A stretch of DNA of 64,000 nucleotides. Origin: Steroidobacteraceae bacterium (lineage in GTDB: Bacteria > Pseudomonadota > Gammaproteobacteria > Steroidobacterales > Steroidobacteraceae). Made by a program: the position numbers and the translations under genes. Location: the NCBI GenBank assembly GCA_035502275.1, contig DATJUN010000020.1:1821-65820 (forward strand), in the 5' to 3' direction. The stretch's first letter is position 1; every line of letters starts with the position of its first letter. Below, piece after piece: positions 1 to 64,000 of the stretch. Under the pieces are notes generated by a model. The model was not told the DNA's origin. It did no database searches and was given only the letters and a program-made list of their open reading frames with translations.

Positions 1-341
1 GCCTTGAGGCGGCCCGCCATCTGCGTCGCCAACGTGGGATTCGTGAAGGGCCCGAGGCTGCGGCAGCGTACGCCGCCGTTTGCAGCCGTGGTATTGGCCG
101 GGGCAGGCGCGCCGGTCCCCCGCGCATTGGTGTCACGCGCAGCGGGCGCGGTGGCGGCTGCGCCGGCTGGGGCGGATGCTGCAGCGTCGGCGCCCCCACC
201 CGGCTCACTCGGCACCAGCGCGAGCGTGGGCAATGCGCGCGCAGGCGCCACCGCAGCGGGTACGGCGGGGGCATCGATCCAGTGCGCCCAGCCAAAGAAG
301 GCCACATTCACAAGCAGCAGGGCGTAGAAGGCGGCTCGCAT
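1..341 (-). CDS. SPOR domain-containing protein (N-terminal part; 3' end runs off the window)
   Basis: Manual minus-strand translation from the ATG at 341 gives MRAAFYALLLVNVAFFGWAHWIDAP... This is one N-terminal TM helix and an Ala/Pro-rich linker, then CRSLGPFTNPTLATQMAGRLK, which resembles the start of a SPOR domain. It lies 9 nt downstream of the coaX stop. It is absent from the supplied ORF track because it is truncated by the window edge. Confidence 0.55.
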   Translation of the reverse strand, partial: MRAAFYALLLVNVAFFGWAHWIDAPAVPAAVAPARALPTLALVPSEPGGGADAAASAPAGAAATAPAARDTNARGTGAPAPANTTAANGGVRCRSLGPFTNPTLATQMAGRLK

Positions 342-350
342 GGCGGAATT

Positions 351-1274
351 CTACGCGATTGATTGCCCCGCTCGCGCCAGCGCAAGCAGACCGTGCAGCA
401 CCAGGTCCTCCGCGCGCTGGTAGTCGATTGCCAGCAGCGGCGAGATGGCATCGGCAGCGCCGCCGGAGAGCAGGACCTGCACCGGCATTCCGATGCGCTC
501 TCGCGCCTGCTTCGCTGCGCGCTCGATGAGAGCAGCGCACGCGTGGCGCGCGCCAGCGAGCAACGCATCGCGCGTGGCCGCAGCGAACAGGGCCGCATGC
601 GTGGTGCGCTGCGCACCGCGCACGCGCGTGGTTGCGCTCAGCGCGCGTGCAATCGCCGCGGCGCCGCCGAGTCGTGCACGCCTGCGGATGCCGGCGGTCT
701 CGCGCAGCAGGGACTCGATCATCATCTGCGGACCGGGAGCGATGCAGCCGCCCAGATGGCGCCCGCCCGGCGCCAGCAGATCGATTGTCAGCGCCGAGCC
801 GATGCCGACCAGGCACAGTGCCCGGCGTGGCGACGCCGCATGGGCGCCGATGAGCGCGACCCAGCGGTCGGTGCCCAGCCGCCAGGGCTCCGCATAAGCA
901 TTGCGCACGCCGTCGGCTCGCGCCGAGGTGCGCACGAACTGCGGCCGCGACAGCCCCGCCTCTGCCGCGCAGGCCCGCACGCGCGCCGCGATCTTCGCCC
1001 CCGCGACATTGCAGGCCAGGATGGCGGTGCCGGCGGGCATCGCTGCAAACAGCGCCCGCAGCGGCACAGCCGAGCGCCGCAGCCTGCTGAGGGCCAGCAC
1101 GCCGCGCCGATCGAAGCGTCCGGCGTTCAAGCGTGGCGCTGCCCCTGCGCTCCACAGTGCCCATTTGAGACGCGAGTTGCCAATGTCGAGCAGGAGGCGC
1201 GGGGTGCTCGCGCCTACAGCTCGTCGCGCCCGCTGCGTCCTGCTGGCCCCCACCGATGTGCCACGCCGCTTCAA
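351..1274 (-). CDS. coaX: Type III pantothenate kinase
   Basis: LLLDIGNSRLKWALW N-terminal motif and an ASKHA-fold-like sequence. Track start is a TTG overlapping the birA stop (TTGA). The true start could be a few codons downstream (GTG). Confidence 0.85.
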   Translation of the reverse strand: MKRRGTSVGASRTQRARRAVGASTPRLLLDIGNSRLKWALWSAGAAPRLNAGRFDRRGVLALSRLRRSAVPLRALFAAMPAGTAILACNVAGAKIAARVRACAAEAGLSRPQFVRTSARADGVRNAYAEPWRLGTDRWVALIGAHAASPRRALCLVGIGSALTIDLLAPGGRHLGGCIAPGPQMMIESLLRETAGIRRRARLGGAAAIARALSATTRVRGAQRTTHAALFAAATRDALLAGARHACAALIERAAKQARERIGMPVQVLLSGGAADAISPLLAIDYQRAEDLVLHGLLALARAGQSIA

Positions 1275-2266
1275 GCCGCCGCCCGCACGGACACCTCACC
1301 GGTGACGAATCGCTGCAGTCCCTCGCGCGTCTGCACACACAAGGCGCCGTCCATATCGATGCCGCGCGCATGGCCGGCAACCGCCGCACCCGGACCGCTG
1401 ACCAGCACCTCCCTGCCCGCCAGCGCATCGGCGGCACGCCATTCCGCCATGAACGAGCGGAAGCCATCTTGCTCGAATCGCACCAGCCCGGCCACGCAGG
1501 TCGCGATCAGTGCCGCGGCGAGCTGATTGCGATCGCAGGGCCCCTCGCCGAGCGCGCCCAGATCGGCTGCCTCAGTACCGCTGGCGCGCACCGCCGCGGA
1601 CAGCTTCGGCCCGAGTGCGACGTTCAGGCCGATGCCCACGACGACCAGTGCCGGTCCGCTGCCCTCGGCGCGCAGCTCTATGAGGATGCCGCCGAGCTTG
1701 CGCCCATCGAGGACGATGTCATTGGGCCATTTTAGTGCGCAGCCGCTACGTCCTGTGTTGCGCAGCGCGCGCAGGACGCAGACCCCGACCGCGAGGCTCA
1801 GTGCTGCGATGTGCGCCGGCAGGCAGGTAAAGCTCCAGCTCAGTGACAGACACAGCGCGCCCCCCGGCGGCGCAAACCAGCGGCGTGTGCGCCGCCCGCG
1901 GCCGGCGGACTGATATTCGGCCGTGCGAAAGTCGAACTGCCCCGCCGGCGGCCCGGGCCGTTGCAGCAGGTCTGCATTGGTCGAGCCCGTCATCCAGACA
2001 CAGCCGCCCTCGCGCAGGCGCGCGCGCTCGACAGCGGGCAGCAGTGCGGCAATAGCGCCTGCCTCGAGCAGCGGGCTGGCGGCGGGAATGCGATAACCCC
2101 GGTTCGGCACCGCATCGACCACGACGCCGAGCGCGCGCAGGCGCGACACGGCTTTCCAGATGGCGCTGCGGCTCACGCGGCAGTGCCGCGCGAGCGTGCT
2201 GCCGGAGTGAAACTGGCCATCGCAGAGCAGCGCGTACAGAGCGCGCGCCAGCGGCGCCTCACTCAT
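1271..2266 (-). CDS. birA: Bifunctional biotin-[acetyl-CoA-carboxylase] ligase / biotin operon repressor
   Basis: N-terminal wHTH (GQFHSGSTLARHCRVSRSAIWKAVSRLRALGV), a GRGRRTRRW biotin-binding loop and a KWPNDI motif. Start overlaps the upstream stop (ATGA). Confidence 0.9.
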   Translation of the reverse strand: MSEAPLARALYALLCDGQFHSGSTLARHCRVSRSAIWKAVSRLRALGVVVDAVPNRGYRIPAASPLLEAGAIAALLPAVERARLREGGCVWMTGSTNADLLQRPGPPAGQFDFRTAEYQSAGRGRRTRRWFAPPGGALCLSLSWSFTCLPAHIAALSLAVGVCVLRALRNTGRSGCALKWPNDIVLDGRKLGGILIELRAEGSGPALVVVGIGLNVALGPKLSAAVRASGTEAADLGALGEGPCDRNQLAAALIATCVAGLVRFEQDGFRSFMAEWRAADALAGREVLVSGPGAAVAGHARGIDMDGALCVQTREGLQRFVTGEVSVRAAA

Positions 2267-3300
2267 ACGCTGAAAATCTCGGCCAGCATGCAGCGCACGC
2301 TGCCGCCCCCCACGTGCTCGATGGTGCTGACGTCGACGGCGATGACCTCATCGACGCAGCCGCGCAGCGCACGCCAGGCTCGCTCCTGCGCCTGCAGCGC
2401 CGCCGCGGCGCTCGCCGACATCACCAGCACCTGCCGATGACAGCTCAGATCACTCCCGCCCCGGCCGTCCGCGGCAGCCCCGGCGCGCACTTCCAGCACG
2501 TTGGCGGCGAAGTGCTGCATGGCTTCCTGGGAAATATCGATGAGTGTGCGTCCGGACGCGGCGAGACTGGCGAGCACGCGCGCCCGATCGGCCGGCACGA
2601 TGGCCGCAGAGCACACGATTGCCCACCGGGTGCCCAGCGCCAGCATGACGTTGGTATGGTAGGGAGCACTGCCGTCGGGCGAGCGTGCATCGAAAACGCA
2701 AGGCGTGTAGTGCAGCAATCGTCCCCACTCTGCCAGCAATCCCTCGTCGGTGCGCGCGGAGCGGCAGGCATAGGCGATGCCGTGAGGATGATCGAGCACC
2801 AGGCTGCCCGTGCCCTCCAGATAGCATCCCTGCTGCTCGCGCTCCGACAGGTCGATGAGCCGCCGGCGGCGGAATCCCACCTGCTGCTCCACGGCCTCGA
2901 TGAGCTCGGGCCGTCGCTCGGGACGGCGGCTCGCCGGCTGCATGGGGTAGAGCACGACCGTGCCGTCGTGATGCCAGCTGACCCAATTGTTTGGAAACAC
3001 GGCGTCGGGCTTGGCCGGCTCGGGACTGTCCTCGCCGACGATGGTGCGTACGCCGGAAGCCTCCAGGGCGGCACAGAGCGCATCGAACTGCGTGCGGGCC
3101 TGCGCGCTGAGTGACTGCGGCCCTGCATCGGCCCGGCGCTGGAAATGGTTGGTTGCCGCGGTATCGATGTTGTAGCCGAAGGCTGCCGGACGCACCAGCA
3201 GCACGCACGTGGCACTCTGGGCGCGCAGCGAAAGTTCTGAGGGATTACAAGCACTCACGGAATGGATAGGAACTCGTCGGATACGCGCCGCGGCGATCAT
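2263..3300 (-). CDS. Amidinotransferase / arginine deiminase-related protein (CtlX-like)
   Basis: VLLVRPAAFGYNIDTAATNHFQ near the N-terminus and a C-terminal GGGSVRCMLAEIF with the catalytic-Cys motif of the guanidino-modifying superfamily. The 415-aa track ORF is trimmed to the internal ATG at 3300. Confidence 0.7.
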   Translation of the reverse strand: MIAAARIRRVPIHSVSACNPSELSLRAQSATCVLLVRPAAFGYNIDTAATNHFQRRADAGPQSLSAQARTQFDALCAALEASGVRTIVGEDSPEPAKPDAVFPNNWVSWHHDGTVVLYPMQPASRRPERRPELIEAVEQQVGFRRRRLIDLSEREQQGCYLEGTGSLVLDHPHGIAYACRSARTDEGLLAEWGRLLHYTPCVFDARSPDGSAPYHTNVMLALGTRWAIVCSAAIVPADRARVLASLAASGRTLIDISQEAMQHFAANVLEVRAGAAADGRGGSDLSCHRQVLVMSASAAAALQAQERAWRALRGCVDEVIAVDVSTIEHVGGGSVRCMLAEIFSV

Positions 3301-3376
3301 ACTGCAGCCCTGGCGCCGGCGTGGCCACATGCACGGCGCGGTTGCAATCCGGTCATGACCGGCATACGGTTCCACT

Positions 3377-4198
3377 ATGCGAAAGTCCATATGGTGGGTG
3401 GTCGGAGTGCTGATTCTGGCCAGTGCCGCCGTGCTCCTATACTCCTGGCGCGCCAGCCATCTGACATCCCATCCGCCGGCGGTGACGGCCAAGGTGCCCA
3501 AGCCCGCCACTCCAGCGCCCGCCGTTCAGAATCCCGTGCCCGCGCCGAGTGCTTCGCAGACCCAGTCGCTGCCCTCGCTGGCCGACAGCGACGCCCCGGT
3601 GCGCGATGCATTGAACATGCTGATCGGCGAGGCGGCCACGACCCACCTGGTCAAGCCCGACATGATCGTGCGCCACATGGTGGTGACGGTCGACAATCTG
3701 TCTCGCAAGCGCGCCGCGCTGGAGCTGCGCCCGGTGCGCCCCGTACCCGGCCAGTTCATGGTGAAGGGGGACGACCAGCACGCCGTCATCGATCCGGCAA
3801 ACTACCAGCGCTACACGCCGTACGTCCAGGCCCTGCAGATGCTCGATGTGCGGCAGCTGGTGCAGGTCTACTTTCACTTCTACCCGCTGTTTCAGAAGGC
3901 GTACCAGAATCTCGGCTATCCCAACGGATACTTCAACGACCGGCTGGTCGAGACCATCGATAACCTGCTCGAGACGCCCGACGTCAGCGGCGACATCGCC
4001 CTGGTACGACCCAACGTCATGTATCAGTACGCCGATCCCATGCTCGAGAACCTCTCGGCCGGGCAGAAGATGCTGGTGCGCATGGGCCCGATGAACGAGG
4101 CCATCGTCAAGGCGAAGCTCAAGGAGATGCGCGCCGCCATCGCCGACCGCAGCCGCGGCGGGGACAGTGGTCGAACGCGCGACGGCTCCGGCGGCTGA
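3377..4198 (+). CDS. DUF3014-like membrane-anchored protein
   Basis: N-terminal TM helix (IWWVVGVLILASAAVLLY), then LPSLADSDAPVRDAL and VVTVDNLSRK motifs that I recall from DUF3014 proteins. Confidence 0.6.
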   Translation: MRKSIWWVVGVLILASAAVLLYSWRASHLTSHPPAVTAKVPKPATPAPAVQNPVPAPSASQTQSLPSLADSDAPVRDALNMLIGEAATTHLVKPDMIVRHMVVTVDNLSRKRAALELRPVRPVPGQFMVKGDDQHAVIDPANYQRYTPYVQALQMLDVRQLVQVYFHFYPLFQKAYQNLGYPNGYFNDRLVETIDNLLETPDVSGDIALVRPNVMYQYADPMLENLSAGQKMLVRMGPMNEAIVKAKLKEMRAAIADRSRGGDSGRTRDGSGG

Positions 4199-4214
4199 GC
4201 CGCCGTTGTCGCCT

Positions 4215-5168
4215 TCAGGGCGGCAACCCGTTCAGCAGATTCGCCGGGGAATACTGGTCGGTGAGCACGCGTGCGTGCGGATTCCAATCCACCCGGGTGC
4301 TGAAGCGCTCGAGCACCCCCGCAGAGGAGACACCGAAGGTACGAAACGGCCGCGCGAAAGACGCGGCGTTACGCTCCACCAGCGACAGCGGCGGTAGCGG
4401 CCCGTTGGCGGCCAGGATGACGCGGTTGCTGCTCTTGAGGTTGTAGAACGGACCGAACACGGTCCGATAGGTCACGGATTCGTTCTGATACAGCCGGCTC
4501 GAGGAAAAGGTATTGGCCGCGACGATGCCCCCCGGCGTGAGCAGTCCGCGCACCTCCTGCAGAAACTCGCGCGTCAGCATGTGTTCGGGGATGTACTGGC
4601 GCTCATAGGCATCCAGCATGATGAGGTCATAGCGCTTGCTGCCGCGAAGCGCCTGGCGCGCGTAGGCACGCCCGTCCTGCACCACGATGTGCACGCGCGC
4701 ATCGCCCTGGAAGCCGAAGAAGTCGTGGGCCACGCGCACCACGGCCGGATCGATCTCCACCACGTCGATCTGCGCCCCCGGCAGCAGCTTCTCCAGCGTT
4801 CGCGGCAGCGTGCCGCCGCCGAGTCCGATGATCAGCACCGTGCGCGGCTGGGGATTGAGGTACAGGGCGCCCAGCATCATCTGCGTGTACTCGAACACCA
4901 GGCGATCGGGACTGTCGAGGTCGAGGCACGATTGCCGGCCGATGTCGCAGTAGCGCGTGAAGCACAGGCAGCGCGTGTGCTCCTCGTCGTCCTGATACAC
5001 CAGCACGTCGCGATACAGCGAGCGCTCCGAATGGATCAGGCGCGGATCATTCGCCGCGGCCGTGGCGTGCGGCAGCCATGCGCCGGCTGCCATGCCGGCC
5101 ACCACGCTCACGGCCAGCAGCAGCAGGGTGCGCAGCCCAGGCCGCGCAAAGCCGATCGGGGCGCTCAT
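4215..5168 (-). CDS. Spermidine synthase-like (PABS family) methyltransferase-fold protein with N-terminal TM/signal anchor
   Basis: VLIIGLGGGTLPRTL (SAM/dcSAM glycine-rich loop), VDVVEIDPAVV and YDLIMLDAY motifs. ATGA overlap with the upstream membrane module. Confidence 0.7.
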   Translation of the reverse strand: MSAPIGFARPGLRTLLLLAVSVVAGMAAGAWLPHATAAANDPRLIHSERSLYRDVLVYQDDEEHTRCLCFTRYCDIGRQSCLDLDSPDRLVFEYTQMMLGALYLNPQPRTVLIIGLGGGTLPRTLEKLLPGAQIDVVEIDPAVVRVAHDFFGFQGDARVHIVVQDGRAYARQALRGSKRYDLIMLDAYERQYIPEHMLTREFLQEVRGLLTPGGIVAANTFSSSRLYQNESVTYRTVFGPFYNLKSSNRVILAANGPLPPLSLVERNAASFARPFRTFGVSSAGVLERFSTRVDWNPHARVLTDQYSPANLLNGLPP

Positions 5169-5806
5169 GCCGCAACCGCCTCGACAGGCGGCAGCCAGGC
5201 CAGCGCGCTCACCAGAGCAGAGATCGCCAACATCAGCTCGATGATCTGATTGATCTCCAGATACAGCACCAGGTAGAACGAGGTCAGGAGGGTGCCTGCG
5301 GCGCTGCCGAAGGTCGAGACGAAGTACAGCCGGCCGACTCGATCACCGGCGCCGCGCAGGTCCGCGACCAGCAGGCGCACCGCATAGGGAGAAACCATAC
5401 CCGAGATCAGGGTTGGGACGAAGAACAGCAGCATGGCCGCGGCGAGCGAACCGAAGCGCGGATCACGCACCGCCACCGACAGCCGGTCGAGCAGCCCATC
5501 GCCATAGAGCAGGATCGGAGCGGTGGTGAGTGCCGCGGCCAGCAGGATGAGCGCCAGGCGCCGCAGGCTCGGCGCGTGCAGCGAGGCGCGCCCTCCGGCC
5601 AGATAGCCGATCGACAGTGCCAGCATGAAGACCGAGATGATGGCGCCCCAGACGTAGATGCTGCTGCCGAAATAAGGCGCCAGCAACCGTCCGCCCAGCA
5701 GCTCCACGCCCATGACGAAGAAGCCGGACCAGCCGGCGATCAGATACAGCAGCGCACGGTACACGCGCGGGAGTGTACTGGTTTGACAGGCCCGCGGCGC
5801 AGCCAT
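5165..5806 (-). CDS. Polytopic membrane module normally fused to spermidine-synthase-like proteins
   Basis: Multiple hydrophobic helices, e.g. LYLIAGWSGFFVMGVELLGGRLLAPYFGSSIYVWGAIISVFMLALSIGYLAGG. Trimmed to the ATG at 5806 because the 284-aa ORF would overlap the divergent gene. Stop overlaps the next start. Confidence 0.55.
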   Translation of the reverse strand: MAAPRACQTSTLPRVYRALLYLIAGWSGFFVMGVELLGGRLLAPYFGSSIYVWGAIISVFMLALSIGYLAGGRASLHAPSLRRLALILLAAALTTAPILLYGDGLLDRLSVAVRDPRFGSLAAAMLLFFVPTLISGMVSPYAVRLLVADLRGAGDRVGRLYFVSTFGSAAGTLLTSFYLVLYLEINQIIELMLAISALVSALAWLPPVEAVAA

Positions 5807-5819
5807 ACTGTCCTGCCAG

Positions 5820-6506
5820 ATGCTCCGCCGCCCGCCCACGAGGATGACCAAGCACCTGCCGGCACCCCGGGCACCCGCACGCCTGGCCTCTGCCGGACTG
5901 GCGCTGGCAGCCGTGGCCGCGCTGGGGGCTTGCGTCAGCACCCCCGGCCCGGCCAATGCGCAGCTGCAGGGCCGATGGCGTATCGACAGCGCCGCCAGCG
6001 ACGATGCCTCGGCGCGCATCGCCAGCGCTATCCGCTCGGCGCAGAAGCATCGGGCGCGTCACTATCGTGGTGGCGGCGCGGGTGAGGCGCCCGGCGACAC
6101 CGGCGGCAGCGACGATGTCGCCGCGAATAATTTCGATCTCGGTGCCCGGATCGGTCCGGATTTCCCCCAACTGCGCGAGCGGCTGCTGCAGACCCTGGCC
6201 TCGCCGGGCACGCTGACGTTCAAAGTGCAGTCCGATGATGTGCAGATCGGCCGCGATGGCCTGCCTGCGCGCGACTATCAGCCCGGAGACACCATCACCC
6301 GGTTCGAGGAATACGGCACGGCGCAGTTGAAATCCAACTGGAAGGATCAGGCGTTCGTGCTCACGGAGCGCTACACCAGCGGCGCGCGGCTCGAGGAACG
6401 CTATGCGCTCGATGCGCACGGGGCACTCGTGTACACGCGCTCACTGCGCGATCCGACGCTCGGACGCATCGAGATCCGCAGCGTCTACCAGCGCAGCGGC
6501 CGATAG
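5820..6506 (+). CDS. Hypothetical lipoprotein
   Basis: Signal peptide with a lipobox (LAAVAALGAC). Coding-like composition. An alternative start is at 5844. Confidence 0.5.
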   Translation: MLRRPPTRMTKHLPAPRAPARLASAGLALAAVAALGACVSTPGPANAQLQGRWRIDSAASDDASARIASAIRSAQKHRARHYRGGGAGEAPGDTGGSDDVAANNFDLGARIGPDFPQLRERLLQTLASPGTLTFKVQSDDVQIGRDGLPARDYQPGDTITRFEEYGTAQLKSNWKDQAFVLTERYTSGARLEERYALDAHGALVYTRSLRDPTLGRIEIRSVYQRSGR

Positions 6507-6530
6507 TCGCGCAGCCGGGGTAGCGGCACG

Positions 6531-6902
<372 letters not shown>

Positions 6903-6930
6903 CTACTGCTTGCTGAGTTCATCGGCCCGC

Positions 6931-7419
6931 TCACTCGCCCTCGTCCTCGCCCTCGAGCATCTGCGACTGCGTATAGCGCGGCAGGCCGATGCGCCCGATC
7001 AGGTCCTGTTGCGTCTCGAGCCAGTCGATGTGCTCCTCCTCGGATTCGAGGATGGCGGTCAACAGACGGCGCGAGACGTAGTCGCCCACGCGCTCGCAGT
7101 GCGCCAGCGCATCGCGCAGATCCGAGCGGGCGGCGATCTCCAGGCGCAGGTCGCAGTCGATCATCTCGGCAACCGATTCGCCGATCAGCAATTTACCGAG
7201 GTCCTGCAGATTCGGCAGACCCTCGAGGAACAGGATGCGCTCGATGAGCCGGTCGGCGTGCTTCATCTCATCGACCGACTCGCGGTATTCGTGTTCCTGC
7301 AGGCGCTTCAGTCCCCAGTTACGGAACATGCGCGAGTGCAGAAAATACTGATTGATCGCCGTCAGCTCGTTCTTCAGGACGATATTCAGATGTCGGATGG
7401 TGTCGGCGTCACCTTGCAT
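6931..7419 (-). CDS. bfr: Bacterioferritin
   Basis: [52 protein letters not shown], a canonical Bfr sequence including the Met52-equivalent region. Confidence 0.93.
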
Positions 7420-7530
7420 AGCGCCAGGTCCCCTTGTGGCGGCGCCTGCTGCAACGCCTTACCGCGGCAAGTATTGGTGCATCAGGAAAGGCGCGCAAGC
7501 GTTGGGACAGGCCGGCGCGCCGCCCGTCCT

Positions 7531-7734
7531 TCACGCGGGAACGGGAACGGCCTCGGTGCCGGCGTCGGCGGGCCGGCTGTGCTCGCGGATGATCTGCCGT
7601 GCCATCGGTGCGCAGCGGCCACAGCAGGCCGCCACGGCCAACTCCTGGCGCAGCTGCGAGAGCGAGGCCGCGCCCGCGTCGACGGCGCGCCGGATCTGGC
7701 TGTCTGTGACACCGCGACAGATGCAGACGTACAT
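7531..7734 (-). CDS. bfd: Bacterioferritin-associated ferredoxin
   Basis: MYVCICRGVTDSQIR...AACCGRCAP, the [2Fe-2S] Cys pattern of Bfd. The track ORF is trimmed to the ATG at 7734. Confidence 0.85.
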   Translation of the reverse strand: MYVCICRGVTDSQIRRAVDAGAASLSQLRQELAVAACCGRCAPMARQIIREHSRPADAGTEAVPVPA

Positions 7735-7780
7735 GGCGTGTAGCGCTCGGGGCTGGGTCAGGAGGCGACTGACGCCCTTA

Positions 7781-7811
7781 AACGTAATGCAAATGCGAAT
7801 GATTGTCAATT
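7781..7811 (-). promoter_or_regulatory. Candidate sigma70 promoter of bfd with an overlapping Fur-box-like site
   Basis: On the minus strand, TTGACA (complement of 7804-7809), a 17-nt spacer, then TACGTT (complement of 7781-7786). The 19-mer gcaaatgcgaatgattgtc (7789-7807) matches 13 of 19 positions of GATAATGATAATCATTATC. It lies in a local AT-rich island about 50 nt upstream of the bfd start. Confidence 0.4.
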
Positions 7812-7858
7812 GCCTGATCATCGCCGACCGCCCCCCCTCAACTCCCGCCTGGCGGCCC

Positions 7859-9343
7859 TCAGCCTCCTGTCACCCAGCCGAGCCCGAGGCTCTTTTGCAG
7901 CGTCACGTAACTCTGCGTGAGCTGGGCGAGCCCCTGCTCGTAGCTGAGCTCGGCCTGAATGCGGCGCGTATCGGCGTCCAGCACATCGGTGGTGTCCGCG
8001 GTGCCCCCGCGCAGGCGGATCTGCGTCATGGTGTACACGCGCTCGGCCGAGTCGCGCGCCCGCCCCAGATCCGCCACGGTGTTGCGCGCCTCGCCGTAGC
8101 GCGCCAGCGAGGACTCGGCATCCTCGAGAGCCGTGAGCACCGCCTGACGATACTCGGCCTCGGCTTCATCGCGCCCGGCGCGCGCCTGTGCAATACGCGC
8201 GCGGTTACGCCCGAAGTCCCACGGCGTCCACTGCAGAATGGGCGCGACGATGTAGGAAAAATTATTGGGGTTGAAGAGCGTACCCGGACTCAGTGAGGCG
8301 TAGCCGACCTCCCCGAGCAATCGCACCTGCGGGAACTGCGCAGCCACGGCCTGCCCGATCGCAGCGCTCTGCTGCGCCAGACGCCGCTCGGCAACCACGA
8401 TGTCCGGCCGGCGGCGCAGCATCGCGGCCGGATCGCCGATGGGCACCTGCGCGGGCGGTACTGGCAGGGCCGCGGGAGCCGCGCGCGTGAGCTCGGCATC
8501 GAGCGCGCCGGGGGGCTGCCCGGTGAGCACCGACAGACGATCGAGCTGCACCTCCACCTCGGCGCGCAGCGGCCCCAGGGTGGCGCGTGTGGTGTCGACC
8601 TGGTTGACGATGCGCTCCACATCCAGATCCGAGGCCGTGCCAGCCTTGCGGCGGATGTCGTACAGATCCACGAGCCGCGACTCGACCTGCAGATCGCGCT
8701 GGGTGAGCGCCAGGCGCTGCTGCGCATCGCGCAGCCCCACGTAGGCCTGCGCGACCTCGGCCGACAGACTCACCCGCACATCGGCGAGGCTCGCCTCGGA
8801 GCCTTCGGCCGCGGCGCGGGCGCCCTCGATGGCCCGGCGCTGCACGCCGAAGATGTCCGCCTCCCAGCTCGCATCCAGGCCGACGGCATAGAGATTGGTG
8901 CCGCCGCCATTGCCGGCATTGCCACCGCTGCCGCCGCCCAGCAGCGAGCTCAAATTGCGCGTGCGCAGGTAAGCGCCCGACAGGCCCGTGGTGGGAAACA
9001 GCCCCGCGGTCTGCTGCGCCAGCAGCGCGCGGGCGCTGCGCAGCTTCGCCTGTGCTTCCTGCACCCCGGGGCTGCCGGCGACGGCCAGCGTGACCAGATG
9101 ATCGAGCTGCTGATCGCCCAGCGTCCTCCACCAGCGCGCCATCGGCTCTGCGGCCGTGACGGCCGCACCGGTGGCGACGCCCGCGCGCACGAAGGTGCCG
9201 GCTGCCGTGTCCCGCATCGCCGGGGGTCCGCGGTAGGCCGGCCCGACGCTGCACCCGGCCAGCAGTGCAGCGGCCGATAGCATCGTTGCGACTGCGGCAC
9301 GCGGTGCGCCGATGCTGGATCGGGAAGAATGCGACGCGGCCAT
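7859..9343 (-). CDS. Efflux transporter outer-membrane factor lipoprotein, NodT family
   Basis: Lipobox LLAGCSVGPAY followed by typical OMF coiled-coil/beta-barrel repeats, ending SLGLGWVTGG. The 804-aa track ORF is trimmed to the ATG at 9343, just after the stop of the upstream MFS gene. Confidence 0.85.
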   Translation of the reverse strand: MAASHSSRSSIGAPRAAVATMLSAAALLAGCSVGPAYRGPPAMRDTAAGTFVRAGVATGAAVTAAEPMARWWRTLGDQQLDHLVTLAVAGSPGVQEAQAKLRSARALLAQQTAGLFPTTGLSGAYLRTRNLSSLLGGGSGGNAGNGGGTNLYAVGLDASWEADIFGVQRRAIEGARAAAEGSEASLADVRVSLSAEVAQAYVGLRDAQQRLALTQRDLQVESRLVDLYDIRRKAGTASDLDVERIVNQVDTTRATLGPLRAEVEVQLDRLSVLTGQPPGALDAELTRAAPAALPVPPAQVPIGDPAAMLRRRPDIVVAERRLAQQSAAIGQAVAAQFPQVRLLGEVGYASLSPGTLFNPNNFSYIVAPILQWTPWDFGRNRARIAQARAGRDEAEAEYRQAVLTALEDAESSLARYGEARNTVADLGRARDSAERVYTMTQIRLRGGTADTTDVLDADTRRIQAELSYEQGLAQLTQSYVTLQKSLGLGWVTGG

Positions 9344-9351
9344 GAACAACC

Positions 9352-10977
9352 TCAGTGGGCCGCCTCGACGGGCGGGCGCGGCACCGATGCGGCGCCGGGG
9401 CGGGCGCTGCCGACGAGCGCCGGTCGCGGTGGCGGACGCAGCAGCATCACCAGCGGCAGCATCAGCGCCAGGCACACACCCAGCAGCCAGAAACAGTCCG
9501 AGTAGGTCATCACCATCGCCTGCTGATGGATCTGCGCGGCGAGCTGGCCAATAGCCTGCTGATGCGCGTGAGCGGCATCGCCGCCGCCCTGCGCGAACGC
9601 CGCAGCCTGCGCCGCCAGGCGCTGCTGCACCAGCTGGGAGTTGGCGTTCACGCTGGAGCGGATGGCATCGGCGTGCAGCTCGGTGCGCCGGTCGATGAAC
9701 ACGCCGAGCAGCGCGAGCCCGATCGAGCCGCCGAGGTTGCGCGCCATGTTGAACAGGCCCGCGGCATCGGCAGTGTCCTCGCGACTGACCGCGCCGACCG
9801 AGGCCTGATTGAGCGGCATGAAGGAGAGGATCTGACCGACGCCGCGCAGCAGCTGCGAGAGCACGAAGTCCCCGCCGGAGGACTGTGCCGTCAGGTGGAT
9901 GTCGATGAAGCAGCTGACCGCGAAGCACAGCAGACCGCACACCACGACGACGCGGATGTTGGCCCGGCCGATGAGGCGCGGCAGCACCGGCATCATCGCG
10001 AAGGCCGGCAGGCCCGAAAGCGCCAGCACCCAGCCGGACTGCTCGGCGTTGTATCCGGCGATGATGTTCAGAAACTGCGGCAGCACATAGAGGATGTCGT
10101 AGAGCACCATGCCGACCGACATGATGATGATGATGACGCTCGCATAGGAGCGGTTTTTCATCAGTCGCAGCTTGATGACGGGCCGGCGCGCGGTGAACTG
10201 CGCGATGCCCATGACGGTGAGCCCGAGAACGGCCGTCACCGTCAGCCACACGATGAGCGGTGACTGCAACCACTGATCACGCTGCCCGTCCTCGAGCACG
10301 ACGGTGAGCGAGGACAGCCCCAGCGACATGCCGAAGATGCCCAGCCAGTCGGCGTTGACCAGCTCGTGCAGATCGGCCTTCTGATGCGGCAGGCCGATGA
10401 GCAGCAGCGTGATCAGCGTGATCGCGACCGGCAGGTTGATGAAGAAACACCACTGCCAGGCCACGTTCTCGGTCAGCCAGCCGCCCACCACCGGCCCGAG
10501 CAGCGGACCGAGCAGCACGATCAGACCGAAGATCGTCATGCCCACCGGAATCTGATGGTACGGCAGGCGCGTGCGCACGATGGTCTGCGCCGTGGGGATG
10601 AGCGCACCGCCAAAGAAGCCCTGGCCGATGCGGCCGACGATCATCATCGGCAGGTTGTGACTGAGGCCGCAGACCATCGAGAACAGCGTGAACAGCGTCG
10701 CGCAGGTCAGCAGCAGCGTGCGCATGCCGAGCACGCGGCTGCACCAGGCCGACAGCGGAATCATCACCACTTCGCTGACGAGGTAGCCGGTGGAGATCCA
10801 GGTTCCCTCCGTGCCGGTCGCGCCGATCTCGCCCTGGATCTGCGGCAGCGCCGAGTTGACGATCGAGATGTCGAGCGAGGCGATCAGCGCGCCGAGCGCG
10901 CCGGCAAACACGGCGATCCAGTCCTGCGCGCTGGCGCGCTCGAGAGGAGGCGCGGCGATCGCATCGGGCACGCTCAC
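9352..10977 (-). CDS. MFS transporter, DHA2 (EmrB/QacA, 14-TMS) family
   Basis: 541 aa and highly hydrophobic, with LDISIVNSALPQIQGE and GRIGQGFFGGALIP motifs typical of EmrB-type pumps. 4-nt overlap with the upstream HlyD gene. Confidence 0.85.
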   Translation of the reverse strand: MSVPDAIAAPPLERASAQDWIAVFAGALGALIASLDISIVNSALPQIQGEIGATGTEGTWISTGYLVSEVVMIPLSAWCSRVLGMRTLLLTCATLFTLFSMVCGLSHNLPMMIVGRIGQGFFGGALIPTAQTIVRTRLPYHQIPVGMTIFGLIVLLGPLLGPVVGGWLTENVAWQWCFFINLPVAITLITLLLIGLPHQKADLHELVNADWLGIFGMSLGLSSLTVVLEDGQRDQWLQSPLIVWLTVTAVLGLTVMGIAQFTARRPVIKLRLMKNRSYASVIIIIMSVGMVLYDILYVLPQFLNIIAGYNAEQSGWVLALSGLPAFAMMPVLPRLIGRANIRVVVVCGLLCFAVSCFIDIHLTAQSSGGDFVLSQLLRGVGQILSFMPLNQASVGAVSREDTADAAGLFNMARNLGGSIGLALLGVFIDRRTELHADAIRSSVNANSQLVQQRLAAQAAAFAQGGGDAAHAHQQAIGQLAAQIHQQAMVMTYSDCFWLLGVCLALMLPLVMLLRPPPRPALVGSARPGAASVPRPPVEAAH

Positions 10978-12116
10978 GGGTTGGGTCCCGGGTCGGCAGG
11001 CGCCTCGCGTGGCGGCGCGGCGCGCGCGTCCGCCCGCGTATCCACCGATACCGTGACCGACAGCCCTGGCAGCAGCCGATCGACCAGGTCCGCGGGGGGC
11101 AGCAGCTGCAGTCGCACCGGCACGCGCTGCACGATCTTGATGAAATTGCCGGTGGCGTTCTCCGGCGGCAGCAGCGCAAATTGCGCGCCGGTGCCAGGGG
11201 AGAAGCTCTCGACACGCGCATCGATGAGCCGATCGCCCAGCGCATCCACGCGCACGGTTGCGCTCTGACCGATGCGCATGCGGCGGATCTGCGTCTCCTT
11301 GAAGTTCGCCACGGCGTAGACCTGGCGCACGGGCACGATGGACATCAGGCGCGTGCCCGGCTCCACGTATTCACCCAGTCGCGCGGTGTCGTCACCGACA
11401 CGGCCGGCGACACTCGCGCGCAGCAGCGTGTCGTCCAGATTGAGCTTGGCGGTGTTGACCATCGCCTGCGCGGCCTGAAGCTGGGCCCGGCTCTGCGAGA
11501 GCGAGCTCTGCATGGTGGCGAGCTGACGCTCGGCCACGCGCACCGCGGCATTGGCCGCCTGCAGTGAGGCCTGCGCCTGGTCGCGCTGATTGAGCACCTG
11601 CTCATAGCGCTCCTCGGTCTCGACGCCCTGATCGCGCAGCATGCGGTAGCGCTGCTCTTGCTCCGATGCGAACTTTGCGTTCGCCTCGGCGCCGGCGAGC
11701 TGCGCGCGATTCTGCGCCACCAGCGCCTGCTGCTGGCGGATCTGGTTGTCGGCAAAGTCGATGCCGGCGCGGCGCGCGTCCAGGTCCGCCGACTGCTGCG
11801 AGAGCGCCGCCTGGTAGTTGCGCGCATCGATGCGCAGCAGCGGCTGCCCGGCCGCCACTTTCTGGTTTTCCTGCACGTAGAGCGCCTGGACGTAGCCGCC
11901 GACCCGCGGCGCCACGGTAACGACGTCGGCGCGCAGATAGGCGTCATCGGTGCTCTCGATGAAGCGGCCGTAGACCCACCAGTGAACAGCCACGCCGATC
12001 GCCACCGCCAGGGCCAATGCGCCGAGGACCGAGAGCCCGATGCGTACGCGCGGATTACGCAGCCGGGCAGGGGCGGCTGCCGGGACGGCGGCGGAGTTGG
12101 TGGAAGCGTCGGCCAT
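10974..12116 (-). CDS. HlyD-family membrane fusion protein (EmrA-like)
   Basis: N-terminal TM helix, the TDDAYLRADVVTVAPRVGGYV motif and a long coiled-coil. Trimmed to the ATG at 12116. Confidence 0.85.
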   Translation of the reverse strand: MADASTNSAAVPAAAPARLRNPRVRIGLSVLGALALAVAIGVAVHWWVYGRFIESTDDAYLRADVVTVAPRVGGYVQALYVQENQKVAAGQPLLRIDARNYQAALSQQSADLDARRAGIDFADNQIRQQQALVAQNRAQLAGAEANAKFASEQEQRYRMLRDQGVETEERYEQVLNQRDQAQASLQAANAAVRVAERQLATMQSSLSQSRAQLQAAQAMVNTAKLNLDDTLLRASVAGRVGDDTARLGEYVEPGTRLMSIVPVRQVYAVANFKETQIRRMRIGQSATVRVDALGDRLIDARVESFSPGTGAQFALLPPENATGNFIKIVQRVPVRLQLLPPADLVDRLLPGLSVTVSVDTRADARAAPPREAPADPGPNP

Positions 12117-12201
12117 GCAAGGATTCCTGCTCGCGCTGCGAGGGCGGCAGATGTTGTCCACCTGGAAACTATGTGTCAAGTGGAATACATTTGCCGCCGT
12201 C

Positions 12202-12966
12202 ATGACCACCACGCACATCCGGGCCGGCGAGGACACGGGCTCACGCAGCAGCCCCCGGCGCCACCCACGGCGCGGAGGGTATGCGCGCGGCGAGGAGACG
12301 CGCGCACGCATCATCACGACCGCGCTGCTGGTGTTTGGCGCGCAGGGCTACGACCACGCCTCCACGCGCCAGATCGCCGCCAGCGCCGGGGTGAATCCGC
12401 CGGCACTGCAGTACTACTTCGACAGCAAGGAGGGCCTGTATCGCGCCTGCGTACAGACCATCATCGATCGCGTGTGGGAGGTGCTCGCCCCAGCGATGCA
12501 GCAGGCACAGGAGGCGCTGGCCGCCGGCTCGGACGAGGCGGCGCTCGCGGCACTGCTCGGGCTGCTCGATGCACTGGCCGATGCACTGGTGGCGGCCGGT
12601 GCCGAGAGCTGGAGCCGCTTCATCGCGCGCGGCAAGGCCGACGGCGCCGGCCCGGCAATGACCATGATGCGCGAGCGCGTCAGCACGCCACTGCGTCAGG
12701 CGCTGTGCGAGCTGATCGGCGTCATCGTGCACCGGCCGCCGCAGTCCGAGGAGGTACGCCTGCGCGCGCTGACGATCATGGGGCAGGTGAGCATGTGCCA
12801 CGCCAATCGGGAGGGCACGCTTGCCTCCCTCGGCTGGAAGCAGTTCGACGCCCGCGGCATCGCCGCCATGAAGGCCGTCGTGCGTGCTCACACCCGGGCG
12901 GCGCTGCTGGGCGCCAGGCCCGCCGTCAGCCGAGCGAGCGCACGAACGCACCGACGTCGGCGCTGA
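12202..12966 (+). CDS. TetR/AcrR family transcriptional regulator (CerR-like)
   Basis: HTH ALLVFGAQGYDHASTRQIAASAGVNPPALQYYFDSKEGLY. Divergent from the efflux operon. Trimmed to the ATG at 12202. The C-terminal roughly 15 aa are low-complexity and overlap a remnant on the other strand. Confidence 0.8.
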   Translation: MTTTHIRAGEDTGSRSSPRRHPRRGGYARGEETRARIITTALLVFGAQGYDHASTRQIAASAGVNPPALQYYFDSKEGLYRACVQTIIDRVWEVLAPAMQQAQEALAAGSDEAALAALLGLLDALADALVAAGAESWSRFIARGKADGAGPAMTMMRERVSTPLRQALCELIGVIVHRPPQSEEVRLRALTIMGQVSMCHANREGTLASLGWKQFDARGIAAMKAVVRAHTRAALLGARPAVSRASARTHRRRR

Positions 12967-13045
12967 AGCGCTCGGGTTTCTCCCAGAAGGGCATGTGGCC
13001 GGCGCCGTGGTATTGCAATCGCAGCACGCGCCGGGCACGGCTCAC
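12926..13045 (-). pseudogene. C-terminal remnant of an alpha/beta-hydrolase gene
   Basis: Manual translation gives ..VSRARRVLRLQYHGAGHMPFWEKPERFSADVGAFVRSLG*. This is the catalytic-His end motif (GAGH.P..E.PE.F) of alpha/beta hydrolases. The open frame is only about 47 codons, bounded by an upstream in-frame TAG at 13070-13072, and it overlaps the TetR 3' end. Confidence 0.4.
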
Positions 13046-13160
13046 GGCCGATGCGGCCGCGGCGTTACACTAACGCATCACGCCCCTGGAGCCAGCCGCC
13101 ACCCGTCAGCGCTCCAGCGGCACCCGCACGCCACTGGCCCGCCAACATGAGGCCCCAACC

Positions 13161-14687
13161 ATGAATGCTTCTGCCACCCAGCTCTCGAAGGTCCAGGCCA
13201 ACGCCGGCATCCGTTCGGACATCCGCCATCAGCTCTTCATCAACGGGCGCTTCGTCGATGCGCAGGACGGCCAGACGCTCACCACCGTCAATCCGCACGA
13301 CAACTCGCCGATCGCCGAGGTGGCCATGGCCGGGCGCGCCGATGTGGATCGCGCGGTCACGGCAGCGCAGTCCGCCCTGCCACGCTGGAGCCGACTGTCC
13401 CCGGCCGAGCGCGGGCGCATTCTGCTGAAGCTCGCCGATCGTATCGAGGCCAATCTCGAGGAGCTCGCGCGGCTGGAGTCGCTCGACACCGGGCATCCGC
13501 TGCGCGACTCGCGCGCGCTTGACGTGCCTCGCACCGCGGCCTGCTTCCGCTACTTCGGCGGCATCGCCGACAAGGTCGAGGGCTCGGTCATCCCGGTGGA
13601 CACCGGCTTTCTGAACTATGTGCTGCGCGAACCGCTGGGAGTCGTGGGCCAGGTCGTGCCGTGGAACTTCCCGATTCTCTTCACCAGCTGGAAGCTCGGC
13701 CCGGCGCTGGCAGCCGGCAACTGCGTGGTCATGAAGCCCGCGGAGATCACGCCGCTGACGTCGCTGAAGATCGCGGAGCTCGCCGCCGAGGCGGGCGTAC
13801 CCGAGGGCGTCGTCAACATGGTGCCCGGCCTCGGAGCCGTCGCCGGCCAGTACATCGCCGAGCATCCGGCGATCGCCAAGATCGCCTTTACCGGCTCCAC
13901 GGCCACGGGCAAGCGCATCGTTCAGGCCTCGGCGAGCAACCTCAAGAAGGTGCACCTGGAGCTCGGTGGCAAGGGTGCGAACATCGTCTTCGACGATGCC
14001 GACCTCGGTGCCGCCGTGAACGGCTCCGCCTTTGCGATCTTTCATAACCAGGGTCAGGCCTGCATCGCCGGAGCGCGGCTGATGCTGCACGAGCGCATCG
14101 CCGATGAGTTTCTGGAGCGCTTCACGGCACTGGCGCGCTCGATCCGCGTGGGCAATCCGCTCGACCCGGCGACCGAAATGGGCCCCCTCACCAGCGCGCA
14201 GCACCGCGATCGAGTCATGAGCTATGTCGCCACCGCCCGCGAGGAAGGCGGTCAGGTGCTGCTCGGCGGTCGCGCCCCGGAGGCTGCCGAGCTCTCGAAG
14301 GGCTTTTATCTCGAGCCCACCATCGTGCGGGCGCGCACGCACCGCGACCGCATCGCACAGGAGGAGGTATTTGGCCCCTTCGTCACCGTGCTGACCTTTG
14401 CCAACGACGAGGAGGCCCTGCGCATTGCCAACTCCACCGAGTACGGCCTCGGCAGCGGCCTGTGGACACGCGATATCTCCCGGGCGCATCGTTTCGCCCG
14501 CGAAATAAAGACGGGGATGGTCTGGGTGAACTGTTACAAACGCGTCCACCCTGCCTCTCCGTTCGGCGGCGTCGGTCAGTCCGGCTATGGTCGCGACATG
14601 GGCTTTGCAGCGATGGATGAATACACGCAGATGAAGTCCGTCTGGGTCAATGTGGACGCTGCGATGCCAGCCTGGTACCCGCGGTGA
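13161..14687 (+). CDS. NAD(P)-dependent aldehyde dehydrogenase (candidate 4-hydroxymuconic-semialdehyde dehydrogenase)
   Basis: ALDH family signatures: VVPWNFP, ELGGKG and FHNQGQACIAGARL with the catalytic Cys. Translationally coupled (GTGA) to the maleylacetate reductase. The substrate assignment is inference from that coupling. Confidence 0.85.
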   Translation: MNASATQLSKVQANAGIRSDIRHQLFINGRFVDAQDGQTLTTVNPHDNSPIAEVAMAGRADVDRAVTAAQSALPRWSRLSPAERGRILLKLADRIEANLEELARLESLDTGHPLRDSRALDVPRTAACFRYFGGIADKVEGSVIPVDTGFLNYVLREPLGVVGQVVPWNFPILFTSWKLGPALAAGNCVVMKPAEITPLTSLKIAELAAEAGVPEGVVNMVPGLGAVAGQYIAEHPAIAKIAFTGSTATGKRIVQASASNLKKVHLELGGKGANIVFDDADLGAAVNGSAFAIFHNQGQACIAGARLMLHERIADEFLERFTALARSIRVGNPLDPATEMGPLTSAQHRDRVMSYVATAREEGGQVLLGGRAPEAAELSKGFYLEPTIVRARTHRDRIAQEEVFGPFVTVLTFANDEEALRIANSTEYGLGSGLWTRDISRAHRFAREIKTGMVWVNCYKRVHPASPFGGVGQSGYGRDMGFAAMDEYTQMKSVWVNVDAAMPAWYPR

Positions 14688-15805
14688 GCGCCCTGCCCGC
14701 GTCTGCTGCCGCCCAGTCCGGCACGGCGGGCGCCGCCACCGCCGTGGTGCGCGAGTTCGTCTACAGCGCCCAGGCCGCCCGCGTGGTGTTCGGCGCCGGC
14801 GCGCTCGCCCGGCTGCCCGAGGAGATCGAGAGGCTTGGCGCCCGGCGCGCGCTGGTACTCGCCACGCCCGAACAGGCCGCCGATGCCGAGCGGCTCGCGC
14901 ACCAGCTCGGCGATCATGCGGCCGGTGTGTTCGCGCGCGCCGTCATGCACGTGCCCATCGAGACCGCGCGCGAGGCGCGCGAGGTGGCGCGCCGGCTGCA
15001 GGCCGACTGCGCGGTGGCGATCGGCGGAGGCTCGACCACGGGCCTCGGTAAGGCGATCGCCCTGGACTCGGGACTGCCGATTCTGGCCATCCCGACCACG
15101 TATGCCGGCTCGGAGATGACCTCGATCTATGGCCTCACCGAGGGCGGGGTCAAGCGCACCGGCAAGGATCCGCGGGTGTTGCCGCGCACCGTGATCTACG
15201 ACCCGACGCTCACGCTGACACTGCCGGTGGGACTGTCGATCACGAGCGGCCTGAACGCGATCGCCCACGCGGCCGAGGGGCTGTATGCCCGGGACGGCAA
15301 TCCCATCATGGACCTGATGGCCGAAGAGGGCATTCGCGCCATCGCCGCGGCGCTGCCGGGGATCCGGCGCGATCCGCAGGACCTGTCCGCGCGCGCGCTG
15401 GCGCTCTACGGCGCCTGGCTCTGCGGCACGGTGCTCGGGAATGTCGGCATGGCGCTGCACCACAAGCTCTGCCACACGCTCGGCGGCAGCTTCAATCTGC
15501 CGCATGCGCAAGTGCACACCGTGGTGCTGCCGCACGCCATTGCTTACAACGCCCCGGCCGCGCCCGAGGCGATGCACCGGCTCGCGCAGGCGCTGGGTGC
15601 CGAGCGCCCGGCCAGTGCGCTGTACGATCTGGCGCGCGGCAATGGCGCGCCTTATTCGCTGCGCGAGCTGGGCATGCCCGAGGGCGAGCTCGACCGCGCA
15701 GCGGACCTTGCAGTCGCCAATCCTTACTGGAATCCGCGCCCCATCGAGCGCGCCGCCATCCGCACGTTGCTGCAGCAGGCCTGGGAAGGCACCCGCCCCG
15801 CGTGA
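14684..15805 (+). CDS. Maleylacetate reductase (iron-containing alcohol dehydrogenase family)
   Basis: N-terminal FVYSAQAARVVFGAGALARLPEEIERLG pattern and GGGSTTGLGKAIA, typical of maleylacetate reductases. GTG start overlapping the ALDH stop. Confidence 0.8.
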   Translation: MSALPASAAAQSGTAGAATAVVREFVYSAQAARVVFGAGALARLPEEIERLGARRALVLATPEQAADAERLAHQLGDHAAGVFARAVMHVPIETAREAREVARRLQADCAVAIGGGSTTGLGKAIALDSGLPILAIPTTYAGSEMTSIYGLTEGGVKRTGKDPRVLPRTVIYDPTLTLTLPVGLSITSGLNAIAHAAEGLYARDGNPIMDLMAEEGIRAIAAALPGIRRDPQDLSARALALYGAWLCGTVLGNVGMALHHKLCHTLGGSFNLPHAQVHTVVLPHAIAYNAPAAPEAMHRLAQALGAERPASALYDLARGNGAPYSLRELGMPEGELDRAADLAVANPYWNPRPIERAAIRTLLQQAWEGTRPA

Positions 15806-15853
15806 AGCCAACGCCGGCGCGAGCGCCAGTTGGAGCGCCCAGGGGCACCTACG

Positions 15854-16507
15854 CTAGTGGCTGGCCGGCTCGTGCACGATGACCGTGGCGGCGGTGGGCC
15901 CGCCCCCGCCTGCCCGCGCCCCGGGTGCGAGCAGCACCGTGATGTGGGCGCCCATCTGCAGCGCGCTCTTGCCGGCGATGCGCATGAGCGTCACGCTCAC
16001 GCCGGGCGGGACTTCCACCTGGCTCTGTCCGCCCTTATAGGAGATGCGCAGCTGCTCGCCGGAACCGGCCCCCTGCGACTGCGTCACGCTGCCGCTCACC
16101 GCCTCCACATTGCCGTTGGTCATCGTCGTGGCAGGGGCGCCCATGGGATAGTGCCCTTCCCCGGTACCGCGCATGGACTCGGGAAAAATGTGGATCTCGG
16201 TCGCATGCAGCTTGCCGTCGGCACCCTGCACGGCGGTGGCGCCGATGAATTCACCGGACTTGACCTCGGCCAGGGAGGCCGAGCGCTGCGCGACGATACG
16301 CGTGGCCGCGGGCAGTGTCACGGAGACCTCGCCATGCTCGGTGGTGTTCACCAGGAGCGTCTGGCCCGAGAGTGCTTCGACGGTGCCATTGAGCGGCGGG
16401 GTGCGTCGCGCGGCGCCCGGTGGGACCGTCTGCGCAAGGGCGCCCCAGGCGACGGCGGCCGACAGCCCGCCGAGGATCATCCGCTGCAGCACCAGCGGCC
16501 GACGCAT
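15854..16507 (-). CDS. Secreted hypothetical protein with two internal beta-rich repeats (DUF5666-like)
   Basis: Signal peptide MRRPLVLQRMILGGLSAAVAWGALAQ. Internal repeat GTVEALSGQTLLV..VTLPAAT / GNVEAVSGSV..VEVPPGV. Start chosen by signal-peptide logic; alternative ATGs are at 16522 and 16561. Confidence 0.5.
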   Translation of the reverse strand: MRRPLVLQRMILGGLSAAVAWGALAQTVPPGAARRTPPLNGTVEALSGQTLLVNTTEHGEVSVTLPAATRIVAQRSASLAEVKSGEFIGATAVQGADGKLHATEIHIFPESMRGTGEGHYPMGAPATTMTNGNVEAVSGSVTQSQGAGSGEQLRISYKGGQSQVEVPPGVSVTLMRIAGKSALQMGAHITVLLAPGARAGGGGPTAATVIVHEPASH

Positions 16508-16925
16508 GATCGGCCCGGTCATCGGGCGATGCCCGGGTGAGAATCGGCTGAAGCGTGACATGGCATACCCCGGGAAGCGGCACGGTGGGTCTTTCTCCAG
16601 GCAGCATAGCACCGCGACGCAGGCGGCCCCGACTATGTAAAGCGATCTTTGCATGGCGGCCGACCCCGTCATGGCGCGGCGCGGTGCTATGATTTGGCTC
16701 GCTGAAGGGTCTCACAAAATTGTTGAGTGTCCGGACATGGGGACGCGTATAGCTCCCATATCCGGGAGCTCGCCCAGCGGGCGAACCCGGCACCGCCTTG
16801 GGTTTGCGGTGGTAGGCAAGCCCGCGATGATGTTAATGTTAAAGGTCGAGTGACTGTTTCAAGGGCTGTCTTCCGCGGGAGATGGCCGCAATCAGAATAG
16901 GCGAGAGCAATTTCAGGAGAGGGGC

Positions 16926-17330
16926 ATGACGAGATTCAAAGCAGTATGTGCCGGCGCAGTGCTGGCGGGGGTGCTGGGTGCGGCGGCAAGCGTGCCGGCG
17001 CAGGCGCATCACTCCTTTCCGGCCACCTACATGGTCGACCAGACGGTCACGATCCAGGGTACGGTGGTGCAATTCCTGTTCCGCAATCCGCACTCCTTCG
17101 TACACGTGATGGCGCCAGACCCGAAGACGAAGCAGAACGTGGTCTGGGCGGTCGAGTGGGGCGCGGGCGGTGCACTGGGCGCCGACAGCGTCAAGCAGGA
17201 CACCCTGCGTCCGGGCGACAAGGTCGTCGTCACGGGCAATCCGGCACGTGATGCCACCTCGCACCGGCTGCGCATGCGGGCAATCACGCGTCCGTCTGAC
17301 GGCTGGAAGTGGTCCGGCACGTTCGGTTGA
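16926..17330 (+). CDS. DUF6152-like secreted protein
   Basis: Signal peptide ending AQA, followed by HHSFPATYMVDQTVTIQGTVVQFLFRNPHSFVHV. This is the AHHSF...GTV...NPH pattern I associate with DUF6152. A good RBS (AGGAGAGGGG) lies upstream. Confidence 0.65.
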   Translation: MTRFKAVCAGAVLAGVLGAAASVPAQAHHSFPATYMVDQTVTIQGTVVQFLFRNPHSFVHVMAPDPKTKQNVVWAVEWGAGGALGADSVKQDTLRPGDKVVVTGNPARDATSHRLRMRAITRPSDGWKWSGTFG

Positions 17331-17346
17331 TAGAGCTGAGCTGAGA

Positions 17347-17374
17347 GACGGAGGGGTCGCAGGACCCCTCCGTC
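17347..17374 (+). terminator. Stem-loop immediately after the DUF6152-like gene
   Basis: Perfect 12-bp stem GACGGAGGGGTC / GACCCCTCCGTC with a 4-nt loop, starting 17 nt after the stop. No T-tract follows, so it is either a weak or Rho-assisted terminator or an RNA-stability element. Confidence 0.5.
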
Positions 17375-17523
17375 CAGCCCATCAGGCGCACGGATCGTTC
17401 AGGCCTGCCAAGACCTGCGACCCCGGGGATTGTGGCGCCGGCAGCGACATCGACGGCCCGATGTCCGTGGGTTAGAGGCCATGAAGGCGCGGCGGGCCGA
17501 CCATAACGATTAGCGAGGACGGG

Positions 17524-18030
17524 ATGGATCATCTGCTGCTGGCGTTGCAGAACAGCCACTTTGCCTACTGGCTGGCGCAGGGCGCGTTCCCGCCCATCAT
17601 CACCATTCATTCGGCCGGCATGGCGCTGCTCGTGGGCCTGCAGGGCATGATCAATCTGCGTGTGCTCGGCATCGGGCGCGGCGGCCTGCCGATTCCGGCG
17701 ATGCGCCGCTTCATGAAGGTCGTGTGGATCGGATTCTGGATGAACCTGTGCTCAGGGGTGCTGCTGTTCTCGATCTACCCCGACAAGTACGTCCACAACA
17801 CGCTGTTTCGCTTCAAGATCGGGTTCATCATTGCCGGCCTGCTGCTCGGCGCGGTGCTCAACAGCTCGCTGCTGAGCGTCGGAGACGAATACTCCGCCGC
17901 CGGCACGCGCGCTCCCGGTCGCGCCAAGGCACTGGCCGCGCTGTCGCTGGCCTGCTGGGTCAGCGCGATCGTGGCCGGCCGCTATCTGGCCTACAGCACC
18001 TTTGCCGACATCGGCGCTGGCGCTGGCTGA
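17524..18030 (+). CDS. Hypothetical integral membrane protein (paralog A)
   Basis: 4-5 predicted TM helices. Shares LRVLG, IGFxxNLxxG, FRxK and C-terminal AGRYLAYS motifs with the next gene. Confidence 0.6.
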   Translation: MDHLLLALQNSHFAYWLAQGAFPPIITIHSAGMALLVGLQGMINLRVLGIGRGGLPIPAMRRFMKVVWIGFWMNLCSGVLLFSIYPDKYVHNTLFRFKIGFIIAGLLLGAVLNSSLLSVGDEYSAAGTRAPGRAKALAALSLACWVSAIVAGRYLAYSTFADIGAGAG

Positions 18031-18088
18031 GACTGGCAGGCACCGACGATGACCCGATGCGAATGATGTCCAACGGAGTTCCGCCCTC

Positions 18089-18691
18089 ATGATGCATCTC
18101 GTTGCCGCTGCCGCCGCTGCCGCCACCGGCGGTTCGACCGACGCAGCCAGCACGGCCAATCTTGCTGCCCAGATGGCGGCACAGTACAAGGCCAACGTGG
18201 CGGCCTATTGGGCAGCGCATCCCTTCATGGGCTTCTGCTACAACACCAGCGTGGGCGAGTGGGTGCGCAACAGCGCCTGGGCCTTCCCGTTCCTGCAGTC
18301 CTGGCACTTCATCGGCATGACCATGCTGCTGGGCGTCGTGGGCGCCATCGACCTGCGGGTGCTGGGTGTTGCACGCGCGGTCCCCCTGGCTCCCCTGCAC
18401 CGCTTCCTGCCACTGGCCTTCATCGGCTTTTTCATCAACCTGATTACCGGTATCTGCTTCTTCTGCCATGACCCGCGCGTCTACGCGTTGAACATCAGCT
18501 TCCGCATCAAGATGCTGCTGATCATCATCGCGGGACTGAACGCACTGTGGTTCCGGCTCGGCGTGTTTCTGGACCTGGAGCGCTGGGGACCCGGCATCGA
18601 GGCGTCGCGCCTCGCCAAGGTCATCTCCGCGCTGTCGATCCTCATCTGGCTGGCCGTGATCACCGCCGGCCGCTATATCGCCTTCACCTGA
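18089..18691 (+). CDS. Hypothetical integral membrane protein (paralog B)
   Basis: Same motif set as 17524-18030 (DLRVLGV, FIGFFINLITG, SFRIK, AGRYIAFT), with an extra Ala-rich N-terminal extension. Confidence 0.6.
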   Translation: MMHLVAAAAAAATGGSTDAASTANLAAQMAAQYKANVAAYWAAHPFMGFCYNTSVGEWVRNSAWAFPFLQSWHFIGMTMLLGVVGAIDLRVLGVARAVPLAPLHRFLPLAFIGFFINLITGICFFCHDPRVYALNISFRIKMLLIIIAGLNALWFRLGVFLDLERWGPGIEASRLAKVISALSILIWLAVITAGRYIAFT

Positions 18692-18746
18692 TCCCGCCGC
18701 GCCTCACCCCGCAAATCAGCGCCCTCCGCCAGGCGGGGTAGTCGCA

Positions 18747-19376
18747 ATGCCCCGCCCCAAACAGGTTACCGACGAACAGATCAGCTCGGCGGCGCGCCAC
18801 GTCTTCCGCGAGGTGGGCGTCAACGCGCCCGTGTCGCTGGTGGCGAAGGCCTTGGGCGTGACTCCGGCGGCGCTGTTCCATCGCACCGGCTCGCGCGAGC
18901 AACTGTTCATCATGGCGCTGCGGCCCTCGCGTCCCGAACAGTTCAAGCTGCTGAAAGTCATGAGCGAGGGTCCGGTCGATGCCATCCCGGTCCACAGTCA
19001 GCTCGAAGAGATCCTGATCCGCCTGAGCGCGCACCTGGCCGTGGTGTCTCCGAACGTCTTTATGATGTTCGCAGCGGGCATGTACCGACATCGCGGTACC
19101 CGGGCCAACCTGCCGCTGCGTACGCGCAGGCATCTGGCTGCCTGGCTGCAGCGCGCTCGCCGGCGCGGTGGCTGGCACTTCCGCAACGCCACCGTGCTGG
19201 CCGATGCCCTGGTCGGCGCGCTCGAAGGCCGCCATCTCTACGGCTATCTGCACGGTCGGCACTTCTCATTGCCGGGCGAGCGGCGTTTCGTGCGCGCACT
19301 GGTTGGCGAGCTCGTGTTGGCTGCCCGCCGCCGATCCGGCCATCCCGGGGCGCGCGCGCACCGATCCGCGGGCTAG
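18747..19376 (+). CDS. TetR family transcriptional regulator
   Basis: N-terminal HTH ISSAARHVFREVGVNAPVSLVAKALGVTPAALFHRTGSREQLF. Confidence 0.75.
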   Translation: MPRPKQVTDEQISSAARHVFREVGVNAPVSLVAKALGVTPAALFHRTGSREQLFIMALRPSRPEQFKLLKVMSEGPVDAIPVHSQLEEILIRLSAHLAVVSPNVFMMFAAGMYRHRGTRANLPLRTRRHLAAWLQRARRRGGWHFRNATVLADALVGALEGRHLYGYLHGRHFSLPGERRFVRALVGELVLAARRRSGHPGARAHRSAG

Positions 19377-19864
19377 AGAATCTCGAAGATGCCGTACAGG
19401 GCGCCGTGAGCGTTGCGGTGTCCGATGCCGACCGCGAGGATGCGGTTGAGCCAGTCGTATTGCGGAGCCGCCGTTTCAAAGAACGGGCAGATACGCATGT
19501 AGTACAGGGAGGGATCGACGACCTCACCGCGGTCGATGCGCTGCAGAACCTCGGCCGGACCGTGGCGAAATCCACGGTACTGCATGCTGATGAGGGCATC
19601 ATCGCGTGTCTTGAGCACCAGCCGCACATCGATGGTTGTGGCGCCATCGGGCCGCAGACGCTGCCAGTCGCTGCCGCCTTCGAGCACCTCTCCGGAGAGC
19701 CGCTCGCCTTCAAATGAGCCATTGGTGATGATGCCGATGCGGCGATAGCCATCGGGAGAGGTGCCGAGGATCTGCGGCTTCGCCACCTGAACGAATAGAT
19801 TGAACAACGCCCGCGTGCGCACCTGCCGCAGCAGATCGGGCAGCTCGAACTGTGTGGCCATCAT
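19373..19864 (-). CDS. DUF3237 domain-containing protein
   Basis: GYRRIGIITNGSFEGERLSGEVLEGGSDWQRLRPDGATTIDVRLVLKTRDDALI is a typical DUF3237 pattern. Confidence 0.7.
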   Translation of the reverse strand: MMATQFELPDLLRQVRTRALFNLFVQVAKPQILGTSPDGYRRIGIITNGSFEGERLSGEVLEGGSDWQRLRPDGATTIDVRLVLKTRDDALISMQYRGFRHGPAEVLQRIDRGEVVDPSLYYMRICPFFETAAPQYDWLNRILAVGIGHRNAHGALYGIFEIL

Positions 19865-19935
19865 GCGTGCCTCTCCATGTGTCGCCGCCCCGTGTCGCCC
19901 CCTGTCGCGCTGCGCCGCGCTGCCTGCGGGCCAGG

Positions 19936-21006
19936 CTAGCTGGCCGCGAGCAGCGGATAGTCGACGTAGCCGCGGGCGCCGCCAGAATAGAACGTGCTGG
20001 CATCCCAGGGTGTCAGCGGCGCACCGACTTTGAAGCGCTGCGGCAGATCGGGATTGGAGACAAAGGGCTTGCCGTACACGATGAGATCGGCTGCGCCGGA
20101 GGCAAGCGCCTCGTTACCCGATTCACGGCCGAAGCCGCCTGAAACCGCGAAGGTTCCTGGGTACAGCGGCCGCAGGATCTCGAAGATGTTCGGCAGCGGG
20201 TCCGAGCGCAGCACGTGCAGAAATGCCAGCTTCATCGGTGCGATCGCCTTCACCAGCTCCGAGTACGTCGCAACCGGATCATCGTCCTGAATGCCATTGA
20301 ACGGCATTGCCGGACTGATCTTGATGCTGATGCGGGAGGCTGAACCCGCCGCCTCGATCATCGCCTGCAGCGTTTCGACGACGAATCTCAGCCGATTCGT
20401 CAGACTGCCCCCATAGGCGTCCTTGCGCTGGTTCGATCCGCTCGACAGGAATTGCATCGGCAGGTAACCAGACGCCCCGTGCAACTGCACACCCTCGAAC
20501 CCGGCTGCAAGCGCATTGCGAGTCGCGCGCGCGTACTCGGCGATGACACCCGGGATCTCCGCTGTCTCGAGCGCACGCGGCATGGAGAAATCCTGCATGC
20601 CCGCGTCCGTGAAGATCTGGCCCGGAACCCGCAGCGCCGAGGGCGCCACCGGCGGCGTCTGCAGCAGCCGGTTGGCGACGTTGCTGACGCGGCCGACATG
20701 CATGAGCTGCAGGTACATCCTGCCGCCCCTGGCGTGCACGGCGTCGACTATCCGCTTCCAGGCAGCAATCTGTTCGGCGCTCTCAATGGCAGGGGTGCGC
20801 ACATATCCGAGCCCTGCAGCCGAGGGAGCCGTGCCTTCGGTGATGATCAGGCCCGCCGAGGCGCGCTGCGTGTAGTACTCCACCGCGAGCTGCGTCGGGA
20901 CTGCGGCAAACGTGGCCCGATTGCGCGTCATGGGCGCCATGACGATTCGATTGGGAATCGTAAGATCCCCGATCCGGGCGGGGCTGAACAGATCAATTGC
21001 GGACAT
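19936..21006 (-). CDS. Alkene reductase / NADH:flavin oxidoreductase (Old Yellow Enzyme family)
   Basis: LFSPARIGDLTIPNRIVMAPMTRNRA, GFEGVQLHGASGYLPMQFL and YGGSLTNRLRF are OYE signatures. Confidence 0.9.
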   Translation of the reverse strand: MSAIDLFSPARIGDLTIPNRIVMAPMTRNRATFAAVPTQLAVEYYTQRASAGLIITEGTAPSAAGLGYVRTPAIESAEQIAAWKRIVDAVHARGGRMYLQLMHVGRVSNVANRLLQTPPVAPSALRVPGQIFTDAGMQDFSMPRALETAEIPGVIAEYARATRNALAAGFEGVQLHGASGYLPMQFLSSGSNQRKDAYGGSLTNRLRFVVETLQAMIEAAGSASRISIKISPAMPFNGIQDDDPVATYSELVKAIAPMKLAFLHVLRSDPLPNIFEILRPLYPGTFAVSGGFGRESGNEALASGAADLIVYGKPFVSNPDLPQRFKVGAPLTPWDASTFYSGGARGYVDYPLLAAS

Positions 21007-21045
21007 TTGAATGTTTCATCCTTCAGGGTGGTGCTGACCCGGCGC

Positions 21046-21408
21046 TCAGTGGAGCATCGCCGCGAGCACGGCACAGCACAGAGCCCAGAACAGCGGATAT
21101 TCGCAGCCGCCGATGTGCCACAGCCACTTTTTGCTGACCTTCAGCACAGCCGCGCTCGCGATCAGCAGGTAAGCGCAGGACACCCACGCCGCGATATGCA
21201 CGTACAGCCCGAAAATCAGCAGAATGGCCAGCACGGTCTCGATGATCATTGCCGTCCAGCGCCAGGCCTCGGCCGGCTTCATTCCGGCGGCGCGAAAGAA
21301 GCCCAGTGAGGCTTCGCGCGCCGTGAATTTCCCGACGATATGCGGCACGAAGAAAAAGCCGCAGATGAACTGCAACGCGTACAGAGGCGTCAACTGGATA
21401 TTGCCCAT
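21046..21408 (-). CDS. DoxX-family small membrane protein
   Basis: 120 aa with four hydrophobic helices and FFFVPHIVGKF near the N-terminus. Lies directly upstream of the OYE gene. Confidence 0.6.
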   Translation of the reverse strand: MGNIQLTPLYALQFICGFFFVPHIVGKFTAREASLGFFRAAGMKPAEAWRWTAMIIETVLAILLIFGLYVHIAAWVSCAYLLIASAAVLKVSKKWLWHIGGCEYPLFWALCCAVLAAMLH

Positions 21409-21487
21409 GGTCCTGCATCCTTTATTTTATTTCGCTCACGAGCCGGCCTGCCTTGCGCCGCGAGGCGCTCCCCTGTCAGAGCCGATT

Positions 21488-21516
21488 TGGATCAGTCGTG
21501 GATCACGCGTGGATCA
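21488..21516. repeat. Three direct TGGATCA repeats with exact 11-bp spacing
   Basis: TGGATCA occurs at 21488-21494, 21499-21505 and 21510-21516. The last two copies extend to CGTGGATCA. The array lies 80-108 nt upstream of the DoxX start on the opposite strand. Confidence 0.6.
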
Positions 21517-21557
21517 AGCGTGCCAACTGCGCCGTACCCATGCGTTGCCACGCCGTC

Positions 21558-23252
21558 TCAGGCGCCGCGCTGGGACTGCTGCTGGTGCCATTGCGTCATC
21601 GCTATGCGTTGATCGCGGTGCGGATCGATCTGCAGCTCACAGTGATCGTTGAAGATCATGACCGCGCGATGCTCGGGCGAATATGGCGACCAGCCCGGCA
21701 ATCCCGGTGCCCCGGGAGTACCCGTGTGCGCGAAATTGGCCCAGGCGCTGCTCATCCTGTCGGCCAACGCATAGCGATCGGCTCCGGTGCCCGTGACGAT
21801 GGCGGAGGTGGGCACGTCAAGATTATCGAAGACGTAGGGAATCTCGAGCGTATGCGGGGAACCCAGGCGCCCACCCTCCACCGGCGTTGTCTTCTCGAAG
21901 TGATAGACGTACACGGGCGCTGCGCCCAGCGCCGCCTTGCGCTCGGCCAGCAGCGCGATATTCGCCGTGAGCCAGTTGTCCGTGGAGATCAACTGATAGA
22001 GACGCATGTTGTCCGCCGCCGGAAAGCCACGGCGATAGAGCGCGATGAACCGGTCGGCATCGGTGTCATCGGCGTGCAGATTGCTCTTCACCAGATCGTG
22101 CAGCTCCCCATCGTCGATCGGATCGCGCGGAGTGGCCAGCATGAACGTGGTTTCGGTGAGGGTGCTGCCCGTGAGCAGCGGAACAGCAGCCGACATGTGC
22201 GGCGCCGTCGGATCGAACGGCGCCGCAGGCAGCGTGCGTCCATCGATGACCGGGCCGAAGATCAGACCGCCCCCCGCGCCGCCCGCCCCTGCGCCGCGGG
22301 ACAGCGCGCTCATGGCCGCGAGGATGCGCTTGACGGGCAGGTGCTGCAGCTCCTCGACCTGCGAGGCGGCGAGACCGAGGCGCTGCATGAGCCGGCGCGT
22401 GGAAGCGGAAGCCGCTTCGGGCTGGATACCGCGCAGGTTCATGCCGCTCTCGGCGATGGCGCGATGGAACAGCCCCTGGGCCGACGGCGTGGCCATCAGC
22501 GTCGTGGTCTTCCCACCCCCGCCGGACTGCCCGAAGATCGTCACCCTGGCGGGATCGCCGCCGAATTCGGCGATATTGTCGTGCACCCAGCGCAGCGCTG
22601 CCACGAGGTCCAGCAGCCCCGCGTTACCGGAATCGGCGTATCTGGCGCCGCCGATGTCCGCCAGATAGAGAAACCCAAAGGCATTCAGCCGCTCGTTCAC
22701 GGTCACCAGCACGACATCGTGCTTGCGTGCGAGATTGCTGCCATCGTAGCGGATGTCACCGCCCGAGCCGTTGGAGAAGCCGCCGCCGTGAAACCACACC
22801 ATGACGGGGCGCTGACGGCCATCGCGCACCCCGGCGGTCCAGACGTTCAGCGACAGGCAGTCCTCGCCCTGAGGCGAGTTGTCCAGCGAGATGACCTCTT
22901 CGGCGAGCATGGCAGCGGTGAGCTGCGGGCTCTGCTGGCCGTATTCGAACGCATCGCGCACGCCGCTCCAGGGCGCGGGCGGTTGTGGTGGCATGAACCG
23001 CCGCTCCCCGCCCGTCGGCGCAGCGTAGGGAATGCCGCGGAAAATATGCACGCCCTGCACGCGCTGACCGCGCACGCGTCCCGCCCTGGTATGCGCGATC
23101 GTGGTGGACGTGGTGGCGGCCGCACGCGCGCCGGTCTGGGCCAGCGCTGCGCCGCTGCCGCCCAGGAGCGCGCCACCCGCCAAGGCCGCGCCGCCAGCGC
23201 TCAGGAAGCTGCGCCGATTCAGAACCGCGGGTCCCTCATGTTTGCTCTTCAT
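21558..23252 (-). CDS. Tat-exported carboxylesterase / lipase (type-B carboxylesterase family)
   Basis: Twin-arginine signal NRRSFLSAGGAALAGGALLG, the nucleophile elbow IFGQSGGG and the oxyanion region WFHGGGF. Trimmed to the ATG at 23252. Confidence 0.85.
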   Translation of the reverse strand: MKSKHEGPAVLNRRSFLSAGGAALAGGALLGGSGAALAQTGARAAATTSTTIAHTRAGRVRGQRVQGVHIFRGIPYAAPTGGERRFMPPQPPAPWSGVRDAFEYGQQSPQLTAAMLAEEVISLDNSPQGEDCLSLNVWTAGVRDGRQRPVMVWFHGGGFSNGSGGDIRYDGSNLARKHDVVLVTVNERLNAFGFLYLADIGGARYADSGNAGLLDLVAALRWVHDNIAEFGGDPARVTIFGQSGGGGKTTTLMATPSAQGLFHRAIAESGMNLRGIQPEAASASTRRLMQRLGLAASQVEELQHLPVKRILAAMSALSRGAGAGGAGGGLIFGPVIDGRTLPAAPFDPTAPHMSAAVPLLTGSTLTETTFMLATPRDPIDDGELHDLVKSNLHADDTDADRFIALYRRGFPAADNMRLYQLISTDNWLTANIALLAERKAALGAAPVYVYHFEKTTPVEGGRLGSPHTLEIPYVFDNLDVPTSAIVTGTGADRYALADRMSSAWANFAHTGTPGAPGLPGWSPYSPEHRAVMIFNDHCELQIDPHRDQRIAMTQWHQQQSQRGA

Positions 23253-23331
23253 GGCTGTCTCCTTGCGGCGTCCCCACAGCGATTGCAGGCGCGCTGGCAT
23301 AAGTCATTCTAGCCTCTTTGATTCAGGGCAT

Positions 23332-24309
23332 TCACGTCGGAGCCGGGCCGTCGGCCTGATCCAGCTCGCTGCCGAAACAGCGCTGGTAGAGCTCCGCCAC
23401 CGCCGCGCGCTCCGCCTCATCACAGCGATTGAGAAAGCTCAGGCGGAAGGCAAGCCCGACCTGGCCGAAGATCTGCAGATTCTCCGCCCAGCTGATGACC
23501 GTGCGCGGTGACATGACGGTGGAGATCTCACCAGCCATGAAAGCCTCCCGCGTCAGCCCCGCGACACTGATCATGCGCGCGATGAGCTCGCGGCCCGCAG
23601 CGGTGTCATAGGCCGGCACGCGCGCCAGCACGATCTGCTGCTCGACCGGCGCGGGAAGATAGTTCAGGGTCGTGACGATCTGCCAGCGGTCCATCTGGCC
23701 CTGGTTGAGAGTCTGGGTGCCCTGATAGAGACCGGTGGCATCCCCCAGACCGATGGTATTGGCCGTGGCGAACAGGCGAAATGCCACGTGCGGCATCAGT
23801 ACGCGGTTCTGTTCCAGCAGGACCAGACGCCCCTGGCTTTCGAGCACCCGCTGCAGCACCAGCATCACATCCGGTCGTCCGGCATCGTATTCGTCCAGCA
23901 CCAGTGCGACGTTCCGTTGCAGCGCCCAGGGCAGGATGCCCTCGCGAAACTCGGTCACCTGGTGACCATCGCGCAGCGCGATCGCATCCCGACCGATCAG
24001 ATCGATGCGACTGACGTGCGCATCCAGGTTGATACGCACACACGGCCAGTTCAACCGCGCTGCGACCTGCTCGATATGCGTGCTCTTGCCGGTGCCGTGA
24101 AAGCCCTGCACCAGCACGCGGCGGTTGTGCGCGAAGCCCGCCAGCAGCGCCAGCGTCGTATCCGCATCGAAGCGGTAGGCGTCGTCGCGTTCGGGCACGA
24201 AGGCGTTGGGGCTGGCAAAGGCAGGGCAATGCCAGTCCGAATCGATACCGAATGTCTCGCGTACCGAGATCACCCGGTCCGGAAGACCCTGCAGCGAAGG
24301 TGCGTCCAT
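23332..24309 (-). CDS. cobS: Aerobic cobaltochelatase subunit CobS (AAA+ ATPase)
   Basis: Near full-length colinear resemblance to the CobS sequences I recall: [76 protein letters not shown]. Confidence 0.85.
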
Positions 24310-24385
24310 CGATGGGCGCCAGCGAGCGCGACGACAGCGCCGTCTAGGACAGGAACACGAGCGGCTTCGTCACCAGGCGCGCCGA

Positions 24386-25396
24386 TCAGAATTCAATCGG
24401 GTAGGGCTTGAGCTTGCCGCTCTCGTACATCTCCGGCAGCCCCGGCGTGGCGTTCTCCCAGACCAATAACATGGAGCGTTTGGCCGAATAGCCCTGATGG
24501 CGGATATCGGCCGGCATCGCCGCGACATCCCCTGCCCGCATGCGCACCTTGGCGCGCGGCGCACCGGTGGTCTTGTCTTCCACCTCCCAGATGATCTCAT
24601 CGGAGAGCTGCATGAACCACTCGACTCGGTCATTGCCGTGCTTGATCGGCAGGATGTACTCCTCGGTCGTGGGACAGGCGAGGCTCCGTCCGCACACGCC
24701 GGTCACGGAAGGATTCCAGGTCACATCCGAGCGCGACAGATAGGCGAACAGATTGAAGGCGTGCACCTCGCCCTCGAAGCCGGGCTCCGCGTGCACCTGC
24801 GGCTCATCCTGCGACACATCGCTGAAGGCACGGTTGACCGGATAACCATTCGCGTCTGTGCGCAGCGGCGTATCGCCCGGCAACCCCGGCATGCGTCGGC
24901 AGGCCTGGCGCTCGCGCTCGATGGCTTCGCGGTTGTGGCCGCTCTTGGCACCCGACCAGGATTTGCCGGTCTCATCGGGCGCAGCAAACGGATCGAATCC
25001 CGCATTGGTCCAGTCGTCCAGGATCGCCTTGAAGGTCGCCATGATCTGTGGCGTCTCGAAGGTCTCGGTCAGATCCAGTCCTTTGTCATGGAAGGCGGGG
25101 TGGTAGCGTCCGGCGTACATCTCCACCTTGCCGTAGAGATTTCGCGTACCAATCACGGTGTCCAGGTTTACCCACCCATAGAAGAAACCCCAGGCGACGT
25201 CGCGCATCATCGCGCGCAGGAAGGCGTCGGCCGAGAGCGTATGCGTGAGGGTCTGCCCCTTGGCCGGCCAGCGCACGTGCACGAAGTACTCATCGCGCGA
25301 GAAGTTGAAGCTGCCGAGCTGGAAGCTGCGGTAACCGGTGCGATTGCTGGCCGGCGAGGATTGGACCGTCGGCTCCGTACTCAGGGCGGTACTCAT
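24386..25396 (-). CDS. Hydroquinone 1,2-dioxygenase large-subunit-like cupin protein (PnpD/HapD-like), orphan
   Basis: 336 aa. The C-terminal cupin carries H253-x-N255-x3-E259 (KHGNDRVE) and H300 (ADIRHQG). This spacing matches the Fe ligands I recall for PnpD (H256, N258, E262, H303). No small-subunit gene is adjacent. Confidence 0.55.
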   Translation of the reverse strand: MSTALSTEPTVQSSPASNRTGYRSFQLGSFNFSRDEYFVHVRWPAKGQTLTHTLSADAFLRAMMRDVAWGFFYGWVNLDTVIGTRNLYGKVEMYAGRYHPAFHDKGLDLTETFETPQIMATFKAILDDWTNAGFDPFAAPDETGKSWSGAKSGHNREAIERERQACRRMPGLPGDTPLRTDANGYPVNRAFSDVSQDEPQVHAEPGFEGEVHAFNLFAYLSRSDVTWNPSVTGVCGRSLACPTTEEYILPIKHGNDRVEWFMQLSDEIIWEVEDKTTGAPRAKVRMRAGDVAAMPADIRHQGYSAKRSMLLVWENATPGLPEMYESGKLKPYPIEF

Positions 25397-25478
25397 GGGA
25401 CGCCTCCGTATGCACGCTGCGAAATTTCTGCGGGTTCGACCGGAAAGTGTAGCGCCAAACTAACTGCGGCGATACGAA

Positions 25479-27350
25479 TCAGGGCGCGGGTGGCCCCACA
25501 CCGAAGGCGAGCAGCACGTTGCCTGGATGCGCGCTCGTGACCGAATAGCCCGAGCCGGCGAAGAGCATGCCGTCAACGACGGCGAAACCCTGCGAGCTGA
25601 TGCCGCCCCCATGCGCCGCCACGCCATTGACGGTATCGAACTGCCGCGCCGTATCGAAGCTCCACAGCACCTGTCCATCCCTGGCAGCGACACCAAACAG
25701 ATGTCCGTCTGCGCCGCCTACGAACAGCACGCCGGGAATGGCGGTGACCGGTGAAGCGTCGGAGATGCGCTCGCCGGCGGGGGCCAGTGCCTGCTTCCAC
25801 CGCAGCGCACCGCTGGCCAGATCGATCGCGGCCAGGCCGCCCCCCGTGAGGCCGTAGTAGACCGTCTCGCCAAGCACGGCCCCGCCCCACATCATTCCGG
25901 AATAGTGCCCACCGGGCGGCAGTACATCCCCTGCGAGCCTGCCGCTGACGTTCATGCGCCAGACGAGTCTGCCGTGCGCATCCGGATCCAGCGCCAGCAC
26001 ATCACCGGGCTTCGTGGCCACGACGACCAGGCGGTGACCGTTGCGCAGGCGCACCAGGATCGGGGACACGGGGATGTCCCAATCAGGCCCCTCGGTCTGC
26101 GGACAGTTGTCGGTGAGGTTGTCGCCGCGGCAGCCGACCAGAAAGGAGTCCCCGTGCGTGGCCTCGAAGCTCCAGAGCCTGTGCCCCGTGCGCATATCGA
26201 CGGCCATCACCGCATCGATGCTGTCGGGGGCCGGATAGGTCGTGCCATCGCCGGTGCCGAAATAGATCGCGTGACGCTGCGGATCCACTGCCGGGGTGTT
26301 CCACACCGATCCACCGGCCGGAGCATACTGCTGCACACCGTGCGAGTTTTTTCGCACCGGGTGTGGGCGCTGCGCGATGACGTAGCTCTTCCACAGCTGC
26401 CGACCGCTGTTGGCATCCAGCGCGACGACGTTGCCGACCGCCGTACAGCAGGGATAATCCAGCGAGCGGGCGGAAAACTCCTCCCAGGAAGAGATCGGCA
26501 CGTACAGACGGCCCGCGTAGTAGGCGGGCGTGGCTGTCACGCGCGTGGTGTACTGGGGATCGATGTGCGTCTTCCAGAGCAGCGCGCCGGTGTGCGCATC
26601 GAGCGCATAGACGTTGGCCTTCAGATCACCGAAGTACAGTGCCTCGTGCGCGCCGGCGTGACCGTGGATCGGCTCGACGATCGGCGCGTTGCGCACCGCC
26701 GAGTCCGCGGCATAGGACCAGTACACGCAGCCGCTGCGCGCATCGACGGAGTAGACGAATCCGGTATCCGTGCCGATGAAGACGCGGCCATCCGACACCG
26801 TTGGCTGGCTGTAGGCCGAAGTGCTGTTCGGCAGACCGAAGGCCCAGCGCAGCTGCAGCTGTGGCACCTGCGCTGCGGTGAGCCCGGCGGCCCTTGCGCT
26901 CTGGAAGCGGGTGTTGTCGATGCCGTTGCCCCAGCCCCACCACTGGCCCGAGCGCGCCGCATCACCCAGCGGCGGATTCGCCCTGCATCGATTCTGCATT
27001 GATTTGGCGTCGCCCTGCGCGGAGCTGCCGAGCAGCCGCCCGGCGACCGCCTGCGCCACCAGACGCTTCTGCACGTCCGAGAGCTTCATCCCGACCGCCT
27101 GCATCGCGCCGCTGCTGAGCGCCGCAAAAATGCGCTCGGGCGAATAGCTGCGCAGCTGCGCAGGTGAGGGTGCCTGCGGATAGGCGGGCTGACCGTGGCA
27201 GGACAGACAATTCTGCTGGAAGATACCGAATCCGACCTCGGTCCCCGGGGTCAGCCCATTGCCCTGCGGTGCCGGCTCGGCGCTGAGCGCCCAGCCCGCC
27301 CAGGCCACTGCGGCGATCGCGAGGCCGGCGATTGCCCCTGCGCGCATCAA
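25479..27350 (-). CDS. Quinohemoprotein dehydrogenase: N-terminal cytochrome c domain plus PQQ beta-propeller (polyvinyl-alcohol-dehydrogenase-like), copy 1
   Basis: Signal peptide, a heme c motif CLSCHG, then repeated propeller blades with W-rich PQQ-repeat motifs. Architecture and length match the PVA dehydrogenase (cytochrome) family. Confidence 0.75.
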   Translation of the reverse strand: MMRAGAIAGLAIAAVAWAGWALSAEPAPQGNGLTPGTEVGFGIFQQNCLSCHGQPAYPQAPSPAQLRSYSPERIFAALSSGAMQAVGMKLSDVQKRLVAQAVAGRLLGSSAQGDAKSMQNRCRANPPLGDAARSGQWWGWGNGIDNTRFQSARAAGLTAAQVPQLQLRWAFGLPNSTSAYSQPTVSDGRVFIGTDTGFVYSVDARSGCVYWSYAADSAVRNAPIVEPIHGHAGAHEALYFGDLKANVYALDAHTGALLWKTHIDPQYTTRVTATPAYYAGRLYVPISSWEEFSARSLDYPCCTAVGNVVALDANSGRQLWKSYVIAQRPHPVRKNSHGVQQYAPAGGSVWNTPAVDPQRHAIYFGTGDGTTYPAPDSIDAVMAVDMRTGHRLWSFEATHGDSFLVGCRGDNLTDNCPQTEGPDWDIPVSPILVRLRNGHRLVVVATKPGDVLALDPDAHGRLVWRMNVSGRLAGDVLPPGGHYSGMMWGGAVLGETVYYGLTGGGLAAIDLASGALRWKQALAPAGERISDASPVTAIPGVLFVGGADGHLFGVAARDGQVLWSFDTARQFDTVNGVAAHGGGISSQGFAVVDGMLFAGSGYSVTSAHPGNVLLAFGVGPPAP

Positions 27351-27372
27351 ACGTAACCGACGAGCGGACCGG

Positions 27373-28860
27373 CTACCAGCTGACCGACACGTACTGGGTG
27401 TCGAGGTATTCGAACAGCCCCTCGTGCCCGCCCTCGCGTCCGAGCCCGCTCTGCTTCACGCCGCCAAAGGGCGCAGCCGGATCGGAGACCATGCCGCGGT
27501 TGAGGCCGACCATCCCCGCCTCGAGCCTCTCGGCGATCGCGAGTCCGCGCTTCAGGTCCGCGGTGTAGACGTAGGAGGCCAGACCGAACTCGCTGGAGTT
27601 GGCCAGCTTCAGCATGTCCTCCTCGTCGGAGAAGGTCTGAATCGCGGCGACTGGCCCGAAGATCTCCTCGCGCACCAGATCGGCATCGGCCGGAACCTGC
27701 GTGAGCACGGTGGCAGGATAGAAGTATCCCTTGCCCTTGGCAGGCTCGCCCCCGGTGACCACACGGGCGCCCTTCTGCTTCGCCTGCTGCACCAGCGAGT
27801 GCACCTTGTCGCGTGTCTGCGCATTCACCAGCGGACCGACGGTCACGCCGTCCTCCAGCCCGTGGCCCATCTTCAGCGCCGACATCCTGGCGGCGAGTTT
27901 CTTCGAGAATTCCTCGGCCACCGACTCGTGCACGTAGAAGCGGTTGGCGGCGGTGCAGGCTTCACCGATGTTGCGCATCTTGGCAATCATCGCGCCGTCG
28001 ACCGCCTCATCGATATTTGCATCCTCGCAGACGATGAAGGGCGCATTGCCGCCGAGCTCCATCGCCGGACGCACGATATTGTCGGCTGCCTCCTTGATGA
28101 GGGTGCGGCCCACTTCGGTCGAGCCGGTAAAGGAGATCACGCGCACGCGCCCATCCTTGAGCATGGCCGAGACGACCTTGCCGGAGGAGCGCGAGGGCAC
28201 CAGGTTCACCACGCCCGCCGGCACGCCCGCTTCCTGCAGCAGCGGCATCAGCGCGAGCATGGTGAGCGGCGTTGCGGTGGCCGGCTTGATCACCACCGTG
28301 CAGCCGGCGGCCAGCGCCGGGCCGATCTTGCGCGTGGCCATGGCCGCCGGGAAATTCCACGGCGTGACCAGCAGCGCGATGCCCGCGGGCTTGTGATTGA
28401 CCAGAATGCGCGCGCCCGAGCTCGGTGCGCGCGAGGACTGACCGATGACGCGCACGGCTTCTTCCGCATTCCAGCGGAAGAATTCCGCCGCATAGGCGAT
28501 CTCGGCGCGCGAGTCCGCCAGGCTCTTGCCATTCTCGAGCGTGATGATGCGTGCGAGCCGCTCGGCATCGCGCACGATGAGCTCGAATGCGCGGCGCAGG
28601 ATCTCCCCGCGCGCGCGCGGGGTCTTCGCTGCCCAGGGACCGAAGGCGGCCTGCGCGGCATCCAGTGCGGCGATGCAGTCCTCCACCGTGCCGCTGGCCA
28701 CGGAAGCCACCGCGCGCTCGGTCGCCGGATCCTCGACGTCGAAGCGCGCACCATCGGAGGCGCCGCGCCAGCGCCCGCCGATCCAGAGATCCGTCGGCAC
28801 GCCCGCGAGCAGCTGCTCGGGGGAGTTTGCCTGCGCGACAGGTTGGGCGTTGGCGTTCAT
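27373..28860 (-). CDS. gabD: NAD(P)-dependent succinate-semialdehyde dehydrogenase
   Basis: LWIGGRW...FDVEDPAT, TPWNFP, MELGGNAPFIV and RNIGEACTAANRF are GabD-type ALDH signatures. Confidence 0.8.
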   Translation of the reverse strand: MNANAQPVAQANSPEQLLAGVPTDLWIGGRWRGASDGARFDVEDPATERAVASVASGTVEDCIAALDAAQAAFGPWAAKTPRARGEILRRAFELIVRDAERLARIITLENGKSLADSRAEIAYAAEFFRWNAEEAVRVIGQSSRAPSSGARILVNHKPAGIALLVTPWNFPAAMATRKIGPALAAGCTVVIKPATATPLTMLALMPLLQEAGVPAGVVNLVPSRSSGKVVSAMLKDGRVRVISFTGSTEVGRTLIKEAADNIVRPAMELGGNAPFIVCEDANIDEAVDGAMIAKMRNIGEACTAANRFYVHESVAEEFSKKLAARMSALKMGHGLEDGVTVGPLVNAQTRDKVHSLVQQAKQKGARVVTGGEPAKGKGYFYPATVLTQVPADADLVREEIFGPVAAIQTFSDEEDMLKLANSSEFGLASYVYTADLKRGLAIAERLEAGMVGLNRGMVSDPAAPFGGVKQSGLGREGGHEGLFEYLDTQYVSVSW

Positions 28861-28911
28861 GGCAGCCTCCGGGTGGAACGTCGCGACGGCCCGGCCGCCG
28901 CGAGGTTCATT

Positions 28912-29892
28912 TCAAGCGGACAGGGAGCGGCGCACGCTCTCGGTGATGCGGGCGACGCTTGGAATTGCAAGGTCCTCCAGGATGTCGGAGGCCGGCAGTG
29001 GAATATGCGGGGTGGTAATGCGCACCGGCGGACCGTCGAGGTCGTAGAAAGCCTCGTCGGCGACGATGGACATGATCTCCGCCCCCCAGCCCAGCACGCG
29101 TGGATTCTCCTCGACCGTGAACACGCGATTGGTCTTGGCGACCGAGGAGAGAATGGTCTGCGCATCCAGCGGCACCAGCGAGCGCACGTCGATCACCTCT
29201 GCCTGCACGCCGTGCTCGGCGGCAAGCTTCTCGGCCGCGGCCAGCGAGCGCGGCACCATGAGCCCCAGCGCCAGGATCGTGCAGTCGCTGCCGGTGCGCA
29301 GCACGCGGGCCACGCCGAGCTTGTCGACGATCTCGCCGTCGGGAACCTCGCCCTTGGTGGCGTAGAGCGACTTGTGCTCGACGAAGATCACCGGATCCGG
29401 ATCACGCACCGAGGCGGCCAGCAGGCCGATGACATCGACCGGGGAGGAAGGCGCGACGACCTTCAGGCCCGGGTACTGCATGCACCAGTTCTCCACGCTC
29501 TGGCTGTGCTGCGCACCGAAGCGCGCCCCACCGCCGCTGCCGACGCGCACGACCAGCGGGCACTTGGCCTGCCCGTTGGTCATGTAGCGGCTCTTGGGAA
29601 ATTCGTTGGCGATGTAGTCGTAGCAGACCGCGAGGAAGTCCGCGAACATGATCTCGGCGATGGGCTTCAGGCCCGTCATCGCCGCGCCCATCGCCGCGCC
29701 GAGAATGGCCTGCTCCGAGATCGGCGTGTCACGCACGCGCAGCGGCCCGAACTGCTCGAGCAGCCCGACGGTGGCCTTGAATACGCCGCCCGCCTTGGCA
29801 ATGTCCTCGCCCAGAAAGACGACGTCCTCATCGCGCGCCATCTCCTGCGCAATGCCGCGCGCCACGGCGTCGCGATAGGTCAGTTCCGCCAT
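28912..29892 (-). CDS. 2-oxoacid (pyruvate/acetoin-type) dehydrogenase E1 component, beta subunit
   Basis: MAELTYRDAV..EDVVFLGEDIAKAGGVFKAT..RVRDTPISE is a typical E1-beta (transketolase-like) sequence. 13-nt overlap with E1 alpha. Confidence 0.9.
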   Translation of the reverse strand: MAELTYRDAVARGIAQEMARDEDVVFLGEDIAKAGGVFKATVGLLEQFGPLRVRDTPISEQAILGAAMGAAMTGLKPIAEIMFADFLAVCYDYIANEFPKSRYMTNGQAKCPLVVRVGSGGGARFGAQHSQSVENWCMQYPGLKVVAPSSPVDVIGLLAASVRDPDPVIFVEHKSLYATKGEVPDGEIVDKLGVARVLRTGSDCTILALGLMVPRSLAAAEKLAAEHGVQAEVIDVRSLVPLDAQTILSSVAKTNRVFTVEENPRVLGWGAEIMSIVADEAFYDLDGPPVRITTPHIPLPASDILEDLAIPSVARITESVRRSLSA

Positions 29893-30923
29893 GTGCTGCC
29901 CCCATCGGCATAGACATCGGTGTAGAGAAGATCGGTCGAGGGCGGCGGGGCCTTCTTGCAGGCCTCGGTCGCCTCATCGACGATGCGGCGCACGTCCGCG
30001 TCGATGGCATCGAGCTTGCCGGCATCGAAGCCCATCTCATCCAGGCGGCGCCGGTACAGCTTGATGGGATCACGCTGCTTCCAGCGCTCGAGCTCGCCCG
30101 CGGGGCGATACTTGGCGGGATCGGCGCGCGAATGACCCGAGTAGCGGTAGGTCAGGCACTCGATGAGCGAGGGACCCTCTCCACGCCGCGCCTTGTCATA
30201 GGCGGCGCGCATCGTGGTGAACACTACATCGGCGTCGTTGCCGTCGATGACGATCTTCGGCAGCCCGTAGGCCGCGGCGCGATCGCCCGCCGGCGAGGGC
30301 ACCGCGGTCACGTCCGCAATCGGCGTGTACTCCATGTAGAGATTGTTCTCGCAGACGAACACCACCGGCAGCTTCCAGATCACGGCGAAATTCAGCGCCT
30401 CATGGAAGGCACCGATGTTGGTCGTGCCGTCGCCGAAGAAGCAGGTGGTCACATCGGACTGCTTCTTGTACTGCGCGCGCCAGGCCGCGCCGCAGGCGAT
30501 GGGCAGATGTGCCCCGATGATGGCGTAGGATCCCATGACGCCGTGCTCGACCGAGGTCAGATGCATCGAGCCGCCCTTGCCGCGCATCAGGCCATTGTCG
30601 CGGCCCATGAGCTCGCCGAGCACCTTCTCGACCGGAACGCCACGCGCCAGCGTGTGGGCGTGACCGCGATAGGTGCAGAAACTCAGATCGCCCGGCTGCA
30701 TTGCGGCGGCGCAGCCGGCCGCGACGGCCTCCTGGCCGAGCGACAGGTGGCTCGTGCCCTTGACGAGGTTCTGCAGAAACAGGTCATAGGCGCGCTGCTC
30801 GGCGTCGCGGATGAGCACCTGCAGCCGATAGAGCTCCAGGCGCTTGGCCTCGCCGATGTCGTCTTCCCGGACCGTCTCCGTGGGTACGGCCGCCAGGCCC
30901 CTCGGACTCGCTTTGACCACCAT
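29880..30923 (-). CDS. 2-oxoacid dehydrogenase E1 component, alpha subunit (ThDP-dependent)
   Basis: YRLQVLIRDAEQRAYDLF, TYRGHAHTLARG, and the ThDP motif GDGTTNIGAFHEALNFA..LPVVFVCENN. Confidence 0.9.
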   Translation of the reverse strand: MVVKASPRGLAAVPTETVREDDIGEAKRLELYRLQVLIRDAEQRAYDLFLQNLVKGTSHLSLGQEAVAAGCAAAMQPGDLSFCTYRGHAHTLARGVPVEKVLGELMGRDNGLMRGKGGSMHLTSVEHGVMGSYAIIGAHLPIACGAAWRAQYKKQSDVTTCFFGDGTTNIGAFHEALNFAVIWKLPVVFVCENNLYMEYTPIADVTAVPSPAGDRAAAYGLPKIVIDGNDADVVFTTMRAAYDKARRGEGPSLIECLTYRYSGHSRADPAKYRPAGELERWKQRDPIKLYRRRLDEMGFDAGKLDAIDADVRRIVDEATEACKKAPPPSTDLLYTDVYADGGSTWRN

Positions 30924-30961
30924 ATGACCTCCAGAACCGGCAATCGAGCCTATTCTAACCG

Positions 30962-32167
30962 TTATTGGGGGACCCCTGCTTCCGGCGGCGTCGCCGCCCG
31001 CGCGCGCGCCGCCGCGGTGCGTTGCGCGACCCGGTCCAGCAGGTTGACCATCTCGGAGAGCTCATCGGGCGCGATCCCCTGCGTAATGAAGACGATGCGC
31101 GTGCGACGATCGGCGTCCGGCCAGCGCGGCAGCCAGGTCAGGTTATGCAGCAGATGCTGCGCGCCCTGTATCACGGCGGGCTGCTCCGGCTCCTCGGCCA
31201 CGTGAATGAGTCCCTTGACGCGCAGCAGTTTCGGGCCCAGATGCCGCTCGAGGGAACTGAGCAGCAGCTGCACGGCCTCGCGCGGCAGCGGCGTCTCACG
31301 GATTAAGTTGAACGTCGAGATCGCATCCTCGTGCGCGTGTGAGGCCGGCGCGGCATGGGCATGCCCTTCGTGCCCATGACCTTCATGCTCATCGTGCCCT
31401 TCATGCCCATGCCCCTCAGGCTCATGTGCATGGCCGCCCTCGCCCCCGGCGCCCTCGCCGCGCCCGCCCAGGGCGTGTGCCAGCCACGCCGCGGCGCTCT
31501 CGGGTCCCCCGCCCGGATCGGGGCCCACGCTGCGCAACAGCCGCATCGGATCGGCGGACGGATCGTCCACCGCGCTGATGCTCGCAGTCGCATTGATGGT
31601 GCGCAGCCGCGCGGTGAGCGCAGCGCGCGCGCTGTCGCGCTCGCCGGGCTCGAGCAGATCGAGCTTGGTGATGAGCAGATGATCGGCCAGCGCCGCCTGC
31701 GCCACCGAGACCGGATGCTGATCGAGCGTGTGCGGTCCATTGATCGCATCGACGGTCGTGACCACCGCCCCCACGCGCCACAGGCCCGCGAGCAGTGGCT
31801 GGGAGAGAAACGCCTGCAACACGGGCGCGGGCTCGGCGAGTCCCGACGTCTCGATGACCACGTGATCGAAGGCGATCTCGCCAGCCTCGCGTGCGAGCCA
31901 GAGCTGGTTGAAGGTCTGCACCAGGTCGCCGAACACCGTGCAGCACAGGCAGCCGTTCTCCAGCACCACGATGGAATCATTGCTCACCTGCGTGAGCGCA
32001 TGATCGATTGAAATCTCGCCGAACTCGTTGACGACGATCATCGTGCGCGCCATCGCCGGATCGCGCAGCGCGCGGTTCAGCAGTGTCGTCTTGCCGCTGC
32101 CGAGAAAGCCGGTCAGCAGCGTGACGGGCGTATGTACGTCCGGACGGGCTGAGTGCTGCTCGGTCAT
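30962..32167 (-). CDS. COG0523 / CobW-family G3E P-loop GTPase with His-rich insert (putative metallochaperone)
   Basis: Walker A GFLGSGKTTLLN, the CxCC metal motif (GCLCCT), and a His-rich tract HAHEPEGHGHEGHDEHEGHGHEGHAHAAPASHAHED. The 506-aa ORF is trimmed to the ATG at 32167. Confidence 0.85.
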   Translation of the reverse strand: MTEQHSARPDVHTPVTLLTGFLGSGKTTLLNRALRDPAMARTMIVVNEFGEISIDHALTQVSNDSIVVLENGCLCCTVFGDLVQTFNQLWLAREAGEIAFDHVVIETSGLAEPAPVLQAFLSQPLLAGLWRVGAVVTTVDAINGPHTLDQHPVSVAQAALADHLLITKLDLLEPGERDSARAALTARLRTINATASISAVDDPSADPMRLLRSVGPDPGGGPESAAAWLAHALGGRGEGAGGEGGHAHEPEGHGHEGHDEHEGHGHEGHAHAAPASHAHEDAISTFNLIRETPLPREAVQLLLSSLERHLGPKLLRVKGLIHVAEEPEQPAVIQGAQHLLHNLTWLPRWPDADRRTRIVFITQGIAPDELSEMVNLLDRVAQRTAAARARAATPPEAGVPQ

Positions 32168-32181
32168 GACGGCTGCTGCCT

Positions 32182-33063
32182 TCAGGCCAGACCGCTGGCG
32201 CGCGCCTGCTCGAGCGCCATGGCCGCCCAGTCCTTCTGGATATCCCCGTGCGCGATGGCCCCCAGCAGCCGCTCGCGGCAGACGCTGGCGCTGGGCAGCG
32301 GCACGGCGGTCCGGCCACCCGCGGCCAGCGCCAGGTCCACATCCTTGAGTGCCAGCGCGACGGTAAAGCCCGCCTTGTCCCAGCTGCGCTCGGTAATGAT
32401 GCGCGCATAGATGGTGTATGCGGGCGAGGCGAACAGGCCATCGGTCACGACATCGTAGAACGCCGCCGGCGGTGCCCCGCACTTCTGCACCAGCGAGAAC
32501 GCCTCGCCCATCGCCTCGATCGCGCAGGCCAGCAGCATGTTGTTCGCGAGCTTCGTCGCCGCGGCCGCGCGCGGTTCGCTGCCGAGCTCGAAGACGCGCC
32601 GGCCGAGCGCCTCGAGCAGCGGGCGCACGCGCGCAACGGCCGCCGCCTCGCCCGCGGCAAGCACGCCCAGCCGACCCGCCGTCACCGCTTCGGGCCGACC
32701 GAGCACCGGTGCGGACACCAGTGTCTGCCCCTGCGCCTGATGCGCCTTCTCGAGCGCCTCCACGGCCGGAACGCCGTAGGTGCCCATCGCGACGTGAATG
32801 CCGCCGCGTGGCAGCGAGGCGAGCAGCCCCTGGGGATCGTGCGCCACCGCGGCGAGCGCCGCATCGTCGGTGAGCATCGAAAGCACGATGCCGCCATGCT
32901 GCGCAGCCTCGGCGATGCTCGCCGCCGGCCTGGCGCCGAGCGCCACCAGCGGCGCAAGCTTCTCGCGCGTGCGGTTGTAGACCATGACGTCGTGTCCCGC
33001 CTGCACCAGACGCGTGGCCATCGCCTGCCCCATGAGTCCCAGTCCGATGAAACCGACTTTCAA
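32182..33063 (-). CDS. NAD(P)-dependent beta-hydroxyacid dehydrogenase (3-hydroxyisobutyrate dehydrogenase family)
   Basis: Rossmann motif KVGFIGLGLMGQAMATRL at the N-terminus. I place the start at the TTG at 33063, preceded by a GGGAGAG RBS. The longer track ORF has no support upstream. Confidence 0.75.
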   Translation of the reverse strand: MKVGFIGLGLMGQAMATRLVQAGHDVMVYNRTREKLAPLVALGARPAASIAEAAQHGGIVLSMLTDDAALAAVAHDPQGLLASLPRGGIHVAMGTYGVPAVEALEKAHQAQGQTLVSAPVLGRPEAVTAGRLGVLAAGEAAAVARVRPLLEALGRRVFELGSEPRAAAATKLANNMLLACAIEAMGEAFSLVQKCGAPPAAFYDVVTDGLFASPAYTIYARIITERSWDKAGFTVALALKDVDLALAAGGRTAVPLPSASVCRERLLGAIAHGDIQKDWAAMALEQARASGLA

Positions 33064-33166
33064 CGTCGCTCTCCCGATGCGGTCAGATAAGTAGGCAGCG
33101 CCAGGCGCGAGGCGTCCGGCGTTCGTAGCCTGCCCGCGGCGTCGGCGGACAGCGCTGCGTGCGGCC

Positions 33167-34576
33167 TCAGGCCAGCAGCAGCAGCGGTGACTCCAGCAGC
33201 GTGCGGATGGCGCCCAGCAGCCGCGCCCCGAGTGCTCCGTCGATGACACGATGGTCACAGGAGAGCGTGAGACTCATGACGCTGCCGAAGCGGACCGAGC
33301 CGTCCGGCCCTTCCACGGGTCGACGCTCGGCGGCGCCCACCGCCAGGATGGCCGCCTGCGGCGGATTGACGATGGCGGCAAACTCGCGCACACCGTACAT
33401 GCCCAGATTCGAGATGGTGATCGCACCGCCCGAGTATTCGGCCGGCTTGAGGCTTCGGCCCTGCGCCCGCTCGGCGAGGCTCTTCATCTCGCGCGACAGC
33501 GCGCCGATCGACTTGGCGGCCGCGTCGCGGATCACCGGCGTGAACAGCCCGCCTTCGATGGCCACCGCGACCGCAACGTCCGACTGACGGAAGCGCAGCA
33601 CGCTGTCCTCGGCCCAGGCCGCATTCGCCTCCGGCACACGCTGCAGCGCCAGCGCCACGGCCTTGATGATGAAGTCGTTGATGGAGATCTTCAGCTGCCC
33701 ATTGCTCTGGGCATTGAGCTCGGTGCGCACCGCGACGAGCTTGTCCATCGACACGTCGGCGCTCAGATAGAAGTGCGGAATGCTCTGTTTGGCTTCGGTC
33801 AGCCGACGCGCGATCGTGCGTCGCATGCCATCGAGGGGCACCTCCTCGAAGACCACGCCGCCGTAGAGCGCCTTGACCTGCGCAGAAGACAAGGACGGCG
33901 CCGACAGGGCTGCCGCCGCAGTCGACGCGCCAGCCGAGGCGCCGTTGGCCCGTACGCCCGCCGCAGCCGGCGCGCGCCCCGCACCGCCCCGCTGTGCCGC
34001 GGCCCGCACGTCGCCGGCGACGATGTGGCCATGGGGCCCCGATCCCGTCAGGCCGCCGAGATCCACGCCGGACTCGGCGGCCAGCCGGCGCGCCACGGGC
34101 GTGACCTTGATGCCATTGGGCAGCGTCGCCGGCCCATAGTGCCGCTCCGGGGAGCGCACGGGATTGGCCGGATCGAAAGCAGCGCGTACGGCCGGCGCAG
34201 GACCCCCGCTCCGGGCCGTCGCCGCGGCGCTGGCCGCAGGGGAAGCGCTCGCAGCCCTGGTCGATGTCGTGCTTGCGGCTGCCGCGCTTCCGGCTGCCGC
34301 GGCCGGCGCGCCCGTCGTGGCCGACGCAGCCGTTGCCGCCGACGCGCCGCTTGCGAGCACCGCGACGATCGAGCCGACCGGCACGGTCGCGCCGGCGGCC
34401 ACGCGGATCTCCGTCAGCACACCGGGTTCCGTGGTCGGCACCTCCATGGAGGTCTTGTCGGTCTCGATCTCGAACAGCGCATCGCCCGCGGCGACCTTGT
34501 CGCCCACCGACTTGTACCAGGTGGTGATCTTGCCCTCGGCGACGGTCTCACCGAGCTGCGGCATCAGGATGTCCAT
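33167..34576 (-). CDS. Dihydrolipoamide acyltransferase (2-oxoacid dehydrogenase E2)
   Basis: One lipoyl domain (EIETDKTSMEV), Ala/Pro linkers, a peripheral-subunit-binding domain (TPVARRLAAESGVDL) and a catalytic DHRVIDGA motif. Confidence 0.9.
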   Translation of the reverse strand: MDILMPQLGETVAEGKITTWYKSVGDKVAAGDALFEIETDKTSMEVPTTEPGVLTEIRVAAGATVPVGSIVAVLASGASAATAASATTGAPAAAAGSAAAASTTSTRAASASPAASAAATARSGGPAPAVRAAFDPANPVRSPERHYGPATLPNGIKVTPVARRLAAESGVDLGGLTGSGPHGHIVAGDVRAAAQRGGAGRAPAAAGVRANGASAGASTAAAALSAPSLSSAQVKALYGGVVFEEVPLDGMRRTIARRLTEAKQSIPHFYLSADVSMDKLVAVRTELNAQSNGQLKISINDFIIKAVALALQRVPEANAAWAEDSVLRFRQSDVAVAVAIEGGLFTPVIRDAAAKSIGALSREMKSLAERAQGRSLKPAEYSGGAITISNLGMYGVREFAAIVNPPQAAILAVGAAERRPVEGPDGSVRFGSVMSLTLSCDHRVIDGALGARLLGAIRTLLESPLLLLA

Positions 34577-34598
34577 GGCTTGCTCTGGCCTCAGGCGC

Positions 34599-35855
34599 TC
34601 AGACGAACACGTCGCAGCCCGGCAGGCCGCAGGAGATCAATCGGTCGGAGGGGAAGTTGGTGATGATCTGGCAGCCGTCCTTGGTGACGACCACTTCCTC
34701 CTCGATGCGCGCGGCGCCCGAGCCATCGTCCGAGCCCTTCCAGGTCTCCAGCGCAAACACCATGCCCTCCTTGAGCGGCGTGTTCTGTCCCTTGTAGCGC
34801 TTGGAGAGGATCGGCCGCTCCCAGAGCGAGAGGCCCACGCCGTGTCCATACTGCAGCAGGAAGGCCTCGGCCTCGTCCTTGTAACCGAACTGCTGCGCAT
34901 CGGGCCACACCGCGGCGATCTCGTCGGGGGTGACACCGGGACGCACCATGTCCATCGAGGCCGCGAGCCACTTGGAGGCGGTCTCGTAGGCATCGATCTG
35001 ATGCTTGTTCGGCTCGCCGCAGATGAAGGTGCGGTAGTAGCAGGTGCGATAGCCGTTGTAGCTGTGCATGATGTCCAGGAACACCATGTCCCCCGGCTGG
35101 ATCATGCGATCGGAGAACGTGTGCGAATGCGGCCGGCCGCGCGGACCGGACACCGAATTCACGCACTCGACGCGCTCGGAGCCCATGCGAAACAGCCGGT
35201 CGTGCGCGATCGCCACGAGCTCGTTCTCGCGCGTTCCCGGACGGATAGCGCGGCAGATGTCGACGTAGGTCGCATCCACCATCGCGGCAGCGACCTTGAG
35301 CAGCTCGATCTCATCGGGTGTCTTGACCTCGCGCGCATCGAGCAGCGCCTGCTGGCCGTCGACGACCTCGATGCCGGCCTTCTCCAGCGCCCGCAGCATC
35401 GGCAGCTCCATCAGATCGATGCCGATGGGCTGATTGACGATGCCGCGGTCGGTGAGCGCCTTTTTGATCTGGCGGGCGAAATCGTCCTGGATGTTGAGCC
35501 AGGGCGGCAGACCGCCCTGCATGGTAGAGATGGGCGCCGCGACATTGTCGGCGATCCAGGGGGAGGAGATGCGCTTGGCCGGCGGCGCCGGATCCCACAG
35601 CAGCGGTGCCCCTTCCGTCCCGCACAGCGCATAGCGCATGAACTTATCGCGCGCCCACTCGCCGATATGCGTGCCGGTGACATAACGGATGTTGTCCCAA
35701 TTGAAGCAGATGACCGCCCCGAGACCGGCGTTCTTGATCGCCTGCTGGGCGCGCGCGATACGCGCCTTGAGCAGGCGGTCGTAATCGACGCCCTTCTCCC
35801 AGTCCTTGGCCTGAGTTCCCCAGGAAGCCGTGCTGTAGGGTGAGTTGTATTTCAT
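34599..35855 (-). CDS. M24-family (creatinase/prolidase fold) hydrolase
   Basis: N-terminal creatinase-like domain (ICFNWDNIRYVTG) and a C-terminal pita-bread domain (FLDIMHSYNGYRTCYYRTF, YGHGVGLSLWERP, ALETW, RIEEEVVVTKDG). Confidence 0.75.
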   Translation of the reverse strand: MKYNSPYSTASWGTQAKDWEKGVDYDRLLKARIARAQQAIKNAGLGAVICFNWDNIRYVTGTHIGEWARDKFMRYALCGTEGAPLLWDPAPPAKRISSPWIADNVAAPISTMQGGLPPWLNIQDDFARQIKKALTDRGIVNQPIGIDLMELPMLRALEKAGIEVVDGQQALLDAREVKTPDEIELLKVAAAMVDATYVDICRAIRPGTRENELVAIAHDRLFRMGSERVECVNSVSGPRGRPHSHTFSDRMIQPGDMVFLDIMHSYNGYRTCYYRTFICGEPNKHQIDAYETASKWLAASMDMVRPGVTPDEIAAVWPDAQQFGYKDEAEAFLLQYGHGVGLSLWERPILSKRYKGQNTPLKEGMVFALETWKGSDDGSGAARIEEEVVVTKDGCQIITNFPSDRLISCGLPGCDVFV

Positions 35856-35936
35856 GCCGTCGACCCCTCGAAAGCCGCGTCGGAATTGTGCGTCAGGAAG
35901 TCCCCTAGGATAGCACGCGACCCGCGCGCGCCGGCG

Positions 35937-36503
35937 CTACACCCGAAACCAGGGCCGGATGCCCCACGGCACCCCGGCCAGGATGATCAGCCAGGTGATG
36001 CCGTAAAAGATCAGCGCGCGACGGTGATGCCCCGCGTCGCTGCGCGCACGACGCACCAGCACCGCCGAGACGTGCACGGCTACGAAAGCGCTGAACATGA
36101 TGGCCGGGTGAAACAGCGTGAAGAACGGCGGCAGGCGCATGGTCGTGACTCTCAGCGCCACGGTCGTCAGGGGGCTGAGGATCAGATACATCGCAAATCC
36201 GAGCAGAACCTGGATATCCACTGCGATGCCGAAAAAGCGGGCCTGCCTGGCCCCGCCCGCCGCCCACGGGCGCTCCCCCGACAGTCCGCTGACGGCACTC
36301 ACCAGCGTCGCCAGACCCGAGATCAGCACCACCCAGCGCCAGTCACTGTGCGCGACCAGTACCCAACGGTACAGATCGAGGCTCGTGGGCTGGACCGGCG
36401 CGGTCAGCGCCAGCGGCACAGCGGCCGGGGCTGTGGCCGGGGCGCCCGTGACCGCGCCGCCGGCAGCGTCGGCCGCAGCGGCGGCCAGCATCAGAAGGTG
36501 CAT
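35937..36503 (-). CDS. Hypothetical integral membrane protein
   Basis: 188 aa with about 4 hydrophobic helices. Packed between the CoA-transferase B and M24 genes (a 3-nt gap upstream). Confidence 0.5.
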   Translation of the reverse strand: MHLLMLAAAAADAAGGAVTGAPATAPAAVPLALTAPVQPTSLDLYRWVLVAHSDWRWVVLISGLATLVSAVSGLSGERPWAAGGARQARFFGIAVDIQVLLGFAMYLILSPLTTVALRVTTMRLPPFFTLFHPAIMFSAFVAVHVSAVLVRRARSDAGHHRRALIFYGITWLIILAGVPWGIRPWFRV

Positions 36504-36506
36504 GGC

Positions 36507-37286
36507 TCAGCCTCCGGGGGAGCCTGCGTGAGCGTGGCGCGTGCGCTCCTGCAGTTCACGCAGCACACCGAGCTCCTCGCGGCTCGGCGGCGCGGTCTCG
36601 CGCAGCTCGGCCGCAAAGCGCAGCGCCCAGCCGGTCGCGGCCGTCAGCTGCTCGCGCGTGACGCCCGGATGCATCGAGGTCACCACCATCTCCTGCGTGC
36701 CGGGCTCGGGCTCGAGCACCGCGAGGTCGGTGATCAGGCGCGTAGGCCCGCGGGTGCTGATTCCCAGACGGCGCCGGTGATCGCCACCCTCCCCGTGACC
36801 GAAGGAGGTGATGAAGTCGAGCTTCGGTACGAAAGCGCGCGGAGTCTGCGCCATGGTGATGAAAATCTGGCCGCACTGGGTCGCGATCTCCGGCGCGCCG
36901 CCCCCGCCGGGCAGTCTGACCTTGGGTTTTGCATAGGGCCCCACCACGGTGGTGTTGAGATTGGCGAAGCGATCGATCTGCGCACCGCCCAGGAAGCCCA
37001 CGGTGATGCGACCGCCCTGCAGCCAATAGCGGAACATCTCCGGGACCGACACCGTCGTGAGTGCGGTATCGCACAGCTCGCCATCGCCAATCGACAGCGG
37101 CAGCACGTCTGGACGCGTTCCGATGGTGCCGGACTCGTAGATCAGCGTGATGCCCGGCGCATGCGTCAGACGCGCCAGATTGCAGGCGGCAGAGGGCGCA
37201 CCGATGCCCACGAAGCAGACGTCCTCATTGGACAGCGCGCGCGCTGCCACGACCGTCATGATCTCGTTGCCGGTGTAGTCGCTCAT
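36507..37286 (-). CDS. CoA-transferase subunit B (glutaconate/3-oxoadipate CoA-transferase type)
   Basis: MTVVAARALSNEDVCFVGIGAPSAACNLARLTHAPGITLIYESG is typical of the beta subunit. ATGA overlap with subunit A. Confidence 0.8.
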   Translation of the reverse strand: MSDYTGNEIMTVVAARALSNEDVCFVGIGAPSAACNLARLTHAPGITLIYESGTIGTRPDVLPLSIGDGELCDTALTTVSVPEMFRYWLQGGRITVGFLGGAQIDRFANLNTTVVGPYAKPKVRLPGGGGAPEIATQCGQIFITMAQTPRAFVPKLDFITSFGHGEGGDHRRRLGISTRGPTRLITDLAVLEPEPGTQEMVVTSMHPGVTREQLTAATGWALRFAAELRETAPPSREELGVLRELQERTRHAHAGSPGG

Positions 37287-38107
37287 GAGGCTTTGCCGAG
37301 CACGTGCTCGCGCACCCAGGCCTGGAAGCTGTCACGCTCGCGCGCGATCCTGTCCCAGGCGATGTAGAAGCCATTGTCGCGCTTGTAATAGCCATGCGCA
37401 TAGGAGGGATGCGCGCCGCGCGGCACCACGCTGATGGCGCTGAGGGTCCAGGCCGGCAGAATCACGCTATTGGGCGAGCGCGGACCAAAGGACTCGACAC
37501 GCTCCTCGACCGTCACGAGCGCACGCCTGGCAGCGAGCACCGCCTGTTTCTGCACCCCGACGATGCCCTCGAGCAGCACGTTGCCCTCGGCATCGGCCTT
37601 CTGTGCGTGAATGATGGCGACGTCGGGACGGATCGCCGGCACGGCGGCCAGCTCCTCGCCGGTGAACGGACAGCGGAGCGTGCGGATGGTGCGATTGACA
37701 CGCGGCAGGTCGGTGCCCAGGTAGCCACGCAGCACCGCCAGGGGCAGATTGGCGGCGCCCGCATCGTAGGCGTTGGCCATCGCAGCATGCGAGTGCTCGA
37801 TGAGCTCGAGGGGACCGGGCCAGCCGTTCTCCACCGCGTCGCGCAGCCGGTGCAGGCTACCGACCCCGGGGTTGCCCCCCCAGGAGAACACCAGACGCTC
37901 GGCGGCGCCCATCCCGATCAGCTGGTCATAGATCAGATCCGGCGTCATGCGATAGAGCGTCAGGCGACGACGGCGCTGACGGATGACCTCATGACCGGCC
38001 GCGAAGGGGATCAGGTGAGTGAAGCCCTCCATCGCCACATGATCACCGTCGCGCACGCATTCCTCGACGGCGGCGGACAGGGGCAGGAATCGCGACCGGG
38101 TACTCAT
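37283..38107 (-). CDS. CoA-transferase subunit A (glutaconate/3-oxoadipate CoA-transferase type)
   Basis: LSAAVEECVRDGDHVAMEGFTHLIPFAAGHEVIRQ and IIHAQKADAEGNV motifs. Trimmed to the ATG at 38107. Confidence 0.8.
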   Translation of the reverse strand: MSTRSRFLPLSAAVEECVRDGDHVAMEGFTHLIPFAAGHEVIRQRRRRLTLYRMTPDLIYDQLIGMGAAERLVFSWGGNPGVGSLHRLRDAVENGWPGPLELIEHSHAAMANAYDAGAANLPLAVLRGYLGTDLPRVNRTIRTLRCPFTGEELAAVPAIRPDVAIIHAQKADAEGNVLLEGIVGVQKQAVLAARRALVTVEERVESFGPRSPNSVILPAWTLSAISVVPRGAHPSYAHGYYKRDNGFYIAWDRIARERDSFQAWVREHVLGKAS

Positions 38108-38128
38108 CGGCCGTCCATCGTAGCAGAG

Positions 38129-38142
38129 CCTCGTGCACGAGG
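38129..38142. promoter_or_regulatory. Perfect 14-bp palindrome CCTCGTGCACGAGG upstream of the 14-gene array
   Basis: Read directly from the sequence. It lies 22 nt upstream of the CoA-transferase A start, in the 231-bp divergent intergenic region. Candidate operator; no cognate regulator was identified. Confidence 0.3.
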
Positions 38143-38338
38143 GCGCGGCCGGGGAAGCGCGGCGACTGGAGGCAGATAGTTGACTCCCGCGGGGGCTAAC
38201 GGAGACGCTATAGCACGGCCCACCGCCCGGGGGCCGGTATTCGGCCTCCGGATGTCTGACGGGCGGCGGTGCGGCGCGTCGCCGGTGCAGAAGCGTCCGC
38301 CGCACATAACTACAGGCGCGTGTGTAAAGGGAGGGACC

Positions 38339-40243
38339 ATGAGGATACGCTTGATGAGGCGATGGCCAGCCGGGTACCGCCCGATGCTTGCCGCCGTGGC
38401 GGCCGCTTGGGCAACCGCGGTTCTGGCCCTGGCGCTGACCGGGACGTCATGGGCCCAGGCACCCGCCATCCCGACCTTCCGCCTGCTGCATCCTTCAGAC
38501 GTCGAGCAGCTCAGTCTCTCTCCGTCCGGTAACCGGCTCGCCGCGCTGACGGTCAGCCCGAACGGCAAGGGCATCATCGTCATGGAATGGCGTAACGGTA
38601 CCCTCGTGCCCGTGCTCGGCAATGCGCTGGGCGGCGGCCGCTCCTTTACCGGTTACCAATGGCTGACCGATAACTATCTGCTGCTCCCATTCCATGACTC
38701 CCGACAGAATCTCGATCAGAGTGTGCTGGTGGACGTTCCGCACCATGCCGCCCACTACCTGAGCTCGTACGTCGATATCGTCAAGGCTCCATGGGGCGAT
38801 AGCGGGCATGTGCTGCTCTCCGGTACGGGTCAGGATTGCAGCTCGGCGGTCGCATCGCGCTGCCTGCTGACGCTGGAGGTCGCGGGAGGCGTCACCCGTG
38901 AGATCTCGGATGGCCTGGCGCTGCAGCCGATCAGCTTTCTTGCCATCTCACCGAGCGAGATCTACGCCAGCGGGCGCGATCGCGCCGGCAGGCAGCTCGA
39001 CTTTCAACTGGACCTCGACACCCGTGCCTGGCGGCCGGTTCCCGACGGTACCGTCGAGCGTCAGCGTCAGCTTCACGCCGCGCAGGACAAGCCTCCCGCC
39101 AGACCGACGCAGGACATGCTCTACCGGGCGGCGCGCGCGGGTATTCACTTGGCGACGCCCGTATATGCGCGGCCCAGCGGCCGCATCGTCGCGCTGCTGG
39201 GACATGCCCCCGAGCCTGCGCTGCTCGCGGTGGATTCATCGCTGGATGGCATCGAGGAGCTGATGACCGGACAATTGGCAGGCAAGCGCGCATCCCTCAC
39301 GGACGTCAACGACGATGCGACGCATGGACTGCTGACCGTCTGGGCGCCCGATCAACCCCCGCGCTACCTGTTCCTCACGGACACGGGGCTGCACGAATAC
39401 GCTCCGCTGGAAGTGCAGTTGGATGTCGCAAGGCTCGGGCGCACGCATTTCGAGCGCGATTGGACCCCGGGCGTCCCCGTCACGGTGACCCTGCCGCCCG
39501 CTGGCGTGCCTGTCATCGGCGCCGCCGTCGTGCCGTTCACTTCTTATGGCGGCGCCGCGGGCGAGGATCCCCTGGAGATCTATCAGGGCCGGATGCAGGC
39601 GCTGGCGCTGCGCGGCATTGCGGTCGTGCAGGTACTGGCAACCCTGCCCAACTCATTTGCGGACGCCGCCGCGGGTGCGGGCTGGCGTCAGGCGCTCCGC
39701 ATGACCATCGAAACCGTTCTCAATCATGTCAGCAGCGGGCTGCTGCACGGGCGGGACGCCTGCCTCTACGGTTTCGGCACCGACGGTGAGCTGGCACTGG
39801 CGCTGGGCGCGTTGCAGCACGTCGGCTGCGTCATTGCCGTCGATCCTCAACTAAGGGGTGACGTCAACCGCACGACCGAGGTGTACGGCGACAACATGCA
39901 GAACACCCTGACCTTTGCGGCGAGCGAGCGCGAACTGCAGAGCGACGTGCCTGCGATCTTCGGCTCGGCCCAGACCAACAGTCTGGTCGATGCCGTCTCC
40001 TGGGTCCCGACGCTACCGCCGCATGTGATGCTGGCCTTCAACATGGCCAATCCGGTTGATCTCGGGCACGCGAACGACTCTGCCGGCTTTCGCGCCGCGG
40101 TGCAGCGCTCCGGCAGACAGATCAGCTATTACGCCAGGCAGACGACCGCGCAGACCCCCGAGGCCGCCGCCGCCGGCGTCATCGACGCGGTCGTGGCTTT
40201 CGCCACGCAGTACTTCACGACATCGGCAGCGTCAGGTCACTGA
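38339..40243 (+). CDS. Secreted beta-propeller plus alpha/beta-fold protein, S9-peptidase-like but without a visible GxSxG nucleophile (paralog 1)
   Basis: Signal peptide ..LTGTSWAQA, an LSLSPSGNRLAAL propeller-blade motif, and a C-terminal alpha/beta-like region in which the expected elbow reads CLYGFGTDGELALALG. Start at the ATG at 38339 with a strong RBS (AAAGGGAGGGA). Confidence 0.6.
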   Translation: MRIRLMRRWPAGYRPMLAAVAAAWATAVLALALTGTSWAQAPAIPTFRLLHPSDVEQLSLSPSGNRLAALTVSPNGKGIIVMEWRNGTLVPVLGNALGGGRSFTGYQWLTDNYLLLPFHDSRQNLDQSVLVDVPHHAAHYLSSYVDIVKAPWGDSGHVLLSGTGQDCSSAVASRCLLTLEVAGGVTREISDGLALQPISFLAISPSEIYASGRDRAGRQLDFQLDLDTRAWRPVPDGTVERQRQLHAAQDKPPARPTQDMLYRAARAGIHLATPVYARPSGRIVALLGHAPEPALLAVDSSLDGIEELMTGQLAGKRASLTDVNDDATHGLLTVWAPDQPPRYLFLTDTGLHEYAPLEVQLDVARLGRTHFERDWTPGVPVTVTLPPAGVPVIGAAVVPFTSYGGAAGEDPLEIYQGRMQALALRGIAVVQVLATLPNSFADAAAGAGWRQALRMTIETVLNHVSSGLLHGRDACLYGFGTDGELALALGALQHVGCVIAVDPQLRGDVNRTTEVYGDNMQNTLTFAASERELQSDVPAIFGSAQTNSLVDAVSWVPTLPPHVMLAFNMANPVDLGHANDSAGFRAAVQRSGRQISYYARQTTAQTPEAAAAGVIDAVVAFATQYFTTSAASGH

Positions 40244-40275
40244 AACTGCCGCTGGCGCCGTGACGCCGTTGACCT

Positions 40276-41493
40276 TCAGGCGGCGCGCTGCGCCGTGCCC
40301 TGCAGCTGTCCGCGAACCCATTCGAGCTCGCGCGTCACATAGTCGACGATGTCGCCGGATTTCAGATGGTCCGGCAGTACGTCCCACGTGTAGGTCTCGA
40401 TCTCCAGCTGTCCACTCAGTGGACGTGCCTTGTGGAACGCCAGGGCTTCTTCGATCGCGAAGCGCGTCGTGCGGAAGTGCTCCCCGAGACTCTCGAGGAA
40501 CACCGGCACGTGGAAATGTGTGCGCCATTCGCGTGGGCCGCCGGGACTCTTGTCAAAGGCCGCAAACGCATCCTCGAGATTGGTGAAGCGCGTGAGCTTG
40601 CCGTTGCGACGCTCAACGGTTTGCGTCAGATAGATCGTGTCGGCGAATTCGCGCAGTTTGTCGATGATGCCGGGCGTGACTTCCGGAATCTGCATCGCCG
40701 CGGCTTCCTGCAGCTTGAAGACCGGGATGTCGTGATCGACGAGGCTCTGCAGCGAGGCAGAGATGTTCTCGAACTCGACTGCCTGATGACAGATATCGTA
40801 GACGGTGCCGACATGACGACGCAGCACCTCGCGGGCCTGCTGCGCGGTGCCGCCGATGAGCTGCGCCAATGCGCTGATCGACTGCTCGGCACGCAGGTGA
40901 TTGTTGAAAAAGGCGACCGTTTCTTCGGTCGTCTCCAGAAAGCACAGCGGCTCGGGCTCCAGCGCCAGCGTGATGGTGCGGCCGGTGCGCTCGCGAATCC
41001 CGTGCAGATGCGCCGCGAGCGTGCGCACGTTGGCGGCATACGCGGCGACGCTGCCATCCGTCACGCGCGGCTTGAAGCCCAGCGGGGGACTCTGGATGGA
41101 GGGATTCACGTAGGTCGGACAAACCTCGGCGAGGATGTCGGCAACCTTCCTGGTGTACTCGGTGCGCAGCCCCGTGCTCCAGTCCGGCTCGTATACCTGT
41201 TCCTTGACGACCGTGTTCTTGAACGGCCCATACGGAAAGGCATTGACCGTGTAGAGATACATGTCGTGCTCATCGAGAAACGCCTTGAGCTTGGCGCGCT
41301 CGGCCGGCTGCTGCGTCAGGGCCTCGGCGGAGGCCGCCGAGATGCGCAACGACACGCCAAACGGCTTGTTCGGCGACACGCGTGCCTTCACCTTCGGGAC
41401 GTAGGTCGTCAGGCTGTGCCAGATTTCGGGCCAGGTATCACCCGGGTGCACCAGCGTGGAGTAGGTGAGATGTCCGTATTTGCCAAGATCCAA
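40276..41493 (-). CDS. Xylose-isomerase-like TIM-barrel protein, EboE-like
   Basis: HLTYSTLVHPGDTWPEIW, VNAFPYGPFKNTVVKEQVYEPDWST and EYTRKVADILAEV resemble what I recall of EboE (metabolite traffic protein) sequences. Confidence 0.55.
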   Translation of the reverse strand: MDLGKYGHLTYSTLVHPGDTWPEIWHSLTTYVPKVKARVSPNKPFGVSLRISAASAEALTQQPAERAKLKAFLDEHDMYLYTVNAFPYGPFKNTVVKEQVYEPDWSTGLRTEYTRKVADILAEVCPTYVNPSIQSPPLGFKPRVTDGSVAAYAANVRTLAAHLHGIRERTGRTITLALEPEPLCFLETTEETVAFFNNHLRAEQSISALAQLIGGTAQQAREVLRRHVGTVYDICHQAVEFENISASLQSLVDHDIPVFKLQEAAAMQIPEVTPGIIDKLREFADTIYLTQTVERRNGKLTRFTNLEDAFAAFDKSPGGPREWRTHFHVPVFLESLGEHFRTTRFAIEEALAFHKARPLSGQLEIETYTWDVLPDHLKSGDIVDYVTRELEWVRGQLQGTAQRAA

Positions 41494-41513
41494 GTTCCTA
41501 ACCTCCGCGTGTG

Positions 41514-42542
41514 TTACGCGACACGCTCATATCGGCCCGAACGCGCGGAGGCCAGCACGGCTTCCGTCGCGGCGACACCATGGATCATCTGCTCGAGGGA
41601 AATGGGGAACGGCGCACCCCCCTGGGCCGCCGTCGCGAAAGCCTCGAGCTCCGCGCGGTTGACGTCGAATACCGGCACCTCGAGCGACTGCGCATCGCCC
41701 TTGATGGGTTGCAGCAGATAGCTGCCAAACAGGCCGCTGCGGCGCTGTTCGGAGGACTGACCCGCCACGTGCACCGCACCGCCGAGCAATGCCATGGCTT
41801 TGGAGCCGTAGACCTGGAAGCGAAAGCTGCCGGCCGTGGACATCATGGTGCACAGATAGGCCGTCGGCCCGGCCGCAAGCCGGAACAGCATCGAGGTCGT
41901 GTCATCATTGGGGCCGGGCGCGGCCCGACGCACGCTCTGGCAATAGACGCCCTCGATATCGCCGAACAAATCGATGAACCCGTCGATCGCATGCACTCCC
42001 ATGGGCAGGAGGCCGCCGCAGGGCGCCTCTTCGGGCTTGGCGCGCCAGGCATCCGCGCTCATCAGCAGCGCATTCGGTCCGCTCATGGTGCACTCGGCAT
42101 GCAGAATGGTGCCGAGCTCACCGGCGTTGATGCGGCGCTTCAGATCCACCCAGGAGGGATGAAAGCGGCGGTTGTAGCCGAGCGCGAGCGTGACCCGGGC
42201 GCGCTGCACGGCGCCAATAGCCTCCTGTGCGGCCGCCTTGGAGGCGGACAGCGGCTTCTCGCAAAAAATGTGCTTGCCGGCGCGGGCGCACTGAATGATC
42301 TGCTGCGGATGCCCCGCCGGGGGTGTGGCGAGCACGATGGCATCGATCTGGGAATCGGCGAGCAGCTCCTCGAGACTGCCCAGCAGGGGCAGGCCATGCT
42401 TGCTCGCAAGCTCCTGGTCCTGCTGCGAGCGCTTGCGCGTGGCGGCGGCCACGAAACGGATCAGCGCGCTGTCGCGCACGGAATCGATCAGCGTACCGCC
42501 CCACCAACCCAATCCGACGATTGCGACTCTCAGCGGCGCCAT
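41514..42542 (-). CDS. Gfo/Idh/MocA family oxidoreductase
   Basis: N-terminal Rossmann motif LRVAIVGLGWWGGTL and an EKPL motif (IFCEKPLS). Trimmed to the ATG at 42542. Confidence 0.8.
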   Translation of the reverse strand: MAPLRVAIVGLGWWGGTLIDSVRDSALIRFVAAATRKRSQQDQELASKHGLPLLGSLEELLADSQIDAIVLATPPAGHPQQIIQCARAGKHIFCEKPLSASKAAAQEAIGAVQRARVTLALGYNRRFHPSWVDLKRRINAGELGTILHAECTMSGPNALLMSADAWRAKPEEAPCGGLLPMGVHAIDGFIDLFGDIEGVYCQSVRRAAPGPNDDTTSMLFRLAAGPTAYLCTMMSTAGSFRFQVYGSKAMALLGGAVHVAGQSSEQRRSGLFGSYLLQPIKGDAQSLEVPVFDVNRAELEAFATAAQGGAPFPISLEQMIHGVAATEAVLASARSGRYERVA

Positions 42543-42699
42543 GGTCCGTACACCTCTTCCCGGTGACTGAAAAGCAAAAGGGGGGACCGTGATGGTACCA
42601 CAGGGCATCGCGGCAGCCGCCCGGGCGAGCAGCCGCCCGGGCGACCCGGGCCGAACGGCGGCGGCGGCGCCCTGGGGCGCCACCGCCGTCTATCGTGGC

Positions 42700-43854
42700 T
42701 CAGGCCGCCTTGCGCTTCCAGAGCCGCTCGGAGGCGATCCTCGCGCCATCCGAGAGGCTCTTGAGCTTCAGCCAGGCGACGGCCGGATCACAGCCTGACC
42801 AGCCGACGAAGGTGCCGAAGCCGCAGTCGGTGCCCGCGGTGACCCGCTCGCGTCCGAGGATGTCCGCGAAGCGCTCGATGCGCTGCGCGACCAGGCGCGG
42901 ATGCTCGACGTGATTGGTCAGCACATCGATGACACCGATGATCAGACCCTTGTCCTCCGGCAGCTTGGTCTCCTGCCACACCTCCCACTCGTGCTCGTGG
43001 CGCGGATTGCCGGCCTCGACATAGAGGAATCCCGCCTTGCTCTTGAGCACCGGATTGACCAGCTCCTTGAGCTCGATGTCGTGGTGATGAGGACCGGCAT
43101 AGTTGCCCCAGCACAGGTGGTGGCGGATCTTGTGAGGTGGCAGGCCCTTGATCGCCTCGTTCATTGCCTCGATCGCCTTGGGCACGTGGTCCTTCGGCGC
43201 CTTGGTGCCGGTCTTGCCGGCATAGCTGTGCGAATGCATCGGCAGGTCGGGCGCATCGAGCTGCAGATTGAAGCCGGCGTCGATGATGGCCTTGTACTCA
43301 TACGCCATCGCCTTGGCGGCGGCCTCGAGGTACTCGTCATCGGTCTTGTAGTAGAGATTGGGGAAGTTGAACAGCATCTGCCCGGGCGTCACCGCCGGGA
43401 TGAAGCAGTCATCCGGATCGCGAGTGCCGATGGCGGCCTTCAGGTTGTCGATATCGCGCTTGACGGCGTCCGCATCCTTCAGCTCGATCGGCCCTTCGAC
43501 ATTCGGCAAAGTCAGGTGGGCACCGCCCTCGTTGGCGAAGATCTTCTTGATGATCTCCGGAAATTCGCCCAAATCGGTGGCGACGAAGCCGGCCGGCTTG
43601 CCGAAACCCGAGTAGCGCTGAATCACATAATTGCTGAAGCCGATCTTGCTCATCTCGCCATCGCTGATGACGTCGATGCCGGCCTCGAGCTGCTTCTTGA
43701 CCATCTCCGCGACGGCGCTCTTGACGCGTGCACGTACCTTGGCTGCATCGTTGCTCTTGCCGTCGATCTCGTCCCACATCATGCGGGTGAGATCATCCGG
43801 CCGCGGCAGGCTACCGGCGTGGGTGGTCAGAATGCGATCGGTACTTCTCTTCAT
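42700..43854 (-). CDS. Cobalamin-independent methionine synthase II (MetE C-terminal-like) family protein
   Basis: ILTTHAGSLPRPDDL N-terminal motif, and HLCWGNYAGPHHHD plus a later TDCGFG motif consistent with the Zn site. Trimmed to the ATG at 43854. Confidence 0.75.
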   Translation of the reverse strand: MKRSTDRILTTHAGSLPRPDDLTRMMWDEIDGKSNDAAKVRARVKSAVAEMVKKQLEAGIDVISDGEMSKIGFSNYVIQRYSGFGKPAGFVATDLGEFPEIIKKIFANEGGAHLTLPNVEGPIELKDADAVKRDIDNLKAAIGTRDPDDCFIPAVTPGQMLFNFPNLYYKTDDEYLEAAAKAMAYEYKAIIDAGFNLQLDAPDLPMHSHSYAGKTGTKAPKDHVPKAIEAMNEAIKGLPPHKIRHHLCWGNYAGPHHHDIELKELVNPVLKSKAGFLYVEAGNPRHEHEWEVWQETKLPEDKGLIIGVIDVLTNHVEHPRLVAQRIERFADILGRERVTAGTDCGFGTFVGWSGCDPAVAWLKLKSLSDGARIASERLWKRKAA

Positions 43855-44253
43855 AACTGCGCTCCTTGGCGAATGGGCGAGGCATGGCCATCCGGGGAGG
43901 GGCCGAGCGGCCGGCGTCAACCATCCCCGGGACGCTCCACGACTGGAAGATCCTGCCTTCTCTATGTCCTGCTATGGGTACGAGGGGTTCATGCTGGCGC
44001 AGCATCCACCCCGCGCGACCCCCGACTATAGGGAGGCCTCCGATCGGCCGTCAAGCGCACGCCGGCAGGCCATCGGGAGCAGGCTCACCATGCGCGCCAT
44101 CGATGACGATCATTGACCGGATCTGTTTATTCGCCAGCGGCACTGTAAAATGCCGCCCAGCGTCCGCGCAGGAAAACAAGGAATTGTCCCAGGAAGCGCG
44201 ACAGCCGCGCGACGCTGACCCTCTTCGCTCCCAGTCAGACAGGGGGGATTCAG

Positions 44254-46197
44254 ATGCTGCGTGCCTGCCCGAAGCGCGCGCCGTTGGCCGCGCGGGTATC
44301 GATCTTACCGTTAGTGCTGATTGGCCTGGCAATCCAGGCGACTGCAGCCACACCCAATCTCGCAGCGCTGCTGCGGCCGGGCGGTGTCCGCGCCGTACAG
44401 CTCTCGCCTTCAGGCTCGCGCGTCGCTGCCATCGTGCAAGGCGAGCAGAGCGACAGCGACCTGCTCGTGCTCGAAGAACGTCAGGGCAAGCTGACGACGT
44501 TGCTGTCGACCCACCTCGACAGTGCCGACGGCATTGCCGGGTACCGGTGGCTCTCAGACGATTACCTCGCGATCTACTACGCAGGTGATAACGACGAATT
44601 CGCACAGTTCGGGCTGCTCGACATTCCGCACCATGCGCTGCACGTGCAGGATCCCTTCACGCAGATCATCAAGGCTCCGTGGGGCGACGATACACACATG
44701 CTGCTGTCCGCAACGGGCGCAGCCAATTGCCGCAGCCACACCGTGGCGCGCTGCCTGCTGACGATGGACATTCGCTCGGGCAACAGCATTCGCTTCTCCG
44801 ATCCGTTCACCCAGGTACCGGTGAGCTTCCTGGCGGTTTCCACCAGCGAGATTTACGCGAGCGGACGCGACGGCGCCGGCCACGCGCATGACTATCAGCT
44901 CGATGTCTCCAGCCGCGAATGGAAACCAGTGGCCGACGGCACCCTGCAACGTCGGCAACAGGAACTGCAGGATGCGCCACCGCCGGCCGAAGTTCTGCAG
45001 CAGCAGACGCATGCGGCCATGCCCGCTGCCCTGCCCGTGTGGACCGAACCGGATCATCGCCTGGTCGGTCTGCTGGGGCTCGCCCCGCAGCGCGCCTTTC
45101 TTGCGCTGGATTCACGCCTTGATGGCGTGCAGGCACTGCTCGAGCAGAAATATCCCGAAGCGCGCGTGCAGATGAGCGGCCTCAATGCCGATCTGACGCG
45201 CGGCATGATCACGATCGCGGGTCCGGATCAGCCCCCGCTATACGTTTTTTTCACCGCGACCGGTTCGCTCACGCAATACGCCCAGCTCGAGCCTGACTTC
45301 AATCCCTCGGTGCTCGGACGCACGCACATGGAGCGTTCCTGGGTCGACGGTATGCCCGTCGCGATAACGCTGCCGCCACAAGGCATCACACCGGTCGGCG
45401 CCGTCATCGAACCCGTCATTGCCATGGCACCGCAGGCCGAGGAACCGCTGTCGCAGTACGACGGCCTGGTGCAGGCACTCTCGGAGAGTGGCCTGGTGGT
45501 CGTGCGACCCCTGATTGTCATTCCTTCCTCCTTTGACACACCTGCCGATGGGGGCGTGTGGCGGCAGCTACAGGGCGATCGGCTGCACATGCTCATGAGT
45601 CACGTGCGCGCAGCGCTCGTGCCCGGCAAAGCCGTGTGCCTGTACGGGGAGAATCTTGCGGGCACGCTGGCGCTGGCCTGGTCCGGCACGACCCGGGCTG
45701 ATTGCACCGTGACGGTCGGCGCACGACTCGATCCGGCAGCCTACACACATCCAATCATCATCATCCGCACCCAGCAGGGCGCACGTGCCATACGCCACGG
45801 TCGCATGTTCGTGCCCGCTCCGCCGGGCCAGGTGACCATGAGGGCCAGCGATCAGCAGCTGCATCGCGACCTGCCCGCGCAATTCGCAGTTGCAGGCACC
45901 GGTCAGCTCGTCGAGCCGACACACTGGGCGGCGCAGCTGCCGACAAGGCTGATGCTCGCCTATGATATGCAACTGCGCGCGCAGCAGGAGTTCGCGAGCG
46001 AATCGGGGGCATTTCGCCGGGCGGCCCAGCGCGCCGGGCGGCAGGTCGACTTCTACGCCAGTGAGAGCGTGGCTATCGACGACATCCAGTCGCGCGACCG
46101 GATGCTGCAGGCGGTCATCGATTACCTGCACCGGGCCATGATGACGCTACCAGCTGCCGCGACGGCAAGCACAGCCGGTGCGGCCCGTTCGCCCTGA
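44254..46197 (+). CDS. Secreted S9-peptidase-like protein without a visible nucleophile (paralog 2)
   Basis: Colinear with 38339-40243. Shared blocks: LSPSG.R.AA, GY.WL.D.YL, D.PHHA.H, KAPWGD..H.LLS.TG, RCLLT, SEIYASGRD.AG, GPDQPP.Y, LGRTH.ER.W..G.PV..TLPP.G. The elbow position reads CLYGENLAGTLALAWSG. Confidence 0.6.
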   Translation: MLRACPKRAPLAARVSILPLVLIGLAIQATAATPNLAALLRPGGVRAVQLSPSGSRVAAIVQGEQSDSDLLVLEERQGKLTTLLSTHLDSADGIAGYRWLSDDYLAIYYAGDNDEFAQFGLLDIPHHALHVQDPFTQIIKAPWGDDTHMLLSATGAANCRSHTVARCLLTMDIRSGNSIRFSDPFTQVPVSFLAVSTSEIYASGRDGAGHAHDYQLDVSSREWKPVADGTLQRRQQELQDAPPPAEVLQQQTHAAMPAALPVWTEPDHRLVGLLGLAPQRAFLALDSRLDGVQALLEQKYPEARVQMSGLNADLTRGMITIAGPDQPPLYVFFTATGSLTQYAQLEPDFNPSVLGRTHMERSWVDGMPVAITLPPQGITPVGAVIEPVIAMAPQAEEPLSQYDGLVQALSESGLVVVRPLIVIPSSFDTPADGGVWRQLQGDRLHMLMSHVRAALVPGKAVCLYGENLAGTLALAWSGTTRADCTVTVGARLDPAAYTHPIIIIRTQQGARAIRHGRMFVPAPPGQVTMRASDQQLHRDLPAQFAVAGTGQLVEPTHWAAQLPTRLMLAYDMQLRAQQEFASESGAFRRAAQRAGRQVDFYASESVAIDDIQSRDRMLQAVIDYLHRAMMTLPAAATASTAGAARSP

Positions 46198-46236
46198 GGC
46201 CCCTCGCCCATGCCGCCCGTGCCCTTAGCTTTGCCC

Positions 46237-48207
46237 TCACTGCGCGGCGAACGCCAGCACCACATTGCCCGAGTGGGCGACTCCTGATTGTCCGACGGAG
46301 TATCCGGAGCCTACGAACAGCATTCCGCCGACGACGGTGACGCCCTGCGAGCCCATCGCGCCACCGTGGGCTGGAACGTGATTCACCGTATCGAACGAGC
46401 GGTCCGTCTGATAGCTCCAGAGCACGTGTCCATCGCGGCTGGAAGCCGCCACGATGCTGCCGTCGGAGCCGCCGAGAAAAATGACTCCCGGGATCGCGGT
46501 CGCGGGCGAATCATAGCCAACACGCTGTTCCCCCGAATCGGTATGGATCGGGACCTGCCAAAGCCGCATGCCATCGGCAATGTGGATCGCGGCCAGGCCG
46601 CCGCCGACCTTCAGGCCGTAGTAGACGTTCCCGTCATCGACCGCCCCTCCCCACTGGATGCCGGTCTGGCGGAAGGCGGCGGGGCCGAAGGGCAGCCGCT
46701 GGGCCAGCTTGCCGGTCACGTTGGTGCGCCAGACGAGCCTGCCATCGTGATCCGGGTCGAAGGCGAGCACATCGCCGGGCTTGGTAGCCACCACGATCAG
46801 GCGATGGCCGTCGGGCAGGCGGTAGAGAATGGGCGATGCCGGCACATCCCAGTCCGGCCCCTCCGTTTGCGGACAGTTGTCGGTCGCACTGTCTCCGTAG
46901 CAGCCGCCGAGAAAGGCATCACCGCTGGTGATCTGATAGTGCCAGAGCATGTGCCCGTCCTTCATGGACAGCGCCATGACGGAATCGGACGTCGGCGCGG
47001 CCGGATCCGTGGTCGCATCGCCGGTACCGAAATAGATGGCCTGCCGTACCGGATCGACCACTGGCGTGTTCCACACCGAGCCGCCGGCGGGCGCGTACTG
47101 CTGCACGCCCTTGGAGTTGCGACGGGTCGGCTTCGGTCGCTGCGGGATCACATAGGTGTTCCACAGGATCCTGCCGGTATGGGCATCCAGCGCCACGATC
47201 TCGCCAACCGACGTGCAGCACGGATAGTCGAGCGACGCCGCCGAGAACTCCTCCCAGGAGGAGATTGGCACGTACAGTTTGCCGGCGTAGTAGGCCGGCG
47301 GCGCCGTGACCCGATCGGTGTACTGCTGCTCCACATGCGTGGACCACAGCTGCCGACCGGTGCGCGCATCGAGCGCATAGACATTGGCCTTCAGATCGCC
47401 GAACAGCGCGACATCGCGCTGCCGTCCCTTCACCGCGATGCGCTCGACGCGCAGCGCATTGCGCACGCCGGCCTGGGCGAGAAAGGACCAGTAGATGCAG
47501 CCGCTGCGCGCATCCATCGAGTACACGTAGCCAGTATCGGTGCCGACGAAGACACGGCCGGAGACCACCACCGGCTCGCTGTAGGCCGAGGTGGAATTGG
47601 GCAGGCCAAAGGCCCACTTCAATTTGAGGCGTGGCAGATCCTCGGTCGTCAGCCCCGCCGCGGCGCGTGGCTGAAAGCGCGTGTTGTCCCGATTATTTCC
47701 CCAGCCATTCCAGGAAGGACCGGCCGAGGGCGCACGCAGCGCCGGATCGGCGGCGCAGTGATCGGCCATATTCTTGTAGTCACCCTGCGGAGAGGTGCCG
47801 AGCAATCGGCCAGCCACCGCCTGTGCGACCAGGCGCCGCTGCTGATCGGTCAACTTATCGCCGACGGCTTTCATCACCCCGGAGCTGAGCGCCGTGTAGA
47901 TGCGCTCGGGCGAGTAGGTTCGCAGCACCGCTGGCAACGGGGCCTGCTTGACGTTCGGGTTTCCGTGGCAGGACAGACAGGTGTTCTGGAAAATGGCGAA
48001 TCCCTGCTCCGTGCCCGCGGTGAGCCCCTTGTCGGGCGCAGGGGCCGGCGGCGGGGCAGCAGATCTCTGCGCCGCCGCGGGTGCCTGGGCCCACACCGCA
48101 AGCGTCCCAGCGAAGCTGAGCAGTGCGCACAGCGCGATGGTGCGCGCAGCCCCCAAGGCCGATGCATTCGCTGCACCGGCCGCCAAGCCGTACCTTTCGA
48201 TCCGCAT
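46237..48207 (-). CDS. Quinohemoprotein dehydrogenase (cytochrome c plus PQQ propeller, PVA-dehydrogenase-like), copy 2
   Basis: Colinear with 25479-27350 and roughly 60 percent identical by eye, including CLSCHG and YSPERI..ALSSG..AVG.KL.D.Q.RLVAQAVAGRLLG. Trimmed to the ATG at 48207. Confidence 0.75.
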   Translation of the reverse strand: MRIERYGLAAGAANASALGAARTIALCALLSFAGTLAVWAQAPAAAQRSAAPPPAPAPDKGLTAGTEQGFAIFQNTCLSCHGNPNVKQAPLPAVLRTYSPERIYTALSSGVMKAVGDKLTDQQRRLVAQAVAGRLLGTSPQGDYKNMADHCAADPALRAPSAGPSWNGWGNNRDNTRFQPRAAAGLTTEDLPRLKLKWAFGLPNSTSAYSEPVVVSGRVFVGTDTGYVYSMDARSGCIYWSFLAQAGVRNALRVERIAVKGRQRDVALFGDLKANVYALDARTGRQLWSTHVEQQYTDRVTAPPAYYAGKLYVPISSWEEFSAASLDYPCCTSVGEIVALDAHTGRILWNTYVIPQRPKPTRRNSKGVQQYAPAGGSVWNTPVVDPVRQAIYFGTGDATTDPAAPTSDSVMALSMKDGHMLWHYQITSGDAFLGGCYGDSATDNCPQTEGPDWDVPASPILYRLPDGHRLIVVATKPGDVLAFDPDHDGRLVWRTNVTGKLAQRLPFGPAAFRQTGIQWGGAVDDGNVYYGLKVGGGLAAIHIADGMRLWQVPIHTDSGEQRVGYDSPATAIPGVIFLGGSDGSIVAASSRDGHVLWSYQTDRSFDTVNHVPAHGGAMGSQGVTVVGGMLFVGSGYSVGQSGVAHSGNVVLAFAAQ

Positions 48208-48366
48208 AAGGCCCCCGAAGTGTGGAATGGGCGCGCTGTCGAGCGATGCGTCCCCTGCGCCGGCGGGACGCTCAGAACGCGCCAGCGCAACCATATCGCT
48301 TCGATATCTGAGCGGTCAATGGACCACGGCGCACCGAGCTCGTGCGCGTGGCGTAAAATCGCGTGG

Positions 48367-49827
48367 ATGCGCCTGCTCTACATCGACATCGATACGTTGC
48401 GGTTCGATCATCTGGGCTGCTACGGCTACCCGCGCAACACCACCCCACACATCGACCGCCTGGCGGCGCAGGCCATCGTCTTCGACCGGATCTACGCCTC
48501 CGACACGCCGTGCCTGCCGAGCCGTACGGCGCTGCTCACCGGGCAATTCGGCATGCGTAACGGCGTCGTCAATCACGGCGGGACCGACGCCGACCCGGCG
48601 ATGGAGGGCGCGACACGCGGATTCCATACCCATCTGATGATGGACTCGTTTCCAAACAGGCTGAAGCGTGCCGGCCTGCGCACCGTGACGGTGAGCTCCT
48701 TCGCGTTCCGTCATTCAGCCTTCCACTGGTATGCAGGCTTCGATGAAGCCTACAACGTCGGCAAATACGGCATGGAAACGGCGGAGGAAGTGTATGCGGT
48801 CGCCGCCGAGTGGCTGCAGCGGCGCGGCGGCTCGGACAACTGGTTCCTGCACGTTCATCTTTGGGACCCGCATGGGCCCTATCGGGCGGCCGCCGCCTAC
48901 GGAGAGCCGTTCTCCGATCAGCCACACCCGACGTGGCTTACGGAGCAGATTCGCGCCAGCCACTGGCGCGGCTGCGGCCCACACAGCGCGCAGGAGGGAC
49001 GCGGCTTTCATCCCAACGAATACGACCGTGCCCACTATCCGCGTCAGCCGCAGGAGATCTTCGACATGGCCGCGGTGCGCGCCATGTTCGACGGCTACGA
49101 CACCGGCGTGATGGTCGCGGATCTGTACGCCGGACGGTTGTTTCGCCTGCTCGAGGAGCTCGGTATCTCGGACGATACGGCCGTGATGATCTCCTCCGAT
49201 CACGGCGAGACGCTGGGCGAGCTGAACATCTACTGTGATCACCACACCGCCGATGAATACACGACGCACGTGCCGTTGATCCTGAAGTGGCCCGGACTCG
49301 GCGCCGGCCGCCACGCGGGGATGCACTATCAGATCGATGTCAGCGCCACCCTGCTCGAGCTGCTCGGCCAGGAAGTGCCGGACAGCTGGGACGGACAATC
49401 CTTTGCGACGGGCCTGAAGACGCGCAGCGACGGCGGCCGCGATCATCTGGTGCTGTCACAGGGGGCCTGGACCTGTCAGCGTGGCGTGCGCTTCGAGGAT
49501 TGGATGCTCATCAGTACGCTGCACGATGGCTATCATCTGTTCGACGAAGTCATGCTGTTCGATCTCGAGCACGATCCCTTCGAGCAGCGCAATCTGGCGG
49601 ACAGCCGACCTGAAGTGGTCGCGCGCGGCCTCACGCTGCTGTCGCACTGGCATGCGCGCATGCTGCCGCACGCCGCGCGCGGACGCGATCCGCTCGAGCA
49701 CGTGGTGCGCGAGGGCGGCCCCTTTCATGTGCGTGGCGAGCTGCCCGCGTATCTGCAGCGCCTGCGCGCGACAGGACGCGCCGATCAGGCGGCGCTGCTG
49801 GCGGCGAGGTATCCCTCGCTCGCTTGA
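48367..49827 (+). CDS. Cys-type sulfatase (alkaline-phosphatase superfamily), no signal peptide
   Basis: LLYIDIDTLRFDHLGCYGY and the sulfatase signature TPCLPSRTALLTGQ (CxPxR formylglycine motif). An alternative start is at 48319. The upstream 690 aa of the 1179-aa track ORF is antisense to the PQQ gene and is rejected. Confidence 0.8.
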   Translation: MRLLYIDIDTLRFDHLGCYGYPRNTTPHIDRLAAQAIVFDRIYASDTPCLPSRTALLTGQFGMRNGVVNHGGTDADPAMEGATRGFHTHLMMDSFPNRLKRAGLRTVTVSSFAFRHSAFHWYAGFDEAYNVGKYGMETAEEVYAVAAEWLQRRGGSDNWFLHVHLWDPHGPYRAAAAYGEPFSDQPHPTWLTEQIRASHWRGCGPHSAQEGRGFHPNEYDRAHYPRQPQEIFDMAAVRAMFDGYDTGVMVADLYAGRLFRLLEELGISDDTAVMISSDHGETLGELNIYCDHHTADEYTTHVPLILKWPGLGAGRHAGMHYQIDVSATLLELLGQEVPDSWDGQSFATGLKTRSDGGRDHLVLSQGAWTCQRGVRFEDWMLISTLHDGYHLFDEVMLFDLEHDPFEQRNLADSRPEVVARGLTLLSHWHARMLPHAARGRDPLEHVVREGGPFHVRGELPAYLQRLRATGRADQAALLAARYPSLA

Positions 49828-49877
49828 GCTGCCGGGACGCGAGTCTGCGGCGGGCAGATGACGGCGCAGGACGCTCC

Positions 49878-50768
49878 TCAGCCCGCGTCCTTGTCCTTGC
49901 AGGGATGCGGTGCCCAGTTGGCATTATCAGGCTCACTGCGAAAATCCGAGCTGGTGATGAACGGCGCCATGAGATATTCCGGATCCACGACGTCCGTGGT
50001 CACATCGAACCACTTCTTTCCCACGGGGTCGGTGAAGGTCTGATAGTACTCGGTGAGCCGTGTATGCGAGCCGTAGGGGACGCCGTTGCGTCGCAGCCAG
50101 CCGGGGGCCAGATTCGAGGTGAGCACTTCCAGATCGCCGCCGGGCTCGGGCGCCGAAGGCGGGCCGAATCCACCGCCACGCTGTGGGCCGCGCAGCCCTT
50201 CATTGGCATTGATCGCATACGGCAACTGCCAGATCGCGACGGAGTTTCCCTGCAGGGAGGCGGCGCCCTGATCAGGACCGGCCGCAGCGCGCGCCGTCGC
50301 AGGCGCAGCGCCGTTATTTCCCATCGCACTCTCGCCGTAGGGCCTGCCGGGTATGAAATGGAACGTACGGGTCTGCTCGCCCCAATCCGTTTCCAGCTTG
50401 AGCGTATCGGGATCGCTCCAGGTGATGTGCACCCGCGTGGGCATGCGCATGAGGCCGGCGGCACCGTAGGCCAGGCAGGAGCCGTCCTGCGCCGTCGTCC
50501 ACAGGTCGGCGAGTTTCTTTCCGGCGGGGTTCAGCGGCACGCTGGCGTAGTCGCCGTGCGGGGGCGTGAGCATGCGCCAGCGCCAGTCCTCCGTGATGAC
50601 CGACACCCAATAGCCCGTCAGATCGATTGGCGCTGCTTCCTGCGCCGTTCCGGGAGCTTTCGGCCGCGCAGGCGCAGCGCGCTGCGCGAGCACCCCCTGT
50701 GACAGCAGCAGCGCAGGCACGAGCGCAGTGAAGCACGCGAGATGGCGCAATTTCATCTTATGATTCAT
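49878..50768 (-). CDS. Exported hypothetical protein, family X, short form (module 1, third gene)
   Basis: Signal peptide ..LLLSQGVLAQ, then DLTGYWVS, GDYASVPLN, C..YGAAG, LRRNGVPYG, DPEYLMAPF and a C-terminal PHPC. Paralog of 62010-62801. Confidence 0.65.
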   Translation of the reverse strand: MNHKMKLRHLACFTALVPALLLSQGVLAQRAAPARPKAPGTAQEAAPIDLTGYWVSVITEDWRWRMLTPPHGDYASVPLNPAGKKLADLWTTAQDGSCLAYGAAGLMRMPTRVHITWSDPDTLKLETDWGEQTRTFHFIPGRPYGESAMGNNGAAPATARAAAGPDQGAASLQGNSVAIWQLPYAINANEGLRGPQRGGGFGPPSAPEPGGDLEVLTSNLAPGWLRRNGVPYGSHTRLTEYYQTFTDPVGKKWFDVTTDVVDPEYLMAPFITSSDFRSEPDNANWAPHPCKDKDAG

Positions 50769-50769
50769 A

Positions 50770-51990
50770 TCAGTACTTCTTGCCGTTGGTTACCGCGGCG
50801 TCGGCGGGCACCAGCGTCGTGGTCTGCATCGAAAAGCTCGGGCCGTGCGCCGGCAGAGTCTTATAGATGGCCTCGATGAACTGGCGGGTCGTCCACGGAC
50901 CATCGTCATGGCCCCAGCGCTGGTCGTAGTCCCAGCTCGGCTTGATCGCCAGCACCTGCTGCAGTGTCTTGCCCTGATTCTTGTAGTACTGGACGCGATT
51001 GCGAATGATGGTCACGACGTTCTTGTAATGCACGACATCGGACTGGTCCCCGAACCTGCCATGTCCCGGAATGATGAGTGTGCCGCCTTCCTGCTTATCC
51101 TCCGGCACCGACATGTCGATGATGTGGTTCAGGGCCACGAGCTCCCCGTCGATGGTGCCCCCGCGTGCGGTATCGATGATGGGATAGCCCGTCAGGTCGA
51201 CGACATCCCCGGTGACCACGACATCGGAGCGGCGGAACATCACGATCAGATTGCCATCGGTGGTGGCATCGTGGGGATGGAACAGCTGCACCGCCTCCCC
51301 ATTGAAATGCATGTTGTAGGTGTCGAAGTCTTCGGTATCGGTCGGCCAGTTGGGCTGGGCCGCGTCGGCCACGCCGTTGGCGTTCTCCTGCACCAGCCGG
51401 GTCAGCAGGTTCTGGGTGGCGATCACACCAGCCCCGGATGTCAGCCCGGGATTATCGCGCGCGAAGTTGCCGGCCACGATGGTGCTACCGGCCTCGCGGA
51501 TGACGGCATTGCCGCCGATGTGATCGGGTAAGCCATCCGTATCGATGACGTAGCGGATCGCCTTCTGATCACCGCCTTTTTCCTGGTCCAGGCGCTGAAT
51601 CTGCGACAGCAGCTCCCTGGCCATGTCCTTCACGCCGGTGTCGACGACCAGCACGCCCTCATCGCCGATCTGCACGGCGACACTGGCTTCGCGCGGCTCA
51701 CCGGCCATGAGCCACACCTGGCCCTGAGCCTGATAGGGCTGAATGTGTCCATCACTGCGTGGCAGTGCGTAGATGTCCTCGCCCGGCGAGCCCGACTGCG
51801 TGGCCTCGCTGTCGGGCTCGGCCGCAGCGGCTGCTGCATAGGGCAGCGCCGCGAGGCTCGCCGTCGCAAGCACGATACCCGCAATGCTGGCCACCACCGC
51901 GAGCGAGCCGCGGGTGCGGCCAGCTCCCTGGTGACGGGGTGGAAAAGTCTGCACGGTGTACTCCGTGAGGATGGACCCGGACGGCTTCAT
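50770..51990 (-). CDS. MBL-fold protein with a degenerate metal-binding motif (module 1, second gene)
   Basis: The beta-lactamase-fold block order is recognisable (VLVVDTG ... IRYVIDTDGLPDHIGGN ... HPHDATTDGNLIV ... VVVTGDVV ... IIPGHG), but HxHxDH reads DxLxDH. Has an N-terminal hydrophobic export segment. ATGA overlap upstream and a 1-nt gap downstream. Confidence 0.65.
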   Translation of the reverse strand: MKPSGSILTEYTVQTFPPRHQGAGRTRGSLAVVASIAGIVLATASLAALPYAAAAAAEPDSEATQSGSPGEDIYALPRSDGHIQPYQAQGQVWLMAGEPREASVAVQIGDEGVLVVDTGVKDMARELLSQIQRLDQEKGGDQKAIRYVIDTDGLPDHIGGNAVIREAGSTIVAGNFARDNPGLTSGAGVIATQNLLTRLVQENANGVADAAQPNWPTDTEDFDTYNMHFNGEAVQLFHPHDATTDGNLIVMFRRSDVVVTGDVVDLTGYPIIDTARGGTIDGELVALNHIIDMSVPEDKQEGGTLIIPGHGRFGDQSDVVHYKNVVTIIRNRVQYYKNQGKTLQQVLAIKPSWDYDQRWGHDDGPWTTRQFIEAIYKTLPAHGPSFSMQTTTLVPADAAVTNGKKY

Positions 51991-52910
51991 TGGGCCGCCT
52001 CTTCCCGGATGATCTGCTGCTCCTGCTTCTCGATCTGGGACAGCGGCGGATTGGGTGGCATCTTCTTCATGGTGTCCTGGTATTCCGGCAATGCGGTCTG
52101 GGCACCCCCGAGCGAAGCCTTGATGGGTACCCCGTTACGCACCGCGTATTCATCCATCATGGCGTTGTAGCCGGGCAGGTGCATTGGCACGATGCCCTCG
52201 GCGCGGGGAATCTCATCGACCTGGCTGCAGGGATAGGGCTCCATCTCCCCGTCAGCCGCACGGAACCATTCATTGCTCTTGACCAGGGGCTCGCTCAGGT
52301 ACTGCGGGTCGGAGATCATCATGATATCGGTGAGAATGTCCCCGTAGCGCATGAAGCGCTCGTCCATGGTCGCCTTGTCATCGGTGGGCAGGCCGTTGCG
52401 GCGCGTCCAGGCAGCCTTGACCATGTCGGTGTGCACATGGAGCACATTGCCGACCCAGTGCCCCACCGAGTAGCCCTGCCAGGTCTCGCGTGCCCACGGC
52501 GGGGGATGCGGATGAGGCACCATCCAGATGTGGCGGTGCTGTGACATCCACATGATCCAGGTTTCGATCTGGGTCTGGGCGTTGGTATAGGGGTCGCGAT
52601 CCTCCCAGATGCGCAGGTTCCCCACCGCACGGGTCCCGTAGATGGATGGGTGCGGCCGGCACTGCAGCTCCGGCAGTGTCAGGCGCTCGGGGTCCCAGGT
52701 GTGGGCCACCGAGACGGCCGCCGCTGTCACCGGCAGGCCGGCGTAATCTCCCTGATCGGGTCCTGGAATGCGCTCGTTGACGTCCTCGTCGAACAGCGGA
52801 TTCCAGTAGCCATCCAGCAGCGACTGGGCGCCGGAAGGATGAGAAGCCAGCGCCGCGCCGATCGCGTAAGCCACCGCCAGCCAGACAGAATGCCGTCTCG
52901 CTTTCACCAT
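51987..52910 (-). CDS. Exported hypothetical protein, family X, long form (module 1, first gene)
   Basis: Signal peptide ..ASHPSGAQS, then LLDGYWNP, GDYAGLPV, LQCRPHP, GHWVGNVLHV, WTRRNGLPT, DPQYLSEPL and PYPC. Paralog of 62798-63838 and distantly related to 49878-50768. Confidence 0.65.
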   Translation of the reverse strand: MVKARRHSVWLAVAYAIGAALASHPSGAQSLLDGYWNPLFDEDVNERIPGPDQGDYAGLPVTAAAVSVAHTWDPERLTLPELQCRPHPSIYGTRAVGNLRIWEDRDPYTNAQTQIETWIMWMSQHRHIWMVPHPHPPPWARETWQGYSVGHWVGNVLHVHTDMVKAAWTRRNGLPTDDKATMDERFMRYGDILTDIMMISDPQYLSEPLVKSNEWFRAADGEMEPYPCSQVDEIPRAEGIVPMHLPGYNAMMDEYAVRNGVPIKASLGGAQTALPEYQDTMKKMPPNPPLSQIEKQEQQIIREEAAQ

Positions 52911-53312
52911 GTCATGCCTCTGACGTAAATACCGACCCCCGCTGTACGCGGCGCAGCCCCTGACGCACGATCATCCGCCGGGCCACACCGCTCGTGCAGC
53001 GATTGGAAGAAACGTTCTTTTGGTCGCTTAAAGTGATCGCCTGCTGCCACCTGGACGACACCGCATCCGTTGAGCGTCGCTGCGCAAAGTATCCGGGAAG
53101 TTAGGTATAGCAGGCACCGCGCCCCCCGGTATCAGCGCCAGCGCGACCCTAGCGCTCGCCATGATAGTCGTCAATAGCGGCAGGGCGACGCCTGTCCGGC
53201 TGCGCTGCCGGGCAGCTTCACCGAGCAGCCACTGCCGATGCCGCCGGCCGACGCTCCCTGCGTCCAGGCACGCCCGGAAGTTGATACCTTCGACCGTTTT
53301 CCTGTAGCGTTT

Positions 53313-53332
53313 GTAACTGTACACTAAGTTAC
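53313..53332. promoter_or_regulatory. Inverted repeat GTAACT-N8-AGTTAC in an AT-rich island upstream of the TonB-dependent receptor
   Basis: Read directly from the sequence (gtaactgtacactaagttac, containing TGTACA). It lies 160 nt upstream of the receptor start, in the only low-GC stretch of the 582-bp intergenic region. Confidence 0.3.
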
Positions 53333-53354
53333 TCAAAGAACTGTTAGGGGGTCG

Positions 53355-53390
53355 CGAGTCAATTGCGGTGGCGCTGCACCGCCTGACTCG
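53355..53390 (+). other. Interrupted 13-bp stem-loop in the putative 5' leader of the TonB-dependent receptor gene
   Basis: CGAGTCA(att)GCGGTG-gcgctg-CACCGC(c)TGACTCG. The two helices pair 53355-61 with 53384-90 and 53365-70 with 53377-82. Confidence 0.35.
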
Positions 53391-53492
53391 TACTACAAAA
53401 CCAAACGACCACGCCCGTTACGGTGCGAGCGCGCCGACCCCGGTCATGCCGCCTCACTTTCGAGTGAATACAAACTTTAGGGGGACCTTTTC

Positions 53493-56087
53493 ATGAAGAT
53501 TCGTCCAACTATCCACGTTCCCTTGGCGCTCGCACTGGTGGGTGCGACGCTCTTATCGATTGGGACCGCGGTGGCACAGAACCAGACAGACCAGCCCGCC
53601 AATCAAGGCGCCGCTCCAGCTGCCGCGGACCAGGGCACCTCGGCCGCGGCGGGGCAAGGCGGCGCTACGGAACTGCAGGAAGTGGTGGTCACCGCCGAGC
53701 GTCGCGCCACCGACGTGCAGAGCACGCCGATTGCAGTCACCGCGGTGTCGGGGGATCAGCTGCAAACGCTGCACCTGAACAACATCAGCGATCTGCAGAC
53801 GACGGTGCCGAGCTTTCAGAGCAACGACGAGGCCGGATTCTTCAACAGCATCAACATCCGCGGTATTGGCAACTCGGCCATTACGCCCATCATCGCCACC
53901 GGTGTGGCCGTGTTTCGCGATGGACTGCTGATGTCGGAGACGATCGCCGAAGACGAGCCGATGTTCGACATCGCCGATACGGAGGTTCTGGAAGGGCCGC
54001 AGGGCACCTTCGTGGGCGCCAGCTCGACGGCAGGCGCCGTGGAAATCAATTCGGCCAACCCGACCTTCACCGGTGTCAATGGCTACATTCAGGGTGACCT
54101 CGGTAATTACTCCGACACCAAGTTCCAGGGCGCCGTCAACCTGCCGGTCACCGACACCTTCGCGGCACGCTTTGCCTTCAACAGTGAGCAGCGCAACAGC
54201 TTCTACAACGACGTGGGAGCGACCCAGAACGGGTTCTACTATCCAGCCTATCCGGGAGTTGCCGGCAGCCAGCTGCCGCTCATCCAGGCCAGTCCGGGCC
54301 AGAGTCTTCCCATCATCGACCCGGGCCATGAAAATGATCGCGAGATGCGCCTGAGCCTGCTGTGGAAACCGAGTGATCGCTTCCAGGCATTGGGCAAGAT
54401 CGAATACAGCGACATCAATACCGGTGGTGAGCCGGGCGAACCCAATCCGGATACCTACAACACCCTCTTCAGCGCTGGTTCTGGCCCCGGCTATGCCGGA
54501 TGCACGCTCGCCCCCGGGACAGGGTTCACGGGCAACCAGCTCAGCTGCGCCGCGCCAGGCACAGCGGTGCATTCACAGTACTACTACCCGGGCGAGAAGC
54601 CGTTCGTTCTCGACTACTACGGCACCGGTCAGCAGGAAGACGAATTGCTGACGCACTATGGGCTGGATCTGCGTTATACGCTGCCCGACGGCATCCAGAT
54701 CCGCTCGCTCAGCGGCTTCGTGCACATCTATATCAATCACCAGGACAACAACAGCTACGCTCCGTGGAATGCGGGCTGGACCTATCATGAGATCGGGCCG
54801 AACGACGACTATATGAGCCAGGAGGTCGATATCATCTCGCCGACCACCGGCAAAACCAGCTGGATCGCCGGGGCGTTCTGGAACTATCGCGACACGCCCG
54901 TATTCCTCGATATCGACAGCGTCACCGCACCCTACCAGCCCAACCAGCTGCCGTCGGTTCTGGTAACGACGGCCGTGCCGAGTACCAATCGCATCGCGGC
55001 GGTGTTCGGACAGTTCAACTGGCAATTCACCGATACCCTGCAGCTGCAGATCGGCGCCCGCGAGAACTGGGACAATAACTTCTCGACGCAGAGCACCGGC
55101 GAGGCCCCGGCGGCCGGGACCACGGTCCCGGCGCCTTCCGGCACGGGCGTGTATCTCATCCATTACACCGGCACCTCTCCGACCGGCTATACCGTCCTGT
55201 CGCGTTCGCTTGCTTCGGGACGATTCGAGGACAACGTCCCGACCGGCAAGATCGACCTCAACTGGACCCCGGCGCCCGGCCAGAACTTCTATCTGTTCTA
55301 TGCCCGCGGCTACAAGGCGGGCGGCAACAATTCCAGCTCAACAGATCACCCACTCTTCAGTCACGAGACCGTCAATGACTATGAGATCGGCTGGAAGGGA
55401 CGCCTGCTCGACGGTCACATGCAAACCCAGGTGGGCGGGTACTACTATAACTATCAGAACATGCAGTACTCGCTGTTCGATCCACAGCAGAACGGCGACA
55501 CCTCCACCGGCACCTACGTGGCCAACCTGGCGCCCTCGACCATCTATGGCATCGAAGTCTCGGAACAGGCCCGGTTCAGCGGCCTTGGGGTGAATATCGG
55601 CTTTGACTACAATCACAGCGCGCTCGGCGCTGTCACGACGCTGCCCAACTACGCGTTGCCCGCCGGCTTTGGCAGCCCCACGACGTTACCGCAGTGTCTG
55701 CCCGGGCACACCTATGCCACCGGCACTGCCTGCTTCAACTACAACCCCTACCTGGTCAACGTCAGTGGTGAGGAGAATCCGTTCGCACCGCAGATTACCT
55801 TCAACATCTCGGTCGATTATCAGTTTCACGTCGGCAACGGGACGATCGACCCGCGGGTGACCTTCTCGCATACGGATCAGCAGTACGCGTCGATCTTCCA
55901 GGTCCCCTACAACCTCATGCAGGCCCGTAATCTGTGGAGCGCAAGCGCCGACTGGGTGGTCGGCAAGTGGGACACACAGCTGTACGGCACCAACCTGAGC
56001 AACGAGACCTACATCATCGCCGGCGGCAATCCGCTCTACTACGGAGCACCGCGGCAATTGGGCCTGCAGGAGACCTTCCACTTCTGA
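53493..56087 (+). CDS. TonB-dependent outer-membrane receptor
   Basis: Signal peptide, the plug motif ELQEVVVTAERRATDVQSTPIAVTAVSG, a long beta-barrel with aromatic-rich strands, and a C-terminal ..LQETFHF ending in Phe. Confidence 0.9.
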   Translation: MKIRPTIHVPLALALVGATLLSIGTAVAQNQTDQPANQGAAPAAADQGTSAAAGQGGATELQEVVVTAERRATDVQSTPIAVTAVSGDQLQTLHLNNISDLQTTVPSFQSNDEAGFFNSINIRGIGNSAITPIIATGVAVFRDGLLMSETIAEDEPMFDIADTEVLEGPQGTFVGASSTAGAVEINSANPTFTGVNGYIQGDLGNYSDTKFQGAVNLPVTDTFAARFAFNSEQRNSFYNDVGATQNGFYYPAYPGVAGSQLPLIQASPGQSLPIIDPGHENDREMRLSLLWKPSDRFQALGKIEYSDINTGGEPGEPNPDTYNTLFSAGSGPGYAGCTLAPGTGFTGNQLSCAAPGTAVHSQYYYPGEKPFVLDYYGTGQQEDELLTHYGLDLRYTLPDGIQIRSLSGFVHIYINHQDNNSYAPWNAGWTYHEIGPNDDYMSQEVDIISPTTGKTSWIAGAFWNYRDTPVFLDIDSVTAPYQPNQLPSVLVTTAVPSTNRIAAVFGQFNWQFTDTLQLQIGARENWDNNFSTQSTGEAPAAGTTVPAPSGTGVYLIHYTGTSPTGYTVLSRSLASGRFEDNVPTGKIDLNWTPAPGQNFYLFYARGYKAGGNNSSSTDHPLFSHETVNDYEIGWKGRLLDGHMQTQVGGYYYNYQNMQYSLFDPQQNGDTSTGTYVANLAPSTIYGIEVSEQARFSGLGVNIGFDYNHSALGAVTTLPNYALPAGFGSPTTLPQCLPGHTYATGTACFNYNPYLVNVSGEENPFAPQITFNISVDYQFHVGNGTIDPRVTFSHTDQQYASIFQVPYNLMQARNLWSASADWVVGKWDTQLYGTNLSNETYIIAGGNPLYYGAPRQLGLQETFHF

Positions 56088-56102
56088 TCTGCCGCCCCCG
56101 CC

Positions 56103-56132
56103 GGGGCCCGACGGCGCGCGCTGTCGGGCCCC
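56103..56132. terminator. Bidirectional Rho-independent-like terminator between the convergent receptor and pcaDC genes
   Basis: 10-bp GC stem GGGGCCCGAC / GTCGGGCCCC with a 10-nt loop, followed by TTGTCTATT on the plus strand. Confidence 0.6.
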
Positions 56133-56187
56133 TTGTCTATTGCACAGCGCTGTTTCGCTACAGACCGCCTCGAGGATGCCATCACGG

Positions 56188-57450
56188 TCACGGCTCAGCG
56201 CGCGCGGCGCGCAGTTCGGCCAGGATCTCGCCGGCGTGGGCAAAGGCAGTATTGGCGGCTGGCACACCGGCGTACACCGCCGACTGCATCAGCACCTCGC
56301 GCAGTTCCTCTTCGCTGAAGCCGCCGGGGGCAAGCCCCGCGCGCACATGCAGACGAAATTCCTCCCACCGCCCGAGCGCGATGGTCGTTGCCAGCACCAA
56401 CAGCCGCCGTGTACGCCGGTCCAGCCCCGGACGGCTCCAGATCTCCTGCCACGCGCTGCGCGTGATCATCTCCTGAAAGTCGCTGTTGAACAGCGTGCGC
56501 GTGGCCAGCGAGCGATCCACCCAGGCATCCCCGAGCACTTCGCGCCGGATGCCGAGGCCGGCCTCGTAAAGGGTTGCGGCGGCAGCCTGAAGGCGCTGGT
56601 CCTGCGCAGCCACGCCACGCGGATCTGCCGCCGCTGCAGGCGGCGCATCCGCCGTGCTGTCCGTCCACGCCACTGACTTCAGAAACTCGCATACCGCCGA
56701 GGCAAAAGGCCCGGGCGCCTCCAGGCAGGCCAGATGCCCTGCCTCGAGAGCGACGTGGCGGGCATTGGGGAGAGCGGCCAGGAGCCGGGCACCATGCGGC
56801 TCGAAGGGCGCGTCGACGTCCTTCGTCCCGGAGAGCAGCAACACCGGTTGCTGCACCGAGCTCAGCTGCTGCGCCAGGGCCATGTCGCGGATCGCCGCCG
56901 CGCCCCCGGCATAGCCGCGTGGATCGATCAGTCGCAGCGCCGTGCGCATGCTGTCGATGACCTGCGGATTCGCGTGCGCAAAGTCATCGCTGAAGGAACG
57001 CGCGATCGCAGGCGCCAGCACCGGCGCCATGCCCTGCGCACGCACCCGTTGCGCGCGCTCTGCCCAGTCGGCCGTGCTCACCTGCGCGCTGCTGCAGGCG
57101 CAGATCACTGCGCGCACGCGCGCTGGCGCCCGCAGGCCCAGCGTGAGAGCAACCGCGCCGCCGAGTCCCATTCCGCACACCGCTGACTGCTGCGTCGATG
57201 AGGCATCCAGTACGGTCCGTGCATCGTCGGCCAGATCCTCCAGCCGATAATCGCCGGGCGGGGCGTCGGAGGCACCGTGCCCCCGGCCGTCCATACGCAA
57301 TACCCGAAAGTGCGGCAGCAGCCCCGGCACCACGCGATCCCACAGCGACAGATCCGCGCCGAGGGAATTCAGCAGCAGCACGACGGGATGGCCATCGGTG
57401 CCCTCCAGCCGCCAGTAGAGGCGTACTCCGGCGTTAGTCGTGAACGGCAT
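56188..57450 (-). CDS. pcaL: Fused 3-oxoadipate enol-lactonase / 4-carboxymuconolactone decarboxylase (PcaL-type PcaD-PcaC fusion)
   Basis: N-terminal alpha/beta hydrolase (VVLLLNSLGADLSLWD, nucleophile elbow VCGMGLGG in place of the usual GxSxG) joined by an Ala-rich linker to a C-terminal CMD domain (LDRRTRRLLVLATTIALGRWEEF..HVRAG). Trimmed to the ATG at 57450. 17-nt overlap with pcaB. Confidence 0.8.
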   Translation of the reverse strand: MPFTTNAGVRLYWRLEGTDGHPVVLLLNSLGADLSLWDRVVPGLLPHFRVLRMDGRGHGASDAPPGDYRLEDLADDARTVLDASSTQQSAVCGMGLGGAVALTLGLRAPARVRAVICACSSAQVSTADWAERAQRVRAQGMAPVLAPAIARSFSDDFAHANPQVIDSMRTALRLIDPRGYAGGAAAIRDMALAQQLSSVQQPVLLLSGTKDVDAPFEPHGARLLAALPNARHVALEAGHLACLEAPGPFASAVCEFLKSVAWTDSTADAPPAAAADPRGVAAQDQRLQAAAATLYEAGLGIRREVLGDAWVDRSLATRTLFNSDFQEMITRSAWQEIWSRPGLDRRTRRLLVLATTIALGRWEEFRLHVRAGLAPGGFSEEELREVLMQSAVYAGVPAANTAFAHAGEILAELRAARAEP

Positions 57451-58624
57451 GGATGTGCGGTTCGGCGCTGTCCTTGCATTGCCTTCGATAGTGATCGAGG
57501 CAGCGGCCGACCAGCTGGATGGACAGGCCGATGTCGTCCCCGACGCCGCTGGCGGCGAGGTTCGCAGCCATGGCGACCGTATCGACCTCCAGCGCCTCGA
57601 CCACGACACGCATGGCCTGCAAGGCCCCGTGCGTCAGCTCGAATAGCGTGGCCAGCGCGGGAGCCTCCGCCTGCCAGCCGCCGAGACCGCGCTGATGCTC
57701 CTGGGGTAGCCCCGCCAGAATTCCCGCCGCCAGCCCCGGGGCTCGGATCGCCGCGGACAGTGCGATCTGGCAGCCGGTGGGATTGCGTTTGTGGGACATG
57801 CTGGAGGAGCCGCCGCGTCCGCTGATGCGCGGCTCGAAGGCTTCGTGCACTTCGTGCTGCGCAAGCAGCGAGATATCGCGCGCGAGCTTGCCCGTGGCGC
57901 CCGAGACAACGGCGAGTGCGCCGGCGAGCCCCGCCACGCCATCACGGCGCGCAGTCCACGGCAGAACCGGGGCCGCGAGCCCGAGCTCAGCGGCCATTCG
58001 CTCGAGCACTTCCAGCGACAGCCCCTGCAGCGTGCCGGCCGCACCTGCGAGCTGTAGCAACAGCGCCGCGCGGCACTCCCACGCGAAGCGCTGCAATGCC
58101 TGGTGGATGCCCAGCAGCCACTGCGACGCCTGCAATCCAAACGTCGTCGGTAACGCTGGCTGCAGCAGCGTGCGCGCCAGCGCGGGCGTACGTGCGTGGC
58201 TCTCGGCCACTCTCGCGAGCGCATCGGTCAACGCGCGTCCCTCGCGCTGGATCAGATGTGCGCCGGCCTTTGCCTGCAGCATCAGCGCGGTGTCGGCCAG
58301 GTCCTGGCTGCTCGCCCCCCGATGCAGCAGCCGCGCAGCCTCCGCGTCCTGCTCGGCGATGCGCGCACGCAGCCGTGGCAGCAGCGCCAGAGCGAGGGTG
58401 CCGGCATGCGCGGCTTCCTCGGCCAGCGTGGCCACCTCGAAACGGGCGCTGTCGCAGACCGCACCGATGGCGGCGGCAGCCGATTCCGGAATCAGCTTCG
58501 CAGCGGCCTGCGCGCGTGCCAGCGACGCCTCGAAGGTGAGTGCAGCCTGCAGCAGCGCCTCATCGCCGAAGACTGCCAGCATCTCAGACGAGGAGGCGGG
58601 ACGGTCACGCAGCAGAGCGGCCAA
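57434..58624 (-). CDS. pcaB: 3-carboxy-cis,cis-muconate cycloisomerase
   Basis: Fumarate-lyase superfamily signature GGSSSMSHKRNP. Position between pcaG and pcaDC. Confidence 0.8.
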   Translation of the reverse strand: MAALLRDRPASSSEMLAVFGDEALLQAALTFEASLARAQAAAKLIPESAAAAIGAVCDSARFEVATLAEEAAHAGTLALALLPRLRARIAEQDAEAARLLHRGASSQDLADTALMLQAKAGAHLIQREGRALTDALARVAESHARTPALARTLLQPALPTTFGLQASQWLLGIHQALQRFAWECRAALLLQLAGAAGTLQGLSLEVLERMAAELGLAAPVLPWTARRDGVAGLAGALAVVSGATGKLARDISLLAQHEVHEAFEPRISGRGGSSSMSHKRNPTGCQIALSAAIRAPGLAAGILAGLPQEHQRGLGGWQAEAPALATLFELTHGALQAMRVVVEALEVDTVAMAANLAASGVGDDIGLSIQLVGRCLDHYRRQCKDSAEPHIHAVHD

Positions 58625-58635
58625 GGTGCTCCCCG

Positions 58636-59415
58636 CTAGTAGTCGAAGAACACCGTCTCGCGCTCGCCCTGCAGGCGCACGTCGAAGCGGTAGTGAGCCC
58701 GTGTGTCGGTGCTCGGGCCGGCTGCGCCCGTAGCTGTGGCATCGATCCGCTGCGCCATCAGCGTCGCGCGGCGATGGGCGGGCACGAGCCCGAGAATGGG
58801 ATCTTCGGCGTTGCTCGGCTCATCATCGAAATAGATGCGCGTCGTCAGGCGCTTGAGCAGTCCACGGCCGAGCACGCCGAGCGCGATGTGTGGCGACTGC
58901 AGCGCGCCAGCGGCCGCCTTGAAGTGAACGCGGCCGGGCCGGATGGTGCGAAAGCAGAAGCTGCCATCCTCGGCTGTCGCCGCGCGACCAAAGCCAAAGA
59001 AGTCCTCATCGATGCTGGCGGAGCCGCGGCCGACAAAGCCGGAACCGCGATAGTAGCCCGACGCATTGGCCTGCCAGATCTCCAGCAGTACGTCCGGCAC
59101 CGGCCTGCCCTGCGCATCGAATACATACCCCGTGAGCTGCAGGCGCTCGCCCATCGGTGGCGCGGCGCGACTGCGCTCCGGTCCGCGCAGCGCCGCGTAG
59201 CCGGTCGGCATCAGATCGGGCCGTCCACCCGTCTGCGATGGCCCCGTCAGATCGGCGCAACCATCCCAGGGCAATCCAAAGTGAAAGAAAGGCCCTACGG
59301 TTTGCCAGGGCGTCTGGCCGAACAGGCCCGGAGTCTGATTGTCGGCCCGTGCCGCGACGGCAGCGGAGTCTGACCGCGGCTCCGGCGCCGGTGCGCTGTG
59401 CTGTCCCGTGTCCAT
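58636..59415 (-). CDS. pcaG: Protocatechuate 3,4-dioxygenase alpha subunit
   Basis: QTPWQTVGPFFHFGL and the intradiol dioxygenase fold. Carries an N-terminal extension of about 25 aa relative to typical PcaG if the ATG at 59415 is used. Confidence 0.8.
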   Translation of the reverse strand: MDTGQHSAPAPEPRSDSAAVAARADNQTPGLFGQTPWQTVGPFFHFGLPWDGCADLTGPSQTGGRPDLMPTGYAALRGPERSRAAPPMGERLQLTGYVFDAQGRPVPDVLLEIWQANASGYYRGSGFVGRGSASIDEDFFGFGRAATAEDGSFCFRTIRPGRVHFKAAAGALQSPHIALGVLGRGLLKRLTTRIYFDDEPSNAEDPILGLVPAHRRATLMAQRIDATATGAAGPSTDTRAHYRFDVRLQGERETVFFDY

Positions 59416-59436
59416 CAGCTTCGCAAGGCGACCGTT

Positions 59437-60174
59437 TCAGATCCCGGCGCGCAATGGCGTCGCGGCGCGGCCGCGCAGCACGATGTCGAAACGATAACCC
59501 AGAGCATAACTTGGCTGCGTGATGTTGATATCGAAGTGCGCAACCATGCGCTGGCGGTATGCACGTGGTACGGCGTTGGCAATTGGATCAATCTCGATCA
59601 GCGGGTCGTCGGGAAAGTACATCTGCGTGACGAGGCGCGTGGCGAATGCCGGACCCATGAGCGAGAGGTGAATGTGCGCCGGACGCCAGGCATTGTAGTG
59701 ATTGCCCCACGGATAGGCGCCCGGTCGCACCGTGGTATAGCGATAGCGCCCCTGCTCGTCGGTCACGACACGTCCCGCCCCGCTGAAGTTGGGATCCAGC
59801 GGCGCATCCCATTGATCGCGCTCGTGGGCATAGCGGCCCGCCGCATTCGCCTGCCACATCTCGATCAGAGTGCGCGCGACCGGCCGTCGATCCTCGTCCA
59901 GTACCTGACCGCAGACGATGATGCGTTGACCCAGCGCGGGTGCACCCCGCGTGCAGGTCAGGTCGGTAACCTGCGCGCCAAACAGCGCTTCCCATTCGCC
60001 GGGGCCGCTCTGCTCCGTGGGCGTCTGCGGAATGCGCAGCAGCGGCTCGCGCGGGGAGCGCTCGACGGTGGATGCATACGGCGGAAACAGCGATGGGGGC
60101 TGCGCGCCGTCCTCACGCCGGAAGTCCGCGCCGGCGTTGCTCAGCTGGGCGTTCACGACACAGATTGTCCCCAT
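59437..60174 (-). CDS. pcaH: Protocatechuate 3,4-dioxygenase beta subunit
   Basis: IEMWQANAAGRYAHERD and WRPAHIHLSLMGPAFATRLVTQMYFPDDPL, containing the Fe-ligand Tyr/His region. Trimmed to the ATG at 60174 (246 aa). Confidence 0.85.
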   Translation of the reverse strand: MGTICVVNAQLSNAGADFRREDGAQPPSLFPPYASTVERSPREPLLRIPQTPTEQSGPGEWEALFGAQVTDLTCTRGAPALGQRIIVCGQVLDEDRRPVARTLIEMWQANAAGRYAHERDQWDAPLDPNFSGAGRVVTDEQGRYRYTTVRPGAYPWGNHYNAWRPAHIHLSLMGPAFATRLVTQMYFPDDPLIEIDPIANAVPRAYRQRMVAHFDINITQPSYALGYRFDIVLRGRAATPLRAGI

Positions 60175-60320
60175 AGAAGCGGCGCGCGGCAAGCGAGCGC
60201 GCACAGCGAGGGCCTGCGCACACCCTCTGCATATCCTACAGGTGGACAGGGAAAGCGGCTGCTGGCAACCGCGGACGCCCACCCACATGATTACACTGGC
60301 AATTTTCGCTGGGGGAAACG

Positions 60321-60740
60321 ATGCCAGAGGAAATTACGCAACCGGGAATCCTGGGCACGCCGAGCAGCCATGAAGGTCCGGGGCCACGTATCATGGCTGC
60401 AGATTCGCTGACCGGTGAGAAAGTAGTCAACGAGCGCGGGGACAAGCTCGGGACCATCACGCACATCATGCTGGATGTGGCCCGCGGCAGGATCGCCTAC
60501 GCGGTGCTGTCATTTGGTGGGGTGCTGGGACTCGGGGACAAATTATTTGCAGTGCCCTGGGCTGCACTGGCGCTGGACGTCGAGAACAAATGGTTCGTGC
60601 TGAATATCGAGCCCGAGCGGCTACGCGGTGCACCTGGGTTTGACAAGGATCATTGGCCCTCAATGGCAGATCCGAACTGGATGTCCGAAGTGCATGCCTA
60701 CTACGGCCCCGTGGCGCCCTCGCGTCGGCCGTTCATTTAG
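60321..60740 (+). CDS. PRC-barrel domain-containing protein
   Basis: LTGEKVVNERGDKLGTITHIMLDVARGRIAYAVLSFGGVLGLGDKLFAVPWAAL is a classic PRC-barrel pattern. Confidence 0.75.
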   Translation: MPEEITQPGILGTPSSHEGPGPRIMAADSLTGEKVVNERGDKLGTITHIMLDVARGRIAYAVLSFGGVLGLGDKLFAVPWAALALDVENKWFVLNIEPERLRGAPGFDKDHWPSMADPNWMSEVHAYYGPVAPSRRPFI

Positions 60741-60897
60741 ATGAGCGACCGCGCGGGGTCCGACGAGACCTGCGTGCACCAGATGCAAAGCCGACCTCAG
60801 ATTCCCGCAACTGCAGATCCCCTTGCCGGTGCTATCTTGGTATTGGCTCATGCCCCATGCGAGCGTCGAAGACGCGTCATCGAGGCGAGGGGGTTTC

Positions 60898-62013
60898 ATG
60901 GGAGCACCACGCGCACGCGCGCATATCGCACCCGGGCATAAGGCCGGATCAGCCCATCGGCCTGGCGTTTACTTTCTCTTCGCTCTGCTGACTGGCAGCT
61001 GGCCCGTGCTGGCATCGGCGGCAGCGCCGGCGGCGGCCCTGCCCGCACCCGCCGGGTCGGCCCAGGCCGTAGAAGTGATGCAGCTGAAGCCGGACTTCTA
61101 CATGCTCTCGGTAGATGGCATGCATCTTGGCCTCGAAACCGGCGAAGACGGCGCGATCCTGGTCGACACCGGCCCGGCGGGCGCCGCGAGCGCAGTGGTG
61201 CGCCAGATCAAGCGGCTGTCGGACCAACCGCTGCGCTTCATCATCGACACCAGTGCGGATCCCGACCTCATCGGGGGAAACGCGATTCTATCCGCTGCTG
61301 GCCAGTCCCTGATGATCGGCTTCGCGGTGCTGACGCGATACGCGAATGATCCCAACGCGATTCCTGCCGAGCACATTCTCGACGTGCGGGCCCCGATCAT
61401 TGCCCGTCAGAGCGTTACCGAACAGATGCTGAGCGCGTCCGGCACAGCGCCTTCCCCATTGCAGCTACCCAGCGAAGTATTCACTCGCCCGCAATACGTC
61501 TTTCGCCTCAATGGCCAGATCGTCCGCGTGGTACGCATGCCGAACGCACATACCAGTGCCGACAGCGTGGTGCGCTTCGACGGTTCCGACGTCGTCGTCA
61601 CAGGCGCGATCTTCGATGTCACCCACTTTCCGGTAATCGATCTGCAGCACGGCGGCAGCATCCAGGGCGAGATCGACGCGCTGAACCAGCTGATCGGTAC
61701 GCTGGTGGTGGCGTCGGGGCCGATCGTCACCGATTCGGATGGCACGTTGGTCGTTCCACTGCGCGGGCATGTGTGCAATCAACCGGACCTGGTCAGCTAT
61801 CGCGACATGCTTGCATCGATCCGCGATGGCGTGGCCCGTCTCATCGACAAGGGCGACCGTCTGGCGGCGGTCGAGGCGGCGAACCCCGCCATGGGCTATG
61901 AGACGCGCTACGGATCCGGCACTGATGCCTGGACGACGCATGACTTCATCGCAGCCGTTTATGCCAGCCTGATGGCGCAAAGACACCCGCCCCAGCGCGG
62001 CGGTGGCCAGTGA
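60898..62013 (+). CDS. MBL-fold protein with a strongly degenerate metal-binding motif (module 2, first gene)
   Basis: Colinear with 50770-51990 (ILVDTG ... LRFIIDTSADPDLIGGN ... PNAHTSADSVV ... VVVTGAIF ... VVPLRGH). Start placed at the ATG at 60898, preceded by a GAGGCGAGGGGG RBS. Confidence 0.6.
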   Translation: MGAPRARAHIAPGHKAGSAHRPGVYFLFALLTGSWPVLASAAAPAAALPAPAGSAQAVEVMQLKPDFYMLSVDGMHLGLETGEDGAILVDTGPAGAASAVVRQIKRLSDQPLRFIIDTSADPDLIGGNAILSAAGQSLMIGFAVLTRYANDPNAIPAEHILDVRAPIIARQSVTEQMLSASGTAPSPLQLPSEVFTRPQYVFRLNGQIVRVVRMPNAHTSADSVVRFDGSDVVVTGAIFDVTHFPVIDLQHGGSIQGEIDALNQLIGTLVVASGPIVTDSDGTLVVPLRGHVCNQPDLVSYRDMLASIRDGVARLIDKGDRLAAVEAANPAMGYETRYGSGTDAWTTHDFIAAVYASLMAQRHPPQRGGGQ

Positions 62014-62801
62014 ACCGCGTTGTCGGCTTCGCGGCGATCGCGGTCCTCTGGGCTGCCTCCGCGTCGCTCCTGTGGGCGCAGCCGGTGGACAGATCGGGGC
62101 AGTCGCAGGCCGCGAGTGCCGAGACCCAGGCGCCGGTGGATCTGACTGGCTATTGGGTCTCGATTGTGGGATCGAACGGCTGGCTGTTTCGCATGGTGGT
62201 CCCGCAACGCGGCCAATACGCCGGCATCCCCATCAATGGCCGTGCGCGTGCCTTCGCCGATGCATGGAGCGCGGCGGCCGACGAGGCCGCCCACAAGCAG
62301 TGCGAAGCCTACGGCGCGGCCGCGATCATGCAGATACCCGAGCGGCTGCATGTGAGCTGGCAAGACCCGCAGACGCTGCAGATTCAGACCGACGCCGGCA
62401 TGCAATCGCGACTGCTGCGGTTCCAGCCCACGCAGGCGCAGCGTATGGCAGCGCCGAGCCGGCAGGGCAACTCCGTGGCCCAATGGATGCTCTATCGCCC
62501 CGGCGGGGCGGGCCGTGACAGCGGCGCCCCTCGCTACGGCTGGCTGCAGGTGATTACCACCCACATGCTACCCGGGCTGCTGCGCAAGAATGGCGTGCCT
62601 TACAGCGCTCAGGCTTCCATGACAGAAAGCTGGCAGTACATCAGCGTACCGGACGGCGAGCAGCTGCTGACATTGACGACGACGTTGACCGATCCGGTGT
62701 ATCTGGCGGCACCGTACCTCTTCAACTCGGTATTCCAGAAGCAGCGCGATGACTCGGGCTGGATGCCCAGTCCCTGCTCGCTGGAGGAGCTATCCCAATG
62801 A
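62010..62801 (+). CDS. Exported hypothetical protein, family X, short form (module 2, second gene)
   Basis: GTG start overlapping the upstream stop (GTGA). Signal peptide ..SLLWAQ. Motifs DLTGYWVS, GQYAGIPIN, C.AYGAAA, LRKNGVPYS, DPVYLAAPY and PSPC. Confidence 0.65.
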   Translation: MNRVVGFAAIAVLWAASASLLWAQPVDRSGQSQAASAETQAPVDLTGYWVSIVGSNGWLFRMVVPQRGQYAGIPINGRARAFADAWSAAADEAAHKQCEAYGAAAIMQIPERLHVSWQDPQTLQIQTDAGMQSRLLRFQPTQAQRMAAPSRQGNSVAQWMLYRPGGAGRDSGAPRYGWLQVITTHMLPGLLRKNGVPYSAQASMTESWQYISVPDGEQLLTLTTTLTDPVYLAAPYLFNSVFQKQRDDSGWMPSPCSLEELSQ

Positions 62802-63838
62802 TCCCCCGGACGAAGCTGCCGGCAGCGCTGCTCGCGAATTCGCTTGGTCTCGCGCTGCTGCTGTACGCGGGCCGAGCCCGCGCTCAGGTCGATCTGTCGG
62901 GCAACTGGCAACCGGCGGAACCGCCGTTCGCCCAGTTGATTGCTACCGGCCCACCGCCGGGCGATTTTCTGGGTATTCCACTCAATCGGGAAGGTCGGGC
63001 GCTGGCCGCGAGCGCCAACCCCGATGGGACTCTGGAGGAGCTGGGCCATCAATGCCAGGAGTGGCTGACGACGTTCTTCGGCGGTGGCGTATTCGGCGTT
63101 GAGATCCGCCCCATCGGTGATCGGCTCAACGGCGCTCACATCGTGGCCTGGCACCTGAGCGGCGTGACGGACCGGCCCGAGCAGACGATCTGGATCGACG
63201 GCCGCAGCCCCCCCTCATCGAGCGCGCTGCACACGTGGGGTGGCTTCGCCATCGGCCACTGGGAGGGCAACACCCTGGCCGTTTCGATCTCGAACATCTC
63301 CGATGGGTGGATGACGCACAACTTCGCACCGGAGAGTGATCAGGCGACCGTGGATATGTTTTTGAGCCGTCAGAATAATCTCCTGGTCGTGACCTACATC
63401 ATCCATGACCCGATCTACCTGTCGGCTCCCTTCATCAGGGCCGACACGTACCGGCTATCGGAGGCCAGTCCCAGCTACGGCATTGGGACCGTGAACGATT
63501 GCCTGCCTGCCGAAAGCCTTCCCGGACTCAATGACCGTAATCGGGCCGCTCCAGCCATGCTGCCGGCCAACAACCCTGCGCTCAACTTCATGATGAATCA
63601 CTATGGAATTCCATCGCAGATCGCGCTCGGGGGAGCGGAGCAGATGTATCCGGATTTCCAGCGGCAGCTCGGCAGGCTCTACCGTGTGCCCAAGGGCTAT
63701 TGCGTTCAATACTGCTGCTTCGCGCAGGGTGCCTTTCGGGGTGATCAATGTCCGGCTCCGGCTCCGGCGACACCACCCGCCGGCGCCGCGGCATCCGCCG
63801 GCGGTGACGACCTCCCGGCGGCAGGAACACGCCCTTGA
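62798..63838 (+). CDS. Exported hypothetical protein, family X, long form (module 2, third gene)
   Basis: ATGA overlap with the upstream gene. Signal peptide ..YAGRARAQ. Motifs DLSGNWQP, GDFLGIPLN, HQCQEW, GHWEGNTLAV, DPIYLSAPF and NDC. Has a Cys-rich, Pro/Ala-rich C-terminal tail. Confidence 0.65.
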   Translation: MIPRTKLPAALLANSLGLALLLYAGRARAQVDLSGNWQPAEPPFAQLIATGPPPGDFLGIPLNREGRALAASANPDGTLEELGHQCQEWLTTFFGGGVFGVEIRPIGDRLNGAHIVAWHLSGVTDRPEQTIWIDGRSPPSSSALHTWGGFAIGHWEGNTLAVSISNISDGWMTHNFAPESDQATVDMFLSRQNNLLVVTYIIHDPIYLSAPFIRADTYRLSEASPSYGIGTVNDCLPAESLPGLNDRNRAAPAMLPANNPALNFMMNHYGIPSQIALGGAEQMYPDFQRQLGRLYRVPKGYCVQYCCFAQGAFRGDQCPAPAPATPPAGAAASAGGDDLPAAGTRP

Positions 63839-64000
63839 CGCACAGCGTAAGTAGCCTTGACGACAGGTCAAGCTCCAACGGAACAAAGATCCCGCGCTCA
63901 CGGTCTGTGATGGGGGACCTGGGGGATTGAGCAGTTCTCGGCGCGCGGTGCTTGCCTGCGCGCCCGGCGTGGGAAAAGGTACCGAAAGGTACCGTATACT

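Follow-up and report, generated by a model that had tools for sequence, protein, structure and literature searches.

Paired exported beta-barrel proteins encoded with an MBL-fold protein in a gene trio of Acidobacteriota and Proteobacteria

Two gene trios in the window

The window, by which we mean the whole 64-kb stretch of DNA analyzed, carries on its minus strand a compact trio of genes for an MBL-fold protein (M1) and two paralogous beta-barrel proteins, A1 and C1 (Table 1). The three open reading frames lie exactly where the initial annotation had placed them, and they are translationally coupled at both junctions: the A1 stop and M1 start codons overlap in a shared ATGA, while a single base separates the M1 stop codon from the ATG of C1. 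GenBank labels A1 (HTT04175.1) a “hypothetical protein.” Each of the three N termini has a hydrophobic segment that follows positively charged residues. Judged by a hydropathy heuristic rather than by SignalP, such signal-like N termini are near-universal in the three families (106 of 107 full-length A-type, 111 of 117 C-type, and 104 of 117 M-type homologs), in agreement with the export that had been proposed for all three proteins.

Table 1. Features of the window discussed in the text
Feature	Coordinates	Strand	Remarks
DUF6152 protein	16926..17330	+	PF19649, 76 bits
Two tandem DUF6644-like small membrane proteins	17524-18030, 18089-18691	+	family HMM, 186 and 221 bits
TetR regulator	18747-19376		TetR_N; after the DUF6644-like pair
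Type-B carboxylesterase, Tat-exported	21558..23300	-	PF00135, 345 bits; RRSFL Tat motif
C1, exported C-type beta-barrel protein, A1 paralog	49878..50768	-	296 aa; ORF
M1, exported MBL-fold protein	50770..51990	-	406 aa; HTT04174.1; PF00753
A1, exported A-type beta-barrel protein	51987..52910	-	307 aa; ORF list
Trio-receptor intergenic region	52911..53492	.	582 bp; sequence
TonB-dependent receptor (TBDR)	53493..56087	+	864 aa; Plug and TonB_dep_Rec_b-barrel; divergent from trio
M2, diverged MBL-fold paralog	60823..62013	+	HMM, 195 bits; start codon uncertain
C2, C-type barrel	62010..62801	+	263 aa; HTT04183.1
A2, A-type barrel	62798..63838	+	346 aa; HTT04184.1

A second trio, which the initial annotation had missed, lies at 60823-63838 in the order M-C-A, so that the window holds two. 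M2 is 32% identical to M1 (BLASTP), C2 is 37% identical to C1, and A2 is 28% identical to A1. The M2 stop and the C2 start share 4 bp, and the RRNG motif of A2 is degenerate (W-M-T-H-N-F).

The intergenic region between the first trio and the receptor is presumed to be a shared promoter region. It contains an imperfect palindrome, GTAACTgtacactaAGTTAC, at about 53312-53331, and otherwise only short, weak repeat pairs were found there. A promoter and terminator scan stayed at chance level and was uninformative. Rfam gave no match in the whole window and thus no riboswitch clue to the cargo of the receptor.

The barrel and MBL-fold families

By sequence comparison, A and C proteins are true paralogs. 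BLASTP aligns A1 with C1 at 24% identity (E = 1e-10), and hhalign joins the A-family and C-family alignments with 99.8% probability (E = 4e-29). The initial annotation had suggested this homology from a set of shared motifs, all of which are conserved in the merged A+C alignment: L-x-G-Y-W, GDY..P, the first Cys, W-x-RRNG-(V/L)-P, DP-x-YL..P, and P-x-P-C. Within the first-strand G-x-W, G52 is Gly in all 373 sequences covering the column and W54 is Trp in 371 of 373. Besides W54, both types conserve D61, R65, D73, R134, S176, W180, R226, R/K227, N228, G229, E240, and D262. Both Cys residues are present in 347 sequences, both are missing from 11, and only 5 have a single one (Fisher p = 9e-17), a correlated loss that supports the disulfide postulated from the sequence.

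The barrel family is large, with ~9,200 clusters at 50% identity, and reaches at least 595 species genomes, chiefly those of soil Acidobacteriota and of Steroidobacteraceae, yet it is covered by no database. None of the 618 homologs of A1 or the at least 6,360 homologs of C1 is named, and genome annotations list members of the family as hypothetical proteins. A1 had no match in Pfam or NCBIfam, nor did any of 101 diverse A and C members in Pfam-A and NCBIfam at E <= 0.01, and single-sequence and profile searches of the PDB with A and C gave no meaningful match. In keeping with the initial annotation, these searches assign A and C to no characterized family. In tblastn searches of plasmids, C1 had no match, while A1 had four weak ones in cultured Sphingomonadales, which are divergent solo barrels, labeled hypothetical, adjoining DUF6152 and receptor genes.

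AlphaFold2 predicts nine strands each in A and C (pLDDT of 81.6 and pTM of 0.77 for A1; pLDDT of 80.2 for C1). The A1 model has a core of nine strands that form a barrel, followed by a conserved helical extension at the C terminus (approximately residues 235 to 307); the C1 model is without this extension and has two variable low-confidence loops. The top Foldseek matches of A1 were FABP, CRBP, and avidin barrels (E = 3e-3), and C1 weakly matched streptavidin/avidin barrels, the best PDB matches of the two types being CRBP1, FABPs, wilavidin, and streptavidin. Since E values ranged from 3e-3 to 5e-2 over both types, with TM-scores of 0.45 to 0.60 normalized to small targets, the similarity of the models to FABP or avidin-type (calycin-like) barrels is weak. 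The predicted antiparallel up-and-down barrel of about nine strands would be a feature in common with the calycins (FABP/retinol-binding proteins, avidins, and lipocalins), as would the FABP-type helical insert between strands 1 and 2; the invariant first-strand G-x-W is shared with them. Unlike calycins, to which Pfam, NCBIfam, and PDB searches detected no sequence similarity, A and C have the conserved disulfide and an RRNG-P loop, and type A alone also has a 70-residue helical tail; both types are double the size of FABPs, with a 60-residue lid.

The middle protein had been assigned to the MBL fold, and PF00753 confirms this for M1 (32.8 bits; gathering score, 22.7) and is also present in its homologs. 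The best PDB match of the M profile was BcII (E = 7e-9), which aligned with only part of the domain. M proteins share their fold and export with the branch that comprises the SoxH-like proteins (TIGR04559, “quinoprotein relay system zinc metallohydrolase 2”) and class B enzymes such as BcII and CphA. Most trio MBLs in the species genomes have the full H-x-H-x-D-H...H...D...H set, with H196, D221, and H263 retained. Nevertheless, M proteins score far under every curated cutoff. The top NCBIfam match of M1 is TIGR04559, with a score of 50 bits (cutoff, 280), and its second TIGR04559/TIGR04558 score is 36 bits (cutoffs, 280 or 300 bits); M2 reaches 41 bits with TIGR04559, and canonical trio MBLs reach 76 to 103 bits with these two models, again below cutoff. 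With the class B core model M1 scores 35 bits (cutoff, 100), and with the B1, B2, and B3 subclass models no more than 35 bits (cutoffs, 100 to 240). On these scores, we rejected M1 both as a TIGR04559 member and as a beta-lactamase. M1 further differs from this branch in a C-terminal extension of ~90 residues and in the two barrel partners that are always co-encoded.

The metal ligands of M1 were read from the BcII alignment and from the ligand columns across 258 family domains. At the equivalents of H116/H118/D120/H121/H196/D221/H263, M1 has D-L-D-H-T-D-H and thus misses three of seven canonical ligands, a degeneration that the initial annotation had overlooked. D-G-L-P-D-H stands in place of the canonical H-x-H-x-D-H; Thr occupies the H196 position, with an invariant H238 five residues upstream; D262 (=D221) and H310 (=H263) are present. 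The Asp and Leu in place of H116 and H118 and the Thr for H196 suggest that M1 has lost site 1 but retains site 2. The remaining half-site (D120, H121, and H263) corresponds to metal site 2, which subclass B2 lactamases use with a single zinc. Judging from these residues, M1 may be either a one-metal enzyme or a protein that has shifted to a binding or scaffold role. M2, with the pattern S-D-D-L-R-H-A-R and S-x-D-x-D-L at the H-x-H-x-D-H position, has lost nearly all ligands and is probably catalytically dead. Ligand erosion is frequent in MBLs of this lineage, and the state of M1 and M2 implies that hydrolysis by M is not a universal function.

For every tested M, the best NCBIfam match is the SoxH-related TIGR04559 or TIGR04558. 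Together with the strict co-conservation of the barrel Cys pair and the PQQ/cytochrome c dehydrogenases near trios (nine loci; two such genes in the window), this could point to a carrier-protein relay like that of the Sox or “quinoprotein relay” systems, in which the Cys pair would be redox-active or carry a covalent intermediate and a SoxH-like MBL would hydrolyze the adduct. However, the TIGR04559 scores fall far short of 280 bits, and neither a SoxYZ-like carrier nor a CXXCW protein was found in the loci. Moreover, the 11 members lacking both Cys residues are otherwise intact, which is more readily reconciled with a structural disulfide than with a catalytic pair that is essential. We consider such a relay highly improbable.

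Synteny, fusions, and recurrent partners

The trio is conserved in other genomes beyond what chance would give. Of 55 C-type genes from other species whose flanks extend for 4 kb or more on both sides, 49 are adjoined by both M and A on the same strand. Fifty-four gene groups have the order A-M-C and six have M-C-A, and trios occur in two phyla, Acidobacteriota and Proteobacteria. Among the top 150 representatives, 22 are A+M fusions, in which A is always N-terminal and a signal is found only at the N terminus; an A+C fusion (P0361) also exists. These fusions argue for a physical complex. In several genomes a 16-kb stretch holds two or three trios, a pattern that cassettes with diversified ligands would be expected to show.

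Some barrel genes have no adjacent MBL gene (L024, L069, L086, and a Croceibacterium plasmid) and stand beside DUF6152, DUF6644-like, or TBDR genes. This occurrence would suit three co-regulated but independent periplasmic proteins that form no complex, the barrels being binding proteins or enzymes whose polar constellation could be catalytic, as in beta-barrel cyclases/isomerases. The same reading would accommodate the frequent ligand erosion of the MBLs and the invariance of the A and C polar residues regardless of the M ligand state. It is nonetheless a doubtful one, since, in the absence of physical or stoichiometric coupling, one can hardly account for the recurrent fusions, fixed order, and stop/start overlaps seen in two phyla.

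DUF6152 proteins, paired DUF6644-like proteins, TBDRs, and Tat-exported carboxylesterases are recurrent but non-universal partners of the trio. TBDR-like ORFs are present in ~24 of 87 loci, and in 12 their distance from an A, M, or C gene is no more than 700 bp. The carboxylesterase is found in 12 of the 87 and shares an operon with the trio in several genomes besides this one; in L001, the order is E-M-C-A, with gaps of 8 bp and 16 bp and then a 4-bp overlap. Of the neighbors from which the initial annotation had drawn a periplasmic or outer-membrane context, the receptor recurs in only about a quarter of the loci and PQQ dehydrogenases in nine. The sulfatase, transcribed convergently with the trio and devoid of a signal peptide, is no recurrent neighbor and was rejected as part of the system. 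Wider neighborhoods are heterogeneous, and no substrate can be read from them: one trio lies inside a photosynthesis gene cluster and others lie by efflux pumps or signaling genes. HupE/UreJ_2 and cytochrome c genes are downstream in L004, and ferritin and DsbA genes in L091.

The commonest extra partner is DUF6152 (33 of 87 loci), often encoded between M and C (A-M-u-C). It has an invariant H-H-S at its predicted mature N terminus and an invariant N-P-H downstream. The DUF6644-like proteins, so assigned from weak matches of L004 homologs, have one invariant His. These features, u-C-w-w and u-u-barrel-TBDR units that contain no MBL gene, the downstream genes of L004 and L091, and conserved Arg clusters on the barrels might be read as an envelope-spanning metal-handling route. 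In it, siderocalin-like barrels, an Ig-like DUF6152, and the DUF6644-like pair would pass a metal or metal chelate inward from the TBDR to the inner membrane, and the MBL, together with the carboxylesterase at some loci, would break the chelator. Several observations speak against this route, which we regard as unlikely. No Fur- or Zur-like box was seen in the intergenic region upstream of the window receptor, the barrels have no conserved metal-capable His, Cys, or Met besides the disulfide pair, and the DUF6152 gene and membrane pair of the window lie 30 kb from the trio. Most trios (the 54 A-M-C groups) have no directly adjoining DUF6152 or receptor gene. In addition, Ig-like adhesin repeats were the only PDB matches of the DUF6152 profile, and the CopC/CopD analogy considered below is conjectural.

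A broader uptake route, from the TBDR to calycin-like A/C and His-His-terminated DUF6152 and on to paired DUF6644-like four-helix inner-membrane proteins, with the MBL and, at some loci, the carboxylesterase freeing the cargo, be it metal, metallophore, or hydrophobic nutrient, strikes us as rather improbable as well. If true, such a route would represent uptake and processing machinery of a new kind, widespread among Acidobacteriota and Steroidobacteraceae.

Proposed function and comparison with known systems

Our best reading, put forward tentatively and with slightly less than even confidence, is that the trio forms a periplasmic ligand-binding and hydrolysis complex. A, M, and C would be Sec-exported subunits of a hetero-oligomer that combines the MBL-fold M with the paralogous, disulfide-stapled FABP/calycin-like barrels. 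The ligand of the barrels would be a small organic molecule that, to judge from the invariant Arg/Asp/Glu constellation, probably bears an anionic group and is otherwise amphipathic or hydrophobic. This ligand may enter the periplasm via the outer-membrane receptor or be made there by esterases or dehydrogenases, and the barrels would either pass it to the MBL subunit or take it from that subunit. In most family members M would be a canonical two-metal hydrolase, while M1 of the window would be left with the Asp120/His121/His263 (+Asp221) half-site.

The trio is undescribed. A literature search found DUF6152 and DUF6644 in no paper and nothing relevant on the MBL fold combined with lipocalin-like and TonB-dependent proteins. 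The partnership of barrels and MBL, natural fusions included, marks a periplasmic machine of which abundant, poorly cultured soil bacteria keep multiple copies, and solving its ligand and reaction would give a function to thousands of genes.

Two further known systems invite comparison. The DUF6152 and DUF6644-like genes may resemble a CopC/CopD-type copper import pair: DUF6152 is small, exported, and beta-sandwich-like, with a His-first predicted mature N terminus, and the membrane proteins of the downstream DUF6644-like genes are small and polytopic and have a conserved His. In contrast to that pair, they gave no Pfam CopC or CopD match at the thresholds used, and those of the window are remote from the trio. 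SdsA1-type alkylsulfatases and NAPE-PLD are MBL-fold enzymes that act on amphipathic substrates and have an added hydrophobic-ligand module. No sequence relationship of these enzymes to the trio was found, and the binding modules of the trio are separate paralogous barrels or an N-terminal fusion rather than an SCP2-like C-terminal domain. The analogy is one of concept only, namely, an MBL catalytic unit joined to a module that binds hydrophobic ligands, and the ligand and reaction of the trio could reveal a new mode of substrate recruitment by MBL-fold proteins or a new periplasmic transport step.

A conserved gene trio for exported proteins

The initial annotation had described three coupled minus-strand genes for exported proteins, and in the Steroidobacteraceae metagenome-assembled genome from which the window comes all three ORFs were found at the same coordinates. 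They are designated A1, M1 and C1, with A and C denoting two types of exported beta-barrel protein and M an MBL-fold protein. An ATGA overlap in the window sequence supplies the A1 stop and the M1 start, and a single base separates the M1 stop from the C1 ATG. The three N-termini display the signal-peptide-like starts that had been proposed, a basic stretch followed by a hydrophobic segment. By a hydropathy heuristic, not SignalP, such starts are nearly universal in full-length homologs (106/107 A-type, 111/117 C-type and 104/117 M-type), while further membrane-like segments are nearly absent.

The operon is delimited on both sides. A candidate regulator binding site, the imperfect palindrome GTAACTgtacactaAGTTAC, lies at 53312-53331 in the intergenic region that separates the trio from the divergent receptor gene. 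On the other side, the real sulfatase is the final ~470 codons of a plus-strand ORF (46288-49827) and is of the Cys type (C-L-P-S-R). The complete 1179-codon ORF was rejected as a single gene, being a high-G+C artefact that runs antisense over a PQQ dehydrogenase gene. Since the sulfatase begins directly at its catalytic domain, it lacks a signal peptide, which makes a cytoplasmic location probable.

Features of the window discussed in the text
Feature	Position	Strand	Remarks
A1	51987-52910	minus	307 aa; HTT04175.1, annotated "hypothetical protein"
M1	50770-51990	minus	406 aa; HTT04174.1, annotated "MBL fold metallo-hydrolase"
C1	49878-50768	minus	296-aa ORF
Intergenic region, 582 bp			upstream of trio; common to trio and divergent TonB-dependent receptor
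TonB-dependent receptor	53493-56087		divergent from trio
Sulfatase gene	~48418-49827	plus	downstream of trio, convergent
M2	60823-62013	plus	HMM scan; start uncertain
C2	62010-62801	plus	HMM scan
A2	62798-63838	plus	HMM scan
Protocatechuate branch, beta-ketoadipate pathway	56188-60288	minus	by similarity
pcaD/pcaC fusion	56188-57609	minus	by similarity
pcaB	57434-58624	minus	by similarity
pcaG, pcaH (dioxygenase subunits)	58636-59415, 59437-60288	minus	by similarity
Hydroquinone 1,2-dioxygenase large-subunit-like gene	24386-25396	minus	PnpCD_PnpD_N
Two PQQ dehydrogenases	25479-27350, 46237-48294	minus
DUF6152 gene	16926-17330	plus	~30 kb from trio
DUF6644-like membrane pair	17524-18691	plus	~30 kb from trio
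TetR regulator gene	within 16926-19376	plus	~30 kb from trio
Type-B carboxylesterase	21558-23300	minus	Tat-exported, RRSFL motif; ~30 kb from trio

The gene trio is conserved in other genomes. HMMs of the A, C and M families were scanned against the six-frame ORFs of 86 related loci and the window, which gave 54 gene groups with the same-strand order A-M-C, 6 with M-C-A and a few further, more complex tandem arrangements. Of the C-type genes, 55 are flanked by 4 kb or more on either side, and in 49 of these (89%) M and A both adjoin the gene on its own strand. The genes are also fused. A+M proteins of ~600 aa make up 22 of the top 150 representatives, always with A N-terminal and the sole signal peptide on the A part; at least nine genome loci likewise encode such a fusion in a single unbroken ORF, and P0361 fuses A to C cleanly. 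The trio thus shows the classical signature of jointly acting subunits: stop and start codons overlap, the gene order is fixed in two phyla, and fusions recur. We infer that A, M and C form a complex. That they are independent proteins sharing only their regulation would agree with the barrel genes that lack an adjoining MBL gene, and is improbable in view of this signature.

Paralogous barrels and an unnamed MBL subfamily

The first and third products had been proposed to be homologous, and this holds: A1 and C1 are 24% identical (BLASTP, E 1e-10), and hhalign matches the two family alignments, built from 72 A-type and 66 C-type homologs, with a probability of 99.8% (E 4e-29, 196 columns). 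The sequence motifs listed for them are all real and all conserved. Over 399 barrel domains, counting at each column the sequences that cover it, the residues conserved at ~90% or above are (C1 numbering) G52, W54, D61, R65, G72, D73, C98, R134, G174, S176, W180, R226, R/K227, N228, G229, E240, D262, P263 and C290; these are invariant in both A and C irrespective of the ligand state of M. The cysteine pair (C84 and C228 in A1, C98 and C290 in C1), previously suggested to form a conserved disulfide, is kept or lost together (both in 347 sequences, neither in 11, one only in 5; Fisher p = 9e-17), as expected if the two formed a structural disulfide in an exported protein.

AlphaFold2 models made with the family alignments (A1, pLDDT 81.6, pTM 0.77; C1, pLDDT 80.2, pTM 0.76) have a common layout, in which G-x-W on the first strand is followed by a ~60-residue helical insert containing GDY..P and the first Cys. 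Eight more strands follow, with the RRNG-P loop between strands 6 and 7 and the second Cys directly beyond the last strand. Only A1 has a conserved helical tail (~residues 235-307), where C1 has two variable, low-confidence loops. Foldseek matches to the PDB are CRBP1, FABPs, UnaG and wilavidin for A1 (best E 3e-3, target-normalised TM-score 0.5-0.6) and streptavidin and avidin for C1 (E ~5e-2). Because these are weak though consistently calycin-type barrels, we describe the predicted fold as FABP/calycin-like and claim no family membership.

The earlier failure to find a functional match extends to the libraries searched here. Neither A1 and C1 nor any of 101 diverse family members (E <= 0.01) match Pfam-A or NCBIfam, single-sequence and profile searches of PDB sequences returned nothing for the barrels, and all homologs bear the source name "hypothetical protein." When 1.84 billion representatives at 50% identity were searched with a profile, 9,214 barrel proteins passed E <= 1e-3, of which 3,612 also passed E <= 1e-10; a scan of one genome per species gave at least 595 loci. 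The best 80 of these all come from metagenome-assembled genomes, ~62 of Acidobacteriota (Vicinamibacterales, Bryobacteraceae, Terriglobia) and ~15 of Proteobacteria, mostly Gammaproteobacteria including Steroidobacteraceae, plus one Caulobacterales. The folds themselves are of known kinds; no description of the barrel family, the MBL subfamily or the tripartite organisation was found in the libraries or literature searched. The trio is robust, widespread and unannotated.

M1 exceeds the PF00753 gathering score. Its best NCBIfam matches, the SoxH-related TIGR04559 and TIGR04558, reach 50 and 36 bits (cutoffs, 280 and 300), and class B lactamase models score even lower. Canonical trio MBLs of other loci reach 76 to 103 bits on TIGR04559, likewise below 280. 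A Sox-like carrier relay, to which the SoxH-related matches might point, is with such scores very improbable; judged by sequence, the trio MBLs are a separate, unnamed subfamily. Alignment to BcII and a column census of 258 family domains indicate that D120, H121, D221, H263 and an extra His (H238 in M1) are conserved family-wide, while H116, H118 and H196 vary. Most trio MBLs of the species-genome loci have the full canonical ligand set. In M1 the three variable positions are occupied by D, L and T, so that metal site 1 is predicted to be lost and site 2 kept. This variant is typical of gammaproteobacterial relatives (loci L007-L011 and L014) and is also found in a Vicinamibacteria locus (L012).

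A second trio in the window has the order M-C-A, and its neighbouring genes overlap by 4 bp. With 28% (A), 37% (C) and 32% (M) identity to the first trio, its genes are old paralogs. M2 has lost almost all metal ligands (pattern S-D-D-L-R-H-A-R) and the RRNG motif of A2 is degenerate; the second trio is probably not a hydrolase, and these changes may make it a pseudo-enzyme form of the module.

Recurrent partners and the catabolic island

Clustering the remaining ORFs of the loci and checking representatives with Pfam yielded four recurrent partner families. TonB-dependent receptors occur in ~24 of 87 loci, in 12 of them within 700 bp of a trio gene. Type-B carboxylesterases with Tat motifs occur in 12 and share an operon with the trio in L001, L014 and L036; L001 is one tight operon in the order esterase-M-C-A. 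Of the 87 loci, 33 encode DUF6152 (PF19649), whose gene frequently separates M from C or immediately precedes a C-type gene, and 16 encode two small DUF6644-like membrane proteins in tandem. A metal or metallophore route built on the latter two families is a rival reading to which we give a small but real probability.

Other neighbourhoods are heterogeneous. An A-M-C trio (L091 9001-11922; ena:ERZ12293048 scaffold_151_c1) lies inside a photosynthesis gene cluster, flanked by puhA/B/C-acsF-puhE genes and pufCML, with ferritin and DsbA-like genes downstream. Another neighbourhood contains a Kelch-type propeller and a dienelactone hydrolase besides signalling genes, a further one efflux pumps, and one locus a solitary A-type gene. 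Plasmid NZ_CP011453.2 of the cultured Croceibacterium atlanticum (L088 6751-10950) carries DUF6152-DUF6152-barrel-TonB-dependent receptor, then a MarR gene; the divergent barrel is WP_053833712.1. As this locus lacks an MBL gene, barrels would seem to work outside the trio as well, and the organism is a possible experimental entry point. In DUF6152 relatives, His-His-Ser at the predicted mature N-terminus and Asn-Pro-His are invariant, and the DUF6152 profile gives a weak match to Ig-like adhesin repeats (6xi3).

The whole window is an aromatic/alcohol catabolism island, given its hydroquinone dioxygenase-like gene, two PQQ dehydrogenases, both with N-terminal cytochrome c domains, and aldehyde dehydrogenases; it also contains pcaHG, pcaB and the pcaD/C fusion. 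Three sizeable ORFs of coding-like composition, 44254-46197 (plus), 40276-41493 (minus) and 38180-40243 (plus), have no Pfam match at E <= 0.001 and are further unannotated island proteins. The 647-aa one has a signal-like N-terminus and only a sub-threshold Gmad1 match (E 0.016).

A proposed periplasmic module and known systems

The trio is best read, tentatively, as a self-contained module of the periplasm. The two barrel subunits, paralogous to each other and stapled by disulfides, would bind a small ligand and cooperate with the MBL-fold subunit, which in most lineages would be a canonical two-metal hydrolase. We favor a role in the periplasmic handling of small organic molecules because of the FABP-like topology, the invariant Arg/Asp/Glu constellation, the co-operonic periplasmic esterases, the adjacent outer-membrane receptors and the several copies per genome. 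Its weak points are the ligand loss in M1 and M2 and the barrel genes without an adjoining MBL gene. With modest probability, the trio belongs to an envelope-spanning system of a new kind.

With regard to known systems, the arrangement of DUF6152, DUF6644-like and TetR genes in the window may be likened to CopC/CopD. The barrels of the proposed module are, in their models, of a type similar to the calycins (CRBP1, FABPs, UnaG and the avidins), to which their matches are weak.

Follow-up and report, generated by a model that had tools for sequence, protein, structure and literature searches.

A widespread three-gene unit of soil Acidobacteriota and Steroidobacteraceae that encodes a degenerate MBL-fold protein and a pair of related, predicted beta-barrel proteins

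RESULTS

A second, complete copy of a three-gene unit

Our analysis revealed that positions 60898 to 63838 (plus strand) of a Steroidobacteraceae MAG contig hold a real and complete second copy of a three-gene unit, which encodes a degenerate MBL-fold protein and two related, predicted beta-barrel proteins, referred to herein as short X and long X. Further, the trio occurs very widely in soil Acidobacteriota and Steroidobacteraceae and has co-diverged as a unit. The two copies in the window (the whole 64,000-nucleotide stretch that was analyzed), termed module 1 and module 2, and features associated with them are as follows.

49878..50768, minus strand: module 1 short X, 296 aa
50770..51990, minus strand: module 1 MBL-fold protein, 406 aa, HTT04174
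51987..52910, minus strand: module 1 long X, 307 aa, HTT04175
53493..56087, plus strand: TonB-dependent receptor (annotated name; Pfam plug and barrel domains on the identical 864-aa product at locus L083)
56103..56132, plus strand: terminator-like hairpin with a 13-bp stem, 3' of the receptor gene, setting the receptor apart from the pca operon
60898..62013, plus strand: module 2 MBL-fold protein, 371 aa, HTT04182; signal-peptide-like N-terminus, degenerate metal ligands
62010..62801, plus strand: module 2 short X, 263 aa, HTT04183; predicted beta-barrel, putatively exported on a signal-peptide-like N-terminus
62798..63838, plus strand: module 2 long X, 346 aa, HTT04184; predicted barrel with a C-terminal helical extension and tails
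63701..63751, plus strand: Cys-rich tail CVQYCCFAQGAFRGDQC of module 2 long X, C302..C318; then a Pro/Ala tail to 63835

The NCBI annotation of the MAG agrees on the module 2 ORFs (HTT04182-84), and an SD-like GAGGGGG precedes the ATG of the MBL gene. The junctions are 4-bp overlaps, specifically GTGA at 62010-62013 (MBL/short X) and ATGA at 62798-62801 (short X/long X), as the initial annotation had read them when it proposed that the two modules comprise the same three families and are translationally coupled. In module 1, long X and MBL overlap by 4 bp (ATGA), while MBL and short X are separated by a 1-nt spacer (TGAtATG). The Cys-rich and then Pro/Ala-rich tail described for module 2 long X was located as listed, and most proteins of the nearest long-X subclade share its GYCxxxC(C)...C motif. 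A tblastn search of the window returned no third paralogue, only the two copies; further module copies lie on other contigs of the same MAG.

Modules 1 and 2 flank the TonB-dependent receptor and the pca operon, and the gene order is permuted between them, as had been noted (MBL, short X, long X in module 2 and long X, MBL, short X in module 1). A spacing of about 8 kb (a gap of 7,988 bp) and opposite strands also fit the original description of the layout, but the copies do not face inward. The minus-strand module 1 and the plus-strand module 2 have their 5' ends toward the center, such that both are transcribed outward and divergently. The receptor gene is itself divergent from module 1, over a 583-bp intergenic region, and lies 4.9 kb from module 2.

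The two copies as ancient lineages

In BLASTP comparisons with compositional adjustment, the two modules share 32% identity in the MBL protein (E 3e-39), 35% in short X (E 2e-59), and 27% in long X (E 8e-28), in keeping with the by-eye estimate of roughly 25 to 40%. With 63-70% G+C around the modules and Ala/Pro-rich proteins, the paralogy might be thought to reflect composition bias or else a recent local segmental duplication, and to be functionally meaningless. The composition-adjusted E-values for the three pairs (best 2e-59), however, point to true homology between the modules rather than to GC, Ala, or Pro bias, and the motifs and invariant Cys are common to hundreds of homologues. Hence, the compositional artefact, named beforehand as a finding that would undo the paralogy, was not borne out, as composition-adjusted similarity and hhalign both indicate real homology. 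A recent duplication fares no better, given that few pairs in the family are as divergent as the window copies. For each component, the other window paralogue ranks 77th to 91st of 81 to 91 family members, and, at 45-49%, Acidobacteriota modules are closer relatives of module 1 than is module 2 (27-38%). This degree of separation argues for ancient lineages over local duplication, and we consider an explanation by composition or recent duplication to be extremely improbable. Judged by sequence divergence, modules 1 and 2 are two ancient lineages of the module family. The earlier reading, of an old duplication that kept the trio together, was therefore right about age and about the copies not being a recent repeat, but duplication in place does not agree with the paralogue ranks.

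Gene order, fusion, and co-divergence across the family

The module was found in at least 595 genomic stretches from MAGs labelled Acidobacteriota or Steroidobacteraceae/Gammaproteobacteria. Across the 80 genome loci surveyed for gene order, all 76 complete trios followed the cyclic order MBL>short>long (M, s, and l below), with Msl in 40, lMs in 31, slM in 5, and no non-cyclic order. Adjacent same-strand pairs exhibited the same rule (M>s 71, s>l 51, and l>M 42, compared to M>l 1, l>s 0, and s>M 0), and the window modules obey it with same-strand, tightly spaced genes, module 2 as Msl and module 1 as lMs. Tandem arrays occur at L001 (slM|Msl), L005 (slMsll), and L079 (slMs). Fusions are frequent as well: 21 of the 22 proteins of at least 520 aa consist of long X followed by a module-type MBL, and Lactamase_B is present in 19 of the 123 long-X representatives scanned.

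The three families also diverged in concert. Their distance matrices correlate at r 0.83-0.90 (Mantel p = 0.001), values that partly reflect shared species phylogeny, and identical subclades recur in the trees of all three families, which were built by simple NJ and carry no support values. Further, the same foreign modules supply the closest relatives of every window protein. Alignments and phylogenies of each family and a survey of module order in related genomes had been suggested as checks; the former yielded congruent trees and the latter a uniformly cyclic order in two phyla. Incongruent family trees, named beforehand as a sign of independent assembly, were thus not observed. The original proposal that the three partners work together is thus backed by this order, by the long X-MBL fusions, and by the start/stop overlaps.

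The MBL-fold protein and its degenerate metal site

Against the Pfam model PF00753 (Lactamase_B, gathering cutoff 22.7 bits), the module 1 MBL scored 32.8 bits and the module 2 MBL 20.8 bits, which is below the cutoff, yet the latter is homologous to the former (E 3e-39). The MBL-fold protein of the module aligns with MBL profiles over motifs 1-4, and a profile of its family matches MBLs in the PDB at E 4e-13 to 1e-3. By profile, PDB 8d2z is the nearest relative with a solved structure; it is an uncharacterised "MBL superfamily protein". The label "MBL-like" calls for qualification, as the HxHxDH motif (H116, H118, D120, H121) is absent from both copies (TSADPDL in module 2, TDGLPDH in module 1). 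Module 2 retains only D120 and H196, having lost H116, H118 (now Asp), and H121, with D221 replaced by Ala and H263 by Arg. Module 1 has lost H196 (T196) and retains D221 and H263, such that the two window MBLs are degenerate at different zinc ligands. Among 67 family members, about 8-10 carry the full HxHxDH, while H121 is kept in 47, H196 in 56, D221 in 56, and H263 in 55; some members retain the complete set of HxHxDH, H196, D221, and H263. Unlike typical MBLs (PF00753), the module subfamily has a conserved C-terminal helical extension and is obligatorily linked or fused to the X barrels.

NCBIfam models of class B beta-lactamases (B1, B2, B3) scored 14-35 bits against cutoffs of 100-240, and a beta-lactamase identity was rejected on these scores and the missing motifs. 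The SoxH-related metallohydrolases are the best-scoring named MBL subfamily (TIGR04559, 41.8 and 50.0 bits; TIGR04558, 21.6 and 35.9 bits; cutoffs 280-300), and a PQQ dehydrogenase gene (46237-48294) lies near module 1. The modules are nevertheless not members of a SoxH/PQQ "quinoprotein relay", as the scores are far under the cutoffs and PQQ dehydrogenases neighbor modules at only about five loci.

The X proteins as predicted calycin-like barrels

An hhalign comparison places short X and long X in a single superfamily (99.8%). Short X homologues form more than 7,194 clusters at 90% identity, none with a Pfam domain, and long X has 1,034 representatives at E<=1e-3 (clusters at 50%). Neither protein matched Pfam or NCBIfam at E<=0.1, and a Pfam scan of 123 diverse long-X representatives found only the fused Lactamase_B, leaving the X domain without a family. 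Queries of the PDB by sequence and by profile (short X, long X, and the 123-sequence profile) returned zero matches, and a literature search on the superfamily and the trio (including DUF6152, 8D2Z, Steroidobacteraceae TonB/lignin, and MBL-lipocalin-TonB) retrieved nothing relevant.

AF2 models of the module 2 proteins (pLDDT 83.7 for short X, 69.9 for long X) exhibit matching arrangements of nine strands in series. Foldseek searches against the PDB gave avidin-like matches for short X and FABP/CRBP-like matches for long X, the best of them weak and not significant (E 7e-3 to ~1e-2; target-normalised TM 0.4-0.58). The X proteins are thus predicted to be calycin-like beta-barrels, a fold prediction rather than an assignment. 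In these models, they weakly resemble lipocalins, FABP/CRBP, and avidins in their antiparallel strand meanders, the best matches being avidin/streptavidin, CRBP1, FABP, and SAHS, all of which are small-ligand binders. They differ from calycins in being about twice the size, in a helical insertion after strand 1, in a predicted disulfide, in the C-terminal helical extension that long X adds, and in that no Pfam, NCBIfam, or PDB entry is similar to them in sequence. Each X protein has an invariant Cys pair (98/256 in short X and 86/235 in long X of module 2; 98/290 and 84/228 in module 1). All three module proteins have signal-peptide-like N-termini, as read by eye from the sequence, and no Cys follows this segment in the window X proteins, which therefore carry no apparent lipoprotein signal.

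Genomic neighborhoods

Of the 87 modules surveyed for neighbors, 32 have a TonB-dependent receptor at a distance of 7 kb or less, 19 of them at no more than 1.6 kb, and the other 55 have none inside the 7-kb limit. The carrier phyla are rich in such receptors, so that any enrichment over background would be modest. At three Steroidobacteraceae loci (L003, L008, and L057), genes beside or between modules encode homologues (35-41% identity) of the window receptor. Genes for aromatic catabolism include pcaHG, pcaB, and pcaDC between the window modules, LigAB and C1-THF genes at L001, and HpaB with a flavin reductase at six loci; a bicupin gene lies downstream of module 2 at the near-identical contig L083. 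Such aromatic genes were present at only about 8 of 80 loci, the remaining neighbors being heterogeneous, and we therefore rejected a consistent aromatic-catabolism neighborhood and retain it as a lead only. A sulfatase link by way of a module 1 neighbor was absent from the recurrent neighbor clusters and the neighbor Pfam scan. Recurrent ORFs of 530-690 aa near Steroidobacteraceae modules proved mutually unrelated.

A frequent companion was DUF6152, encoded at 35 of about 80 loci and mostly directly upstream of short X. Many of these proteins have an AHH motif that ends a signal-peptide-like N-terminus, and DUF6152 gave zero PDB matches. The window encodes a single copy (16890-17327), 33 kb off and adjoining neither module. 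Separately, a gene for an HbpS-like haem-degrading protein neighbors the modules at L001.

DISCUSSION

A proposed role for the trio

The coupling and conservation of the trio raise the question of what its products do together. The likeliest reading, at about even odds in our estimation, is that they form a periplasmic complex that binds a small hydrophobic or aromatic compound and hydrolyses it in some lineages, with the rotated gene orders deriving from trimmed arrays. Under this proposal, the three proteins would assemble in the periplasm, and the barrels would capture the compound, which at many loci would be delivered by the neighboring TonB-dependent receptor. The barrels would then hand it to the MBL subunit, which would hydrolyse it in lineages with an intact metal site, and the products would enter cytoplasmic catabolism, here the protocatechuate branch. 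For module 2, the loss of metal ligands (H116, H118, H121, D221, and H263) counts against hydrolysis, and its MBL is more likely a non-catalytic or altered-metal scaffold. As for gene order, tandem arrays are observed, and their trimming at differing points probably produced the rotations.

Two other roles merit consideration. One is that the module handles metals or metallophores in the periplasm, as a metallochaperone or in metal release, downstream of the TonB-dependent receptor, with the MBL site, the His-His N-terminus of DUF6152, and the Cys tail binding metal. The association of modules with TonB-dependent receptors, the prevalence of DUF6152 (often with AHH), a set of MBL ligands that differs from lineage to lineage, the recurrence of the Cys-rich tail in the module 2 long-X subclade, and the HbpS-like neighbor at L001 are all in line with such a role. 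Yet, apart from the one Cys pair, the X barrels lack any conserved cluster of His, Met, or Cys, no recurrent ABC importer, siderophore biosynthesis gene, or reductase adjoins the modules, the window modules lack an adjacent DUF6152, and the recurring contexts are catabolic, such that we regard metal handling as unlikely. Slightly less probable still is that the MBL acts as a stand-alone periplasmic hydrolase (a lactonase, or beta-lactamase-like, or SoxH-type), with the X genes as co-transcribed passengers of unrelated role. The best NCBIfam models are indeed TIGR04559, TIGR04558, and the class B beta-lactamases, the family profile does match PDB MBLs, and a PQQ dehydrogenase is found near module 1 and by modules at several other loci; but the scores are a fraction of the cutoffs (42-50 bits versus 280-300, and 27-35 bits versus 100-240), and neither window copy has HxHxDH. 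The frequent fusion to long X, the strict gene order, the stop/start overlaps, and co-divergence also speak against an independent MBL.

The proposed ligand-binding complex finds partial parallels in known systems. SdsA1-type alkyl sulfatase (PDB 2cfu) combines an MBL catalytic domain with an SCP2-like hydrophobic-ligand domain, and the long X-MBL fusions are, by analogy, an MBL joined to a putative substrate-recruiting domain. The MBL family profile matches 2cfu weakly (E 4e-5) and only over its N-terminal MBL part. The module differs in lacking SCP2 and dimerisation domains, in its metal motif, and in its putative ligand partner, which is a predicted beta-barrel that is N-terminal or separately encoded and is present as two paralogues. 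A second possible parallel is with substrate-utilisation loci built around a TonB-dependent receptor, such as PUL-like loci and the receptor-linked systems for aromatic uptake in sphingomonads, in that the window receptor lies beside putatively exported accessory proteins and catabolic genes. In contrast to those systems, no SusD-like lipoprotein or glycoside hydrolase families were found by Pfam among module neighbors, the accessory proteins come from undescribed families, and most modules are without a nearby receptor.

Significance

The X superfamily is very large, has neither a Pfam/NCBIfam model nor a solved relative, and is concentrated in Acidobacteriota, the dominant soil phylum, and Steroidobacteraceae, both known largely through uncultured soil MAGs. 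More tentatively than the complex proposed above, and on balance doubtfully, the trio, in many cases together with DUF6152 and a TonB-dependent receptor, may constitute an undescribed periplasmic machine, assembled from two unnamed protein families, that captures and processes a class of hydrophobic or aromatic compounds from soil organic matter, in which the MBL has repeatedly become a pseudo-enzyme and the gene orders record tandem duplication and trimming. The rotation-only order rule and the patchwork loss of MBL ligands offer clean cases for the study of operon evolution and pseudo-enzyme emergence. Defining the family would name thousands of "hypothetical proteins" and supply a biochemical target. 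Conserved across phyla, present in multiple copies per genome, often fused, and often situated by receptors, the trio probably marks a common soil route of nutrient acquisition or processing that is invisible to annotation.

Two modules of one architecture

Module 2, proposed in the initial annotation as a second copy of a three-gene module, is real, and the reasoning behind it is borne out. It comprises three plus-strand ORFs of 371, 263 and 346 aa, for which NCBI annotates the same three reading frames (HTT04182-HTT04184, Steroidobacteraceae MAG), all as "hypothetical protein".

49878-52910, minus: module 1, long X-MBL-short X
53493-56087: TonB-dependent receptor, divergent from module 1 across 583 bp
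56103-56132: strong hairpin
60898-63838, plus: module 2, MBL-short X-long X
63701-63751, plus: Cys-rich tail of module 2 long X, motif GYCxxxC(C)...C

Composition-adjusted BLASTP placed the counterparts in the same three families, as had been judged by eye, with identities of 32% for the MBL-fold proteins (E 3e-39), 35% for short X (E 2e-59) and 27% for long X (E 8e-28), and tblastn found no third copy in the 64-kb window. The permuted gene order and the translational coupling of module 2 also held, the latter through stop/start overlaps of GTGA (62010-62013) and ATGA (62798-62801); the module 1 junctions are ATGA (long X/MBL) and TGAtATG (MBL/short X). The Cys-rich tail noted earlier was located, and its motif recurs in most members of the long-X subclade nearest module 2. 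The copies had been described as facing inward; with module 1 on the minus and module 2 on the plus strand, both are instead transcribed away from the central 8 kb.

Spread and gene order

At 90% identity, the homologues of short X form more than 7,194 clusters, and those among the matches listed are all unnamed and carry no Pfam domain; long X, clustered at 50% identity, gives 1,034 representatives (E<=1e-3). Scanning GTDB with one genome for each species recovered at least 595 stretches, the best 80 of which lie nearly all in soil MAGs labelled Acidobacteriota (Bryobacterales, Vicinamibacterales, Terriglobia, Acidiferrales) or Steroidobacteraceae/Gammaproteobacteria. Further copies occur on other contigs of the window's own MAG (VMF64_03820, VMF64_05490). 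No description of the module, or of DUF6152, a frequent partner discussed below, turned up in our literature search.

We searched every ORF of the best 80 loci with a profile HMM for each family (M, MBL-fold gene; s, short X; l, long X; orders 5' to 3'). Complete trios were, without exception, rotations of one cycle (Msl 40, lMs 31, slM 5; the other three orders 0), and same-strand adjacent pairs followed the same rule (M>s 71, s>l 51 and l>M 42, versus M>l 1, l>s 0 and s>M 0). Tandem arrays were present (L001, slM|Msl; L005, slMsll; L079, slMs), and their trimming would most simply account for the rotations. Among long-X homologues of at least 520 aa, 21 of 22 consist of long X followed by a module-type MBL in a single polypeptide, an order that parallels the l>M adjacency; Lactamase_B was found on 19 of 123 long-X representatives.

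Co-divergence and age of the two copies

Across 57 complete modules, the pairwise-distance matrices of the three families were correlated (r = 0.84, 0.90 and 0.83; Mantel p = 0.001), although shared species history inflates r. Identical subclades appeared in all three NJ trees, which are simple distance trees without support values, and gene order changes several times inside those subclades. The three families co-diverge, a point that family trees had been proposed to check.

A nearest-neighbor test, which is unaffected by that inflation, bears on the "old duplication" of the initial annotation. Module 1 is closest to L003_18771, an lM module (55-63%), and to Acidobacteriota lMs/lM modules (45-49%), while module 2 is closest to Steroidobacteraceae Msl/slM modules (40-58%), versus 27-38% between the two window modules. 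Component by component, the other window paralogue comes 77th-91st among 81-91 family members. The copies are ancient, as claimed, but the test shows separate lineages lying side by side rather than a local duplication. A single locus, L003, carries the nearest relatives of both modules, with a window-type receptor in between.

The MBL-fold protein and its metal site

Only the two MBL-like module proteins matched a known family, scoring 32.8 (module 1) and 20.8 bits (module 2) with Pfam Lactamase_B against a cutoff of 22.7; their best NCBIfam matches, SoxH-related and class B lactamase, fell far under their cutoffs. The family profile matches MBLs in the PDB, the top one being the uncharacterised 8d2z (E 4e-13). 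Among 67 module MBLs, the full HxHxDH motif is kept in only about 8-10, the most frequent form being [DN]T[SN]xDxDH, and ligands are retained at H121 in 47, H196 in 56, D221 in 56 and H263 in 55. The site is likewise variable in the long X-MBL fusions, and its degeneration takes a different form in each window protein.

Metal sites of the window MBL-fold proteins
Module 1: D-G-L-P-D-H; H196 to T, D221 kept, H263 kept; site 1 gone
Module 2: S-A-D-P-D-L; H196 kept, D221 to A, H263 to R; site 2 gone

The module 2 pattern is common to its Steroidobacteraceae-type relatives (L001, L004, L005, L011, L003_4918, L008_18032).

The X proteins

Searches of Pfam, NCBIfam and PDB sequences, including with a profile of 123 sequences, gave no match for short X or long X, yet hhalign shows the two to be homologous (probability 99.8%, E 1.8e-28). 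AlphaFold models of the module 2 proteins (pLDDT 83.7 for short X, 69.9 for long X) share a plan of one strand, a helical insertion and eight more strands, with an extra C-terminal helical extension in long X. Foldseek matched short X best to avidins and long X best to CRBP, FABP, SAHS and avidins, none of them significantly (E about 1e-2); we predict calycin-like barrels from these models. In each X protein, a single Cys pair is invariant across the family, and all six window module proteins begin with a segment that looks, by eye, like a signal peptide; together, these features are consistent with periplasmic export.

The X superfamily is wider than the two module families. A third, remoter X-like family (~267 aa, no Pfam, long-X HMM scores of a weak 26-69 bits) repeatedly adjoins DUF6152 genes in Acidobacteriota and Gammaproteobacteria loci (L032 17114-18463; L047 12601-13815; L066 18176-19466; L012 5994-7207), and the same core occurs in larger proteins (L012 16944-18023, 360 aa; L003 1005-2741, 579 aa). 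Separately, the long-X homologue P0364 (611 aa) carries a tannase/feruloyl-esterase fragment (PF07519, E 1.3e-9) N-terminal to its X domain, which may point to aromatic-ester substrates or may be a chimera arising from assembly or gene calling.

Partners and neighbors

DUF6152 is the most frequent fourth partner, with 52 genes spread over 35 of about 80 loci, mostly directly upstream of short X (for example, L009 9457-9852; L023 7400-7780; L046 9384-9782; L069 7020-7394; L056 9475-9876). Its products are small, exported-type proteins of about 130-155 aa, many with an AHH motif closing the signal-peptide-like N-terminus, and no PDB relative was found. In L040, L053 and L067, DUF6152>short X pairs stand alone, with no MBL or long X in the same strand run. 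The window has a DUF6152 gene at 16890-17327 (plus; PF19649, E 3e-21), 33 kb away from the modules, among genes for an aldehyde dehydrogenase, an Fe-ADH, a TetR regulator and an OYE-type flavin oxidoreductase.

Of 87 modules, 32 have a TonB-dependent receptor within 7 kb, 19 of them within 1.6 kb, and homologues of the window receptor (35-41% identity) adjoin modules or lie between them in L003, L008 and L057. The remaining neighbors are heterogeneous. Between the window modules lie pcaDC, pcaB, pcaG and pcaH (minus strand) and a PRC-barrel gene; aromatic-catabolism genes accompany only about a tenth of loci (pcaHG in the window, LigAB in L001, HpaB with a flavin reductase in six related loci).

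Other genes nearby were also recorded. The longest ORF of the fused pcaDC (56188-57609, minus) overlaps pcaB (57434-58624, minus) by 176 nt; since L083, a contig near-identical to the window, calls a 420-aa product, the first GTG probably lies upstream of the true start. Beyond the window's right end, L083 (13184-15401) continues from module 2 into a pair of DUF6644 genes (169 and 172 aa) and a Cupin_2 bicupin of 349 aa; in other loci, 4 of the 105 scanned ORFs that flank modules also hit DUF6644. Immediately past the 3' end of module 1 lie two genes whose NCBIfam scores were all well under equivalog cutoffs, one for a PQQ-type beta-propeller dehydrogenase (46237-48294, minus), which has a haem-binding CxxCH motif (CLSCH) close to the N-terminus, and one of the type I (aryl)sulfatase family (about 48400-49827, plus). 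A 647-aa ORF upstream of the dehydrogenase (44254-46197, plus) had no Pfam match at E<=1e-3.

Possible function

The trio is conserved, co-evolving, tightly coupled and often fused, and it combines one MBL-fold member of variable metal site with two paralogous, predicted barrels, all with export-type features. We propose that the three proteins form a periplasmic complex in which the barrels would bind a small hydrophobic or aromatic compound, often imported by the neighboring TonB-dependent receptor; the MBL would process this compound where its metal site is intact and may otherwise, as in module 2, serve as a scaffold. SdsA1-type alkyl sulfatases join an MBL domain to a hydrophobic-ligand domain. 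They may offer the closest working analogy, with membership of the trio in that group unsupported. The main rival, that the module handles a metal or metallophore, is suggested by the DUF6152 partner, the Cys-rich tail and the shift of the MBL ligand set between members.

Module 2 is more than "a second copy": together, the two window modules represent deep, separate branches within a very large and unnamed module family of soil bacteria.
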